The notes beneath the pieces were generated by a model. That model did not search any database. It saw only the letters and a list, made by a program, of their open reading frames with translations, and was not told the DNA's origin. A stretch of DNA of 64,000 bases from Marsupella aquatica. Taxonomy: Eukaryota > Plantae > Marchantiophyta. The DNA lies in NCBI GenBank assembly GCA_973895155.1, contig OZ316896.1, forward strand, positions 15,312,476-15,376,475. Direction: 5' to 3'. How positions within the stretch are numbered: position 1 is the first letter of the stretch; each line of letters begins with the position of its first letter. This document shows, piece by piece, positions 1-64,000 of the stretch. The translations under genes and the position numbers were made by a program.

Positions 1-79
1 TGATTGAGAGCAATTTTACATGACCACACAAAATTAAATAAATGAAATAAATAAGTATGTAACATTTTTTTCCGCCCTC

Positions 80-620
80 GTTGAGGACTGGAGCTCCATC
101 CCAGCTTTCCCAAGTAATTGTTGACGAAGTTTTCCTCCCCTAAGAACTGTTGATGAAGTTTTCCTTTTCATCACAATTGTTGATGAAGTTTTCCCGTTTT
201 GGTTGTAATTCATCATGATCAAATTCATCGTGATTGAGGGTGACGCTTTCCAATTGTACAGTAGTTGAAGGTTTTAGCTATAAATTATCAAGGCCAGAAT
301 CTTAGTAGAGAATTTGATGAAGTTTTCCAGTTTTACTCGCAAATCTTCACCATCAAGTCAATCGTTGAGGACTGCAGCTACATCCCAGCTACCCAATAAT
401 TCTTGATGAAGTTTTCCTTCCCATCGAGTGTTGATTGAGTTTTCCACTTATTTGTAAATCATCAAGAACAAATTCATAGTAGAGGATTGAATGAAGCTTT
501 CCAATTCTACTTGCAAATCTTTCAAGCCAAGTCCATCGCTGAGGAGTGCAGCTGCATCCCAGCTTTCCCGATATTGTTGATGACGTTTTCCTTTCCCAAC
601 AATTGGTCAAGAAGTATTCC
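80..620. repeat. Degenerate interspersed direct repeats (GAGGACTGCAGCT-CATCCCAGCT and TTGATGAAGTTTTCC units)
   Basis: GAGGAnTGnAGCTnCATCCCAGCT at ~84, ~368 and ~541; TTGATGAAGTTTTCC-like units at ~121, 150, 180, 316, 403 and 577. No recognisable ORF. Confidence 0.6.
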
Positions 621-2079
621 GTTTCAGCTGTCAATCATCAAGATCAAATTCAAAGTCGAAGATAACCATTCGTTCAAGTGCATAGTCAAGGGATGCTGTC
701 CATGATGAGCTAATCTGGATTTACAAGTCAACGGAAAATGTAATCAATTCTACATCCACAAGAGTTGAGCTATCAAATCATTGGAGAGGCATCTGCAATG
801 TGATCCCGCTGAGATAATTGAGAAGTCCCCACAGTAACCTATGAGCAGACATCATGATTGGCAACATTGGCACAGCTGCAGCCGATCTGATCAATTTCGA
901 TATCGTCGACACCTAGATTTGCAAGCTCTTGAAATACATTTCCTTGCTGCCTTTAATCACCCGAATTTGATCCTGATTTCTAGAGGTTTCCCGCTGACTT
1001 GTCAAATGATCTCCGTTCGTTTTACTGTAGGTTTTCCATGGCCTCTGGTATTCAATTGCTCTTGACTGCAGCTGTTGATTTGCCATCTCTTTTCGATTGC
1101 CTCCGTTCCTCATCGATTACCACCGTTGCCGTTTTTCCAGGCAGCTATAACTGCAGATGTCAATTCCCTTCAGAGTGCCTTCAGTCAACCTCCGTAACCA
1201 CTCTTGATCCTGTGGAAGTCCAAAATCTAATTCTGGGCTTCCATTTCCAATGCGTTGGGCAGACTGTAAGCTACTTTTTATCTCCAACCTGTCCCAAATT
1301 GCAATTTGAATGCAATTGCAGTTTTGAAAAATCTGCGCAAACGAATCCATTTCTTCCGCTTTATTGCAAAGATGCATCGAATTTCGTAAAACGACGGCCA
1401 ACTGTTAGCATGGGATGCAAGTTTCCCGGCAGTCTGCAATCTTGAGTACCGTTAATTGGGCTATGCTCTGCGTATCCGTTGATTATCCCATCAAAGCCTT
1501 CGAACCTGAGCATGTGAATATGAAGCTCACTTTCGAGAACTGAAAAGCAGAAAACTGATGAGGCGTGATAGACAGATGAGAGAGATGATCTTCCCACCGC
1601 ATTGAATCAGTTTACTAAGCTCCGCGTCTGCGCATGATGCCTTTCCTGACATATTACTTCATCACCAAGGCAAGAAGGTTCAACAAATTGAAGAGAAAAT
1701 CAAAGCACTGCGCCATTTACAGTACGAAGTGCTCCAAATCGTGCCACGAAGAGCACAGACCGAATGAATAGATTCAATTTGTCAACAGCCCTGCTTCTCT
1801 TGCATGGTGTGACTAGAATTACACAAATCAAATGAATATGAAACGTTACATCAAGGGCTCGGAGGACAAGCCCTCATGCCACTGCATGCGGTCCGAGAGA
1901 TGCCAATAGCTGATAAGAAGTGGATCTCTGTAAAAATTTCGCCGTCGAGATTGCTCGCATGGATTCACCAGGAGTCGCTACAGGTGATGGAAGCCCTTTC
2001 GTTTCGATCAATGCGCGGTATTACTCACTCCCTCATCCAAGAGGCAAAGCTCCAGCCTGGTGTCGTGCAGCATTGTCAA

Positions 2080-2217
2080 CACCGAGGACTTACAATCCAT
2101 AGAACCGATGAGACGACTACACATTGCTAAAATAGAGTTTCGTGTAGCACTGTTACCACCACCGAGGACTAAGAATCCAACAGGACGGATGAGACGACAA
2201 CACATTGCTAAAATAGA
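2080..2217. repeat. ~80-bp tandem duplication downstream of the fucosyltransferase stop codon
   Basis: CACCGAGGACT...GATGAGACGACnACACATTGCTAAAATAGA occurs at ~2080 and ~2160. Confidence 0.85.
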
Positions 2218-2259
2218 AAGTCGTCAATTAAAATGATGTGCTCTACAAGACTGTAACAT

Positions 2260-4029
2260 CTACTCGCCCGTGTTCAGTACTGACTCCTCATTCGAAGGAT
2301 TGCTCTCATGGTCCGTGATCAGCTGCAGTCCCGTGCTGTCTTTCTGGAGGCACTTCTGGATGTAAGGAACGGAATCGAGTATACTGCGTCCATGGACCTC
2401 GGGGTCATGGGGGCAGATGAACGTCTCCGCCGCTTGATCGAAGCAAACGTCGACTGACTGTGCCCTCTCACACGCTGGGCCGCCATCGTCGTCGACGTTG
2501 ATGAACCAGGGCCTGAGAGCTCCATAGGCTTGCGCCAGGCCCCCGAACGTAGACACGGGAGTGACGAGCAATGCGTCCGAGAGACTTAGGCAGATGATCT
2601 CAACAAATGCCTCAACATCGACTTCCGACCCGAAATGCTGAGCCTCGCTCTCGTGCGTCAGCTGGACCAGCCCCACCCCCTCGCCGGTTGCCGTCATCCT
2701 CTTCACGTAGATTTCGCTGAGGTAGTCGTGCAGGCCCGGAAAAAGAGAAGCAATGAAGACCTTGCTCGTGTTCCGTAGATGATGATCGTAGTCTTTGAAT
2801 TCTCCAGCAGGGAGAGCTGTGGGAAGAAGCTTGTTAGCGGTGACACACTGTAGCACTCTCTGGTTCACCAAATCGTTCATCTTCTTGTACTGCGGAAGAT
2901 GCCTGAAGTATCTCAGCTGCACCCCAACCAAACTCTGGGTATGCCGCAAGTACAAATCATTGATGTCGTCTATCCTCTCCCAGATGTGATCAGACGGGAG
3001 GAACACTGTTCGGAGGATGTGAGTGAGAGCCATCCGGTCCGGGAACATGTCCTCCAGTGCTGGACGAAATGCGGGAATGGCGAAGAGTTTGGGAAGAAAG
3101 TACAAGCACCCGGACATGGAGATCCATGGCACCTTGCTCATGTACGCCTGTTCGGTGTCGCAGTAGTACCTGTCCAACGGCTGGAGCTTGTCAGCGAAAT
3201 CCACAGCATGTAATTCGTCAGGTTGGGGGGGGTTCTTGAACTCCGTCATATCGACCCAGAGTTGAAACTCGCTCCGGGTGTGCCAGAAATCTCGGTAGTT
3301 GCCTACTTCGGAGGGATCCTTCAGCTTCCAGGAGGAACCGACGAAGGGCTCGCAGAGATGCTCCGTGATGTTGAGGTTGTCCGGGATCAGAATAACTCTC
3401 TGGGTGAGAATGGCGAAGAGCAAGGCGGAAGCTTTGAAGAGAATCTTGTTGCCCAGGCCCACCTTCGGTAGCTCCACCACCAGAAACTTACATCCTGTGC
3501 TGGTGTTTCTGCTCAGGAAATGCTCCGTGATGTTGCCCGCTTGACTGATACATGTCCTGTGCATCGTCGTGTACTCTTCGAAAACCTCTTCCCACGCAGG
3601 ATTGGGAAGCAAGTCCTGAGCGATATTGCGGCTGGCGTACATCATTGGCAGCTCCCACCGGCTCCTGCAGGAGTTCTCCATGTGCCATTGGTCTTCCTCT
3701 TCTGCCTCGAAAAGCACTTCTGGACCAGAACTGGCAGCTCTCACTGTGGCAGACCTCAGCGCGTTGATAATGTCGTTCGCTGAGTGGAATGAGACGGCTG
3801 ATTCTCGAGATTTTTTCGCCTGTATTGGCGTGTACTTGTTATAGTTGGAGGCGATGTGCCTGATGTCTTTTAACGATAGAAATTTGGAGTATGTTGCCAG
3901 CCCTGAGTTGTTGCTACACGAACTGCTGACCCAAAGCAGAAACGAAAGCGTCCCGAACGTTGCGTAGAAATATGCGGCACGCGAGAATGGTTTCACCAAC
4001 CGGGGTGGACTTTTGGGGAATGCCACCAT
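2260..4029 (-). CDS. Xyloglucan galactoside 2-alpha-L-fucosyltransferase-like protein (GT37), intronless
   Basis: Long ORF with an N-terminal type II membrane anchor (AYFYATFGTLSFLLWV) and GT37 motifs: CKFLV..GLGNKIL, LFAILTQRVILI, LCEPFVGSSW, YFLPKLF, VGVQLR, LSLSDALLVTPVSTFGGLAQAYGALRPW. Start placed at the ATG before the anchor (4029); the ORF stays open to 4149. Confidence 0.92.
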   Translation of the reverse strand: MVAFPKSPPRLVKPFSRAAYFYATFGTLSFLLWVSSSCSNNSGLATYSKFLSLKDIRHIASNYNKYTPIQAKKSRESAVSFHSANDIINALRSATVRAASSGPEVLFEAEEEDQWHMENSCRSRWELPMMYASRNIAQDLLPNPAWEEVFEEYTTMHRTCISQAGNITEHFLSRNTSTGCKFLVVELPKVGLGNKILFKASALLFAILTQRVILIPDNLNITEHLCEPFVGSSWKLKDPSEVGNYRDFWHTRSEFQLWVDMTEFKNPPQPDELHAVDFADKLQPLDRYYCDTEQAYMSKVPWISMSGCLYFLPKLFAIPAFRPALEDMFPDRMALTHILRTVFLPSDHIWERIDDINDLYLRHTQSLVGVQLRYFRHLPQYKKMNDLVNQRVLQCVTANKLLPTALPAGEFKDYDHHLRNTSKVFIASLFPGLHDYLSEIYVKRMTATGEGVGLVQLTHESEAQHFGSEVDVEAFVEIICLSLSDALLVTPVSTFGGLAQAYGALRPWFINVDDDGGPACERAQSVDVCFDQAAETFICPHDPEVHGRSILDSVPYIQKCLQKDSTGLQLITDHESNPSNEESVLNTGE

Positions 4030-4774
4030 GATGACTGACGAGAATGAACAACAACACGAACCAAGCTCTCGCCACAAACCCCTCAAAATCGTCAATCGAT
4101 TCTCCGCCGCGGGAGAAATTCCCATGAGAAACCACAAGGTCTCGACCACTGACAGTTCCCTCCTTCCCGTCCTGCATTCTCTGATGAGCGACGCCGTCGT
4201 CGCCTCGAGCTCAAATCAACCACCACCAGACTGATGCTTAGCCGAGATCAAATTGAATGCCAACTACAACACGTTGTGTCGACAGAAGGGCGTTTTGCTG
4301 TAAAGTTCTGGTGAACGGGACTGTGGAGGGACGACGGATGACCCCTCCCTCGGCAATGACTTCTGCAGACAATCCAAGCTTTCCTCCCCCAGGCGAGCCT
4401 GATGAGGCCGTCATGGAGGTATCTTGCCACACCCCGATTTTCATAATTCCTCGCTCCCCTCTGGTGGCCGATTCGACCCCCATGACCATGACAGAGACAC
4501 AAGAAAATCTTCCGATTCCCGTCACCGATTCCCATGGAAGAGGACTGTATCCATTTCACAACAACAGTGTGGTCGAACGTAAACGACGAATGCGGCACCG
4601 GAGAATGCATGAAGGAGAGGGCGGATCACACAACTTTCCTTTCAACACTATTCTTTGCCAAGAATCGGGAGGTTGAGCAGTGTGGGCCGATAGGTAGCAT
4701 CCGATTTGTGTGCATACCGATAAAATAGAATAGCGGATCGGAAGCCAGAACAAGTGGGCAGGGAGGGCTGAGTT

Positions 4775-4803
4775 GACTCACTCACTGACTCACTCACTCA
4801 CTC
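4775..4803. repeat. (ACTC)n microsatellite upstream of the fucosyltransferase
   Basis: gactcactcactgactcactcactcactc. Confidence 0.8.
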
Positions 4804-4954
4804 CCTCCCCCAGGCGGGCCGGACGGGCACGGATCACGGAGAGGTGAAGATTGAGCTGCAGGTTTGCCTTCCTCGGCGGCCCTACGGAAGGAGGATCATC
4901 ATCGCCACGAGAGAAGCCGTCCATGAGACAACTATACGACTCGACGGACTCGAA

Positions 4955-5273
4955 TTTTTTTTTTCATCGATTCGCTCCCAGGGATCGTCGATTGATTCCG
5001 TCTCGTCGTTTGGTGGAGGCTGAAAATTTCTCCTCTCCCTCGTGAAGTTGTGATGCGTCGATGCATTCGCAAATCTTCTACCTACAGTCAAGATTTGGAG
5101 AAACGCGTTAAGGTCAGCAGAATCTTTTTATTCATCGATTCGTTCCGGGGGATCGTCGTTTGATTCCGTCTCATCGTTTGGTGGAAGCTAAAAAAAATTC
5201 CATGTCCCTCGTGAAGTTGTGATGCGTAGAGCATTCGCACATCTTTCTACCTACACTCGAGATTTGGAGAAAA
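4955..5273. repeat. ~165-bp diverged tandem duplication
   Basis: TTCATCGATTCG...GGGATCGTCG..TGATTCCGTCTC...CCCTCGTGAAGTTGTGATGCGT...AGATTTGGAGAAA occurs twice (~4960-5103 and ~5130-5273). Confidence 0.9.
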
Positions 5274-5483
5274 GTGAAAGGTCGGATGTTTCAAAGCCAA
5301 AAAAAGTGTTAAAGGTCTAGTCTTTCATTCACTTTCTTCTTTCACTCGTTCCTTGACACATCAGCGCCGCTTTTATCCAGTATTCTGTCTCACAAAAACG
5401 GAACCATATGCATAAGATGATTTATCAATGTTTGAAAACTTTAACCTAATGTTAAGATCGGCCACTTATTCCTTTATGGGATA

Positions 5484-6100
5484 CTAGCTCCATGCATGTG
5501 CATTGCACAAAACATATCAGCAGAGCAACATATCAGCAGAGCAACATATCTTGAAGTGAGAACACATGTCAAGGTGAGTAAAAGAAATTGAGATGAGAAA
5601 AAAATTTAAAGGTGGGAAAAATATGTTGAGGTGAATAAAGATCTGGTGGTGCAATAAAGAAGTCAAGGTAGAAAAATGATAAGATGTCAAGATGAAGAAA
5701 AATGTCAAGGAAAGGAAAAGAAGTTGAGGTCAGATAAGATATTGAGGAGAGAAAATATGTCAAGCTGAGAAAAAAATGTCAAGGTGAGACAAAGATGATT
5801 GAGAAAAAGATGTCAAGGTGAGACAACTATGTTGAGTCTAGGAAAAGATATCAAAGAGAGAAAAGATGTTATGGTGAGATAAAAATATTAAACTGAGAAA
5901 AAGACAACGAGATGAGAAAACGATGTCAAGGCGAGGTAATAAGGTATAGGCTTGTGATGTAGTTATTGACACATGTTATGTGTGATCCTGACATACAGTT
6001 GTTGTGGTCGTGTTCAATACCGTTTGCACATAAGATGTTGCAAAAAAAATGTCATTGCATACAAGATGTCTATGTCAAAAAAAATGTTGTTGCAAAATTG
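5484..6100 (-). mobile_element. Degenerate non-autonomous Helitron fragment
   Basis: ACTAGCTCCATGCATGTGCATTGCACAAAA at 5483 is a decayed copy of the Helitron 3' end seen at 12381 and 25783, followed by AAGATGTC-rich internal repeats. Confidence 0.6.
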
Positions 6101-7474
6101 ACAAGGGAGAACTCGAGATAGGCGATGACAACCGAGACAGGCATATTCACACAACACAATGGTAGGTGGAAGATGACATCCCCCTCCTCCTCATGGCCTC
6201 CTGTCCCCCTTTCTCTTGGGCTGCCTCTCTCGCTCCTAAATGATTTTCCTCTTTGTAGCCAATTCTACTCCATGATACTCTTTTCATAATCTTGTGCCCT
6301 GAATTTCATAGTAGGAAAACATTTTTCTGGTCAGTACTGCCCTTCTTGACTTTTCTCTTCGTAATTTTCAGTTGGGTTGGCTCATTGCTAAACTTCTCCT
6401 CTAATTTTACTAAGACTAGTAAAATAAAGATCTCTTAGACATTAGTGTATTAATGTCCTGGTCCCCTGACATTATTCCTGATTATCTCTTTGAAATAGTT
6501 CTCTTTTGTCAGGCCCGCAGTGCCCCGAAAAGAGGATGCTACTATATTCTAAAAATGTGGGGAAAATTGTGCATCTAAATTGATGTCGGCACATGGGTTA
6601 CTGTCTATAAGTTTGCATCTGGAGTGTGAGAACTCGTATGAAAATAAGCTGGCCAGGAGCACCCCAGTTAGAATACATTGTGGGACATAATGGGGAGTCT
6701 CAAACCAAACATTGATGTACACTAACTACTACGTTAAGGTTATGGACAGAAAAAGTTATTGAATACCAAATTCATGCTTGGTAACTTTTTGTCACAAAGA
6801 AAAATCATATGCCATGATAGCAGATCTGAATATTTTTATTTTTCAAAGAACAATCACGTGCCATGACCATAAGTAATTGTAGAGGCTAGAGAGAAACAAC
6901 CAAAAAATGTTTACAGAACCCTGTGAGAAAAATTTCAGCCGTTTCTTTATGGTCCAAGGCATCAGCAATAACAATGAGGCTTTTGGGTCACCCTAGTGTT
7001 CCAACCACAAGTGCTTTAGCTCAAGGTTGAGGGGAGATTATGATACAAAAGGCCCATAACCAGAACTTTACCTTACTTAAAGCTTGAGTGAGTTTTGGAA
7101 AGAAACAAATAAGTAAACACACTTGAGCTAGGGTCATGCACTATTGTCTAAAGAAAGAAGAATTTAAAATGACAGGATTTTAGGCCATGCAAATAGCAGC
7201 AAATTATACTTTTTGTTTTAAATATGCCTAGATTGATGGGTCATAATGTACTCCTCAAAATAAGGTGTGTATTGTAGAAAATGAATGCCCTCAAAATATA
7301 AAGCCAAAACTCAAGAAAAACTTTGTTTCAAACCATGTGTGGGGCTGGTTAAATGTGCTGCACAACTCTACTACCTTCATGCCCTTTGTGATTTTTCTCG
7401 TTGCAATTTTCAAGGCATTCATGGATAAGAATGCACAGTCACTCAAGATTTGGATCAGCTCATTGCAAAGTTTC

Positions 7475-7818
7475 TGTTGAGCATAGACTACAATCGCAAC
7501 GGCAAGCCCATGAACCATCCAACGCACAAGAGTCAACACAGAGGGATACGTGGTTCACCTCCACATGAGACTACGTCCACGGGAACACACATGAGCTTTA
7601 CTGCACTCTAGGCTGACCGGCCATACCAAACATCCACAGCGCAAGCTCTCTTTATCTCTCAACTAGCTCTGTAACAATGAGCCTGAGTTCCCATCTCCAA
7701 GCAAACATCGTTTGGGTATATAGTGTGCACAGCATGACTAACCTAACCAAGTTTGCGATTAAGGTTAGCCTTAACTATGGTACAATTGTTACTCTAGACC
7801 TAAGAGTAAATCCTAACA
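7475..7818 (+). mobile_element. Solo LTR, family A, with 5-bp target-site duplication GTTTC
   Basis: TGTTGAG...CCTAACA termini with GTTTC on both sides (7470-7474, 7819-7823). Homologous to the copies at 8578, 22098 and 39454. Strand is relative orientation only. Confidence 0.9.
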
Positions 7819-8577
7819 GTTTCTATTATGCTTAGTTTACTAAAGTTTTTACAATGGTAATCTTGCGTTATAAGGATTGCACACTGTGTTAGAAGAAAAT
7901 CTCACACAGAATGGTACCTCTGGTGGGCCTGAAGGTCCATTGGGAGAGAGTGTGCATCTTTTGGTCTATTAAGTACAAAATTTATGTTTGGAGGTCCATG
8001 TTCGCACAAGTATGCCAGACTTGTGCAAACATGATAATCCCTACAACACTATGTGTAGCACGGATGCTATTCCAAACCAGGTTCCAAACCACATTGTTTG
8101 GGGTAAATGTTTTATGTGTGACATCACCTTGTGGTAATTTTCAGAATTTTAATTAGAAAAATATAAGCTGGGGATTTTCCCCGCCTGCAATCCAATTGTA
8201 CCAGTTTGGCTTGCTTGAAGACGATTTCCCCTTTATACAAATTCACTGGCAACAGTAAGTAATTGTTGATGAGATTTTTTTCTGTATGCACATTATACTC
8301 AACATCTCTTGGGATTTCCCTTTGCTTGTTGATTCTGTAGTGAAGTCTACCATTGTGACATATACATTTTAAACATACAGCCAAACCATCAAGTCCACAA
8401 AGTTCAGAAAAAAATGAAAATGACATAAATGCACATAGTGATATGGTATGTCTGTAGCAGAAGTGTTAAATGTTGAGAATGAGAATTCTCAGATTGTAAG
8501 ATGCAAAGATTGGTTCGCCGGGAGTATCTAACAAAATCACCTTCAAAATCTATGTACAGAATGACAAGCTATGGTTG

Positions 8578-8933
8578 TGTTAGGCATTTACTCTTAGTCT
8601 AGGGTTACGACTATAACCATAGTTGGGAACCGTAGTTAGGGCTAATCATAGTTGTAGACTAGGTTAGGTTAACTAAGTTCCACACTATATCATAAACGGT
8701 GTGTTGCTTGGATAGAAGGAACTCAGGCTCATTGTTACGGAGCCAGTTGAGAGATAGAGAGATCTTGTGTTATGGAGACTCGGTATGGCCGACGGGTCTA
8801 GAGTGTAGTAAAACTCTTGTGTGTTCCTATGGACATAGTCTCAGATGAGGTGAACCACGTATCTCTTTGTGTCGCATACTTGTAAGTTGGATGTTCATAG
8901 GCTTACGGTCGTGGATGTCATCTTTGCTCAACA
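8578..8933 (-). mobile_element. LTR copy, family A, inverted, no TSD
   Basis: TGTTAGG...GCTCAACA is the reverse-complement homolog of 7475-7818. Flanks GGTTG/AGAAG do not match. Confidence 0.8.
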
Positions 8934-10469
8934 AGAAGTACAACCTACCTGAAAAGTGATAAAAACAATTATTTGAACTAAGAATGAGTTGAACCCGACC
9001 TAATCTAAACAGTGGGTGAAACCAAAGGTACCCCTAACAAATATGGTTTTGTTTCGAGAACACCCCAACTCACCCTACAAGAAGCTAACGCAAAATGGAT
9101 GGCAAACCCAAGGACTTGGCAGTCCTGCTAAAGACATGGAGAGCAGCACCAAATGATGGGGACCAATGGCAATGTACCTAGACACAACAACACTAAACAT
9201 TGACATAATAAGAGCATCCTGTTGTGTAAAAAATTGCAAAGTAAGAAGCAACCACTTGAATACTAAGAAGGGATCGGAACCCAACAAATAGGTGCAATGC
9301 ATAGGAGGAAAGTGTAAGGTGAAGCCCTCCCACTGCAGGTCAAATTTGCGCCACAAGAGGCCCACTGCTAAAATTGAGCGGGCCTGAAGAATACAACCTT
9401 GAAAGTTAGTATTCTGCCTCCAGTCTATTGACTTGAAAATTGAAGGGGGCACGGATGTCTTCTAGTACTAAGTATTGGATGTGTGCAATGACACTTTAGT
9501 GCTAGAGACCCATGTTGGATAGCTTGCTCATGTTCTTTGTGGTGTCACCATGATCCATCATTGAAAAGGGTCATCAAAACTGTCATTTGATGTGAAATGC
9601 CCCCTTTACATCATACTGCAAGAAATATCTTTTACCTTTCATACCAAAGAGTTGTGTATTGGGTAAGAGATATTTCTCTTACATGGTGTATAGTTCACAC
9701 TGACAAACAATTGCATTTGTACGTTATCCATTTCTGTGACCACATGCCCCTTTACAAGTTCTTATTATCGCGACCTTACACTATCTTCACTATAGCCTAT
9801 TTTCTATTTTCCTGGTATATGAACAAATTGATTGAACTGTTTCTCTTACATGCTGTATTTACACTCTGTGTATAGTCAGTGTTTGAATAAAAATGCTCAG
9901 AGTCTTCTTAAAATGTGCATCACAAAGTTAGGTTTTACACGTACTCTTCAATATTTTGTAAGGCCCAATATTGAAAATCTGAACTTTAGGGGAGGATGGT
10001 TCTAGGCCCCCCACCCCATGAGGCTTGGGGTTATGCACAGTCATTGGCATTTCCGGGCTGTTATTGATCTGGGACGTTGAGGTGTTTAGGGGTTATGAGG
10101 GTTTACTACTCGATCTGCAAGCTTTATGGCTCATTGAGTTTTGCTTGTAGGTGCTTCAGTTTCTGGCCACCCAATGGCACACTGTGCTGTTGGTGTTCCG
10201 TCTATCGCCGGGCTTTCACGGTTTTAAATTTATATGAAAATCACCTTTCAAGGAATAATTAGCTGAACTTTTAGCCTAGTATTGTCATGGTACTGAACAA
10301 GCACTCTAAAATATGTTGTACCATACAAAATGTGAATGATTAGGTGAACTTTCAGCTCAGCATTGCGACGGGGACCTATAAAATGGCCCAGAAAATAGTA
10401 TACACCGAATTGTCAAGTATATCGTGACCACACCCACCTTTGGTCACGTGCATTTTTATTTACGTTTTG

Positions 10470-11210
10470 CGTGAACCAGGATGAAATACGACCTGCAGAT
10501 GAGTACTCCCCTGGGAACGACTTTGCGGGTCATAATGAAAATAATAATACATCGTCGCCTATCCCCAGATCGACCGACACTCAAAAAGCAGCACCCGTAG
10601 ATCAACGAGTCAGATCTTCCCGGGGCCCCCAGACCCAGCCAAAAAGTTCCACAAGTACGAGACAAAACTGTACCTAATGCGTACCATCGGGTACACAAAC
10701 CCGAGAAAATCATTCGCCCGAACGATAAAAGGTTCGGTACTTCGGTACTGTGATGGACCACAGTCGTCACCTCAGACAAATGTCTCCGTACTCAACCGTA
10801 CCAGAAAGTACCGTACTTTCGAACTGTAGCGGGTGGGTCACAGTCGGCGTGGGTTCCACGAAACGTACTGTACGTTTTGAGTGGTAAGAAGTTGTACTTC
10901 TGTACGGGAGAGGGGTGGAATCAATGGACGAGAGGCAAAACTTGGGCTTCAATCCAGGGTTTTGAACCGGGTCGGGGACGACCGGACTTGGGTCCGTGTC
11001 TCCCTGACTTGAGACGCTCTTGAGTGGGCTTACCGGGTAGTTTCCGTGGCCTCCGGCATAGAAAGACACCCCTGGTGATAATGCTAGTTTTTTCCGGTGG
11101 TCAAGGTCAAGGTACGTACACTGTTTACCGAGTGTTAATACAACTGATCAAGGTGGAGCAAATTGTAAGATACACTCATGAACCAGAAGGGCGTCTCAAA
11201 CCCTGTTCCG
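10470..11210. mobile_element. Possible non-autonomous DNA transposon remnant (GTAC/ACCG-rich)
   Basis: Dense GTAC/GTACCG short motifs. CAGGG-type ends on the minus strand at ~11074 and ~11205. No paired TIR or TSD established. Confidence 0.3.
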
Positions 11211-11489
11211 CCCTAAACTCAGGGGTCTCATCAAGTAACCCTTTTCATTTTGGGGGTCTATCAAGTGTATACCCCTGTCAAAAATGGGTGTTTCTTTAAA
11301 AAGGCAGTCAGTGCACCAGAGAATAGTCCCGGCTCACCAGAGAATAGCCCCAGCAAAGTGGGTGCCCTTTCAAGAATTTTTGGCACCCTTCAGAAAAAAT
11401 GACCAATTCAAGAAATTGTGTATTGAGCTTGCCTTTTGCCTCTCGTTTGAGAGTGTAGAAGTGGGAGATACCTAGATGCCAGGCTCCCC

Positions 11490-11650
11490 AAACTTGGTCC
11501 CTGGAAGTGACTTGCCAAATCGACCAGGTTGAATCCATATGAAATGCATAGACCAAGCCCATGGTCAAAGTGTCAAACTTGGTCCCTGGAAGTGACTTGC
11601 CAATTGACCAGGTTGAATCCATATGGAATGCATAGACCAAGCCCATGGTT
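11490..11650. repeat. ~85-bp tandem duplication
   Basis: CAAACTTGGTCCCTGGAAGTGACTTGCCAA...GCATAGACCAAGCCCATGGT occurs twice. Confidence 0.9.
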
Positions 11651-11764
11651 ACAAACTGTCAAGTCATTACCCACTTACTGATTGATTGACCAACGTTATG
11701 AATAGTGAAATATATTCTCTCCCACAATAATTGCTTACCTATTGGAGTTGCCCGGAATGTGACA

Positions 11765-12022
11765 AAATTGGGTGAGTAGGCTGTCATGTAGTCACAAATC
11801 AAGGGTGAGTTGAGCAAGGACCAAATATGGGTGAGTAAACTTAGCCACATATCTAGGGTGAGTTGAGCATGAACCAGGTAGACTGTTATTTAGCCACAAA
11901 TCTAGGATGAGATGAAATTGGGGTGCGTAGACTGTGACTTAGCCACAAATCTAGGGTGAGTTTGAGCTTGACCAAATTGGGGTGAGTAGACTGTTATCTA
12001 TCTACAAATCTAGGGTGAGTTG
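11765..12022. repeat. Degenerate tandem repeat (CACAAATCTAGGGTGAGT / AAATTGGGGTGAGTAGACTG)
   Basis: GGGTGAGT-like cores recur about 9 times with shared flanks. Confidence 0.75.
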
Positions 12023-12381
12023 GCATTCTCTCTCAGTTGAACTACTTAGGGTTTGAATAGGGGCTGAAACTGCCAGAAGTATTTAGGGGCATGCTCCGCT
12101 CTTAGTCACCAGCAAGAGCTGCATCAGAATGAAACCACTACAAGTTCACAACACACTGCCCCACAACCCCAAAGTATCATGAATCAATCTGTGCAGGTGC
12201 AAATTATTCATTTTGGGGGGCTCCATAGCAGTTAACATCCTTCATTTCACAAAAATCTTTTCCGTATAACTCCTTTGATTGACCAAACTTATGGATTGTG
12301 GGGTATACTCTCTCCCTCAATATTTATCCAAAAGATTTCTTTCACTAGGTGAGGAGTCGTTACCCAGGGTGTTATTAAGTA

Positions 12382-13740
12382 CTAGCTCAATACCTGTGCG
12401 TTGCACAAAAGAAGTCGTGTCGGCCAAGATGTCGTTGAGAAAAAATGATGTCATGTTAGCCAAGAGGTCGTGGAGAGAAAAGATGTTGTGTTGGCCAAGA
12501 GGTCTTGGAGAGAAAAAAATGTTGTGTCGCCCAAGAGGTCGTTGAGAGAAAAGATGTCGTGTCGCCCAAGAGGTTGTTGAGAGAAAAGAAGTCATGTTGG
12601 CCAAGATGTCGTTGAGAAAAAAAGACGTGTCGGCCAAGAGGTCGTGAAGAGAAATTATGTCGAGTCGCCCTAAAGGTCATTCATTGAGAGAAAAGAAGTC
12701 GTTGAGAAAAAAAGATATCTTGTCAGCCAAGAGGTCTTTGAGAAAAAGATGTCGTCTTGGCCAAGAAGTCATTGAGAAAAAAGATGTCGTGTCGGCCAAG
12801 ATGTCGTTAAAAAAATTGTCATGTCGGCCAAGATGTTGTTGAGAAAAAAGATGTCGTGTCGGCAAAGACATCGTTGAGGGAAAAGATGTCGTGTCGGCCA
12901 AGACATCGTTTAGGAAAATACCCTTGTGTCGCACAAAAGATGTTGTTAAGAAAAAGATTGTTCCTTTCAAACCTCAACCTCCCCCTTTTCCCCTTTTCCT
13001 ATTTTTGGTCTTCTCTTTTTCACATTCACCATCACTCCACTCGTTCATCGCCCCCCTTCCCCACCCATGTGAGATCGAGGGGCTACCCTACATTGCAAGT
13101 GTGCCCCTCGCCTGAGACCTTGCCATCAACACCCATGCCATGCGCTTCACTATGTCTTTGGGCCTTATTACTTTTGTTTTTTTGGCATTAAAAATGACAC
13201 TGCAAATGACTGTAAAAATCACCACAAATATTGGGAGAACAGTTTTTTTATTGATGTAGTGACTAAAATGTTATTAGTAATTAAATTACTTTTATGGACT
13301 CTTATCATTATTATACAAAATTATGATGCACACAATATTAAAATATGTACAATGAATATGTACAATATAAATTTGCATGTGAATATGTACAATATTTACT
13401 TGCATGGATGTATAGTCCTTGATCCTTGTGCATTGATCCTTGTGTTAAAGTCTTTCACTTCTTTTTTTGTGTGCCTCGTGTGAGTCGGCACTGGTGCAAC
13501 TTTTTGTGATTCACACTAAACTCAATTCACACTAACTCAATTCACACTTTGACTTTATTGCTTACCTTTGACCAGATTTTTTAATTTTTGTGCCTTGCAA
13601 ATCTGAATGACAACCACTTTTTCTTTTTGACTCACACTAAACTCAATTCACACTTTGACCAGATTTTTTAATTTTTGTGCCTTGCAAATTTGAATGACAA
13701 CCACTCTAAAAAGTGGCGCAACTTTGGCTGGCGATAGTGA
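12382..13740 (-). mobile_element. Non-autonomous Helitron
   Basis: The minus strand ends GTGCAACGCACAGGTATTGAGCTAG|T (hairpin + CTAG). It has an internal AAGATGTCGT minisatellite (12400-12960), and its 5' region GTGGTTGTCATTCAAATTTG is shared with the copies at 24.87 and 39.25 kb. 5' boundary approximate. Confidence 0.8.
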
Positions 13741-14158
13741 AAAGTTCCTTATACATTTTATTCTATTGTTTCCATCTTTCTACACTAGCTGAAGTCTAGA
13801 TCATCTTCAATTCCGGATTTTCTTCCATTAAGTAGCTTGGCTGGTTTCGCACATTCATTTAATACCAACGTGCGTGACTTCATATTATCAACAAGCATCA
13901 AAATACGAGTGGAGTGGTACAGCTGCGAGTCATCGTTTGCAAGAAAGTTTTATTTATGTTAATTGGTGTCAACCGAAGCCACACCGCCAACTCCTAATAA
14001 GGATATCAACGTGAAACCCAAGAGAGCCTACAACAACTGCAGACAAGGCATCACTCATCAATTTGCTCTTCTCTCATTAGAAGTCAGAAAAAATCTGGAA
14101 CAGCTCGAGAGCATCCTACACAATTTTCAATAATTTACAAATTTCAGACACAAGACTT

Positions 14159-17100
14159 TCACTGTCCAGTGCATGCTGATTCCAACTTCGACCGAAGAGA
14201 TTGTCCTTGCAGCTCTGCCGTGGCAAGGAGTAACTCGGTGATCTCTATTCCCATCAGAGATACTAAATCATTAACATGGGTGCCTTCTACTTCGCCATTG
14301 TTCCTTTCGAATATTTCCTCTGAGGAAGATTCCATGCAGGAGCTCCCAGGGCTACGTTCTAGTGGCCCTTGAAAACTCACAGGGAGTGCACATCCAAGAG
14401 TAAGTGACAGTTGCTTGGCCTCGGATTTCACAGACTCCACAGCTTCAATGGCAGATTGAATTGCAGGCTGTGTGAACTCTCCTTGTGATTCACTTGCAAC
14501 CTGCAGTTCAATCGATCACTTAGGAAGCTTTCTTTAAGGATCACTTTTTAATGGGAAGTCACCTACTCAAGCAATGCACAGTTCCAACAAGACTCACCTT
14601 GACTAGTATCATGCGGAGGCGGTGTGCTGACTGGGCAAGACGGTCCATACTTGCTACACGTTCTTGAAAAGCTGCATCCTCAACTGGTGGTCTTCAAAGA
14701 AAACAATCCGGAATTGCGGAGGTAACATCAGCAACGACAACCGGAACAGTTGTGCACAATAATTTTGTCCTTCTAGAGTACTCATCAACAGAGCAGCTTC
14801 AAAGGAGACTTCAAATACCTGAATACACTATTAACACCATCAATTGTAATGGTATGGGTGACATCGGCAATACTACTATTGCTAGGTGTGACACTTGAGG
14901 TAGGCTTGAATGCTGATATATCCAGACCCCGCAACCAACCCTTGAGGTATCCTCCACCAGCTATCAACCGTTGTTTCGCCCCAACCACTGGTTTGTCCTC
15001 TAGTGCTGGAACAATACTAGTATCTCCAGCCAAAGATGAGACCTTGGTTTCGATTTGGCTTCCACGCTCAAGTTCCCCACCTGGATATGTGATTTTTTGT
15101 TGTTCTAGCCATTGAGTAAGTTCCCTGCAGATATGCGTGAAATTTGTAACGAACCTAGAATTTGCTATTGAAGATCGTTTAGTCCCCTATCTCAGCCCCC
15201 CCCTAAATGCCCTGCAACGAAGCCTGTGAATAACTGCGCTGAAATTCTACGATGACACCTACATGCCTTCATGTAGCAAATGGTAAAAATTAAACCTTTC
15301 CCGCCCTATAAGTAGTTGAAGCTGATGCCTCTCCTCGGCCAACTCCAGAAGTGCTTTCACCTTTTCCCCAGTTACCTGCATTGTGAGAATATAGCACACG
15401 TGTTCACTGTGTTGAATTACTTCAGACTTGACAGAAAAACAGACCAGCCTGGCCATTACATGACAGACACTTATTTGCTCCAACCTAGGATCTTGGAGTA
15501 CATAGCTTCAGTTCTTCTACTTTGAATACCAACTTCAAAGTTCATCTAACCCTGCACTGCTACTCCAATTTGCTTTTGACCTGTTAGCTACGTGTTGCTA
15601 AAGTCAAGCCTCTACAAAAAAGTCTCTTCTGAGAAAACATCACCAAAGGTCTCTGGCATCATCATAATCACCTGCGTGAGCTTTTGATTTAGTTCCGTCA
15701 CTTGGGACTCGAGGGCTGACTGTGTTAAAACCTCAAGGTAATATCTCTCCTCTTGCTGAGAAAGAAGAAGCAAGGCTTCTACCTGGAAACCAATGCATGT
15801 GAGACGATCTTTAATGTAGCCACAGACAAGTAAGAAAATCCAGATTCTGACCTGAATTACGGGAGTATTTCTCAAAGCGAACTGTGGTGTAGCTGTGAGG
15901 GGCTTCTGTACATTTTCGAAACTAAGACCAGCATTTTGAGCTATAGACACTCTTTCAGGAGCTGACTACGGGTCAGATGATCGCTCAAGGGTCCTAAGTA
16001 CAACAAATAACGAACTAATCTTTCTGAGATATTACTCTCATTCTCTGTTTTGGAATGTTGTTGAATTGTGCAAAGGCTCCCCAGATTTAAGCAGTACGAC
16101 GGTTGATGGAGCTTGAAGATCAGATCTACCTTTTCCTGCAAAGCTTGTGCAAGTATCTTCCTGCTGTCATCCTCTACAACACTAGACCCACCGTTCTCAT
16201 TTTGCTCCTAATGTTCAAGCCAACAATAACACAATTAACCAAGATAGAGATTTATTGTCACACTAGACGTGTTGCAATCCCCACTTGCGTAGAAGAGAAA
16301 GATAAAGATCAATCTTAGCACAGTTCACGCCTTACGCTTCAGAAAAACCTAACACTAGGGTGTATAACTAGAAGTATGCACCAATGGGAGGTTATTTCTT
16401 CCCATGTTCTTTAAGATTCTCACCAGCAAAGCGAAAACAGGCACGCGGCGATCAAGTCATAGACCATACCTTGCTGATCCCAGCATCTTGACGTGCTGCT
16501 TCATCCTCCACGAGGACCTTCAAGCTCTTCGGATTCCGTGCTATGTCTTTTGTGACTGAATCATGTGTTCTTTCTGAATTGGGCGTTGTGTTCTGTTGTA
16601 GTACCTTCGCTTTCACTTTCTCTACCAACGTTTGCACACTTTCCTCCACAAGAGAAACCTGTCTCTTCTCAGCTTCTAGAAGCGAAGAAACCAATGTTCT
16701 TAGCGAAACTTGCTGCGCTTGCAACTGGTGCACCTCCCTGGCAAGAATATATTGTTTCAATGCCTGCCAGATTCAAACTGCATCAATGACTAAAGAAGCT
16801 AGAAGAAGACGTTTAAGGTCAGAGTGCTAAGGCCAAGTCGTCCTCAGAGAACTGAATGACGTTTTGTCTTTACAAGTAGAGCTCTTGGAATCTCCTAAAG
16901 GATACAGGCAAGGGGTATTCTGTGATGAGGGATGTATCTAGGAGGCCCAGTCCTACACAGAATGTCTCATCCCTGAAATGTTCATTCACAAAGTGGTCAA
17001 CATGGATCTTTGAGCCATCAAAATCAGTGACCTACCAGCTGATCTGAAATTATTGCAATCTTTTCCTCTGCGTCCATTCTGGCAACCCGCTCCTGTGATA

Positions 17101-20100
17101 CCAAAGAAAGCAATTTGACAGTATATCGTGAGACGATCGCCTCCTATCGTGGGATAGATCCCCAGGCCCATACTCTTTGTAAATAATCAGTTAACAACTT
17201 CCTCCTGTGTGCTGCATATGAAAATTTCTCTCTATACTTAAGGAATTACACACCCCTTCTAATTGGCGCTGGAAGTCCATTAACATCGCTTTTGTAAGCT
17301 CCAATTCTTCGTGGCGCTTTGTCGACTCAGACTTCACGCATACCAATTCTTGTTTCAATTTCGTTGATGCAGATTCTAATAGAGCTAAGTCATACTCAAG
17401 TCTTGTTGATGCAGACTGTTCCTGAGACAGCTGCTCCTCCAATTTGACTGATGCACTTTTTGACCTGTCTAACTCTTCCTTAGCTTGAGCCTGTCAACAA
17501 TCTTTACAAGTAAGAAACAAGGATGGTGAAACAATGCAGCTCACGAGGATGCAAATACTCCTCGGTAGAATGTGTGCCTCATAGTTTATCAACCGATTTG
17601 AGTATAAAATGAGCAATCAATAAAGAATCTGATTGAAAGGATAGATGCGTCGCTCGCTCTTGCAGCATTGTCGGGCTCAAAGTGCTGCAATCAATATTTA
17701 AAACTGATTGAGCTCCGTTTCAACGAGGATCAGGACAGACACACGCTGCAATGATCCTTTGGAAACTGTAAGGATTATAGGAAACATACCAAAGAATGCT
17801 CCAGTGCACTGCAGCGATCCTCAAAGTTTTCATCAGAAACTTGACGATAGACCCAGTTCGCATGATCGTCTTCAAGCAATATTTGCGCTTTGTCAATTGC
17901 TACTTCATTTATATCTCCGTTCTCCCTCGTGCTTCCACGGATTTGCCAAAACTTTTCGACTACCTGGACATTGCTCAAAATAACCAATTCTTCAGAGATA
18001 ACACGGTATCGAGGTCTAGCCAGGTAAAAGGTTCGGTCATACACTTAGGACTTAAATGTCCTCCTCATCTTACAGGAAAAACGTTAGAGTGGTCTTAGCA
18101 GAAGTGTGGCCATGGAGACAAATCTATATAATTGTTTCTTATGGTCAAATTAAGTGAACCAAATCGATCCAATAATTATAATAGAAACCGTTCAGCAACC
18201 ATTTCCTAATCTCATAACTGTAAATCAACCAGAAATCCCAATGTTTCAACTCAGAAAAAGTACGGGTGGCGAAGACACAAATCGGAGAATTGTTCGACAA
18301 CGACAACAAGTTTGTGGACCAGCGTACATTTTGTACTCGTTTCAGCTCTACAATGGAGACTTCCATGCTTTGCTGGAGTTCGTTGAAACTTTTCTCCTGT
18401 TCAAAACACTGTGCCTTGGTCTCCTCCAGTCTGGAATAGAAGCCACAGGTTAGTTCAACTTTAAAATCTTCAAGTAGTTTGCCAGGCAAAAAATCATTAC
18501 AAGAGGATCAGAGAAAAATTTCTGCACATTAGCCAGACCTGTTGTGAAGCTCCCTCAGGTCCTTGGTCATTGCCTTCTCAGTGACGTGTAAACTCTCAAC
18601 CTGATTCATGTCCAGAGACAAGGATGAAAAGTATTTGCAACTAAGGAACTGACGCCTAACTATGTACCTCAATTGGGAACTTATCAAACATGGACCGGCA
18701 ATAATTCCTGTAGGGTTATTATCTGGACGAGTTTGTATCTATAGAGCAAGCCAGAATTCACAATTACAACAAAAAGATGTAACGTTACTTGACTCCTTTG
18801 TTGCTACTAACCTCCAGAACCGCCTTGTCCCTCTCATTGAAAGCTGCAGCCATTCGACTTTGATAGAACTTTACTTCCTTCTCCAGCTCCTTGTTCTGTA
18901 AAACGAAGGATCAGATTGCGACATCTCAAATCCATACAATCGCTATTCAAAGGGGCGTGACAACATATTGGAAATCCCGATAATTCCATAAATGGAGGCC
19001 AATGTTTCCAAAGTTAGGGGTGTATTAAATGGGATTCAGCGTTGAGAATCTCTATCTACAAGTATTTCAAACGTCACGGTTTGAAAACCCTATCCAGTAG
19101 TCAAGTGTCGCACTAAGAGAATCTACAAAATGAGAAGCTAGATACATGTTAGAATAAACGCTTTCCAAAACTCAGGAAACCTCAGGCTCTCAAGACTATG
19201 AACTGCGATCTTCCCAGAAAATTGTAGGTTCAAGAGAAAGTCTAGTCCAGTATCCGCTCTTTGTGCTCAGCCATGACAGAATCTATCCTTGTAGGGCAGT
19301 CTCTTCTTGCAGCAGTAGGGTGTTGTGCAGGTCTGGGCCACTATACGAGTGAATGACAGTGACAAGGCCAGTGAATTAATAAATACCTTGTCCATGGCTG
19401 CCTTGTACGCATCAGCAACCCGACCCTGCAGATCAACAAACATTCCATCATATTTGCATGGTCCATCTCAAGGCGTTGATCGAACAAACGTTTCAGTTTA
19501 TATAGATTACTTGTTGGCCGAATCAGCGGTTCACATGACCCAGAATCTCAGGCTACCTTTGCTCGATAGAGTTCTGTCAGTTCTTCTTGCAGATTGAGAT
19601 TTTCCTTCGAGTGAAGAGCCAACTTCTGCTTGCATGCTTCCAACTCCTGCTCGAAACCAGCAGCCCTGGTGCAGCCTTTGAGTTGTTCCTCATTATTGCA
19701 AAAAAGGTGGTCCTCAAATCAATCGTAGATGTTTATTAAGCTTGAACAACGATAAGGAAGAAATCGTTCGGTGCGTTTACGGCTCATTAATAAAAGTCAG
19801 GAGGATTCCATGAATGTTACAGTTCAATATCAAATCTTTCAAAGCAGCCGGTGATGAACGGGTCAGAATCCATAGCTGTGATCTCCCACATGAGCCAGCA
19901 CTACTTGTATTCACCTCCATAATGGTAATATTCATCTCAAGACAGGAGGAACTTCTAATAGCTCAACTTTCTGGAGTCTGATAGTAAGCCTACACATCTG
20001 TCAATAGGTCAACTGACGAGGTCCAGAATACCACAAAGCCGAGCCGAAGTTTACTAAAATCTCTTAACCCAATTACCAAATTTGTGTTGAGTTACAACCC

Positions 20101-20487
20101 ATAGGTCAAAGGATCTTCAAGGTCATTACAAAAGCTGTTCCGTTATTTTTGTGGACTCACCTCCGTGATTGCAGGCGAGAGGCAATGTCAGAACCACCTG
20201 AGAAACCTGATTGCTGCATGCAGAGAGCTTCAATATCCCGCTGCAACTCCTCTTTTTCTGCAGGCGCAAGGGAGTCGCCTTATCTTACAACTCACTAGAC
20301 AAGGGTGACGGTCGTAGAGAGTAGAAATACAGAAACTATGCTAACCAGCGTTACACGAATAGAATAGCACCGCTACAACACGACCTGTACATGATCAGCA
20401 GCTTCATCCAGCATGATTAAGCACACCTGTCTCTAATTGCACTATGCGCCTCATCAATCCTACATTGCTGTTTGCTGTGTCCTCCAT
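14159..20487 (-). CDS. Multi-exon coiled-coil protein similar to Arabidopsis MEE13 (myosin heavy chain-related, AT2G14680 family)
   Basis: GT-AG exons read by hand: MEDTANSNVGLMRRIVQLET (20487-20427), EKEELQRDIEALCMQQSG..RLQSRR (~20258-20161), AAGFEQELEACKQKL..NLQEELTELYRAK, NKELEKEVKFYQSRMAAAFNERDKAVLE, VVEKFWQIR, VEALLLLSQQEERYYLE, VTGEKVKALLELA, YLKGWL, and a last exon ending at 14159. These match the recalled MEE13 motifs RKDIEQLCMQQ, AAAFSERDK and ALLLLSQQEER. Confidence 0.85.
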
Positions 20488-22097
20488 CACTGCCTCTCCT
20501 GTACAACACCAATTCAGGATGTCTTCCATCATCAATCGCATATAGCACTGTTACTTCAAGCAGCCTTCAGTTAAGAAAACTGGGTGCTGGTTGGGGTTGT
20601 GCCTCCACACTTTGGGCACCACCTCCATGCGCGCCGGAGGGAAGACAAAAAAAAAGAAACTCTAGATCATCCCATCTTGAAGGTAACGGTCTTTGCGGTT
20701 TGAAATATAGCTACATACTCATAATTATGTATTGCAACTCCCAAATTGTTTTATTGTCTGTTGGGTCAGTATCAGAAGTACTCACCTGCAGTAGATATGA
20801 TAAGAGTTTGCTACTGAAACTGTCACCAGGAAGTGTCTGCAATGCTTCTCCACCAAGTGGTCTCGAGGACGATATAAGCCACCCTCCAGGTGAACTCCTT
20901 TGAGTACCACGGAGCCAGGAATAAGCTGCTCATGTCAAATGCCGTAAAACCTGTGGCGCTTCAGTTACAGCGTTACAAGCTGACCCAACAGCACTCATGA
21001 CGGGTGTATTCTTCGTAGTGCCTATAAAAACAAAAACACCACCAAATGGATCACACCCAGCACCAGTGATGCAGATAGAATTTCAGAATTGCAACTGTCT
21101 TGGGTGCATAAATGCATCCCTCTTTCTGCTCTATGTCCCTCTTGCTCTTGTGCGGAAATTACAAGCGTAATATTCATCCATTTCCCTCTCCTTGATCCGT
21201 GCCGGCAGATCACATGCAATTCATTAAATTTCACTTTCAGTATCGACACATTCGTCGTCTTTCCCTCGAGATCTCATCCCCAAGACCTTCTTCACACTCA
21301 TTCTAACAGCAGAGCCCAGCACAAAGTAAGGTAGGGCAGATATCATTTCACCTCTTCACACCCTGCAGCTGTGCCAAACCTATACAAGTCGTACTAGAGG
21401 ACGTACCAGTAAACTGTCCTACAGAGGCTCCCAACTCTGTCCCCCAGATCCGAGCAGGATTCTAAATGCTTCGCACTCGTGTGCTCCATAATAATTGTTC
21501 GTGTCGGTGCACATGAAACTCTAAAAACGAGATTCAATGATCAGAAAGATGACGGATCGTTGAGGCAATCACGGAGATATATGCTCGTTGAGACAATCAC
21601 GGAGATATGATGGGACCCCTGGTCTTTATCTGATAAAACACTTGTAAAATGTTGTCACCAACTAAGACCTCTTTGACACTTTTGTTTCCAAACTTCTTGT
21701 AACACTTACTATAATGAGTTTTTGCTTGATATTGTGACCAACAACACCTACTGTGAAATTTATGGTCAAGTGTGCCTAAATCACAAACTGCACGGTCAGA
21801 ACTAGGCCCAATCTTGGATGGTCAATACACATTGGGAGAATGCAAATCGTGGTCGCCGCCCACCCAAACTGCATGACTTAAGTGAAGACAATAAGTTTAT
21901 GGTCATTCAATTTGAATTTTTACTATACCACAGTTTCCAGTAAGTCTTATTTTCAAGCTACCATAGTTTTTTCTCAATGTTCCCAATATTTTTCTTGGTT
22001 TGACTATCTGTGTGTGCCCTAGCAAAAAGTAGTTTGCATCCCACAGCATGAGGGACATGATACAACTGGGCTAGGTGCAATTGTTGTTGGTGATGTT

Positions 22098-22442
22098 TGT
22101 TAGATATTGCTCTAGTCTTGTGACTCATGAGCTAACCACAGTTAGGCTAACTCGGGTTAGGACTTAGCTAATGTTAGCGGTAGTGTTGTTGTGTATCTAG
22201 CCAAGGCTGATGCCAAACCCTAGTGGAACTTAGGCTCATTGTTACGGAGCTAGTTGAGAGATAGGGAGAGCTTGTGTTGTGGATGCTTGGTATGGCCGGT
22301 CGGCCTAGAGTGCAGTAAATCTCTTGTGTGTTCCCGTGGACGTAGTCTCAAGTGGAGGTGAACCACGTATCTCTCTGTGTCGACTCTTGTAGGTTGGATG
22401 GTTCATGGGCTTGCTGTTGCGAAATGTCGTTTATGCTTAACA
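22098..22442 (-). mobile_element. Solo LTR, family A, near-perfect TSD ATGTT/ATGTA
   Basis: TGTTAG...TTAACA termini; close reverse-complement homolog of 39454-39770. Confidence 0.88.
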
Positions 22443-24136
22443 ATGTAAAGACAGGTGGAATGTGAGGACTTGTAATGCAATCAATGTTCATCACTATTCA
22501 ATTATCAAAACATGATCTCGAGCTCACAATGTAACATCTCTTGATAATTTGTCTTACTTTATTCTAGGCAAAAACTTTAGGATGCAAAACCATCCTCTAA
22601 CTGCAATTTTTTTCTCACTCAAAATGCATTCAATTGATCAGGAAGAAAGGAAAGTCCAGATGGCATGGAAGTCCATGACAAAAATGACAATGATCGCCCC
22701 CAAAATTGATGAGACGGAAGCAACGCTACCAAACCCTAATTGATCTAAAGACATAAGGCTTTTGTTTAGCCTTGTTCACCAAAGAACAAAAGGCTGCATT
22801 ATTAAACTGTTAAGAAATTTCGTATGGGCGACCGTGACTGCCAACAGACCGTGACTGCAAACAAAATTGTACAATGATGTTGTTAGGAATTGACTCGAGT
22901 TCCCTGCTTTAGTTAGGTTGACCTTACTAGGGTTAGTTAACCCTTGATTCATTAGGGATAAGATCCACTGTGATTACACTCATCTCAGTTCCCCTTGGGA
23001 TAGAGGTTGGAGGAAGGCATTGATTCTCTCCCTCAATCTTCACATGTATTTCATATGTTATGGATCTTACGGGAGTTTCTCCACTCGTGGTGTCTGGTCG
23101 GTATATCGTTTGAGAGTGTTGCTCTCATGTTCCACATTAGCTGACTAGTGTGAGTCGACGAATTCTTACAAACATAGTTAGCTGAGACCAATTTTTTTTT
23201 GTAATTCTTGAACATCTTGTACGGCTCTTAAGAGGGGATCAAAGACCGTAGATCTTGCCCCTTTGTGAATGATTAGTCTCTTTCAAAGTAAGTCCTACAC
23301 GAGCTGGGGCTGGTTCCATGAACACCTTGGCCCCCAATTTAAAATTTCAGGTCTCATCCCGGGCCTCATTAGTATCAATGCCAGGGCTTGATGGTGCCCG
23401 CCTTGTGACACATAAAGTGCTTTGGTGCTTAGTCCATGTGATTATTTTTCAAGTGATCCCACAATATTCTCAAGGGGGCAGATGCTAAGTATAAAGTGTC
23501 AAGAACAAATTACACTTTCTTGACTGGTTGGGGTTGCCTTGAGCTGTACGGACAAAACAGACGGAGATGGTGACCCAATTGCACATAAAACTTGGACGAT
23601 CATATCTCAGCTGTTTGATGTCCGTTTCACAAACCATTTTTGCATTACAATGAGGAAGAGCAAGGCTACCCATGGCAGATTTCTCAAAAATAAACTTTGA
23701 GAAAAATTTTCTTTCGACAATTGGTGGGGCTCCCTGATTTCTTGGCAAATGGATGGTGGCAGCCAAGAGGATTGAGGCTGTTGGACATGGCGGACCGGTT
23801 AATTAGATAGCACTCTGTCCCAGTGAGAAAGGAGGGCACACTGCAAAGACAAGAGGTTGGGTGGTCTTTTGTATCAAGAGATATGATTTGGTTTTACAGT
23901 TAAAACTTGGTGTGGTATTCTTCTTTTGTGATTGATATTTTGAGGTTTCTAGTGTATTTTAATTTGTGGCTAACAAATTTCAGTACCTATTGCAACTTCT
24001 AAATTTCCCCATGGTGGGTCAACTATGTAGAAGAAGAGGGAGAATGATGACAACATTCACCCATACACCAGTAAGAGAGTGTATGTGTGGGGTAGAGTGT
24101 ATGTGTGGGGTAGTTTGCAGGACTTGATCAAAACCT

Positions 24137-24417
24137 CGGGGGGTTGACTATCAAAAATCTTAGGAATCACGTGCGATCCAAAATAGGTATTTTTCATAGA
24201 AATTAGCTAAATTTTTAAAAAGCGTAGGAAGAAAAGAAGGTATTATAGACCAATATTTACAGAATATTCTCTAATATATACCTTTTATAAAGTAAAATAG
24301 GTCATTAATATTGAAAATAGAGAATTTTTTGGAATATTCCCATTATAAAATAGGTGTGTTTATATTAGGCTAGGATCGCACGTGGTACCCCAAAATATAC
24401 ACTAAATTAACCCCCCA
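24137..24417. mobile_element. MITE-like element with imperfect terminal inverted repeats
   Basis: GGGGGGTTGA...CACGTGCGATCC on the left and GGATCGCACGTG...TTAACCCCCC on the right, with an AT-rich interior. Confidence 0.55.
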
Positions 24418-24844
24418 AGATCAAAACTATGGGGTGGACTAGTCAATAGACTTGATCAAATTTACATTACTGGGAATATAAACAAAATAATATATTCATT
24501 CCTATGTGTGAAGCAATCCAGATATCATCCCTATACGTCCCTATAATACAATACAAACAATTTTAGGGGAAACAACCACATTTGTCGTGTTTAATTGTTT
24601 AATAAACAGATGACAATGGGCCAAAGAGCTTAGAAAATATCTATAAACTAAATTATTATCACTAATAAGTATATTATAAAAATACAAAAAATTAATGAAG
24701 GGTTTTAGAGGAGGGCCCATTCACAAGGAATAAGGATCTAGCAATTTATTCAAGTTTGACTATTAATGTTTCAAGTTTATATTGTTCAACGATAGTTAGA
24801 GCTTGATGACCTCCCAACTATACTAATTGTTAAACATAATTAGA

Positions 24845-25783
24845 AACTATAATAACGGACTGCGCCTTTTTTTAAGTGGTTGTCATTCAAATTTGACAAG
24901 GCTTTTTGAGTGAAAGAAAAGTGAATTGGAAAAAGAGAAAGAAATAAGAAGAAAATAATTATGTTTGGTGTGAACACGATTCTCCAAGCAAGAAAAGTAC
25001 AAAGGATTCCCTTTTACCCTCCATGATAATCATGCATACAAAGTGCTCCTCCCTCTACCATCCATGCCATACTATGCTCCATGCCATATCATCCATGCAT
25101 AGGATAATTACAAATATTACATAATCAATAAAATAGTGCACAATCTAATAAAAAAGACGAGACAAGAAAAATAGTGAAAAAGAAGGAAAAAGAAGGGGGG
25201 GGACAGCATATTAAGGTTTAAAAAGATACAAATTACAAAAACAATTTAAAAAATCATTCTCATTTTGTTGTACTTTGGTGGTGGATGTCGCCTCTCTTTG
25301 TGTCATGACATCTTTCACTCAACATTTTTTTTTACGCAATGAGATGTTTCTAACAAAGATATCTTTTGCCCCATGATATTTTTTCAACTACATCTTTAGC
25401 ACAACGTCATCTATTACGCATGGACATCTTTTGCCAAATAATATCTTTCAATAAACTACATCTTTTGTGCAATGACATGTTTCAAGCAATCACATATTTA
25501 CTTAACGACATCTTTTATTTAACAACATGATCTTAAATGCAACAACATCTTTTGTGCAACGAAGACTTGACAGCATATATGACTAAAGACATCCTTTTAC
25601 TTATGGACCATTTTAATTGTACTTAACAACATCTTGGGTGTAACTACATCTTGTTTTAAACGATATCTTTCGCGACATGAAATATTTTCTCTTAACTACA
25701 TCTTTGGCGACACGGCATATTTTCTTTTAACTACATCTTGGGCGTCACGGCATCTTTTGTGCAACGCACGGGTATTGAGCTAG
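24845..25783 (+). mobile_element. Non-autonomous Helitron
   Basis: Canonical 3' end GTGCAACGCACGGGTATTGAGCTAG|T (CTAG at 25780-25783), ACATCTTT internal repeats, collinear with 39225-40482. 5' boundary approximate. Confidence 0.85.
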
Positions 25784-26155
25784 TTGGTAATAATTTTATG
25801 AAAGCTAAATGTAGGCTAAGTAGGATGGACGAGGCTTGAGTTTAGGGTTACCCATTAGTTTAATTTAATTTGTAAAATTGGAAATTTTTGTTTGTTATTT
25901 GCATTGCATAAAAGCTCAGACATTCATGATTCTCTGTGGGGTTGAGATGGTTTGTTTTAGGGTCACTAGTCAAATTTCTCTTTGTGACCCCCCTTTTGTG
26001 ATTGACTTGTGATCTCTACCTTTAATTCAGTTTGTTGTTTGGTCTGGCTTCCCTGTTTTGCGGTCGTTGGATTTTGGGGTTGGGGCTTGGTTTTTTTTGG
26101 TCTACCTGGGTTTATCCTTGGTTTATCTTCTTGATTAGATCTCTTGCCTTCAAGA

Positions 26156-26374
26156 TCATGGCACAGAGAGGGGACGTGAGGCGTAGTTGTGATAAGCATG
26201 TTGACAGGATGGAATTAACAAAACCCTTGCATCTCCCGTCTCATGACAATAATTCACCACCTTTGTCCTGAATTCTTCATGAAATATTTGCATGAAGTTC
26301 TTATCCACAAGCCCCTGCTTGATCAAAGGGTGCTCTGAATCTACAAATGGACCCATCAATACAAGAACACTTCC
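26156..26374 (-). pseudogene. DNA polymerase alpha subunit B (POLA2) fragment
   Basis: VLVLMGPFVDSEHPLIKQGLVDKNFMQIF...ARVLLIPSCQHAYHNY resembles the plant POLA2 segment LLGPFVDSEHPEIKKG..SF.EIF...RVVLVPSIRDANHD. No other POLA2 parts are nearby. Confidence 0.75.
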
Positions 26375-26453
26375 TACAGGTTATCTTCCATTTGTTTGCC
26401 AGGAATGAAGAGAGCCTTCCTAGAATGAGTCCAGGGATTTTAATATTGGATGA

Positions 26454-27405
26454 GTGTATTTTTGGAAGGTACTCAACGCTGGTTTCTTTTCTAACCTTTG
26501 TGCTCTTAAGTGGAACGTAGGAGATGGGATGTGCACTACCTGTATGGAGCACATAGAAATTATGGAACACATGTTCTTTGAATGCCCCAGATTGAGACCT
26601 TGCTGGAATCAACTTGAACACATCGTCGAGGGAACTGGGCTGCACAAAGCCAGTGGCTGTTCTTTTTTCGGAAAGATGGACACTGCCATTCGGTCACAAA
26701 AGCAAAACCCCTGCTATCTCTTGCTGATTCATCAGATGATCAGCAGAATTTGGATGGAGAGACGACAACGCACTTACCATGCCAACGCCACCCGTTTCCC
26801 CCTGCAACTCATCTTGCACGGGACTGCGGTGACTGTCCACACCACACTCCAACGTACCAGAAGCGGTTCTAAGGCTCCGCACCTACACAGGATTTTTAAT
26901 TGAGCTATCTCTGATGACTGACAGATCTGCGACAAGAAATCGCACCCCACGCGTTATCATTTCTGATGGTTGATTTTAGAAGTAAGTATAGCACTCAAGT
27001 ATGATCAACTGCTTAGAGAGACACAAGACTGAATGGACTGACTTTCACCCCCTTGTGAATGAGAGACTCAGGTCCAACTGTGATAGATACTATAGATGCT
27101 TGGGGGTGTGGACTACTGATCTGAAAGTGTGGCTTAGCCAGTGACTCAGGTTATGACTGTGAAATGCTGGTTGATCTTGATCCACTCTTGGCCCGAGTTG
27201 TGTTAGTTGGTTCCCGGTTGACTGGTGGCTGTTTTGCTCCCCGCTGCAGCACTTGGGTGTCTCTTGCACTGGTCCTCCGGGTTTCTGTGGCTTGTGTGTG
27301 GCCCTTTGGGCTTGTTGTTCTCTGTGCCGATGGTTTTCACCACGGTTTCTTTGAATGTCAATGTGCCCATAGTCGCTCCTTTATTTTAAATAAATATATA
27401 TATAT
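26454..27405 (+). mobile_element. 5'-truncated LINE (L1-like) 3' end
   Basis: FWKVLNAGF..CTTCMEHIEIMEHMFFEC (zf-RVT) and IWMERRQRTY, followed by a 3' UTR ending in an AATAAA/AT-rich tail at ~27390. Confidence 0.75.
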
Positions 27406-28963
27406 TAGATGAGTGCAATAGAATAAGTTGTCAAACAGCGGTGTTATTATGTCTATTGATAATCCCTCCCAAATGGCTACCCCTTCTTGTTCAGTTGAAC
27501 TGTAATTTCATCATCCACTCAGTGGGAGAGCAATAGAGCTCTATGTACTTTAATGACAACTACCATTTCAAGTGTTCTATGTCACTAACTTGTTAATGAT
27601 AGAACTCGTGATGAAGCCCAGAACTTTGATATTTGATACAACTCAATACTTAGGTAGGACAAAGATTAGTGATCCTTTTCAAAGTACTTCAAACTTTGAT
27701 TCCCTCAACGTTTGTTATTGGACGCATCCTTTGATTAGTTTCGTATGCTTGGTCTTTCATCAGCATTATGTAAGTTGGACACTCCATCCTGAGTTCATTC
27801 TGAGTCCAGGATGGATGGAAAAAATGGTGCTGTCAACTGTGGAAAGTACTCTAAAGACTAAGTGTGAGATAAGAGATACTAACAAATTGGTTTTCTCTCT
27901 TTCTACAAACTACGTCACAATGTGTTATACAATTCAGGTCTTCACGAAAGGAGACGCTCATCAGGGACGTGCAGCTGCGTGAATGAAAAACAATCAGTAG
28001 TGCTTGCTTCAACACAATTAAAAGTGAACATCTTCACCAACAATACCAATATCACACTGGCAGCATAATCTGTCCTCTTGGTCAGTCCTTCCTCCCTGAT
28101 ATATCAGTAAAGTGTGCGCCAGCTTCAACTTGGAGGTTACCGGTTACAGTGTGAAGCGTAGTATTTACTGTCCTGTTTTGGAAAGCAACAGAGGCTCAAC
28201 AAACGAACACAATACCTGAAGAATTGCTTTGACCAAACTTTAGAGTTAACTGAAACTACAAGAAGGAGTTTGAGCTGGGCTGAAGAAAGGGAAAGATAAG
28301 CAGCAGGGTTCCAATGCAGAAGCTCAAGTGTATACGTGACCTAAAATTGAATAGGCCTTGCTGTCTCTCCCACTCATTCACAAGGGGCGTTTCGGATCTA
28401 GATAAGCAAGCGTGGTCCTTGTGAGCGCGAAGATTTTCCTCAGAACCGGGAGCAGAGTAAAGAGACCTACCCCTTCCTCGGCAATAAACTGTAAGAGAGA
28501 GGAGAAGAATTGCACAAGATGGAGCTCAAGCAAAGGGCCAGGTTAATCCACACAAAGGAACAAACAAATCAATCATCCTTGAGTACCTTCAAGGTTGAAA
28601 GCAGGGGAAGGAAGAGTAACCCTATTTTCCCCCTCTAATCTAGCAAGTCTCTTTCCACAGTTGCACATCAGGAAGAAAAAACCAGTAATAAAAACTCGAT
28701 CCTACAATTAACGATTCAGAAGCTCCACTTATGCCTCTACTCTTTTATTATTTTGATGGTAACATGCATGTGCAAACTGAAGGTTTTTGCACCCAGCGAA
28801 CACTAAATATCGCAATCATCCAATCTTGTAACCAGTCTTAAGACTATGAAGCAGGGTTCGATGACATTCGAGAATCTCTCCTGCTCACTGAGCACGTCAA
28901 TATTTTACAATTTTCCGAAACGTCAAAACCAAAATGATGGGATAGACAAATTGGACCATCGAC

Positions 28964-29272
28964 TCATTGTCTCCTCCCACGGCTTTTCTTAGCTGGTTGT
29001 TGCACCACCGGAGGCTGTGGTACTTCCTCCAACACTTCAGCGTCAGGTCCTCGAGCCATCAAAGTGAAGAACAAGTTGTTCAGCTTCTCCATCTTCTTCG
29101 CATCCTGAGCTTGATCTGTCGCGAACTTCAGGCAGACGCGATCATCGGTAACTTTGAGGACCAATTTCCCATCGCAGTGCCTGTACTTCATCACATAGCG
29201 GGTGGCCACGGGATCGGCACGGAAGAGAAGTAAAGCCCGCTCCGAAAAGTCGTCCCACGATTCAATGTACAT
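28964..29272 (-). CDS. SRP9: Signal recognition particle 9 kDa protein
   Basis: MYIESWDDFSERALLLFRADPVATRYVMKYRHCDGKLVLKVTDDRVCLKFATDQAQDAKKMEKLNNLFF is typical plant SRP9. The CDS is uninterrupted (102 aa), with a splice acceptor (ctgcag) ~40 nt upstream of the ATG. Confidence 0.95.
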   Translation of the reverse strand: MYIESWDDFSERALLLFRADPVATRYVMKYRHCDGKLVLKVTDDRVCLKFATDQAQDAKKMEKLNNLFFTLMARGPDAEVLEEVPQPPVVQQPAKKSRGRRQ

Positions 29273-29589
29273 CGTGCACAGCCTGTCCCTAGCTTCGGTC
29301 AACCCCGTCTCCTGCAGGCAGGCTCTATGAATCCGTCGCAGATGAACAACAACGATAAACGGATTGATCGATCTGCAGATTTCCAGTGGAGAACATACGC
29401 TCGTGAATAGATTGGCTTTCTCACCGTTTACACCATTTCTCTCCGTTCCATATTCGGACACGGAGGAAATCATACAGCCATCCCGCTTTTCTACAGAGGA
29501 AATCTCCGCAGGTGAGAGAGCCTTTAAAGGGTTGACGCAGATCGAGCTTCCTTGGCAGCTAAACAAATAAACCCTAGCGGCAGATTAAA

Positions 29590-29720
29590 AAATCTACAAT
29601 GGAAATCTACAATTAGGGGGAGTCAATTAGGTGTTGGAAATCTACAATGAATTTCTACAATTAGGGGGTGTCAATTAGGGGTTGGAAATCTACATTTAGG
29701 GGGTGTCAATTGGGGGGTGG
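29590..29720. repeat. Short tandem repeat (GGAAATCTACAATTAGGGGGnGTCAATT) upstream of SRP9
   Basis: The AATCTACAAT / TTAGGGGG(A/T)GTCAATT unit repeats 3-5 times. Confidence 0.75.
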
Positions 29721-31569
29721 TCAAAGATGCTCCCTGCACCTGACTAGGGAAATCTGTTCTACGTTAGGACAGGACACTGACGTAGAACAGATGCTCCTAG
29801 TGGACTGGAGTATGGCAAATTTTGCGCTTCACTAACAGTTTTAGCGACTTTAGGTGAGAATTAGGGAGTGTTTTTTGTCTACTTGACATAAAACTCTTTT
29901 GTCTCTTTGGACCACGTTTTCTTTCCTTTTCATTTGTACTTTCTGTTTTTCCTGGTTTATAAACTTAGGTGGAATTCATTTTTGTCTCTGGTGGTTCTCG
30001 TTAGATGTAGGGATATCTAATGGTCCAGAAATTAATCTAAGATGATAATATTATGTAAGGAAAATTTTGAAAATCTTTTACTTCACACCTCCTGACATTT
30101 GCCACTCTGGAAAAGAAAGGAAAAGAAATACTAGGGCTGCATAGTACGGGGTTGGTTGACTGTGGAGCACTCTGAGGGCTAGAGGGGCTGGGGTTGCAGG
30201 AAAATGTCCATGGGCTAGGGGCCAGCAAGTCCCTTCAAAAGGAAGGGCCCCGTCATGGCTTTTTTCCCTGGAGAGCCCCATCAAGCCATGAAGTCTTTTT
30301 CTCACATTGGCAACCTAGAAAAAAACAATTCAGTTGGGCCCAGAGTGTGATATAATGCCCCCAAATTGAGGACTCTAGCCTAAATTTTGAGTGGACATAA
30401 TGGCCCCACAATGGCCATAATTAAAAAGTTAATTTGCAAAAATTCAAAAACAAAAAAAGTGAATTAAGGGTCATCCTCCAGTGTAAGGAAGAAGAAGAAT
30501 GAATTAAAATGCCAGGAGTTTAGGCCATTTCTTTGTTTTACACAGTAATAATGCGTTTATACTTCGAGTTACATACGCCGATGAGTTTGCAAAATTCAAA
30601 CTCATGGAAGTCTTTACGTATGAAAGAAAAGTAGCACGAGAAAATTCTTGAAGGGATATCAGTATGAGAAAGGTGCGAGAATTATGTACTGGATCAAAAA
30701 CTACTCTAATGAGAATGGAGGAGGAGGAAACGTTCGGCCCAAGAATGACCTGCACGCCTAAAAAGACCCCACAGTCTCCAGAGGATTTCCTGAGTTGCGC
30801 ATTCGATTGGACTATCAGTGCATTGGGATGCAAGTAATTCGCTTCTTTTTAGGAAACAGCAATGGAAGAAACCATCAGAGCGGGAACCCAATGTCACATA
30901 ATGGTGTTTGCATTTGTAGAGGCCTGACTAGACGAGAGAGACACCATTGCGTCACACTCAATTGAAGTGACCCACAGAGCCTCCAACGAGAAAGGTTTTA
31001 TTTCTTTTCTTTGTTTCTTAAGGGCGAGGTATTCTGGATTTACGAGGTGTAGAGTACACTGAAAATTGGAGGACAAAGATGAAAGGCAGGGAAGTTGCTT
31101 GGCGCTGGCTGCAGAAGATGGTGGAGCGGCGCTTTGAAGGACTACCACGCAGGGCCTTTCTCAATTCTCTGTCCCAAAGCCTTCAGTGAGTGATCTCCTT
31201 GGGGCTTAATGCTTGTTCGCTTGTTCTTCTGGGCCCTTCTTTCCTAGATCACTATTCGCCGCACATCTGGTTTCATCTCAAAATTCAGTTGCTCTGTTCT
31301 GCACAGGAAGAAGGTGTAGATTAGTATTTGAAATCTGATCTGAATGTCGTTCACCTGTCTGGACTCTTATAAGTGACACTCGGGCGCTCCTCTTATTCGA
31401 GTCCTGTCCTTGCCGACGAATTTCTGTCTCCGGAGTCTTCTCAGTGTGTAGACTGCTAAATGTGTACCAAGTTTGAGCTACAAACTCCCTTGGAAAGAAC
31501 GCCTCCTCATTTACAAGATAAATTTGCGATTGGTCTGGCCTTGTGTGGTATGGTCGTAAGCTGTTTCAG

Positions 31570-33427
31570 ATGTATGTACAGAAGTTCGTTATTTTCTAGG
31601 ACAAAGCGTTTATTATCGGAAAAGCATTGTCTCTGTAAGCAGGGAATATCCGCAGCTCAGAGGGAGGGAACAAGTGGTGAGTGACCGAATCGAAGAGCTC
31701 TGCAACCAAGGCATCCAACGCCACTCTAGTCTTGCTATAGACAGTCGGGCTCAAATCCATCTGCAAGTATGACATTTTGTAACGCTTTGACTTGCTCCTT
31801 GTCAATTTTTAAACCTCATTTGATTCAAAACTCTTATTATCCTAAACCTTTGTCGGTTGAGATGTCTCGAAACTTTGAGTTCTCTCTTGAATGGTTACCA
31901 CGACCCTCAACAACAATTTGAACTAATCTAAAGCAGAAGGGTGGCAGAAGCCACAGTGCTGCAAGCAAAAAGTGGGATGTAATCGAAACCACAATTTTGT
32001 AACTTGAAACAGCGCAAGTCTACATACAAGGAGCCAAACGTTGTTTGGGATCAGTGAACATCTCAATAGCAAGATATATCGACATTCCAGTGTGAATTTG
32101 GGAATGCAGATGGCGTGTTTGGTTCAGGCCTCTTATAAGACGCTCCTGCCATGGCTGGGGAATGATCGAGAGAAAGTAATCGAGATAATCAGGAAGCCTG
32201 TTGGAGAGAGCGCAGCAGGGCCCGTGGGCTTTGCTCAGAGATTTGTGCTCTTTTTCCATTTGAACAAATTTAAATTTGTTTCCAACTCTTTGAAGCTCAT
32301 GGAAGCAGACTTTGGTAGGGCCTTCACTCTTTCACACCAAGTCAGCCCGGGGTAAGAGCCGACCACTCTCCATGCAGATGCTCCTCTTGAGGATCCAGCA
32401 CTCTCTACAGGATCTCAGGATTCCCTTTCCAAATTTTCTGGTGGATGATTTATTCCTCGTGAATTTCAGTTTTACCCAGGTCGAGTGTTTCATGGGCTTA
32501 AAATGGGGCTCTTACTTGTTCTTTTCGTCCTTTATGTAGGGTTCAATTACTTCAGGTGTTACTGTAATCCAATACAATGTCTTCAATGTCCAGATATCAC
32601 ACATTGTGGGACTGGCTTTTAACTGAACCTAAACGAATTATGTCTTTACAAAGGCTCTTTCTGCAGTTCCTAGTCGGTTGCTGACCTCCTACGTTTTGGC
32701 AGCATACACAAAGTGCGTGTGAGTAGATGCTTATATCATTCAGTGTTTAGTGCTGAAGACCTTCCCGAATTGACTCCTATTTTCTGTGCACTGGACAGAA
32801 TGTGGTATGTCTGCTATCCTATCCACTGCAATTCTATCTTAGCAAATTTGCCAGTGCTCTTCTGAATCCCATCATTATTTCTTTTGTAACATGGAGTTTC
32901 ATGCCATAACTGCCCGCTCCAGCCTCTATTCATCCACAACTCCTGATACTTTTATGAATCTTTGTGTAGTGGAGTGTGGTTGCTGGTGCTATTTTCAAGT
33001 ATACTGTATTTATCTCTTCTCTATGTTGGGTGAACTTTGAAGATGTTGCTCTTCTACCACTCTTGACGTTGTTATTCATGCATCAAACGTTACAGGCATT
33101 GTCAACTCGTCCAACTCACGTTTCTAGAGCGGAAGGTCATTGTGTATTGTACTCATTGAGGATCCAAAGTACCTGTTTTAACCTTCTGAACATTTTCTAT
33201 TCCGTTGGTGTCATTAGTGTTGATTCTGACCTCGTGTGGGGTTCCTTGCTAGGTTTGACCAACTACGACCTCAGAAACACGGGGTAGAGTTTTTGAGGCC
33301 ATCCACACTGGCAAATGGTGATGCTGAGTGTGAGTTCATTGTGAAGAAGGCTTGTCTGAAAGAAGACCCCAAACAACGTATGTCTGAGAATGGTCTCTCT
33401 ACCATTCTCGACAAGCTTCGGATGTAA
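31570..33427 (+). CDS. Spliced gene for an ATC-hydrolase-like (PF14196-like) protein; N-terminal exon(s) uncertain, possibly from ATG 31079
   Basis: Phase-consistent GT-AG exons: ~31570-31767 (...ELCNQGIQRHSSLAIDSRAQIHLQ), 32110-32351 (MACLVQASYKTLLPWLGNDREKVIEII...MEADFGRAFTL), 32703-32804 (IHKVRVSRCLYHSVFSAEDLPELTPIFCALDRMW) and 33253-33427 (FDQLRPQKHGVEFLRPSTLANGDAECEF...stop). The pattern V.RC.Y...ELTP..CA.D..W...F.R..T...G...C.F fits this family. Confidence 0.75.
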
Positions 33428-34578
33428 ACCTGAAATTCGTTGGAGGATCACTTTTATTCAATTGTGGTGGCAGACCAAGGTTCCGTACTCCATTAAGTTA
33501 GTGCGCATAAGAATCCTCAGAAGTATACAACAGCTTACAGTAGACACAGGACCCGATAATAGCCGTGGCTCTCAAATTCCACTAGGAAGCTCAGGCGCAT
33601 GTAAAGAAATCACTAGCACCGCACCAGTGATGAGACTTCAAATCTGTACATAGTAACACAAGACGGCACAATTATTACCGGTTTGCTTGCTTCTTAATTG
33701 CGGCACATAATGTTTAATGAAGTCTCAAGAGGAGCGTTAGTAAGGTGCAACGGTTGCGGTACTGTCGTTTACACTCTTGATATCATATCAATGTGGGTTA
33801 TCTTGGCGAGTGCAAACGCGAGGCTGCACCAAATGGAGCTAATAGAAGGAGCCAATGCACTCGTGATAAACTGGCTTCCATGTGTTTCAATTAACAGAAG
33901 CATCAAACTGATATACCCGTCAACGGCTCACAAGAGACCTGGAGAGCCCACTCACATCAAATTGTTAAAAGTCAACCCGTGAAACGTGCCCACAACTAAG
34001 ATGAGTATTTATGTAAAAAGAAGGGACGGAAGGAAAATCTATTGTACTGATCTCTGCAGTTAGTGCCCCCACTGAAATAATCAAGCAAAAACCACATTCA
34101 TACGTCCACAAAGTTCTAAGAATGACACCACCGTAAAAAGTCTTCCACACCAATCCAGAATCCTTCGAGTCTAATAAAGCATTCCACTGCGCATAGTGTA
34201 GGCTACATGAGACCAACTTGAGACCAGATGAGAACACACAGAGATGGGCTGATGCAATAAAGAAGATGCAGAAAACATGGCGTGTGAATTGAAATCTGTG
34301 GCACAGGTGAGATGAAAAAAATCCTGGCCAGCATTCGAGCACTACTAACCTTTTTCATTTTCTCATGTAGGTCAACTAATGTGCACTGTACTTTTTAAGT
34401 GTACATCAATCTCACTACATTTCTCTCTATTTCCTCCCCAGGTATAATAGTCAGGGTAACGACCTAATGTACAAGACTGATGGGCTGACCTGGAAATACT
34501 GGAGCAATTAGCACATGCAATCCATAATCGAAGCCAATCTTAACCTACTGAATGACACCAAATTCCAGTTAGAGAACC

Positions 34579-37594
<3,016 letters not shown>

Positions 37595-37857
37595 TACGAT
37601 GGCCGTTTCTCAAGCTCCTCTCCTCCCGAGTCTAGATGCTTATTCTTCCTGCAGTGAGCTATCACCTCCGCTGCTGGTCTCGATAGTCGACGACACTTCT
37701 ATGCTGCGGAGGTTCGCGTTCTCGTAGCTCCTCCTCCTCCGCCACCGGAAAATCTCCGCAACATTTCGCGTTTCGCGCCTACCGAAGAGTCCGTAGTGTA
37801 TTGTTGTTTGTTGTGTAAAACAAACCTTGACGATCGACAAACTGCGTAAATTGTTCT

Positions 37858-38325
37858 GTCGTCGTCGTCGTCCACTCGCTTTTCGCAATGGAGAAGGAGG
37901 ATCGGACCGGAGCTGACCCGAGCCAAAGAGCCGAGGCTCGTCGTCGTTGTTCACTCGCTTTTTGGAATGGAGAAGGAGGAGCGGACCGGATCTGAGCCGA
38001 GCCAAAGAGCCGAGGCTCGTCGTGGTCGTCCACTCGCTTTTTGCAATGGAGAAGATGGTGCGGACCGGAGCTGAGCCGAGCCAAAGAGCCTAGGCTCGTC
38101 GTCGTTGTCCACTCGCTTTTTGGAATGGAGAAGGAGGAGCGGATCGGAGCTGAGCCAAGCCAAAGAGCCTAGGCTCGTTGTTGTTGTCCACTCAATTTTT
38201 GGAATGGAGAAGGAGGAGCGGACCGGAGCTGAGCCGAGCCAAAGAGCCAAGTCTCGTTGTGGTCGTCCACTCGTTTCTTGCAATGGAGAAGAAGGTGCGG
38301 ACTGGAGCTGAGCCGAGCCAAAGAG
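37858..38325. repeat. 79-bp minisatellite, 6 copies, just upstream of eIF4A-III
   Basis: Unit GTCGTCGTnGTCCACTCGCTTTTTG(C/G)AATGGAGAAGGAGGAGCGGACCGGAGCTGAGCCGAGCCAAAGAGCCnAGGCTC. Confidence 0.95.
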
Positions 38326-38383
38326 GCGGGGGATTGGAAGGGGAAGCCGGAAACAAGGATGAGACTCTTTCTCTCATCGTTGT

Positions 38384-38505
38384 GGAGTAAATAATAGTTT
38401 AAGTACCTAATTTGAAGGAAAAAGGACCAATTTACTAAAACTATTATTCATTATGTCGCCTTCAAATTGAGCAAAATTAATAACTTGCCCCCTAAACTAG
38501 TTTTA
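38384..38505 (+). mobile_element. Mutator/MITE-type terminal repeat, copy 1
   Basis: AATAATAGTTT...ACCAATTTACTAAAA...AAAATTAATAACTTGCCCCCTAAACTAGTTTT is repeated at 58598-58712. The GAGTAAAT start and CCCCCTAAACTA are typical of MULE-derived MITE ends. Confidence 0.6.
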
Positions 38506-39224
38506 ATTACTATATTTCCCCCTTGCAATGAATTAGATGGCCAGATATTAGTTGGAATGTGAGGCTAAGATTAATGCATGGGGAAGCTTACTAATTTGGG
38601 GGGGGGGGGGGGGGGGGCAACCTAAGAAGATTGTGCAGTTTTGATGGAAAACATAGTAAGAAACAGTTTACTACAAAGGGCGGAGTACCAGGCCCGTGAC
38701 CAAAATTATTTGGTCCTCATAAGCTGAAAATGTCATTTTCAGTGGACTTCTTTGGTGTTAGGTCTATGGAATGACTTCCATTCTCCATTAACTAGAGGAG
38801 TTGGGTTCAGTCTTTTACCATGTATATAACCTATTACATTTCCATATAGTATTGCTATAAGAGTATCATGACACTGGAAAGTTCCTATGTCTATTCAAGT
38901 AGCTACATCAAATATTTGAACCCTCAGGTCCCAGCCAGGTTTTGTGTAAGGAATCCCTTAACAATGAGATTGTTGAGGGGAAAACTCCTGACCATGTTTA
39001 ACTTAGGTTGACTCTTACTAGTTGTTAAATAAACAGCGTGGCATTTTCATCATTTTAGAGAAACATATGGCAATGTAACTAATCTCATATAATATAATCA
39101 TTGTAAGTAGATATGTAGCATAATATGTTAGGCTTGTATTTGTAGCTTGATATTGAAGACCAAAATGACAAAAAACGTGTGTCTGCTGCAACTTTGTCAT
39201 CCACTAGTCCACTAACAATTAACT

Positions 39225-40482
39225 CCTATAATACACCGTTGCGTTACTTTTTGAAATGGTTGTCATTCAAATTTTGAGAGGCTTTTTGAGTGAAAGAAAA
39301 GGGAACTGTAAAAAGAGAAAGGAATAAGAGAAAATCATTATGTAAAAGTCTTCCCCTTTGCCATCCATGCTACCCATGCTCCTCCCTCTACCATCCATGC
39401 CAATCATGCATACAAAATGCTCCTCCCTCTACCATCCATCCCATACTATGCCCTGTTGAGCATAGACGACATTCGTAACAGCAAGCCCATGAACCATCCA
39501 ACGCACAATAGTCGACACAGAGAGATACGTGGTTCACCTCCACATGAGGCTACGTCCATGGGAACACATGAGCCATACCAAGCATCCACAGCACAAGCTC
39601 TCCCTATCTCTCAACTAGCTCCGTAACAATGAGCCTAAGTTCCACCAGGGTCTGGCATCAGCCCTGGATTTATGTACAACAGCACTACCGCTAACATTAG
39701 CTAAGTCCTAACCCGAGTTAGACTAACTGTGGTTAGCTCATGAGTCACAAAACTAGAGCAATATCTAACATGCCCCATGTCATATCATCCATGCAAAGAG
39801 TAAAATATCATGAGAAGAATTTAATGACATATATTTTACATAATCAAGAAAATAGTGCACAATCTAATCAATGAGACGAAGACAAGACAAGAAAAATAGT
39901 GAAAAGGAGGAAGGTTTTAAAAGATATAAATTAAAAGACAAAAAAATCATTTTCATCTTGTTGTACTTTGGTGGTGGTTGTTGCCTCTGAGCTTTGTGTC
40001 ATGACATCTTTCACTCGACAATTTTTTACGCAATGAGATCTTTCTAACAAAGATATATTTCTCACCATGATATTTTTCAACTACATCTTTAGCACAACGT
40101 CATCTATTACGCATTGACATCTTTTGCTGAACGATATCTTTAGTCAACTACATCTTTTGTGCAACGACATCTTTCGAGCAACCACATATTTTACTTAACG
40201 ATATCTTTTATTTAACAATATTGTAAATGCAATGACGTGTTTACACAACAACATCTTTTGTGCAACAGAGACTTGGCAACATATATGGCTAACAAACATC
40301 ATTTTACTTATGGACCGTATTGTACTTATTAACAACAACTTTATACTTAACAACATCTTTTCTCTTAACGACATCTTGGGCGTAGTGACATCTTTTGTCT
40401 CAACTACATTGCAACATGACATCTTTTCTCTTAACGACATCTTGGGCATCATGACATCTTTTGTGCAACGCACGGGTATTGA
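39225..40482 (+). mobile_element. Non-autonomous Helitron containing a nested solo LTR
   Basis: Collinear with 24845-25783. 3' end GTGCAACGCACGGGTATTGAG at ~40463-40482, with the terminal CTAG lost. Confidence 0.8.
39454..39770 (+). mobile_element. Solo LTR, family A, with perfect TSD TGCCC
   Basis: TGCCC|TGTTGAG...CTAACA|TGCCC. The empty site is visible in the sister Helitron at ~25075. Confidence 0.93.
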
Positions 40483-43000
40483 GATTGTCCATAAAACTTG
40501 AAAATATTTTCGTCTCACAATTTCTGTATGTCCTTGAACATTAATATTGGGACTGATAATGGATCACTAATTTGTGATGAAATACTTGGTGAAATGACAC
40601 TTACACCATGGACTACAAAAAATCCAAGTCAAACAACCTGATTAAACATTCCCCCACTCCTCTCCCCAGTTAAAAAACATTTCCCCTCATCTCCCCAAAT
40701 CCCTCCTCCCACCCCAATAAAAAGGAAAAGTAGAAAATCCATGAGTCATTACCTCCCTGCCCAAAAACAATTACCCTCCAGACCCCTGGAAAATGAAAAC
40801 AATTCCTCACCACCCCTAACCGGCCACTAACAACAAAATGACTCCCCATTCTGAGTGTTAATTCTCTCAAAAAGAAAATTATGATAAAAAGACAAAACAA
40901 CCAAAATAGGTACTCCCCGTTCACAGTGCCTGGGTGTACAACTTGTATCTATACTAGCTGCCACCTCCTTTCCTCTATTCCTTCCTGAACAATATTGGGT
41001 CCGGAACCATACCTGACTAGCCCCGACTACCCGTTCTTTGAACGTGAATAGCGGAGAGGACAATAAAGGTATCACCAAAGTATTTCTATATTCACATTCT
41101 TTGAAGGTTAATGAAATGATAAAAAAACATCATGCATGTCATCATTTTAATAATCATACATAACATACCATACTCCTTTCTATGCACATCACTCTTTCCA
41201 TGTGCATATGTTATTGTGGGGCCATAGAGTCAATTTTTCAATGTAAATAGAAATCTAATGCTCTAGGATGACTTTACTAACATGCTAACTGGCCAGTCCA
41301 AAACAGTTTCAAAACCAACAACCACTCAAGGATCAGGCAGGTCCCATCAAGAGGGCAAACGCACAAGGAAGAGAACCAAGAAGTCACCCACCCAAAATTA
41401 AACACTACCTGCTCCAAATGTCCAAAGAGCAAGGAGAGATTCAGCATACACTAAGATTTGGACAACTGTCCCTTGGCAAAAATCCAAACAATCAATTACC
41501 ACCTGCAATAGACCACTACTGCAAAAGGAACACCGAGAAAGGTGAACCAAAAGGAAAAACATCTCAATGTGGACCAAAAGATCACAGAGTACCATAATCC
41601 ACCAACCATACCGGTTTTCATACTCTTTTTCCAAATAATAAAAGATGTGCAAAATGCCTCCTCACCTCAATATGGGGTATACAATTCCAACCAGCACACA
41701 GTAGTGCTATCTGGCTACGTGCACTACAAGTGAGCAAAGTGACAAAATTTATGTGTTGGCTCAGCGCTCATTTAGGTTTTTTAGTTTTCCAGTCTTCACT
41801 CATCATGAATTCATTTTTTGAGAGTTGGTGCGAAGATTGTTTTTTGAAACAAAGCATCAAAATAATCTGTATTCCAACAATTCACGCATACTTCCATAGA
41901 GGCTGTCTTGGGGAGAGGAAGTGTGACAAAGACAACTAAATTAGATATTTTGTAGAGGCCCCTGGCCCAAGATATGTCATTCAAAGTTGGCTTATCAATA
42001 AACTTATTAAGAAAGTCAAGCTTTAGGTGATCAGTTATTTTCCTTTGAATTTTTTATGCCATGTGACGAGTTCTTTTAAGTATTGGTTTAGGTTTTTTTT
42101 ATGATAGCAATAAAGTATCTGAATGACTTGCACTATTGGACCTACGGTAGCTTTACTCCATTAATGAGAAATTGAGCACTAACTTTAGATATGATATCTC
42201 TTTGCAAAGGAAACAAAATCTTTATTTATTTATTTGTTCAAATCCAGGTAAGATATGTCTTTCCCACAGAAACCTGAAATCTCTGTTTAACTTCATTCTA
42301 GGAGGGAGTGAAGTTGCCTTCTCATTTGTCCTTTAACAAAAGTCTGAATGGGATGAAGCACAACCCCACAATAATGTCCCTCAAAACTCCAACAGAGGCT
42401 CTCATTTTGGGGAGCATTCTGGCACACGAGGACCCTTGTAAACAAGACTTTAGTATAATATATACATATACATACAAGTTAACAAAGGTCATATATAAAC
42501 AACTTTAGTAGCATATGCAGACATATACATACAACGTAAGAAAGGTCAGAAATGCGATGAAGCATAACCCCACAAGCAAGGGCAGAACGGGGGGCAGAAG
42601 GGAAAGAAAGTATTAACACCGCAAAGACTGGTTAGTATAAAGCACTCCGGGTTACCCGGAGCCTGCATTCAATGAACTCATCTACAGTTCACAGCCTCTT
42701 TCGAGTGGAGCGCCTGTTTTGGACCACCAGATTTCTGCTTGCCCTGACTCCATTTTTGCACCATTCAATTAGTGCTTGGGATCGGTAAAAATATCTCGCC
42801 AAGATCTACGGCTAGAACAAATCCTGGAAGTTTTTGATCAAGGATAACCACTGTTTTTCCAGTTTAATTTCTCTGGAATCTGATTGGCCCTGTAAATGTT
42901 TTTGAATTTTGAAATACTTGGGCAGAGTTTCAGGCAACAAGATGACAACCCACTTTGAACTCTTGTCTAAGTATAATATGGCTTTCACCGTATAATAAGA

Positions 43001-43078
43001 GGACCAGTTGGGTCATTGGTTAGAATGTCTGACTGGGAAGGAGAGGTCATACGATCGAGGCCTGACTTTGACCGCTCC
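43001..43078 (+). mobile_element. Degenerate tRNA-derived sequence (SINE head or tRNA pseudogene)
   Basis: A-box-like TGGGTCATTGGTTAGA and B-box-like GATCGAGGCC at tRNA spacing. Stems are imperfect, so not a functional tRNA. Confidence 0.4.
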
Positions 43079-45478
43079 CTTCCATAAAATGTTCGTGGCT
43101 TATTATTTCACCAGAAATTGCCATGACACCTCATTGGAGCCCTCCAGTAATAGATTACTTATTCATTGACATCAAATTGCCATGGTACTTTTTCAGGCCC
43201 TCCAATCACCCATCCTACGATTCTAAAATACCTTGTACACACCATAGTTTGGTCATTAATAATGAATCATTGAGAGTACTTAGGTAAGTTACCCCAATGG
43301 GAGGTTAGAAGGTCATATGGTGGAGGGGATAAAAGCCCAAAAATGAACAGTTCCAAGACAATTGGTTTCAATGTGCAAACTAATTGTTTCCACATATGAT
43401 TGATTTGGGACCACTCTTTGAATTTTTTACTCGTATTGTTTCTTTAGTGTTCGGAGGGGCTTGGCATTTGGTCTTCGTTTTACTTTTTCTGTCTTTTTAG
43501 GTGGTGAGACCATGAGTACGATGGGTGAGCCACCGGACCTTTCTGTTGCCCGTTGTAGACGTCCTCTTTGGGGAAGTGGTCCTCCAAGACCAAAGTATCC
43601 GAGTGATGCCATAGATTACAAGAAGATAAGGAGACCAAATGCCAAGCCTCCAATCTGGATCCCACTTGAACGGTGGGATGAGTGGGAGGAGTTGAGGCTT
43701 TTATAGGATTCTGATCTTGATACAAAGCATGCCACCGGGCATGCCACAATTATGCTACTTGACATGTCATGTGAGCGCATTGAGCACTTGGGAGGTGGCA
43801 AGCAGCGGAGGCAACATCAATCTTGCAAGAGGCATTTGCACATAAGGCACCTTCTGAGCACATGTGTCCACCCAGTTTAGCCGTAGACCAGACCTTGGAT
43901 CCAGACCTGGTTGAGCACAGCATTGATCTCATGAGATGGTTCTAGATATTGTACTCTGTTTCTCTGCTGTTATTTGGTATTCCATTTAGGGATGTCCAGG
44001 GATTTTTTTAATTTGTTTTCAAATGTATGTCTTGACTACATAATAACACAGATGCAAAATAATCAAATTTTTCAATATAAAACAAATGGTCATCAGTCAC
44101 GTTTCCCTGCACATTAATTTCATGACAGCCACACAAAAAAACCTAACATGGTAGGATGTCAAAAGGAACTTTTGGCTATTTCAATTAAAAATAAGTAACA
44201 ATCACCCTATTTGGTGGCTCAATTCAGGCGGAGGACATGAGGCCCTTGACACTGCCAGGCATGCTCATGTTGAGGATCTGCCACCAACCCAGGCTTAAGA
44301 GCCACTATTCTCGGATTGTCTATTCTCAGAGGGCATCTTCTCCGACAGTCTCTTCTTTGAGGTTCTCACTATCCTAATAGGAGCTTAGTGAAAATTAATG
44401 TCATGTCTCATGTCTCTTTTCCATGGGATTGGAACCCTCATAAGGTGATGTTGTTTTTTTCCTATTTTAATAGGGGATTGTTACTCCTGAGTACGATGTG
44501 CATGAGGACGATTATGGATCCTTTGCTCGTGAGGACATGCAAGAACTTTTTGGAGATGATGATCGTGAGGCTCTTGTGGCTCTAGGGGTAGAGGTATTGT
44601 ATAAGCCAAACTATGAGGCTTTGTTGCAACCTCAAAGTCATGGCCAAGCATGATGTTGTGTTCATTTTATCCACAGAGTGATTGATGTTAGACTAGGTTT
44701 TTCTATGTTTGCTCATAATTTTGTCAAATACTTTTGGTGGTTTATTTTAGTTTCATATCCACCTTTTGCAGCTGCCCCAACTGGTTCCGGTGTGGAGGTA
44801 CAAGAGCCAAAAATTGTGTTGGATTCTCAGCCTATTTTCACTGAGGTGATGGATTCCCAAACAGATACCTTCATAGACTCCCAACTACATCCAGAGTCCC
44901 TTCATGCAATCTTGCTAGAGTAGGCTTTATAGAGTGACACTTGGTGTCTGACTTGGTAGATAAACTCCTCCCTAGGTATCACATCCATGATTGCTCTTTG
45001 ACTCCTGGAGTGGAGCATATTAGAGATTTCCAACAACTTTGGTCCATTCGGATTGGTTGTGGGGAGAAGGGTCATGATTGGCCTTTCATTACAGACGAGT
45101 TGGAGACCGGTTTGGACTTGTCGGACAAATAGGGCCATTTCGGGCGACAAATGACATATGTTACCCCAGTCGATCCCGGCCGGGAGACAGGGTCAGGCCG
45201 GGAGGGGTGTGGAGCCGGGCCGGGAGAGAGCGAGCCGGGTTGGGAAGAGGCAGTCGGGCCGAGAAGGGGCCGGGAAGGGTTGGGACCCGGCCGAATCGAC
45301 ATGTGATGATAGGACAAGAGGGACAAGGCAAAGAAAACAACTGAATGCAGATGTAGCTCTCAAGGGGAATTGAACCCCATTTGATGCCGATCAGCAAGAG
45401 CTTGAGAATGACAAGAAGTAAGAACCTCACCCACAGGCACTACATTTCCTGCACATTTGTGGGATGTCTTCGTGAAGT

Positions 45479-45727
45479 GACAAAGACAGGCTATTGTACA
45501 AAAGAGACTGCAGAGGTTGGCAAAAGAAAGAAGGGACACAGCGTACCGGACTACCAGCGGGTTAGGACGGTGGGTGTTGGGGAGGCGGGCAGCAGAGGTG
45601 GTTGACAAAGACAGGCTATTGTACAAAAGAGACTGCGGAGGTTGGCAAAAGAACGAAGGGACACAACGTACCGGACTACCCGTGGGTTAGGACGGTGGGT
45701 GCCGACGAGGTGGGCAGCAGAGGTGGT
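45479..45727. repeat. ~126-bp tandem duplication in a GC-rich, probably retroelement-derived segment (45.1-45.8 kb)
   Basis: GACAAAGACAGGCTATTGTACAAAAGAGACTGC...CGTACCGGACTACC...GGGCAGCAGAGGTGGT occurs twice. Confidence 0.85.
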
Positions 45728-46480
45728 GGGCCCGGGCAGCCCTGAAGGGACAATGATCGGACCTAGACTGCACAGTTGGGCCGGGGCCCTTAAATAGGGG
45801 GAGGTGGCCTGTCAAATGTGTGTTCGTGCTCGGAGCGGGGGAAAATGGTAGCCCGATTTTAGACTAGAGAGAAGGAGGCGAAGCAGAGGCCGGCGGAGTA
45901 GGAGAGGCAGGATGGCTATCCTGGCGCTGAATGCAAATACGTGATAGAGGAGTGTATGCGGGAATGGAAGAGCACCAACAGCGCCCGCAAGTTGCAAGAA
46001 AAAGTGTCCCCTGCTCGACTCATTTACGAGTTATGACTGTGGTAAGAAACAATCTGATTGCTGAATACGTGTGATCTATACCCTCTCGTTTTAAGTCAGT
46101 CCTGGATCTATTTTTCGAATGAGATGGCTGATTATGTCATTTTTCCGTGTCAGTCCCTTTCGTCCCGTTTGTTTTACTCAGGTTCAATGCAAATATATGA
46201 TGTAGCATTAGTGCGTAATTTGCTCGAAATCTACTGGACAGCCACCGTTGCATCTAGATGGAACACTAGGCACGGTGAATGGCATTGTTCGTCAATTTTT
46301 AAAATACACGACTATAATTTGCGAGGTGAAAATGGATATGGAGGCCAATTGGGACATTTTCGAATAGTATACTTTCTCGAGAATTAGTGTTGGTCGGATC
46401 TTTTAAGAGCTCGTGTTCCCCGATCTCTTTGAGTTCCCGAAGCATTCAACCATCCGCGTTTCGCCAGGACTTGACAAAGA

Positions 46481-46954
46481 ATGTTGTATGACTGTTATAC
46501 GCAGGACATCGGGTACTGTGTATACGATTTGGCAGTTTTGGGTTTGACGTCATTTCAGAGTGTGTGTGCTAACTCTGAAAGGGCAGATTTCTTGGAGATT
46601 TATAATGTGCTCAACGATGAGTGGAATCTGGTAGCCATCCCGACGCACGAGACAGATCTTTCCTTCATGGCAGGAGGAAAGCTTCACTCTATGACTGGTA
46701 GTGATATCCATGTCCACGACAGTGAATCAAATTCTTGGACACGTCTCCATTCTCATTCACTTTCTGCACGGGGACTCGTGGACTCCAAGGTAGTAGTTGG
46801 GAAAACTGTATTAGCTCTGGATGATCTGCTTCTGGCTACAGGCGAAGGGAGTGATCAGTATGAAGAAATAAAAGTTTGCAAAGCATGTCTTCTCCAAGGC
46901 ACAGGCTTTGGAAGCGCAAACGAAGAGATTAAATGGGCGGGTATTTTGAAGTAG
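46481..46954 (+). pseudogene. F-box/Kelch-type beta-propeller C-terminal fragment
   Basis: FLEIYNVLNDEW and IHVHDSESNSWTRL are Kelch-like blades; CLLQGTGFGSANEEIKW near the end. No F-box or N-terminus seen. Confidence 0.5.
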
Positions 46955-47547
46955 AGGATATCAAGTTCACAAATTATTCCATGCGGCTTATTGAACTTTG
47001 AAGATCCTCGAGATGGAGAGGGATAAAGAGGTAAAAGACGATTTTGTCACATCGCAGGACTATGAGAAACTTTGCAAATAAATAAATGTCGAAGTTAGGG
47101 ACAGGCCCTGGATGTCGAGAAACTTTGTTGGAGGGCTTGTCCTGATTGCTGATGCATTTGTGCTGCAGGAGATTGTCGTCGCTCTGTTACTGCTAGCGGT
47201 TGAAGGGTCGGGATGAAGATCTTTGTTCATATGTGATGTGTGGGGCACTTGTCGGCCGCGTACATTCTTTGTTTGGACGTGGGTGGAACATGTTCAGTCG
47301 TTCGGTAAGCAGTGACTAGAATCCAATATTTTGGGTATAAACACCGTGCTAGCAAATAGTAAATAGATATTCTCATACAACATCAGAGGAAATTTCTTGA
47401 CGATTTCACACAAGGACTCCAATATATTGCCACGAAATATGAAGTCGAAAAAAAGTCATACAATAAAACAACACTTTAAGAACTCACACTTCTGCCCATT
47501 AGAAAAGACAAACTACAATTGTAGCTGTTCAATGATAAAGCAACAGT

Positions 47548-50500
47548 CTACGTTCTCGTTCCCAACTGCCTATCAAGTATGTAACGGACTTCTCCCAACG
47601 TTAGAATTGGCTGGCTACATAATGTCGAATCGAGCACATCCAATTTGAACACATTCTTGAACACCCAATACACATGTTTGCAAGGCATGTAAGGCTTCCG
47701 ATAAGTATGCTGACGATAGAAATCCTTGCAAGAGCAACATGGGAAACAACAATCTGAACCCAATAAGAGGCGACTGATCTCTCATGTTCATGGGTCCGGA
47801 TACAAAACTATTTCCCCGACGCATTTCCACTCGTGATCTCTCTCTCTCCAATGACCCTCATCACTTCTTTTTCAGAGGCTTCAATTCTCTTCAAATGTGT
47901 TTGGGTAAGATGCACTCTTTGCAAGCATTTCTTCCTGTTCCTTGAAGCGCACCTCACAGATGGGTCAGTTAGGTTGATCCTCTCCGGGAAAAGATTGACA
48001 TCAATCCGTAACGTAGAAGGCAACGGTGCTTCGATTTCATCTCCACGGCCTTCGGAGAGAATAAGTCCTTGTTCTTTCAAAAATTGAATCTCTGCTCCAG
48101 AAAGATTGGTCCCTCTAGCAATTGGGAGATGTGAAGGAACATTGGGAACGTTCGTCTCCTTGTTGTGCTTTGGTGATAGTGGTTGTTGGGGCAAAACCAT
48201 ATCTGATTGTTATAAGGTTGCCCCCTGAACATTCTGCATCCTCTCACAGATATTGCAACAACACCATTTGGATTCGGAAGGCCAACCTTCTTTACTCGAT
48301 TTTGACATTCATCACGACTACCTCCCCGTCCAAGGGTTCCGTTACACACTGGACCCGCACCCCGTTTTGAGGTCCAACGCAACTGCCAGGCACCGGGAGG
48401 TACTTCACTTTCCATTGGGGAAACTGAATGACAATATGCAGTCTCGACAGGTCTTGCAGGCGTCACTGGTGGGACAGAGGATCTCGTTGCTCGACGCGTA
48501 GGTGTGTCAATGACCACAACTTCCTCAGAAGCATCGCTTTCTGACAAATTATGGACCGCATCAATTCCACCGGCTGAAGGCGTAGAAGGCAATTTCTCAA
48601 AATCAGTGGAATGCAGGTTTCTCCTTTTCAACCTTTTGTATTTGGTGAAGTAACAAGGATGGTATCATGCCTGTGCGAGTCTTCTGCCGAGACGTTCCCA
48701 GTTGCATGTCCTTTTCGTTTCACCGATCGAGTTACAACATCACCATTCAATGGAACACTTCTTTCCAAATCAAACTTAGTAGTGTTCGACAGGAGGAGAT
48801 GGGTGGCTTCCTCAAAGAGACGCGGTGACCCCGCCAGGTCCGCCGATCTGAAGGCAAGCTCAAAAATAGTTGGGCCAGTTCCTTTGCTCAATCCCCTTTT
48901 GTATGCAGTATAAGCAGCAATTGAGCAACCGCTCTATTTTGGTCTGTTTTGCATCCTTCAAACAGACCAACCTTTTTTTCTGTTGCCATGCTTTCATTCC
49001 AGCATGCCTAGATTCCGAACCAGTACAATTAGGAATCATCCCAGCCTCTTCGGCACTCTTGCTCTGAAACATTGCACGCAAGGGTTTAGTACATGTAAGA
49101 AATTGCACACAAAAGTGGCAACACAATGGAAATAACAGTAGCGCCAGACGCTAATAAACTGATGATGATATTTCCATGTAAAGAACCGTTTAACACAGAA
49201 TAAAGGTAGTCCTTACATCACTCATAGTCCAAACGGATTATTAGCGCTCGGCGCTACTATTGCGGATAAGGAACTCTTCTATCTCACACATGCTTCACTA
49301 GCGCCGAGCGCTATTAATGGGAACATGCATCCTAGAGCAGTGTATAACTCACCAGTCTTATGAAGTTCCCCATTGTCTCCATCGGACAACCCACCAAGAC
49401 AGCCACCCTTGCAGCATCCAAAGTTTGCCTGAGTGACAATTGCTAGACCTCCACCAGTCATCGATTTCCCTCGAGATTCGATATGCTTTCAAGAAAGTTG
49501 GCGCGTTCCGAACACGATCCCACATCTCCTTGTGCTCTCCGTGCTTTCCATCTTTTACACCTTCTCGGGAATGACGATGAAAAGATTGGAAAAAATGAAA
49601 GGCATCTGATCTTTCTCGCTCTGGGTCGGGTACACCGTCAAAGAACATGTTTCGAACAGCATTCCAACCAGCCTGAGCATTGTCCGCCATGAATCCCCGA
49701 ATTGTAACATCCTATAAACCATTTTCATTGGCAACCTCTAACATCAAACGCCAGGCTCTCTCTAGAGATTTTGCATCTTTGGCCTTTAGCTCACAAGTGA
49801 ATATGGTGCAAAGTGCCCGATAATGATGATCATATACATGGGCACTAAAAGTAAGCCAATCTGCCGTGCTTCGATGCATCACGTCAAAACTTACCCATGA
49901 ACCCTCTAACAACCCACCAGGTTTCATTCTTTGGAGCAGGTCCAGACCACTCCCGTCACCTTTTCCGGTCATTTTAAAGATATGAGCACTCTCGTCCCGA
50001 CAGCCTTGACCAGGGAGCAAGAACCTATGAAGAAAAGGCAGTCGGATACACTTTTGCATCCTCACAAGAAATTCCAGTTCCCCTTTCCCCTTCTGATCTT
50101 GACGGACACTCCTTAACACGGATGCAAACTTCTGAGGAGATGCGACGACCATTAGGGACTCCCAGATTTCCTTCTCTTCTTCAAGAGAGATTTCTTCAAC
50201 AGAGGCCTCGCAAAATGTATTTGTCAATGTCTCAGTCGCAGAGTTTTTAATCCCTGTTGGGGATGCCATGGGGTTTGCAGTGAATCCCTTCTCCAGATGA
50301 GACCTTGCAACCTTTTCTGCCTCCCTCGAAAAGACCCATCGACTGGGATGATTGTGAAATCCCATATGAACAGCTAGTCGCAACATTGGGCCAAAGACTT
50401 AATGTCAACTTTTGCAGATGGATACATGTAGAACATTAGAGCAGGGCAGGCCTCAACGCACATCGGAGGTTCAGAGCAATGGTGACAAACAACTCCACCT

Positions 50501-51351
50501 TCGGAGATCAATTCCCCAACTCGGAATGGGCCTGAAAGTTTTGGGGTTCTTGCCCACATCTCATTATTTCAAAACTTGTTGTCTTTCCACCACAAACAAG
50601 CATTATTTCGACACTGCAGCGATCCCGTACACTGGACTTTCCCGAAATCCCACATTTTCTTTGGAAGAACATTTGAAGACGTTTTCACAATCCGAGTCCA
50701 ATAATAACAATCCTTACCACGATCCATATCTTTCAAACGTTCACCTTTTGCGTTCACACAGTCTACCGGGGGTAACTCAAAAACCACATTCCCATTGTAA
50801 GATGTGGGAAGACTAGGCACTACGTGATGAACAAAATCACTCCCCCTTATAAACCGAGACAATTCACTATGACCTTTGGATTTCAAGATTGTATCCATTG
50901 CACTCTGCCGGTACACAATCAAAGGCACAATCATTTCTCGATCCGCATTAGACTCCTTTTTAACCTCGGATGGGTAAACTGGAATCTTCTCTCCGAGAGT
51001 AGTTGTCGCTTGCTTATCATCTCCAGAACTTTCCGAGAGTTCGATGACATCAAGTTCAGCCGCTGTGGGAGGACGAGTATAGGAGGCCCCAGAATCTCTC
51101 AAAACAAAAACCTCATATTCTTTCTGAGCCTCCAGAGTCCAATATCTTTGACCATGAACAACATCGTAGAAAATTGGAGTCTCCCCCAAACAAACCGACA
51201 CTAACAAGATCGCTAAAATAGACTCCTTGGCGACATCAAATCTCACTCCCAAATATTCCTCTGAAACACGCTTTGATTTAGATGATTCAAGGACGGGAAT
51301 TGTGATTACATCCCGAGTGTCCTTCCTCGTGACAACGATATTTTGAGCCAT
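47548..51351 (-). pseudogene. Mutator-like (MULE) transposase with N-terminal zinc finger and C-terminal SWIM finger, disrupted
   Basis: CTGSLQCRNNAC...CHHC...CPA...RLAVHMGFHNHP (GCM/WRKY-like finger); SFDVMHR..WLTFSAHVYD..LCTIFTCEL; FMADNAQAGWNAVRNMF..FHFFQS (MULE core); CSCKDF..PCKHVYWV (SWIM). In-frame stops at 50569 and 49712, frameshifts near 50386 and 48880, and an intron at ~49.09-49.35 kb. Confidence 0.8.
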
Positions 51352-52132
51352 GGCTTCAAAAGAGGGATATGCATTTGCCCCACGCGAAATGAAATATGTT
51401 TATCATGAGATTCGAGTACGAGAAGTAAACGTTCCCATTCTCATTATAGAGTCGTTATAGATTTGGACGCACTCCATCAATGACGTTTTGTCGTCTTACC
51501 AATGGCAAGATTTGGGTTCATAGTTATTAGCGCCTGGCGCTACTTCTAAGTGTAAAACACTCTTGGGTGAGGACTACAAATGCCAATAATAATAGCGCCT
51601 GGCGCTACCTCTGGGTGCAAACATTCTTGGGTGAGGAGTACGAAGGCAATAAATAATAGCGCCTGGCGCTACCTATTTCAATGGACTTGAAAACATTCAA
51701 TGGAAGGATAAGTACGATAACGCGATACAGTACGAGTCATTAAGTTGGCACGCTTGAAGATCTCCACTGGATCTTCGCGAATCCGATCCGCCCGGGTCCA
51801 AATGTGTCAGAGAGGAAGCGTCCATGAAAGTTATATCAGAGGGTCCTCTTCAAAGTGGGTACCCAGGACCAAGTGCGAACTCTCCTTATATCTAGTCATT
51901 CTCCTCCGATGTCCTCATTGTCAAGCCATTCTTCATTGAGTCGTAGCTGTGGCTCATCTTTCGGGCGCGTGGTTTCCGTTCTTGCTTTCGGGCCCAGTTG
52001 TTCTTTTTTGCTTTTGTGCGCGTTCTTGTTCTCCTTCTCGTCCTCGTTTCTCATTCTCGTCCTAGTTCACGCTGTTGTCCTCCTTCACGTTCTTGTTCGC
52101 GCTTCTTGTTCTCGTCCTCGTCCTCACTTTTA

Positions 52133-52561
52133 ATGGCACCTCCAGGAGGGAAGGCAAAGGAGGAGGCACTTGTCCCGAGCGACACCGACCGGGAGACCCC
52201 CGCATCAAATAGCTTACCGCCTTGGCCGAATGCCGAGAGGACGACGGTTCCAGTCTCGAAGAAGGGGAAACTCATCTCAAAGACGAAGAATGCCCCAACT
52301 GTGGGCCGCAGCGAAGGATCCAATCGGCCAAATGCGAGCGGCCCAACTTCTGTTCCCGCTAGGGATATCACCCCTGCTTCAGTCGGCCATCCAAGAGCTG
52401 ACACTATCTGCACGGGAGTCTCTGTATCTTCTTCATCCATTGAGAGTGATCATTCTTCGAGCGAGGACTCATCACCGAGCAAGCGAGGATTTGCGTGGTA
52501 TGGATCGAGCGACTCGAATGACGACTCCGATGCATACAAGCCAAGTTGGTGGGAAGACTGA
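52133..52561 (+). CDS. Short low-complexity S/P/D-rich ORF inside the transposon
   Basis: ATG-initiated MAPPGGKAKEE...SDDSDAYKPSWWED. No recognisable domain. Confidence 0.3.
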   Translation: MAPPGGKAKEEALVPSDTDRETPASNSLPPWPNAERTTVPVSKKGKLISKTKNAPTVGRSEGSNRPNASGPTSVPARDITPASVGHPRADTICTGVSVSSSSIESDHSSSEDSSPSKRGFAWYGSSDSNDDSDAYKPSWWED

Positions 52562-52866
52562 TTTCCCGTTGTCAGAGCGTATCATTCGAGTGTTGGAGAG
52601 ACTTGGAGGATCCATTGAGGTTGATAGGATCTGTTTCCACTCATTTTTTTCCGATAGAAAATCCATACCGTTCCTTCCTCGTATGCCGGATTTCTAGTGT
52701 ATTGTAACATTTTGTATATGAATGGCACAGCCGTTTGTTTTTACCTCGGTGTCAATGCTTTTGAATTCAAAAGACCAAGCTTTAATTTCGGGTTCTACTC
52801 CCGTGTTTGCATTGTATTTCTGAATGCGAACCTGAGCTATTTCTTTGAAATGGCCGTAAACACTCG

Positions 52867-53085
52867 GCTTATAATGACCCAATTCAAATAAAGAGTGAGG
52901 AGGAAGAAATACTGGTAAAAATCAAAAAACGTGAGGCTGAGATCACCTATTTTGAAAAAAAAAATACTGAACAAAACCATAGTGGCCAAGAACGCCCCAG
53001 ATATTCTATGGAAAATAGAAAACGTCGAAGTAAGCTTCGGCTTATAGATGGTAAGGTGGGGTGATAACGGTCGATTTATTTTCAT
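52867..53085 (-). pseudogene. sdh3: NUMT: 5' part of mitochondrial sdh3
   Basis: MKINRPLSPHLTIYKPKLTSTFSIFHRISGAFLATMVLFSIFFFKIGDLSLTF...LNWVIIS closely matches the recalled liverwort mitochondrial Sdh3; truncated after ~73 codons. Confidence 0.9.
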
Positions 53086-53110
53086 CTTTTTAGTTGACTC
53101 CGATTTTGAT

Positions 53111-53138
53111 TCAAGGTGACAGGATTTGAACCTGTAAC
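53111..53138 (-). pseudogene. trnP: NUMT: 3' fragment of a mitochondrial tRNA, probably trnP(UGG)
   Basis: The minus strand reads GTTACAGGTTCAAATCCTGTCACCTTGA (T-arm + acceptor stem) ~25 nt upstream of the sdh3 ATG. trnP-sdh3 is a conserved bryophyte mitochondrial gene pair. Confidence 0.7.
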
Positions 53139-53983
53139 TGCTGTCAATGTTTTTACTAGCATTCGGCGCTATTATGAGAAACAAAGTGTCTATAACACTG
53201 TCGTGAATGTCTTATCTCTAAAGTATTTTTGATAGCGTTGGGCGCTATTAATGAAAGGAATCACAAGTCAGACCCGTTCGGAGTTATTTTTACTTTTATT
53301 TCAACAAATTCTGTTCAATTGATGTGCATTTAAATAGCGTCAGGCGCTATTGTAATTCATTGGAATATTTGTTGAATGAATGGGTTCATGTGGTCATGTT
53401 TGTTGTCATTGGACTCCGATTTCATCATTTATTTGAATACTAGCGCCGAGCGCTACTAAAGTTGGCTTGTCGACACCTGCACAAAATTGGAAAATTTATA
53501 GACAATTGTGTTGATAGTACTGCCCATAGCTACATTAAGATGGTTTTTCAGATACATTTGAAAGTATGTCACTTGTATAATAGCGCCTGGCGCTATCCAC
53601 AACTACCGACACTGATGTGGTTCCAACGGTCACTTTCCAACAGTAATATTATAGTAGATTGAGGTTCACGGAACCCTTTTTGCTTTTGTCTAGGATGAAA
53701 GTCCAATCGGAGAATGCCATCTGTACTTGGGACCGTTGTAATCGAATGGCTGGTTCTATTGTATCGGTGTCTTAATACGAGGTGGAGATCGCTCGTTTGG
53801 GATAATTTAGTCCGTCTACGCGCTCAGACCTCGGACTGTATGAGTTTGTCAAGTGCGTATGTGCGTCCTTTATTGGTCCCGTACATTTTGAGACGTGATC
53901 GTGACAAGAACTGCACGACGCGTACGACAGTGCCGGGTGGTTGAGTCGCTCTCCACGACAACTTTTGGCTAGGTGATACAAGA

Positions 53984-56900
53984 ATGGGGGAGGCTGATGG
54001 TGGTCATTCTAAGTCCTCTCAGCCTTCGTTCGCTGGTTCAGTATACACCCGTCGCGTCACTCGATCGACTACGTCCCTGTCAACTTCCGAAGCTGAATCT
54101 ACACAGCCCTTCCCGAGGTCGAGGAGAGGGAGAATGGACCCTAAGGACGTCTCCATGGGTGAAGTCAGTGACATAGGCTTATCGATGGACGAGGTAATAT
54201 CAAAGCACGCATTGTCGTTCGGGAAGGATTTTCAAGGATTCGATATGGAGCCACCTCGAATTCCTCTTTGTAGATTGCTCCCCATGGAGGTTGTTCGAAC
54301 CTTACAGAAAGAAAGTGCATCGATCGAGAAGTTGAAAGAATCATTCCGTGTCACCGGGTACAACTCGCGCATTGGGATGCCTTTCTACGTTCAGCCTGCA
54401 AATGCCGATGGGGTACGCGAGATCCGGGACTCTTGGGATCCAATCTGGGTCGCAGAGAACGACAAGTTTGAGGAAGAGTGTGATGCGGACCCAGCGTTCC
54501 ATATTCTAAAAGATACAATGTTTTGTGTGTTTGACGGAAATCATCGATTGTACTCGTGGTCAATCGTCACGAGGGAGAATCCGGACAACTTGAAGTATCA
54601 TCCTCGTGTGATTTGCGTCATTTTCAATGGTGACAGAGGTTTGCTAGTTGAGCTCGAGGCGGCAATGCACACCGTGAACCTGTAAGTTCTATTCGTTAAC
54701 TGTTGTTACCCCTGTCATTCATTTTGGACCAAACATGCTTTGCGAAAGTGTTCATTCCCCAATTTTTGCTAGCGCCCGGCGCTACTAATTCCTTTTCATT
54801 GCATCCAAGCTTGGACAAGCAGTTGTCAAGCCTTCCTAGATTCTTGACGCGGACAGAATTTCCTGAATTCTGTCGCGTGATCTTGATCACTATAAGCCAC
54901 TCATCAACAGCGCGAACATGGCAAAGTTTGAGGCGATCCAAAAGAAGACGAGAAAGGGGTCTTGGTTTACACATAAAATGCCACAGGATGCTCTCATCTA
55001 CATTCTGTGTGTGGACAAAATCAAGTCTTACTCAAATCAATTTAAGTCTGATATGGCTTTAGCCAAAGCTCAAGGGGCTTCTTGGTCAGAAGAGGAGACC
55101 ACAAAGAGGCATGAGGCAATGATGAAGGAGGCGACCAAAGATTGGTCGATCAAAGTGACGAAGATCACCCCTTTACTTCATCCGAATTTTGGAGATTATT
55201 TGGGAACCTGTGCTGAGATGTATCCCGTAACTGAGAAGAACAAACGGGAGAAGAAGCCAGACACAGTTGTATGCACAATGGATCGAGCCAGGTTGTTTAC
55301 TGCTATTTCATACCTAGATCCAAAATTGAGGTGCACCCTTCTAGTAGCCCACTGCACTCCCGAGATTCGGAAACAGTTTTTCCATCCTGAAAGTGTCAAC
55401 GACGAGCCTGTGAAGCAGTGGTGCCATACATGGCATACTTGGAATTCTGTGGAGGGAATTGCAACTGGAATGCTTCACACTTCCTTCAAACAGATTTCTG
55501 ACCGGATGCCGGCTGACCGTCTCACAAAGTCTGGGTGTGAGTCAATGGAGGCCATGCTTAAGATCATTCTCGATGAATTCAGAAACGTTGGGGATCTTGT
55601 CAAGGCAAAATTCTTCAACAACTTGTGGCCTTCCAAATATGCGGACAAGGAACATTACACAAAGCGGAACCGGAAGAGAGCCAAACGATATCTATACCAG
55701 TTTTACATGTGGACGGAGCTTAGATCTCCTGACACTCTGTGGGCATACCCGACTGCATTTCAGAAATGGGTGTCTATCGAAGAGGGAGACGCTCTTGCCG
55801 ACCTTTATTCGATGTACCAGCGGAGGGAAAGTTTCCACCACGTTCATTATCGGAGTGGGAGAGACTTCACTGTCCGTGGTACCTCGACACAGACAAATGG
55901 GATTTACCATTCGACGAAGCTGAGAAGGATGCCTTCATGAAGTTGTAGGAGTCCCAGATCCCTGCCAACTATGTGTCTGCAATGAAGCAAGGTCTCCAGT
56001 CTGATGTTGACAAATCTGCATCTGAGTTACAGAAGAATTGTGAGTCTCTTGTCATGCACGTTGACCGAAGCCGTAAGCCAAGAGCAAAGGCGAAGAATGA
56101 GTCAGCTGCACCAAGTGACTCCACAAGGTCCTTCAAGAAAAGTGAGTAGTCTAAGCGCTTTTTGGTTACTTGTTGGCGCTGCTTATGCAGGAGTTTCATT
56201 AGGAAATTCCTTTGATTAATAGCGCCTGGCGCTAGTCTGAAAGGTTGGACTCATTCAAGTTTCTGTGCCTAACAGGAGGTTAAAAGTCTGACACGGAGGT
56301 CCCGGCTGCCGAAGGGAAGAATGATGCAACTCCTCAGGCATCGGAGGCAAACACTGGAGCTCAAGAAACCCCGGATCAAGGGATCCCGGATGGTGCTGGC
56401 AAATCCATTGTCCCTCTTGACGCAACTAGCACGAAGAAAAAGAAAAAGAGAGGCGCCGGTGAGGACAGAGCAACATCATCTACTCGAGACGTTATTTCCT
56501 GTCGACTCTAGAGAGATGTCGGGAATTTTAAGCGAAGGTGTTCTAGACACTGTTTTGTGGAGTCCAATTTAAACGAATTTTACGATTTGGTATTTAACAA
56601 GGGGATGAAGCCCATGTGGGTTACTAAAGTTGAGGCCTAGGGAAAGGAATTGGTAAAGTCAGGAGACAGAGAGAAGGGAGTAATGCGTGGCGGAAAAGAG
56701 AGGGGCTTTGGTGTGGATGCTGGTTTCATCTACATTCCCACTGGATTAAAACCAACACTTCTTGATCGGAAGGTTCCCAAGTGGAACCTTCAGGATTACA
56801 CTATTCCCAGCTCTTTCTTCCGAGCCATGGAGCCGTTCCTTGCAGACAATGGCCTACTTGCAATTTTACACAGAGGAGACTATGATCAGGTATCTGAAGT

Positions 56901-57729
56901 GATTGCGGCTTGCCAGGATTCTAAGTGTTTCCAGTGTATTTCAACCCACCATGTGGTCATGACTACACCAATGTATAGGCCCCGATCTAATACTCAGGTA
57001 ACAATTCCTCTTGCACATACTAGCGCCCGACGCTACTATCAGCATTCGCAATATCTACAATTCACTTATCTTTCGTAAGGATGAATGGTTGACTAGCGCC
57101 AAGCGCTAATATATGTGTCTGTTTTCTTATACTGCCTTCATTGGGAAACTGTGTTGCAGATATTCACACTTACTCTTAATATATTTTGCCGCATTTCGAC
57201 AAAGGGAAGGGTCCCGAAAGACCCCAAGTTCTGGCCACTATCGAATGAAGAAGACCCTTCCGTCACTAACATTATTGGGTTTTCGTTGCCGCGACATGAC
57301 CCGACTCCTGAGCTCCAATTTGCAGGAAATTCACAATTGCCTGTGGGTTTCATGCAAACTATTTTGGAATTGGTGACTCTTCCTGGAGATATCGTTATGG
57401 ACTGGACAGTAGGTTCCGGTAGTACGTTTGTGGCTAGAGATTATTCTGGTCGCTTTGTTGTTGGGCTGGAAAATCGGCCAGAGTTTGTTGATACTTCCGG
57501 TAAGGTCTTCCTCGATCTTTTACAGAACAAAGAAGTGGTTGCACCAACTCCTCCTAAGAAGATTCCTGGAAGTAAGAAGCAGGACAGGCTCCGTGCTATT
57601 CTAAATTTTGATTCGGAAGACGAGGATGAGGGTGGCAATGCTTCTCAGCAATCTGAAGATGATGAGGTGTCGAACAATGTGGTGGACCTTGGATCTGGAG
57701 ATGAGGACAGTGAAGAGTCAGAAGAGTAA
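53984..57729 (+). pseudogene. Spliced gene: N-terminal ParB/sulfiredoxin-like domain fused to a C-terminal beta-class N4C/N6A DNA methyltransferase-like domain, disrupted
   Basis: Exon 1 has IEKLKESF..GY and VFDGNHRLYSW (ParB-like DGxHR). GT-AG introns at 54682-54910, ~56142-56276 and 56998-57159; the first and last were checked in frame. C-terminal VDAGFIYIPTG...FLADNGLL...QLPVGFMQTILELVTLPGDIVMDWTVGSGSTFVA..SGRFVVGLE follows motif order IV..X-I-II. A frameshift (~55.8 kb) and stops are present. Confidence 0.8.
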
Positions 57730-58597
57730 TTTTCTTTAGCTTTCTTTCTCTCATTGTATACTTTTTTCCAAAGAACTCCTCTACTCCCTTTTGTCTAGAA
57801 AATTTTCCCGATTTCCCGACTTCGACTAAAGAACTCCAGTTCAAATTCTCAGGTCAGAGTGGAATCTTCGGAGGCATTTTCAACTTCGAAGGAACGTCTC
57901 TAGGAACGTTGTACAGACCCCGGAGAAGCCATTTGTTCTCCCCTCTTATGCTGAAAAGGCGGCACGACGGGCAGATTCAGTCAGGACGCTTACTTGGGAG
58001 AGTAAGGGTCTTAGACTCCGGAGAGGCTCAGATAGAAAGTTTGTGCAGAATCACTTCGTAGATGATATTGCAAAATCCAAGTATGTGGACGACAAAGCAG
58101 AGTCCACTAATAGATCAGAAAGTAGCGGTTCTAAATCGGGCTCAGAGTCGAGTGGTGGTTGTGGATCTGGTCTTTAGTTTTCCTTGTTTTATTTACCCAT
58201 TTATGGAGAACGACGACACTCAATAAGAACGCCGTGACGTGTCGGATTAGACTAGCGCCCGGTGCTATTACTGTAGCCGGTAGTTCAAAGAGGTTTTTAT
58301 TTGGTTGTTTTCCTTATAGCGCCCGACGCTAGTATAAATGTACTCAATGGCCGCTTCACGTCCAATACATGTGACAATATTTTCATACCCTTCGGTGTCT
58401 TTTTTTGGGTGCACATTTGTTGGTATGAGTTTTGCTGTTTGTTGTTTGTTGTTTACTGTTTGCTGTTTGCTGTCACGGAGAGATCCCCCTGGAGAAAGCA
58501 TATGTGGAGAAAACGTATGTGGAGAAAACGTATGCGCAGAAAAAAAGTTTGGAGCCATTTGGGGCTCCCACCTCAAAGCTGAACTTTAAGTTCAGCC

Positions 58598-58712
58598 AAT
58601 AATAGTTTGTACCTTAATTTGAAAGAAAAAGTACCAATTTACTAAAATTATTCTTTATTATGTCACCTTCGGACTGAGAAAAATTAATAACTTGCCCCCT
58701 AAACTAGTTTTG
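58598..58712 (+). mobile_element. Mutator/MITE-type terminal repeat, copy 2, truncated on both sides
   Basis: Direct homolog of 38389-38505. It abuts the transposon hairpin on the left and the LINE poly(T) on the right. Confidence 0.65.
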
Positions 58713-60410
58713 TTTTTTTTTAATTAAAATTTATTCCGCGTGAACCCCACGGATGGGGGAAGCAGCAGGCCAGAAGGCAAAATAAGGGGGGCAACAAGGA
58801 AAGTGACACCACAGCCGGTCAAAGTCGAACCATGCGCAGTGGCACAAAGCAAGACAGAGTTAAGACCGGGATTCTAAGTAAGACACAGTAGGTCAATAGA
58901 GCACTAAACCCACTGAGTGATTGGGGCCCTAACGAGTACAGTATTCCACTAGGCAAAACTAACAAGTAATCAACCATAGCTACATCTGCAATTACTGTGG
59001 GCAGGCAGAACCGGACTCAGATTTATGGGTCTGGTAGTATTACAGGTATTCCAGTGCCAACCCGATTTAACCTACACAGCACAATCAGACAGAGAATAGA
59101 CGTCTCACTTTGCTCCTGATAATCCTAATCTGTTCCTGCACTAGAGTATGCTTAGCCTGTGTGATCCTAGAAAGCTTATTTTTTGAACTAGTAGCAGTCG
59201 CCACTGCAGTATGGTGATCCAATGTTTCAGAGATGATCGGTATCTGATCAAAAACCCTTTTTTTGGACAGATCAAACGTCTGATCATTACGTGCATTCCA
59301 AATAGCCCACAGAATCTGATAAATCAAAAAGAGACGAAGTGTGCTCCAAGGGTTCTTCTCAAGCGATAAGAGGATTAACTCTACCAGATTCCGATGTGGT
59401 TGTATGATAGTACCATTTAACCAGGTCTGAGCTTCCAACCAACATCTCTGTGCATGTCTGCAGTTAGTGAATAGGCGGGGGATAGTCTCAATTCTCCCAG
59501 AGCATAAAATGCAAATTCCATCCGACTTGGCAATTCTCACTGCTCTGGATCCAGAGAACAGTCCCTGCGCCAGAACCCGCCATAAAAAAGTTTTTGCTCT
59601 AGTGGACAGATCTGCCGTCCAGATAGTCAACCAAATTTTGCTCCATTCTTCATCAGTATGGCTTACTTCCCATATTCTGTTCAGCCTGAGGTGGTCCGTT
59701 CCTTTAGGTCGCAGCATTTCGTAAACCCGCCAGTTTGGTAGGCCAAACTGTCTCATCCGTGTGTCCTTGTCAAGCCATTGCCATTGACAAGCGAGGGTAT
59801 CAAATCCACTTCCATGGAAAGCAGTACCATGTACCAACCTGATCAGTGAAAGACATAAGTTTTGATCTCCATCGATAATGCCTCTCAAGCGGTTCAGCCT
59901 GGTATCCAAGTGTCTCCAATCATCCCCAGCAAGGGACCAAAAGTCCCCCACCCTCCTGATTCCTAAGCTGCCACAAAGCCGGGTCAATGACACAATGGAT
60001 GCTTCAGGCAAATCATAAAAATCCTGAGAGCACCGGAGTAGATCCTCCAAAATCCAGTGTCCCGGGATCGCCTCAACACCAGGATGGAAGATCAGGTTTT
60101 CCCTAGCCAGTGCCCAAGCACCCCATAGTTGCCCTGTATAAGACAATTTCCCAAAAGATTGTGGTGAACCCAACAACATTAGATCTGTCATAGAATAGTG
60201 GTTCCTGCACACAGATCTGTAGTTTCTCCATTTTGTCAGTCGCAAGTTAACAGCAAATAGTTTAGCCCATTCAGTCTCCGGATTATCCAGAGCCCCGGTG
60301 AACCACTTACAGAGGAGTGCATCTGAATGACTCCTAAAGTCCTTCAGGCCAAGTCCGCCATCAACCTTGGGCCTGCACAATTTATCCCACGCCACCAGGG
60401 GTATTGTGAT
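58708..60410 (-). mobile_element. 5'-truncated L1-like LINE (ORF2 C-terminus, 3' UTR, poly(A))
   Basis: IPLVAWDKLCRPKVDGGLGLKDF, KTFLWRVLAQGL, CILC..ETIPRLFTNC (zf-RVT), LWAIWNARN; stop at 59085; plus-strand T-tract at 58708-58721. Confidence 0.9.
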
Positions 60411-60519
60411 GCCTAGACAGGAATCACTCGGCCGGTTAAGTGGGTAAAGCAGGAAGGCACCCTTGGAACACCTTAGTATAGTGACAAAACAAGGAAAATA
60501 TAAACAATTAGGGGCAACC

Positions 60520-62145
60520 ATGGAACCCGGGCCGAGGCCGGAGGTAAGGCTGAGGGTGAAAACCCGATTAGGGTTAGGGCGCGCTAAGCGTCAGCGGCTA
60601 GGAAGGATCAACGGGAAGAAGGACCGGCAGAGGAGAGGGGTAAGGAGCGCTTGCAGGAGATGGTGGCTCATTTGCGAGCACGAACTAGGCAGACGACTAC
60701 GGGAGGCCAACTACTGTCAGCTGCTTAGGCAAGCACTCGGGGAGAGAGTAGATACCGACGATCAACCTAAGGAGGGTATGAGCAACGTCAATCAAGCGGC
60801 ACATTTCTGGGGATGCCTGTTCGAACGGGCAACTGACTACATCAAGACTTACGAGGACGAGGAATCAGAAAGGGCAGCTCGAGAACGGCAGGAGCTCGCT
60901 CGATTGTGGGAGCTGCAGAAGACGGCTTTCTTAGGAGGCGAACTCATCAAGGACAAGTTCCTGTGGACGCCTACTTCCAATCAACTCGACGATCTTCTGT
61001 TTTGCAAAGACAGCGTCGTCGGCATCCGAGAGGCCATCAAGAACTGCAACGACATACACTGGGAATTAAAGGGTAGCACGGAAAGGTGGACCCAGGCAAC
61101 GGTGCTAGGAGAAACCTCCACGGCAGCAGAGATGAAGAGGAAGGGAGCCGTCAACGATGAAGCCACCCCGGCAAAAAGAACGAGGTCGGCGGCACCAAAG
61201 AAGCCAGCCGAGCAGCAGAGCAGGAGGCAGGGAGAAGCCGAAGAGGAGGAGGTCGATCCCATCAAGGCCATTCCAACCAGGGATGACACCTGGAAGGGCT
61301 GGGCGGCAACCCTACCGGTGGAGGTGCAACTACATTTTGCACGGGAGGAGGATGCATGCTTTACGGCCATGCAGACCAAGAAGTACCAAGGCTTCATGGC
61401 CGGATCCGGCTTGGAGGCCTTTGTAAGATTACCATGGCTGAAGCCGGAGGTACCGGAGTCAGACCTATTAGAATTCGTGGGGTCATGGGAACCCGAGACC
61501 AATTGCACGAGGATATATGGGAGGGATTTCTATCTTACTCCCAAGGTAATTGCCGAAGTGTTTGGCCTGCCGATAGGCAATAAGACCAAAGTTGATACCA
61601 GGAAGACCTTGCCTGACAAGGAGTTCCGGTCGTTCCCCGGGCCATCAACGAAGAATGGCTTCTTCCGGAACACCTGCACCAACCCGCACATAGGAGAGAT
61701 GATCGACTTCTTGCGGGTGACCATGCATTGTAACTTGCCGAGGGCAGAGATCGGCAAGGCACAGGTCTATCTGGCAGAAAGGCCAGACCCAAGCCGGGAC
61801 TACAACGGGTACCTCCTCAACCAATTGAAGAAGATCTTAAAGGAGGAGCAGCAGGTAATCGGCATGGGGAGCGTGTCGCGGCTTGGCTATCACATGCCGC
61901 TGTTGTGCCGGTATGCCAGAGGTCAGACTTTTGCCCCGGTACTTCCCCTGCAGGTAAGGGCACCCGAGGAAGCTCCAACGCCGAGGCCGTTGGCTGAGAA
62001 GCCTCAACCACCTGTTAGTCCTACGATCGAGCAGGTGTTTAGGCCCAGGAAGGAAGACTTGCCGATGCAGCAACCAGGCATGCAGAGTCTGCTGAAACTA
62101 CTGGAGAAAGAAAAGAAGGTGGACCTAGTCAGGCCCGCCTACTGA
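60520..62145 (+). CDS. Transposon accessory protein with a plant-mobile-domain-like region
   Basis: Intronless ~540-aa ORF. GLEAFVRLPW...LLEFVGSW....IYGRDFYLTPKVIAEVFGLP resembles PMD / plant transposon protein domains. Confidence 0.55.
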   Translation: MEPGPRPEVRLRVKTRLGLGRAKRQRLGRINGKKDRQRRGVRSACRRWWLICEHELGRRLREANYCQLLRQALGERVDTDDQPKEGMSNVNQAAHFWGCLFERATDYIKTYEDEESERAARERQELARLWELQKTAFLGGELIKDKFLWTPTSNQLDDLLFCKDSVVGIREAIKNCNDIHWELKGSTERWTQATVLGETSTAAEMKRKGAVNDEATPAKRTRSAAPKKPAEQQSRRQGEAEEEEVDPIKAIPTRDDTWKGWAATLPVEVQLHFAREEDACFTAMQTKKYQGFMAGSGLEAFVRLPWLKPEVPESDLLEFVGSWEPETNCTRIYGRDFYLTPKVIAEVFGLPIGNKTKVDTRKTLPDKEFRSFPGPSTKNGFFRNTCTNPHIGEMIDFLRVTMHCNLPRAEIGKAQVYLAERPDPSRDYNGYLLNQLKKILKEEQQVIGMGSVSRLGYHMPLLCRYARGQTFAPVLPLQVRAPEEAPTPRPLAEKPQPPVSPTIEQVFRPRKEDLPMQQPGMQSLLKLLEKEKKVDLVRPAY

Positions 62146-63954
62146 CAGATTACCTGCCCTTGACCGAGTCAACTCTCCATCGGCCTGACTGGGTCCACCT
62201 TCGGCTTCAGCCTCGACACCGGCCTCGACAATACCCACGGCTTCGGCCTCAGCCACTCCCACGGCTTCGGCTTCAGCCACTCCCACGGCTTCGGCCTCCC
62301 CTTCCCCTAGGGTAGTTGGATCTGTAGCCGTGACCCTGTCTGGGGTCGGTGCTGGGTCTACCTCCTTGATCACCACGGCCTGTGAAGTCGTATTACTCCT
62401 TGACCCTGCAGGTTTCCGCTTCTTCTTCGTTGGTGGCTCGGCAGCTGGTCCCTTCCCCTTCCCACTTACTTCCGGCACTGGTGCAGGTGGCGCGGCTTGT
62501 CCTTCGGCAATTACCACCCCTGGTAACTGGTTTGTCCCAACGGGAGATGGACCTGCTGCAGCTAAGCATTTAAATACTGCGGCTTGTTTCTTCAGCCGCT
62601 CTGTTTGGTTGTCGGCCCGCCGCTGTAGGTTCTCCATCTTCCTCGTGATTTCCTCCAACTCCTCTTGGGTTTCATCCAGGTCCTTACGTGCCCCCTCCAG
62701 CTCGTTTTTGGCCTCCTCCTGCTCCCTGTGGGCTTCCTCCAATTCCTTCTTCAAGGTAGCCCTCTCCTCCTAGGTTGCTCTTAGCTCCTTGTCGAGCTCT
62801 GCAATGATGACAGACTCCATCTGGTTCATCTTGGCGTAAGTCTGTTCGAGCATCTCATCCTTCTCCCTTAGGTCGGCCTTGAAGCTGGCCGTCAGGGACG
62901 CAAGCTCCTGCTGCAGCGCCATAATCCCTTGATAGGATTTCCCTAACTCGACCTCCTTCTGCTCAAGGGCTCCGCGGATTTTCTCGAGCTCCCCTTTCAA
63001 CGCCCATTCCTTTCTTTGGGTCTCCGCCATGGCCCGGCTGTTGGCTGTTATGTGGGCCTCCTCTGTATTCTTCAGCTCTTGCTTCCACTTCTCCCTCTCT
63101 TTGATCGTGTCGACCAACTCTTCCTGCGTCTGAGTCAGTTTATCCTTGATATTCTGATTATCAGCCTGCGCGGCGTCCAACTGCCCCTGCATGATGTTCA
63201 GCTCATGTCGTTTAATCCGCAGTTCATCTTGGGCTTTCTTGGCCGCCCTTAGATCTTCAATCTCGGCTTCCATCCTCCTAAGCCGCCGAATGACCTCGTC
63301 CTTCTTGCTTCTCTCTAAAGCCACCGCTTCTTCTAATTGGTGCTTCTCCAACTGCTCCCTATGGAAAAAGGGTCCTACCTCCAACTCCTCTCCAAAGATG
63401 CCGAGCGCAAGTTCCCCACACATCTCACCATACTCCAAGGCTCTATTCTTAGCGTAGGTGGAGTAAGTAGAAGTGATCGGCATCGCCCATCGTGGCCTCT
63501 GCTCCCAAGCCGTCCTGCGGATCTCTTCAATCATGGCTAGAGGTTTGCTTCCTTTTTCGGCTAGCCGCCTGATGTCCTCCGGCCAATCTCCTCCTGGTAA
63601 ATCCTTTTCCTTAGCCAGGGCGGCCTCTTCCTCCTGCTTGATTCGCTCCTGAAATTCCTGCACCGTCTGTTTTATGTCGTCGAAGCTCGGGGGAGCAACA
63701 TCTGGTGGGGGAGACTCAGGGCTACTCTGCTGGTTGGGGTCCCCTCGCACTACCCTTGGAAGTGTGGGGACAAACCGGCCACAGGTCCTTACTCCTGGAA
63801 CGTGATGGTCCGACCCATAGCCGGAATTATCATGGCTGCAGTCCTCCACTGCCTCCTCTACCTCTTGGACGTCCGGCTTCTCCCTCTCCTCTTCGTCGGT
63901 AGGAGCTTCAGGCAATTCTGCCTCAGATTCGGAGCTTGAGGTTCCCACGTACAT
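62125..63954 (-). pseudogene. Coiled-coil, transposon-associated protein with one in-frame stop
   Basis: ORFs 62770-63954 and 62125-62754 share a frame, separated by TAG at 62770-62772. Long E/K/Q heptads and a 21-nt repeat (AEAEAVGV). May continue beyond the window. Confidence 0.55.
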
Positions 63955-64000
63955 TCGAACACCTGGCTTGGATTCCGGCCTGATTCTCTCCTTGTCTCCA

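Follow-up and report, generated by a model that had tools for sequence, protein, structure and literature searches.

A decayed Mutator-like transposon in a liverwort with a putative ParB–methyltransferase accessory gene and its own array of palindromes

We analyzed a 64,000-nucleotide stretch of Marsupella aquatica DNA (the window) and found in it a transposon in which a MULE-like transposase gene lies opposite a four-exon accessory gene (Table 1), the head-to-head layout with an intron-containing plus-strand gene given in the original prediction. In the accessory gene a DGNHR domain is followed by a helical domain and then by a beta-class amino-methyltransferase fold. We propose, with about an even chance of being right, that the element is a dead copy of a Mutator-like cut-and-paste transposon whose second gene codes for a self-targeting protein, one that would attach to the palindromes of the element and keep host silencing away from it. 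This proposal starts from what was observed: the two genes are linked, their domains stand in the order given above, the element is multi-copy, and the sites are placed in non-coding DNA and conserved in a diverged relative (L001). A dimer of the accessory protein would read the two 7-bp half-sites in each intron and spacer, and the ParB-like domain would permit loading and spreading along the element. The methyltransferase-fold domain would contact DNA bases, serving as a shield with little or no catalytic activity and not as a standard methylase. The net effect would be similar to that of the VANC/VANDAL system, obtained from prokaryote-type parts.

Table 1. Features of the element, in window coordinates
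Feature	Position	Strand	Content
Whole element	47333..58489	.	11,157 bp, decayed copy of multi-copy family
Left terminus	47333..47381	+	Short imperfect inverted repeat GGG...CCGTG..AGCAAA.AG; inferred
Transposase exon 2	47548..49063	-	ESRH, linker, C-terminal SWIM-like CxC..CxH
Transposase intron	49064..49352	-	GT..AG; palindromes 49139, 49242, 49299
Transposase exon 1	49353..51351	-	Cys/His-rich N-terminal region and RNaseH-like core
Divergent intergenic spacer	51352..53944	.	8 palindromes: 51528, 51593, 51657, 53157, 53233, 53335, 53441, 53581
Mitochondrial-type insert, sdh3 fragment	52867..53138	-	272 bp; Pfam Sdh_cyt E 2.6e-14
Accessory exon 1	53984..54681	+	DGNHR ParB/Srx-like domain; start codon uncertain
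Accessory-gene intronic palindromes	54770..57108	.	54770 (intron 1), 56220 (intron 2), 57021 and 57094 (intron 3)
Accessory exon 2	54810..56141	+	All-helical domain and linker; acceptor position approximate
Accessory exon 3	56276..56997	+	Linker and first half of methyltransferase fold; motif IV reads YIPTG
Accessory exon 4	57160..57729	+	SAM-binding half of beta-class amino-methyltransferase fold; acidic tail
3' non-coding region	58253..58331	.	Two palindromes
Right terminus	58420..58489	-	Matching imperfect inverted repeat and short tandem expansion

The sequencing reads support a mobile, multi-copy family in which both genes were amplified together. Read depth was raised across 47333..58489 in all four runs, jointly over the transposase gene, the accessory gene and the spacer between them, and the near-identical contigs that cover the two genes in run X1 reached a depth of 277-377, compared to 10 for the flank contig (~30-fold). 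Against our proposal, none of the contigs of other copies covers both genes. At position 58489 each run gave loose ends with mixed flanks (7, 5, 6 and 4 contigs), the dispersed copies with differing flanks that are characteristic of MULEs. This right end, together with a left boundary that is probably at 47333, as judged from end symmetry and a unique flank contig ending at 47371, replaces the limits of 47548 and 58597 that were originally proposed. The right end and the probable left end both begin with GGG and are short, imperfect inverted repeats, similar to the degenerate ends of non-TIR MULEs. No exact target-site duplication was found at 47333/58489, where 8-11 bp would be expected for a MULE. 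The one candidate, 47325-47332 with 58601-58608, matches at 7 of 8 positions but consists largely of A and T and could have arisen by chance. A separate ~110-bp repeat adjoins the right end of the element. The copy is dead, with seven stop codons and several frameshifts. The sdh3 insert is foreign to the family; a joint skipping it was seen in all four runs, and other copies are without it.

The transposase appears to be MULE-like. In exon 1 the RNaseH-like core contains acidic residues in FDVMH and GFMAD, kept in 13/13 and 12/13 relatives, respectively, and a DAFH motif, while ESRH in exon 2 is likely to supply the third catalytic residue; the Cys/His-rich N-terminal region may be GCM/WRKY-like. 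Exon 1 is damaged by stops at 50571 and 49714 and by frameshifts near 50386 and 49367, and exon 2 by several 1-bp frameshifts. Six relatives share 50-57% identity with the transposase, and the middle part of exon 2 matches L001 at 55%. Language-model (Atlas) neighbors of the protein fell in MULE and ZSWIM RNaseH-like clusters, and the ten best family-bearing matches all belonged to the MULE/ZSWIM family or clan (best score, 0.93). The Atlas neighbors agree with the original assignment to a minus-strand MULE and SWIM transposase. Pfam MULE (PF10551) and SWIM gave no match in the ORFs of the window or in 14 relatives; the SWIM-like label refers to a CxC...CxH motif recognized by eye at 47548-47781.

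Relatives occur in the liverworts Riccia and Calypogeia. We found 17 related, named gene models in Riccia sorocarpa on seven scaffolds (distinguished by length) and related proteins in Calypogeia fissa, and every named relative among 30 proteins looked up was from a liverwort. Accessory exon 1 aligned with Riccia P0074 at 30% identity (E 5e-20), and the accessory gene has many Riccia paralogues. Exon 2, which is interrupted by stops at 54837, 54864 and 55946 and by a frameshift at 55816, had 65 relatives, and the corresponding region is helical, with high confidence, in the predicted model of the Riccia relative P0037. In another Riccia model, P0052, the N-terminus of the transposase (E 3e-21) is fused with accessory exon 2, which favors our proposal; that the two parts lie on the same strand, unlike the head-to-head layout of the window element, counts against it.

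A fusion of ParB with a methyltransferase had been predicted for the accessory gene, of which the methyltransferase part was recovered by Pfam. The DGNHR motif is conserved in the window and in ten relatives. ParB/Srx domains are built in the order strand-helix-strand...strand-helix-strand-helix, in which a strand leads into a conserved arginine motif, (D)GxxR; DGNHR supplies such a motif, with the element order predicted from model me18b266b858e. Atlas neighbors of exon 1, with scores of 0.93-0.94, carried DUF3723 in 31% of their members and ParB_N in 11%, the cluster with ParB_N scoring 0.93. The ParB fold itself was not recovered: Pfam, PHROG and NCBIfam ParB profiles did not match the accessory protein, HHalign against six phage ParBs scored 17.0, inside the shuffled range (maximum 18.9), and in Foldseek the ParB 6sdk first appeared at rank 38 (E 5.3), with the whole-model VIA matches spanning the helical part only. 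The ParB identity of the domain, based on one motif and the language-model match, is putative and not proven.

At 57097-57726 the Pfam family N6_N4_Mtase matched with E 1e-8, which passes its curated threshold and confirms the amino-methyltransferase domain. The SAM-binding motif I comes after motif IV, the beta-class order, and a global alignment of the methyltransferase profile with four phage/viral methylases had a probability of 98% and placed D[LM]P[TS] across from DPPY/DIPY. Exon 3 has stops at 56509 and 56638. In seven sequences motif IV reads DLPT (three), DMPT, DMPS, HLPS and, in the window copy, YIPT. The canonical (D/N/S)PP(Y/F/W) was not found, the catalytic aromatic residue being present in 0/7 of these sequences compared to 4/4 phage/viral methylases, and the HPxQKP segment is also altered. 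The writing of a methyl mark is doubtful because all seven sequences are without that residue, suggesting that this half of the protein may work by something other than standard methyltransferase catalysis. The conserved D (5/7) and P (7/7) of motif IV, together with the SAM-motif half, the best-conserved part of the fold, would also fit an active enzyme. We regard it as possible, if doubtful, that the accessory protein does methylate, as in the original prediction: it would be an N4C or N6A enzyme, active with its unusual D-x-P-T/S motif, and would place a protective mark on the element that carries its gene. The whole fold is retained from motif IV through motif I, and unusual strand-4 motifs have been noted for some eukaryotic clades (PMC4738411). 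However, changing SPPY to APPA kills the activity of rotifer N4CMT (PMC8885841), a change that replaces two residues at once rather than the aromatic residue by itself. The self-marking or anti-silencing module put forward in the original prediction keeps its conserved candidate sites and co-amplified genes, but the suggestion that it modifies DNA is weakened by D[LM]P[TS]/YIPT.

The element has 17 palindromes with the consensus TAGCGCC-N-GGCGCTA. As TAGCGC-N3-GCGCTA, ten were exact and 16 had at most one mismatch, compared to a shuffle mean of 0.00-0.02, and 17 had at most two; all 17 are inside 49139-58331 with none elsewhere in the 64 kb, in agreement with their predicted restriction to the element. 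Each lies outside the homology-defined exons, in the non-coding 38% of the element (p ~8e-8), and each of the four introns holds at least one, the same layout as that of VANC motifs (PMC5735166), which we counted in favor of self-targeting. The same transposase intron of L001, which is 66% identical in amino acids to the window element in the best segment, has three sites with the same half-sites but no spacer, compared to 1 bp here, and at most one site was found in any of 200 shuffles. These results support the palindromes as candidate sites that behave like conserved binding sites. It is quite unlikely, in our judgment, that the transposase binds them, for self-activation or end pairing, with the accessory protein having a different task, such as choosing targets or integration, like MURB. 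The transposase has its Cys/His-rich N-terminal region, the AtMu1 transposase activates cognate copies sequence-specifically (bioRxiv 2026.08.24.746577), and the conserved L001 sites sit in the transposase intron; however, the sites of the window element spread across all introns and the central spacer rather than packing at the ends, no site lies in the left 1.8 kb of the copy, and inverted-repeat arrays go with ParB-type accessory genes on unrelated transposases (bioRxiv 2025.02.11.637652). We consider it very improbable that the second gene is a passenger with no role for the element and the palindromes a neutral local repeat expansion. MULEs do capture DNA, the window copy holds the mitochondrial insert, and three sites are within a 64-65 bp tandem repeat, but most sites have unrelated flanks, the half-sites are kept in the diverged L001, and the accessory gene was co-amplified and has many paralogues in Riccia. 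All 14 departures from the consensus are C>T or G>A, and therefore the copy was probably 5mC-methylated at the supposedly shielded sites, which counts against our proposal; this methylation may post-date the death of the copy. Returning to a self-targeting protein, a more specific version, which we hold to be rather unlikely, is a parS-like address system: a ParB-type clamp would load at the palindromes in every intron and drag along a methyltransferase fold with a new D-x-P-T/S active site, marking or masking the element against host 5mC, and families would stay private by keeping the 7-bp half-site while varying its spacing, which is 1 bp in the window element and 0 bp in L001.

The original prediction knew of no described plant transposon with this architecture, but the same protein architecture and self-marking hypothesis have been published for transposons of brown, red and green algae (PMC12477816; bioRxiv 2025.02.11.637652). 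We found no literature description of such a ParB-methyltransferase transposon in land plants, and the element is a land-plant variant of a known, so far putative, kind of transposon accessory system. Sola1-1_Ec32 of Ectocarpus carries a fused ParB-like and N4C/N6A methyltransferase gene (~1,100 aa), opposite the transposase strand of a large DNA transposon, and its product has been suggested to attach to the transposon that encodes it and to modify it (PMC12477816); this likeness is one of architecture, the ParB part of the liverwort gene being putative. It differs in its Sola-1 transposase, 21.5-kb length, 4-bp TSD and brown-algal host (PMC12477816), whereas the liverwort element is 11.2 kb long, has a MULE-like transposase, lacks the aromatic residue in motif IV and carries a defined palindrome in each of its introns. 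The red-algal Plavaka PAG2/PAG3 of Bostrychia and related Mutator/Zisupton elements combine a ParB-like domain with inverted-repeat arrays, a fused DNA-modifying fold and a putative N6A methylase in the cassette (bioRxiv 2025.02.11.637652). In those elements the fusion partner of ParB is a 2OG oxygenase, the methylase forms a SET fusion of its own and tandem repeat arrays lie beside PAG3, while the liverwort element has one fused gene and dispersed sites. The VANDAL/VANC elements of Arabidopsis are also MULEs whose ends are short and degenerate; they encode an accessory protein and have motifs, partly in tandem repeats, within introns and in the intergenic and terminal non-coding regions (PMC5735166), a placement that the liverwort sites share. 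VANC motifs are 8-9 bp and non-palindromic, and VANC activity has been shown experimentally (PMC5735166); no VANC-type Pfam family was found in the accessory protein. Bacterial-type beta-class amino-methyltransferases are found in Marchantia (MpDN4MT1a/b; bioRxiv 2021.02.12.428880) and in bdelloid rotifers (N4CMT; PMC8885841) as host genes with intact SPPY, MpDN4MT1 having no extra domains, unlike the transposon-borne, multi-domain liverwort gene, which is without SPPY.

For the algal genes that pair ParB with a modifying enzyme, self-binding or self-marking has only been proposed, and the design now extends to liverworts, near a tractable model. To the algal reports (PMC12477816; bioRxiv 2025.02.11.637652) the liverwort element adds an exact candidate binding site and its conservation between families, and the one-base difference in spacing offers a clean test of specificity. 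If the parS-like address system proves real, it would be a second land-plant anti-silencing system, independent of VANC and testable in Marchantia.

The element, a transposon copy in which a minus-strand transposase gene lies head-to-head with a plus-strand accessory gene, is a member of a mobile family. Sequence depth was raised across the whole ~47.3-58.5 kb span, intergenic spacer included, in all four public sequencing runs. In run X1, the transposase and the accessory gene are each covered by near-identical contigs at depths of 277-377, compared to 10 for the contig of the unique left flank, so roughly 30 similar copies are present in that run; this is a rough per-contig depth ratio, and summed depth is not a copy number. 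At position 58489, contigs from the four runs (7, 5, 6 and 4) diverge into unlike flanks with an agreement of 0.48-0.58, which fixes the right end of the element. We infer a left end at 47333 from a short imperfect inverted repeat and a flank contig stopping at 47371. The mobile multi-copy family of the original prediction is borne out by the raised depth and the unlike right flanks, but in no other copy are the two genes bridged by a single run contig, and a target-site duplication was not established at the element ends because a separate ~110-bp repeat adjoins the right one. In one Riccia gene model the N-terminus of the transposase is joined to exon 2 of the accessory gene, suggesting that the two genes are linked in Riccia too, though on the same strand. 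The consensus flanks of the other copies (58490 onward) start with AATATTT or AATAGTT in three of the four runs and resemble the left flank in the window; these starts may reflect a target-site preference.

Positions of the insert, a further palindrome and neighbouring sequences in the window
Feature	Position	Strand	Remarks
Tandem array	37859-38325		about six 79-bp units
AT-rich sequence, 115 bp	38390-38504 and 58598-58711		two copies in the window, 89% identity; possibly the end of a small mobile element
Extra palindrome	~47460		suggested by run joints downstream of the transposase in diverged copies; none there in the window copy
Mitochondrial-type insert, 5' part of sdh3	52867-53138		272 bp, in the spacer; skipped by other copies
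Separate repeat, ~110 bp	58490-58600		short tandem units, two small hairpins; multi-copy in the runs
LINE-type element, 3' part	58711-60590	minus	zf-RVT domain, A-rich tail
High-copy segment	58725-58787		very high copy in the runs
Open frame, 565 codons	60448-62145	plus	located where a repeat of very high depth begins; no Pfam match

The window copy of the element is dead. Seven in-frame stops were found in the scanned frames, transposase exon 2 being outside the scan. Among the 12 indels listed, of 42 relative to run contigs, are one-base deletions at 47751, 48629, 48920, 48972, 49367, 50386 and 55816, part of which could be assembly errors. The stop at 56509, among 40 of 1,146 substitutions listed, is missing from all run contigs covering that position. 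Part of the mitochondrial-type insert presumably resembles a portion of a tRNA-Pro gene; ARAGORN found no tRNA in the insert.

The core of the minus-strand gene has six relatives with 50-57% identity, and a profile search returned 14, one of them from Calypogeia fissa. Of 13 relatives checked, all have the first catalytic-type motif (FDVMH) and 12 have the second (GFMAD). Because the Pfam search of window ORFs and relatives matched neither MULE nor SWIM, but a language-model comparison placed the core next to MULE and ZSWIM RNaseH-like clusters (top score 0.93), we call the gene Mutator-like, short of a proven MULE.

The accessory gene has four exons, collinear in alignment with a 1,207-aa Riccia sorocarpa protein. 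Its middle exon has 65 relatives; the species-named proteins among 30 looked up came from Riccia sorocarpa or Calypogeia fissa, the Riccia share being 17 gene models on 7 scaffolds, cluster members counted in. Judged by these names, a liverwort is the likely host. The N-terminal domain is likely, though unproven, to be ParB-like. DGNHR is kept in 10 relatives, Atlas neighbours of the region include DUF3723 and one cluster with 11% ParB_N, and the better structure model predicts the expected strand/helix order. The family libraries searched with the accessory protein gave no ParB match, and HHalign against six phage ParBs scored inside the shuffled range, with DGNHR paired with DGSRR. Fold searches yielded no clear ParB match.

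The C-terminal end is an N6_N4_Mtase domain above the Pfam cut-off. Its best solved relatives are beta-class methylases. When six plant sequences are combined in a profile, it aligns globally with four phage/viral methylases (probability 98%), and D[LM]P[TS] falls opposite DPPY/DIPY/SPPY. The predicted methyltransferase stands as a domain, but the aromatic fourth residue of the catalytic motif occurs in none of seven plant sequences; the aspartate is kept in five. This aromatic residue is important for catalysis. In the available text on rotifer N4CMT, changing SPPY to APPA abolishes activity (PMC8885841). The accessory methyltransferase may not be a standard enzyme. Identity with MpDN4MT1 was ruled out because the latter has TSPPY in the text available (bioRxiv 2021.02.12.428880).

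The palindromes, noted along with the two genes and like them present in the sequence, appear to be functional. TAGCGC-N3-GCGCTA has 10 exact matches (shuffle mean 0.00); tolerating one mismatch raises the count to 16 (shuffle mean 0.02) and tolerating two to 17, all within 49139-58331. Measured against the consensus proper, TAGCGCC-N-GGCGCTA, the sites show 14 differences, every one of them C>T or G>A. All 17 sites lie outside the exons, non-coding DNA being 38% of the element, and none of the four introns is without a site. In a diverged relative on a metagenome contig (66% identity over the best transposase segment), the intron at the same position as in the window transposase gene carries three sites with identical half-sites and no spacer, and more than one site arose in 0 of 200 shuffles; this comparison is of one locus, independent of the window's family.

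All steps beyond gene anatomy and site placement we infer: a dimer of the accessory protein would bind the palindromes and spread through a ParB-like clamp, the element would thereby be shielded from silencing, and the methyltransferase fold would be a weak enzyme or none at all. This combination is the most likely reading, and we give it an even chance. It is doubtful that the accessory protein, with its unusual motif, actively writes a mark. The palindromes, found in introns and elsewhere outside exons, could be bound by the transposase, which we consider unlikely, and the chance that the accessory gene is a neutral passenger is slim.

The available text on red-algal Plavaka elements describes a ParB-2OG oxygenase beside inverted-repeat arrays, an N6A methylase separate from that oxygenase, and homologues in Chondrus Mutator elements (bioRxiv 2025.02.11.637652). 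In VANDAL MULEs, according to the portion available, the motifs bound by VANC lie in introns and in intergenic and terminal regions (PMC5735166). No land-plant case of such an element was found in the portions of the literature searched, including PMC12973397, PMC6446971, PMC6431247 and PMC4738411. The element is real, more than a chance juxtaposition, and is a variant of a known, still hypothetical accessory design. New, as far as the literature searched goes, are the occurrence in a land plant, the combination of a MULE-like carrier and a single fused accessory gene, a defined site that recurs in every intron and is spaced differently from one family to another, and the change in the catalytic motif.

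Follow-up and report, generated by a model that had tools for sequence, protein, structure and literature searches.

Organization of the element

The 64-kb window (the whole stretch of DNA analysed here) contains a multicopy MULE-like element of ~11 kb at 47342..58480, whose ends are approximate, the right one possibly lying at ~58700. In runs X1 and X2, the contig depth formed a plateau from ~47340 to ~58740 and many diverged contigs were present, indicating a dispersed multicopy element; a contig carrying unique flank terminated at 47371. An imperfect inverted repeat of ~50 bp (~47344-47392 / 58431-58478) lies near the borders, and no convincing TSD (9-11 bp being expected for a MULE) was found at these ends, which are not fixed. 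The element also carries a captured mitochondrial sdh3-like fragment (52867..53139, minus strand; Pfam Sdh_cyt, E 2.6e-14), which is missing from some family copies, as revealed by a 52866->53139 joint in both X1 and X2. The family is little described, its liverwort and fern homologues being annotated as hypothetical proteins only. We found no description in print of a ParB-methyltransferase MULE; the PMC4738411 supplements or bryophyte repeat libraries could contain the family.

The transposase gene lies on the minus strand. Its exon 1 (49353..51351), delimited by tblastn of P0156, P0158 and P0161 together with alignment, encodes a Cys/His zinc-finger region, the first two catalytic Asp residues (FDVMH, ADNA) and the DAFHF motif. 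Exon 2 (47808..49064, 3' end approximate), delimited by translation and by tblastx against the relative L001, whose transposase is 39-61% identical by segment, carries the putative catalytic Glu in GSESRH / GAESVH. The predicted GT..AG intron between them (49065..49352) is at a position shared with L001 and with the ORF ends of P0156-P0161. The conservation of FDVMH, ADNA and DAFHF in the alignment points to a DDE catalytic triad with a (C/D)xxH motif, as in MULEs; no Pfam MULE match was obtained. The Cys/His pattern of the N-terminal region is conserved by eye in the alignment, and neither Pfam nor PDB profiles matched a WRKY-GCM1-type zinc finger in it. Searches of viral contigs and of prokaryote genomes found no transposase homologues. 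In the window copy, the frames of both exons are broken.

The accessory gene lies on the plus strand. Exon 1 (53984..54681, with a putative start codon) encodes a predicted ParB/Srx-fold domain with DGNHRL and ends at a donor where the ORFs of relatives also end. Exon 2 (54810..56141), which contains stops and a frame break in the window copy, encodes an all-helical domain, and exon 3 (56276..56997) a linker and the first half of a methyltransferase fold, with YIPT at the motif IV position. Exon 4 (57160..57729) supplies methyltransferase motif I (GDIVMDWTVGSG) and an acidic tail, and has a Pfam N6_N4_Mtase match at E 1e-8. The three predicted introns (54682..54809, with an uncertain acceptor; 56142..56275; 56998..57159) hold palindromic sites at 54770, at 56220, and at 57021 and 57094, respectively. 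The observed/expected CpG ratio was 0.70 in exons, 0.92 in masked non-coding parts and 0.61 outside the element, which is suggestive at most.

Predicted folds of the accessory protein

The initial annotation had described the accessory product as a ParB-methyltransferase protein. Our models agree with this insofar as a ParB/Srx fold and a beta-class methyltransferase fold are both predicted, whereas the catalytic motif is non-canonical. The N-terminal domain, modelled at pLDDT 90, is predicted to adopt the ParB/Srx N-terminal fold. Its best 11 VIA matches were Noc, ParB, KorB and PadC proteins, headed by Noc at Z 8.4 (rmsd 2.8, 98 aligned), where a Z of ~8 is near the tool's stated common-fold background; KorB gave Z 7.8, and Foldseek returned a probability of 1.0 with a best E of 0.012. 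The canonical GERR / GERRxR phosphate-binding motif is replaced by GNHR, which at least 104 of the 150 homologues share. The middle domain gave an all-helical model (pLDDT 78) that did not match a ParB HTH in Foldseek (best E 1.3), and its best VIA matches, up to Z 6.8, were unrelated bundles, with no ParB among the top ones; residues 107-171 were barely covered. A scan of 18 ORFs, of which 15 lie in the element, gave no match to a ParA ATPase. Because GNHR replaces GERR and neither an HTH nor a ParA was detected in these searches, this does not appear to be a true parABS system, and the parS-like label first given to the palindromes holds as an analogy only.

The methyltransferase region has the permuted order of the beta class (motif IV before motif I) and contains the SAM-binding motif I; its best solved relatives are CcrM (E 6.8e-5) and DpnA (E 2.4e-4). 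The catalytic motif, defined as [DNSH]PP[YFW] in the available text of PMC4738411, is absent: the window copy has YIPT, and all 11 aligned Riccia sequences have D-[LM]-[PS]-[ST], which is without the aromatic residue of DPPY. In the profile scans that bear on possible VANC homology, N6_N4_Mtase was the sole Pfam family found in the accessory protein; weak matches to DUF1015 and DndB are in keeping with the ParB/Srx fold. A word search for longer homologues of exon 1 had no result, no homologue of the ParB exon was found in prokaryote genomes, P0154 had no match in phages, and P0155 had none among solved structures.

Palindromic sites in the non-coding parts of the element

Scanning of the window revealed 17 copies of a 15-base palindrome, TAGCGCC-N-GGCGCTA, at 49139-58331, the number originally reported. 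Sixteen of them match TAGCGCCNGGCGCTA at <=2 mismatches (0.01 expected by chance; 0 of 100 shuffles reached 16), and the copy at 53157, with three mismatches, was recovered with a degenerate pattern. An exact TAGCG-N5-CGCTA is present in 15 of the 17. When the 64 kb was scored with a PWM derived from the sites themselves, the sites reached 24.8-32.4 bits, compared with 4.4 bits for the runner-up position, and no lone half-sites appeared inside the element.

As located by motif search and PWM, three copies lie in the transposase intron (49139, 49242 and 49299; span 49139..49313), three upstream of the transposase (51528, 51593 and 51657; 51528..51671), five upstream of the accessory gene (53157, 53233, 53335, 53441 and 53581; 53157..53595), one, one and two in its successive introns, and two downstream of it (58253 and 58317; 58253..58331). 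No copy overlaps an exon (0/17), where exon limits come from tblastn with relatives plus GT/AG signals and introns are inferred, and the other ~53 kb of the window is free of them. Both the layout and these absences bear out the initial annotation. Placement in non-coding DNA only has P = 4.5e-7 for independent sites (non-coding share 0.42) and P ~0.002, by hand arithmetic, when the sites are counted as 7 clusters. The observation that flanks mostly differ was also reproduced: the sites at 51528-51671 form a 64-bp tandem repeat, to which tandem arrangement of the motif is limited (3/17), and the flanks of the others are no more similar than shuffles.

The extended consensus is WTAN-TAGCGCC-N-GGCGCTA-NTAW (23 bp with flanks). 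All 14 deviations are C>T or G>A, and 12 of them fall in the central bases, where conservation is lowest. The bases adjoining the core are free, pairing in 3 of the 17 sites only, and the position beyond them is under constraint, with A in 28 of the 34 half-site views, a pattern that fits protein read-out better than fold-back copying. A hairpin function in RNA or ssDNA is not favoured, since compensatory changes are lacking, sites also lie outside predicted coding spans and adjacent pairing is so infrequent; the cores fold as any palindrome would. No Rfam match was found on 47000-59000.

Conservation of the sites in relatives and family copies

L001 carries three copies of TAGCGCC-GGCGCTA in the same transposase intron, with no spacer base compared with one here. 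This is one direct instance of the variant palindromes that had been anticipated for related families. The copies stand at ~33/117/207 of the intron, against ~40/97/200 in the window element, and with the motifs masked the two introns are unalignable (score 59; shuffle mean 69.5). The shared half-site and position in an otherwise turned-over intron make the sites look selected. A further relative, P0161 (54% identity), reads into the transposase intron and ends in ASARR-stop, which would be a translated site ~36 nt from the donor, as judged from the peptide only; an ASARR-type match was unique to P0161 among 190 proteins (shuffle mean 0.0).

Family copies gave a similar picture. Across 53140-53700, 35 variants common to at least two runs were present among the variants listed (40 of 71). 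One of these 35 falls in a site, where it restores the consensus, and none breaks a site (p ~0.01, the shared variants not being mutually independent). One X5 contig breaks a site at two positions. At loose ends, sites were retained where the flanks had diverged. Taken together, these sequence comparisons support the view that the palindromes belong to the element family and are apparently under selection.

Candidate readers of the palindromes

The sites had initially been proposed as recognition sites for the encoded accessory protein or the transposase. This proposal is supported in part, by their apparent selection within the family and by the predicted folds of the accessory protein, and the choice of binding protein stays at the level of candidates. 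It is probable that the palindromes are cis-sites read by an element-encoded dimer, with the two TAGCGCC half-sites contacted by a protein dimer. As the putative reader we put the ParB-fold accessory protein, rather than the transposase, in first place, at about an even chance. Equally balanced, in our judgement, is the proposal that the palindromes are operators at which a dimer of this protein would load and from which it would spread to shield the element from host silencing. Spreading along the element would be nucleotide-gated, by analogy with KorB, VirB and BisD, and the anti-silencing outcome would be as for VANC. Given that the SAM-binding motif is kept and DPPY is lost, conventional methylation of cytosines would be a less likely role for the methyltransferase-fold domain than binding or shielding them. 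CG and CHG targets are present in every site, and binding could therefore be turned off by host methylation.

Reading by the N-terminal zinc-finger region of the transposase, for self-activation or transpososome assembly, with the accessory protein doing otherwise, is possible but rather unlikely. The half-site is kept across families with transposases 50-60% identical, conserved Cys/His included, and between these families the accessory protein has diverged further than the transposase, a pattern that fits a transposase reader equally. WRKY-GCM1 DNA-binding domains are described in MULE transposases (PMC1702500, available text), whereas a GCM domain was unconfirmed here by profile search. According to the accessible part of 10.64898/2026.08.24.746577, the transposase of AtMu1 recognises its cognate motifs and needs no accessory protein to activate the family, and AtMu1 and Spm TnpA resemble the present case in combining a plant DNA transposon, element-specific motifs and a reader encoded by the element, a putative one here. 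In the same source, however, the AtMu1 reader is transposase-derived and its peaks are at TIRs, whereas here a separate ParB-fold gene exists and the sites lie inside the element, with some in the introns of either gene and none in the terminal inverted repeat, a layout like that of VANC, which is an accessory protein.

It is improbable that the palindromes are readerless, self-copying filler that only non-coding DNA tolerates, such as fold-back or template-switch products or the traces of a very small TA-inserting element. Such an origin would suit the TA that borders the core on either side, the tandem trio in the window, and the three L001 copies, which share 26 bp and one of which sits in the middle of a perfect 60-bp fold-back hairpin. 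It sits poorly with the lack of copies in the ~53 kb of host DNA, the unrelated flanks outside the trio, the constrained bases beyond a free one, the avoidance of sites by shared variants, and a half-site and intron position that outlast turnover of the remaining intron.

Slightly less probable still is a host transcription or chromatin factor whose sites the element accumulated. Host factors commonly target GC-rich palindromes that contain CG, and the half-site stays the same from family to family; against this, no sites lie near host genes in the window, and the spacer length varies with the element family (0 versus 1 base), as would suit a private reader that co-evolves.

In the least probable reading, the accessory protein is catalytically active as an amino-methyltransferase and would mark the central CCNGG/CCGG (4mC, or 6mA nearby) as a self-label blocking 5mC or licensing transposition: bacterial cytosine methyltransferases act on CCNGG-type cores, and the nearest solved structures and intact motif I are in keeping with it, but motif IV is degenerate in Riccia and here alike and the site centre is what varies most.

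Comparison with known systems

A close parallel is offered by the VANDAL MULEs and VANC of Arabidopsis, in which, as far as the available texts go, a MULE carries an accessory gene (PMC5735166, PMC10398659) and short motifs that vary between families lie in introns, intergenic and terminal non-coding parts but not in coding sequence (PMC5735166), as do all 17 sites here. The motifs of VANC span 8-9 bp, occur in tandem arrays and, as written, are not palindromes, whereas the present sites are 15-bp dyads with mostly unrelated flanks; the accessory protein here also differs in its predicted ParB and methyltransferase folds, and its anti-silencing role is one that we infer. An open point in the available VANC work is how an element of several kilobases comes to be affected throughout when the protein it encodes binds few short motifs (PMC10398659). 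A ParB-type clamp would provide a concrete spreading mechanism, for which the 15-bp site is defined and a sister family supplies a natural variant of the spacer.

Bacterial-type N4/N6 folds, some of them ParB-linked, occur in eukaryotes as phage ParB-terminase-derived amino-methyltransferases and as Marchantia DN4MT1. In the parts of the sources available, these are clades of algae, chytrids and haptophytes, or enzymes of host sperm (PMC4738411; 10.1101/2021.02.12.428880), in contrast to the MULE-borne fusion of ParB-N and a beta-class domain with a degenerate motif IV predicted here. The nearest language-model look-alike of the ParB-plus-helical region is DUF3723 of fungal Starships (0.95 for exon 1; 0.90 for P0154 160-660), a lead only, since no Pfam DUF3723 HMM match was found in the accessory protein. 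DUF3723 is likewise conserved cargo of a eukaryotic mobile element; Starships use a different mobilising enzyme, and operator palindromes are not described in the available portion of 10.1101/2021.12.13.472469.

In its broadest form, our proposal is speculative and on balance doubtful: spore-plant MULEs may have co-opted a bacterial ParB-type nucleotide-gated clamp that loads at family-specific intron and promoter palindromes and spreads along 11 kb, with the methyltransferase-fold module protecting from 5mC, as a eukaryotic VirB/KorB-like anti-silencer of which DUF3723 is a possible second instance. ParB clamps are known from bacteria, and one acting on plant chromatin would be surprising. 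If true, sequence-specific anti-silencing would have been invented independently in spore plants, out of bacterial parts, and a site-loaded epigenetic tool could come of it. Even with the transposase as reader, a little-described transposon family and its cis-code would be defined.

Anti-silencing and activation are the roles of the ParB-family proteins VirB and BisD. Both of them, and the IncP-1 protein KorB with its operator OB, share with the accessory protein a ParB N-terminal fold, predicted here, and a palindromic operator on their own mobile element (PMC13768133, available text). They differ from our case in that its host is eukaryotic, its sites lie partly in introns, it has GNHR rather than GERR/GARR and no HTH match, a methyltransferase fold is fused and no ParA was found among the ORFs scanned. 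According to the same text, the phosphate motif of KorB, GARRYR, departs from GERRxR, yet KorB hydrolyses CTP, and its operator TTTAGC(G/C)GCTAAA has in common with our sites the TAGC...GCTA that is invariant in them. This likeness may be due to chance, because unrelated phage CI operators also use TAGCG-N5-CGCTA. A paired-motif scan of viral contigs yielded 28 loci, whose neighbouring ORFs encode HTH and/or Peptidase_S24 domains in 11 of the 16 scanned (S24 in 10); none is similar to the proteins of the element, and we rejected these loci as relatives and read them as convergent CI-type operators.

Palindromic sites lie in non-coding parts of the element

A search of the 64-kb window with the pattern TAGCGCCNGGCGCTA returned 16 matches at no more than two mismatches, against 0.01 expected, and a 17th site, with three mismatches, lies at 53157; all 17 palindromes fall within 49139-58331. 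This is the number of copies counted in the initial annotation, which had also placed them outside exons and only within the element, with mostly differing flanks. These observations were confirmed: given the inferred exon limits none of the 17 sites is coding, a weight matrix scores the sites at 24.8-32.4 bits and nothing else in the 64 kb above 4.4 bits, and, outside the tandem trio at 51528-51671, flank similarity stays at the level of shuffled sequence. The same matrix found no half-sites standing alone within the element. The symmetrised consensus reads WTAN-TAGCGCC-N-GGCGCTA-NTAW, and no copy varies at site positions 1-4 and 12-15. The 14 deviations are without exception C>T or G>A; 12 of them fall at the inner four positions, and we infer that they are what decay of methylated cytosines would be expected to leave. 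Contig joints (47450 to 58251, 58275 to 47465 and 57039 to 47458) suggest an 18th palindrome in other copies, at window 47450-47465 downstream of the transposase, missing from the window's copy.

The sites belong to a multicopy family carrying two genes

The window, which is plant DNA, contains host genes with introns, and the genes at 2260-4215, 28964-29584, 35048-37609 and 37859-38325 presumably comprise a fucosyltransferase-like gene, an intronless SRP9-like frame and an eIF4A3-like helicase gene; a 79-bp tandem array lies upstream of the last. We compared contigs from four public sequencing runs over 44001-61000 for depth. In run X1, bins of 44001-47402 had a depth of 15-119 and those between about 47340 and 58740 one of 390-760; in run X2 the rise over the element was from 250-2100 up to 4000-12000. 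This rise and the thousands of diverged contigs indicate a multicopy family, depth itself not being a copy number. The window's copy is decayed by stops and frame breaks, and at several of the break places other contigs show single-base indel differences. Near the element's approximate ends lies an imperfect inverted repeat, and no convincing target-site duplication was found.

The transposase gene, on the minus strand (47808-51351), has seven longer homologues at 50-63% identity. Its exon 1 holds conserved Cys/His positions, FDVMH, ADNA and DAFHF, and exon 2 the Glu of a GSESRH-type motif, a set that we take to be the MULE pattern; Pfam and PDB profiles gave no match. With these catalytic motifs present and its ends approximate, the element would be best filed as MULE-like.

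The accessory gene, on the plus strand (53984-57729), has four exons and matches a Riccia homologue (P0154, 1207 aa) over its full length, the introns of both genes being predicted ones. Its protein has named homologues in the liverwort Riccia sorocarpa and in Adiantum ferns, which makes a spore plant the likely host; 26 Riccia clusters are spread over contigs of eight different lengths, as would be expected of a dispersed element. In P0113, a fern homologue, a short methyltransferase-like remnant is followed in the C-terminal region by a NIF/FCP1-like phosphatase domain. For exon 1 there are 184 homologous clusters, whose short ORFs mostly end at the same donor, and the exon's model (pLDDT 90) fits the ParB/Srx N-terminal fold (best Foldseek E 0.012, prob 1.0). 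In VIA the first 11 rows were Noc, ParB, KorB and PadC, at best with Z 8.4 and rmsd 2.8 over 98 residues; this Z lies close to the background that the tool states, and the top rows are nonetheless all one family. The sites had been called parS-like, which the predicted fold bears out as an analogy only; membership in parABS does not stand, since at least 104 of 150 homologues have GNHR as phosphate motif rather than GERRxR. Fold searches with the middle domain, which is all helical, returned no clear match. The C-terminal domain has a beta-class amino-methyltransferase fold (Pfam E 1e-8; best CcrM and DpnA) with motif I intact; motif IV reads D-[LM]-[PS]-[ST] in all 11 aligned of the 26 Riccia sequences found, and YIPT in the window.

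In a language-model search the nearest look-alike of P0154 residues 160-660 and of exon 53984-54681 was DUF3723, a likeness not confirmed by HMM; further look-alikes were unnamed cnidarian and basidiomycete clusters. This suggests that the ParB-like module is wider on eukaryotic mobile elements, fungal DUF3723 being Starship cargo.

Several further features were observed. Between the two genes lie a captured mitochondrial sdh3-like fragment (52867-53139), 272 bases of which are skipped by X1 and X2 contigs, so that some family members have the fragment and others lack it, and a Ser-rich stop-free frame of 204 aa (51947-52561) at family depth, without Pfam match, possibly a third ORF or 5' exon. 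A 32-bp inverted similarity (81%) links 50689-50720, in a transposase exon, with 53390-53421, upstream of the accessory gene. The segment 58431-58710 holds short tandem repeats and closes with a C-run, and its bin has a depth in organism C far above most of the element; the segment may be a terminus common to other families or a separate repeat. From 58712 to 64000 follow a LINE-like 3' part with zf-RVT on the minus strand and a very high-depth repeat with long ORFs.

The palindromes are probably a functional cis-code

The sites are a real and probably functional cis-code, and three lines of evidence suggest that they are under selection. Among 56 candidate stretches of metagenome contigs, one related locus (L001) was found, with a transposase 39-61% identical by segment. 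Its same transposase intron holds three copies of TATTGC-TAGCGCC-GGCGCTA-GCAATA, in which the half-site is unchanged and the spacer base missing, so the earlier suggestion that related families may differ in their palindrome applies here. TAG[CT]G and C[AG]CTA are five bases apart in 15 of 15 exact-type window sites and four bases apart in 3 of 3 L001 sites. Intron positions are about 33/117/207 in L001 and 40/97/200 in the window, and once the motif is masked the two introns show no alignment above the level of shuffles. A transposase homologue (P0161, 54% identity) runs into the intron and ends ASARR-stop. Judged from the peptide, this translates a site with a one-base spacer, at a distance of about 36 nt from the donor; at the corresponding site the intron in the window encodes INSARR-stop. 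P0161 is the sole such match among 190 proteins (shuffle mean 0.0), and seven other transposase tails, some too short, have no site-like signature.

Among the variants listed for 53140-53700 (40 of 71 rows), 35 are common to at least two runs; one falls in a site, restoring the consensus, and none of the 35 breaks it (p about 0.01, the rows not being independent). One contig of run X5 has a private break of a site at two positions. At contig loose ends, sites were kept while flanks diverged.

An element-encoded protein is the favoured reader

It is likely that the sites are read by a protein that the element encodes. We favour the accessory protein because of the VANC-like, intron-rich layout over both genes and its predicted ParB-type fold, that of palindrome-binding, spreading dimers. 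Its dimer would load at the palindromes, spread from there and protect the element from host silencing, the methyltransferase fold perhaps serving to bind or shield cytosines; we give this scheme, each step of which is conjectural, about an even chance. The transposase is a serious, less probable rival, because, according to 10.64898/2026.08.24.746577, a MULE transposase needs no accessory protein to bind its cognate motifs and switch on its family; there, however, binding is at TIRs.

That the palindromes are filler is improbable. One L001 copy, in the transposase intron, is the centre of a perfect 60-bp fold-back hairpin (L001:1172-1231), so fold-back copying of sites can occur. However, the base adjoining the core is free, pairing with its counterpart in 3 of the 17 sites, and the next base outward is A in 28 of 34 views; a free position between conserved ones fits read-out by a protein and not copying by fold-back. 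A host factor as reader and active self-methylation at the sites are slightly less probable again.

Comparison with known systems

For parABS, for VANC and for canonical active beta-class methyltransferases, one defining feature of each was looked for and found lacking, so the element is a member of none. By analogy, it would likely work like VANC and like KorB/VirB. VANC motifs occupy introns, intergenic and terminal non-coding parts, with an effect that spreads over the element (PMC5735166 and PMC10398659), and the layout here is likewise internal. KorB loads at TTTAGC(G/C)GCTAAA and then slides, and the same scheme in VirB and BisD relieves silencing or activates a mobile element (PMC13768133); the accessory protein has the predicted fold of this family. 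The TAGC...GCTA common to the KorB operator and the element's site may be chance. In the passages of the literature covered, those of PMC4738411, PMC6446971, PMC1702500, 10.1101/2021.12.13.472469 and 10.1101/2021.02.12.428880 included, we found no description of such an element.

Paired TAGCG-N5-CGCTA sites occur at 28 loci in viral contigs. Of the loci checked, most lie next to genes for CI-type repressors; all 28 are unrelated to the element and were rejected as relatives. The architecture thus suits dimeric readers, yet recurs independently. In these contigs (L002-L029), many switch regions of the phage CI/Cro type have two to four TAGCG-N5-CGCTA operators of variable centre, which overlap promoter-like sequence.

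Follow-up and report, generated by a model that had tools for sequence, protein, structure and literature searches.

Introduction

ParB loads at parS sites as a dimer, on a two-fold site. Phages are known to carry ParB-methyltransferase fusions and ParB-terminase loci (PMC4738411), and we found a fusion of ParB_N with N6_N4_Mtase in Streptococcus phage Javan93. In Ectocarpus, a 1,104-residue protein composed of ParB and methyltransferase parts is encoded opposite a transposase and has been proposed to bind and modify its own element, and similar proteins are cited for green and red algae; the passage of the report describing this proposal names no target and no test (PMC12477816). Since both the phage fusions and the Ectocarpus protein have been reported, ParB-methyltransferase accessory genes of transposons are already known in kind. 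Methyltransferases of another class, acting on C5, are also known to be carried by transposons (PMC5890265). A different type of accessory protein, VANC21, binds a short motif that lies within introns and between genes of the VANDAL elements to which it belongs (PMC5735166). Bacteria-derived beta-class enzymes occur in eukaryotes as host genes as well, including DN4MT1 of Marchantia, whose motif IV reads TSPPY (bioRxiv 10.1101/2021.02.12.428880), and N4CMT, in which it reads SPPY (PMC8885841). Here, we analyze a stretch of 64,000 nucleotides from the liverwort Marsupella aquatica (hereafter the window), in which a beta-class methyltransferase domain is found within a transposon.

Results

The domain belongs to a gene, hereafter the accessory gene, that lies in a high-copy DNA transposon of about 11.1 kb (47342..58480), delimited by read depth and contig ends, with the right end less sure than the left. 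In run X1, the contig of the left flank has a depth of 10, versus 278-377 for four near-identical element contigs, which as a rough guide corresponds to a copy excess of roughly thirty-fold. Since the flank contigs of runs X1 and X2 both end at 47371, with words of 31 letters, we infer that the element starts near 47342. The best ungapped inverted match of the end regions gives two candidate degenerate terminal inverted repeats, at 47342..47382 (plus strand) and 58440..58480 (minus strand, a weak match). No target-site duplication of 8-11 bp was found at these candidate ends, which may be misplaced or adjoin a rearranged flank.

The minus strand of the element carries a broken transposase-like gene (47800..51420) with a Cys/His-rich N-terminal part and an intron at about 49352-49065, head-to-head with the accessory gene on the opposite strand. 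Motif spacing points to D 49885, D 49684, H 49597, and E 49015 as candidate catalytic residues, the D-D and D-H distances being 67 and 29 residues, versus 69 and 24 in Muta1 (PMC5225508). This gene has no MULE match in Pfam and no match in PDB, and its designation as likely Mutator-like therefore rests on the motif layout. Its N-terminal part is 34% identical to the Riccia model P0046, in which a transposase front is joined to the helical domain of the accessory gene. Because of this linkage, and because the same downstream frame (see below) recurs in Riccia models, the genes can be taken to travel as a set. The transposon setting proposed in an earlier, sequence-based reading of this DNA (the initial annotation) is supported. 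Bacterial contamination is ruled out by the introns, the repeat depth, and the plant flanks, which include a xyloglucan fucosyltransferase gene, and a single-copy host gene is ruled out by the read depth of the element. No tRNA genes were called.

The accessory gene (~53984 to 57729, plus strand) has four exons and encodes about 1,100 residues, with a ParB-like front and the methyltransferase domain as its tail. Exon 1 (53984..54681) encodes a ParB/sulfiredoxin-like domain, with a DGNHR motif at 54533. Exon 2 (54809..56141, its start being approximate) encodes a family-specific, all-helical domain and is interrupted by stops at 54837, 54864, and 55946 and by a frameshift near 55816. Exon 3 (56276..56997), with stops at 56281, 56509, and 56638, encodes a low-complexity linker followed by the first half of the methyltransferase, while exon 4 (57160..57729), which matches PF01555 and beta-class enzymes in PDB, encodes the SAM-binding half and an acidic tail. 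All four exons are matched in order by the apparently full-length Riccia sorocarpa model P0068 (1,207 residues), in which the ParB-like and amino-methyltransferase parts are therefore found in one protein. A short reading frame downstream of the gene (57830..58177, plus strand) likewise lies behind the methyltransferase in Riccia models: it is matched by the tails of P0085 and P0092 (E about 5e-4), with 38% identity over 82 residues.

As for the front of the protein, we relied on an AlphaFold model of the homologue P0070, in which some 580 residues are modeled with confidence. Over the first 180 residues it resembles KorB (Z 6.8), PadC (6.2), ParB-N (6.2), and sulfiredoxin (all at Z 5-7), and the six top ranks in Foldseek are all ParB/Noc, each with E > 0.001. 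With exon 1 of the window itself, Atlas leads to ParB_N and DUF3723, and PHROG gives a ParB-like match at E 0.17. The KorB/ParB fold matches, Foldseek, Atlas, and the G-N-H-R motif are each middling, and jointly they point one way, to a front that is predicted to be ParB-like. This likeness lies mainly in the N-terminal nucleotide-binding domain (Z 6-7), and the model shows no clear helix-turn-helix.

The helical middle encoded by exon 2 is modeled with high confidence and has no clear known fold. It has 65 relatives at E<=0.001; the 26 that were looked up include 10 Riccia sorocarpa models and two models from the leafy liverwort Calypogeia fissa. Since this middle domain is present in Calypogeia fissa, and since the methyltransferase domain persists across subfamilies that are 27% identical, it can be argued that function has been retained. 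A word-index search with exon 4 (among longer proteins) and exon 2 returned no matches, a blank that carries little weight because exon 2 relatives exist in the other search. Metagenome scans with exon 2 and alignment A4, and a viral scan with alignment A2, returned no loci.

The two halves of the methyltransferase are separated by a predicted intron of 162 nt (56998-57159, plus strand), in phase 0, which reads GTAACA...TTGCAG and contains in-frame stops. Aligned to P0068, the unspliced reading scores 58.9 bits over 359 columns and the spliced one 82.4 bits over 306 columns, the 53 extra columns disappearing upon splicing. Moreover, in Riccia models P0070 and P0042, the latter from a separate subfamily, homology stops at the identical column, with the frame entering a Val (GTN) codon, which indicates that the donor position is conserved. 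Splicing here is inferred from the DNA and from homologous gene models. These findings agree with the initial annotation, which had proposed a prokaryote-type, beta-class domain split by a spliceosomal intron; the range that it gave (56650..57530) takes in just the final domain of the larger four-exon gene.

The beta-class assignment is supported by several searches. Exon 4 matches N6_N4_Mtase (PF01555) at E 8.5e-9, over the curated cut-off, and five methyltransferase families in PHROG (E <= 1.4e-4), while in PDB it matches the beta-class enzymes DpnA/M1.HpyAVI (E 5e-4), CcrM, MboIIA, and PvuII. Exon 3 searched alone gave no methyltransferase match. When a profile of the family was aligned with 12 phage/viral beta-class enzymes, hand-picked from 207 matches that had been found with the SAM half alone, the alignment extended over 196 columns with 97.5% probability. 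In this alignment, D-L-P-S/T-G of the family falls in register with D-P/L-P-Y of the phage/viral enzymes. Since the YIPT of the window (56731-56742, plus strand) occupies the position of the phage/viral motif IV, D/S-x-P-Y, the placement of motif IV in the initial annotation is right. Motif IV precedes motif I, as in PF01555, and the SAM loop, within DWTVGSGST (57400-57426, plus strand, in exon 4), is followed by the acidic residue of GLE past the next strand. AlphaFold modeled the methyltransferase domain poorly (pLDDT 36), and a fold search made with the result was uninformative. An RNA or small-molecule methyltransferase is ruled out, the matches being DNA amino-methyltransferases. The "trimethylguanosine synthase" label that UniRef gives to Riccia models found no counterpart in Pfam, and identity as MTS comes down to one weak match (E 0.037) under the stronger PF01555 match.

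Next, we compared motif IV across the family. Of 32 aligned rows, nine without all or part of the motif were dropped; the remaining 23, which comprise 22 named Riccia models and P0053, are not independent, since the relatives come essentially from one genome. The consensus is D-L/M-P-T/S: Asp occupies the first position in 22 rows and Thr or Ser the fourth position in all 23, so that no row has an aromatic there. The motif of Riccia P0042, from the distant subfamily, reads DLPT. Neither YIPT of the window nor any of the 23 rows therefore fits the pattern of active enzymes, [D/N/S]-P/L/I-P-[Y/F/W]. In the SAM loop, G-x-G is preserved in 20 of 22 rows, and the Phe of the D-P-F in motif I is replaced by Ala, Val, Ile, or Thr. 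Conservation of the Asp and of the SAM loop is a pattern that an active enzyme would also require, which speaks against a non-catalytic protein.

Mutants of other amino-methyltransferases in which only the motif IV aromatic is changed lose activity. In a model of N4CMT, the motif IV Tyr stacks the target base (PMC10406627), and a double mutant of N4CMT lacking the Ser and this Tyr has no activity (PMC8885841). Because the Riccia relatives are without the base-stacking aromatic, the defect is family-wide and extends beyond the YIPT of the window. The suggestion that this copy is inactive or repurposed accordingly stands in part: a loss or change of catalysis is likely, but as a property of the family rather than of one copy. 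Judged from its sequences, the family is one in which a near-complete fold is kept with one key residue changed. This calls for caution before PF01555 matches in bryophyte genomes are labeled 4mC writers.

The window copy itself is a pseudogene, with six in-frame stops and one frameshift. Three of these breaks read differently in other copies of the element. Among the 40 best-supported differences, taken from 1,463 listed (a few of them outside the element), 29 read T or A in the window where other copies read C or G. This copy thus bears the look of silencing and decay, which speaks against a protein that guards its element.

The non-coding parts of the element contain an array of palindromes, which, like the ParB-like front of the protein, had escaped the initial annotation. 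The palindrome TAGCGCCNGGCGCTA has 16 matches at up to two mismatches, versus 0.01 expected from shuffles, and a search for the arm pattern TAGCG-N5-CGCTA returned 17 sites, at 49139, 49242, 49299, 51528, 51593, 51657, 53157, 53233, 53335, 53441, 53581, 54770, 56220, 57021, 57094, 58253, and 58317 (span 49139..58331). All 17 lie inside the element and outside the approximate exon map, with none in the rest of the 64 kb and none matched in the window copy between 47342 and 49139. Four are found in the three introns of the accessory gene, including two (57021 and 57094) within the intron at 56998-57159, while the intron of the transposase holds three. The element thus carries a repeated short motif in its non-coding parts, as VANC targets do. 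The absence of palindromes from exons is partly mechanical, because a stop triplet occurs in the motif whichever strand is read.

Across the palindromes, 168 of 170 arm positions agree with the consensus, versus 56 of 68 for the four inner consensus positions. The arms contain CpGs, while in the later exons of the accessory gene CpG is depleted (observed/expected 0.60-0.69). Conservation of these CpG-bearing arms amid C-to-T decay suggests selection for a protein site. The transposase, with its own likely DNA-binding part, could be the protein that binds the palindromes, which speaks against binding by the accessory protein.

Discussion

The accessory protein resembles the Ectocarpus protein in its general organization: about 1,100 residues, a ParB-like front, an amino-methyltransferase back, and a position opposite the transposase strand in a large DNA transposon. 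Compared by description, it differs in its setting, a land plant and an element with a likely Mutator-like transposase, and in the family-wide absence of the motif IV aromatic. It also differs in that a palindrome array provides a candidate target, the string "palindrom" being absent from the main text of the Ectocarpus report (PMC12477816). With the phage fusion it has the domain order in common, but the phage protein is 418 residues long, with an intact DPPY and neither the large helical insert nor introns; the ParB parts of the two align weakly (18% probability). Among the matches listed for Riccia P0074, those with the lowest E-values are adenine methyltransferases of Streptococcus phages (6e-4). 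The likeness to VANC and VANDAL elements lies in an accessory gene, poor terminal repeats, and a short motif gathered in introns and intergenic parts (PMC5735166, PMC6446971). VANC motifs are, however, 8-9 nt long and non-palindromic, with binding demonstrated in those same reports, while the resemblance of the Marsupella element is one of layout; Pfam gave no homology of the accessory protein to VANC. In the literature covered, by searches that were not aimed at palindromes, three things appear to be new: that the setting is a Mutator-like element of a liverwort, that D-h-P-T/S is conserved, and that candidate sites for binding are present.

We tentatively favor, at somewhat less than an even chance, a reading in which the accessory protein binds its own element, loading at the palindromes as candidate sites, and counteracts silencing with no canonical transfer of methyl groups. 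Its likely role would be to protect the element from the host by binding DNA, and not to write 4mC/6mA in the canonical way. A dimer would recognize the two-fold palindrome and load through the ParB-like domain, and the methyltransferase-like domain may still bind SAM, or else a base that is flipped or methylated, with methyl transfer poor or absent. Occupancy of intronic and intergenic sites would sustain transcription and mobility of the element, in the way that VANC acts on VANDAL elements. If so, plants would have, beside VANC, a second sequence-specific counter-silencing system, independently built and from bacterial parts.

Alternatively, the protein might be an active amino-methyltransferase that uses an unusual D-h-P-T/S motif to place 6mA or 4mC marks on its own element, perhaps within the palindrome, whose core is CCNGG, or beside it. 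We consider this unlikely, yet deserving of real weight. The nearly invariant Asp (22/23 rows) and G-x-G (20/22) fit such an enzyme, seven of the 12 hand-picked phage/viral matches read D-L/I-P-Y, one residue off the family motif, and the Ectocarpus paper predicts that proteins of this kind write 4mC or 6mA (PMC12477816); the Tyr that replaces the motif IV Asp in the window would then be decay specific to this copy. It is harder to reconcile with 0/23 aromatic residues at motif IV, in the second subfamily as in the first, or with the replacement of the motif I Phe by Ala, Val, Ile, or Thr. Moreover, the methyltransferase domains of DIRS1 transposons, which likewise combine an amino-methyltransferase fold with replaced catalytic residues, are all likely inactive, although these are PCIF1-derived, belong to another structural group, and are part of a retroelement polyprotein (PMC4738411).

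It is also improbable that the palindromes are transposase-binding sites and that the accessory protein acts non-specifically, for example as a bridging or compacting clamp at transposition, or on nucleotides. Members of the ParB/Srx group do include nucleases and NTPases (PMC10853773), and internal sites could stand in for the poor terminal repeats, but the palindromes are spread over the introns and the central intergenic region instead of lying at the ends, a layout that resembles the VANC pattern (PMC5735166). About as doubtful is a phage-derived ParB-methyltransferase module captured together with its own parS-like sites, in which clamp spreading and a re-tooled domain, either a dead reader or a writer with a new motif, would shield the element against 5mC silencing. 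Were this the case, bacterial partition-style spreading would be at work in plant chromatin. The value of the locus is that it pairs a ParB-like protein with an array resembling parS in a form open to experiment: with a precise candidate site from the element and an apparently full-length gene model in P0068, binding, spreading, and catalysis are directly testable.

Finally, the initial annotation had suggested that liverwort 4mC enzymes could derive from, or have been carried by, elements of this type, which we now regard as very improbable for Marchantia DN4MT1. There are real similarities, since the Pfam family, the beta-class order, and the plant group are in common and a mobile carrier exists. 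DN4MT1a/b and N4CMT are likewise bacteria-derived beta-class folds in eukaryotes, and N4CMT has gained introns too. However, these are host genes with an intact (T)SPPY and a demonstrated link to 4mC, and N4CMT has a chromodomain instead of a ParB domain. The (T)SPPY motif of this kind of enzyme is not found here, three of the four motif IV positions differing between TSPPY and D-h-P-T/S. The family profile gives the lone SPPY enzyme among the 12 phage/viral ones 15.8 bits, versus 22.6-34.7 for the seven with D-L/I-P-Y, a comparison biased toward the latter because the profile contains motif IV. N4CMT, although detectable in PDB, is absent from the 10 matches of exon 4 and the three of the family profile. 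All 26 matches of the family methyltransferase query, a search of low sensitivity, are from Riccia and none from Marchantia. In a midpoint-rooted tree of family and phage rows, the phage side has long branches and lacks resolution, so that no donor can be named, while the window copy joins seven Riccia rows (100/99).

Central and Upstream Regions of the Element

The central region of the transposon carries a fragment of sdh3 (window 52867-53138; Pfam Sdh_cyt, E 2.6e-14), which is likely inserted mitochondrial DNA. Contigs from the sequencing runs X1-X3 skip the 272 bases of this fragment and therefore represent other copies of the element without the sdh3 insert. Also located between the two divergent genes is a low-complexity reading frame on the forward strand (51947-52560, with a Met at 52134), which had no match in a Pfam search and may be a third gene or an upstream exon.

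Upstream of the transposase, at 51525-51674, three of the TAGCG-N5-CGCTA palindromes lie in a tandem unit of 64-65 nt, as if tandem duplication had multiplied them in the way it does the targets of VANC.

Among viral beta-class methyltransferases, the enzyme encoded by Mollyvirus Mo1-1 (locus L001, 2452-3390) has SPPY, a motif of the 4mC type.

Flanks of the Element and Remainder of the Window

A 115-nt repeat adjoining the right end of the element (58598-58711), which is preceded by 15-nt tandem units (58490-58549), shows 89% identity to 38390-38504. Immediately right of the element lies the C-terminal part of a LINE-type reverse transcriptase (59085-60590, reverse strand; zf-RVT, E 2.6e-9). 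At 60448-63457 both strands carry long, GC-rich frames of coiled-coil-like character, probably another mobile element; one of these frames, of 565 residues, had no match in a Pfam search.

Elsewhere, P0021, a protein relative of the exon 2 helical domain, gave a weak tblastn match at 41448-41687 (reverse strand; E 4e-4), perhaps an older remnant of the helical-domain gene family. A host xyloglucan fucosyltransferase-like gene occupies 2260-4215 (reverse strand; XG_FTase, E 7e-52).
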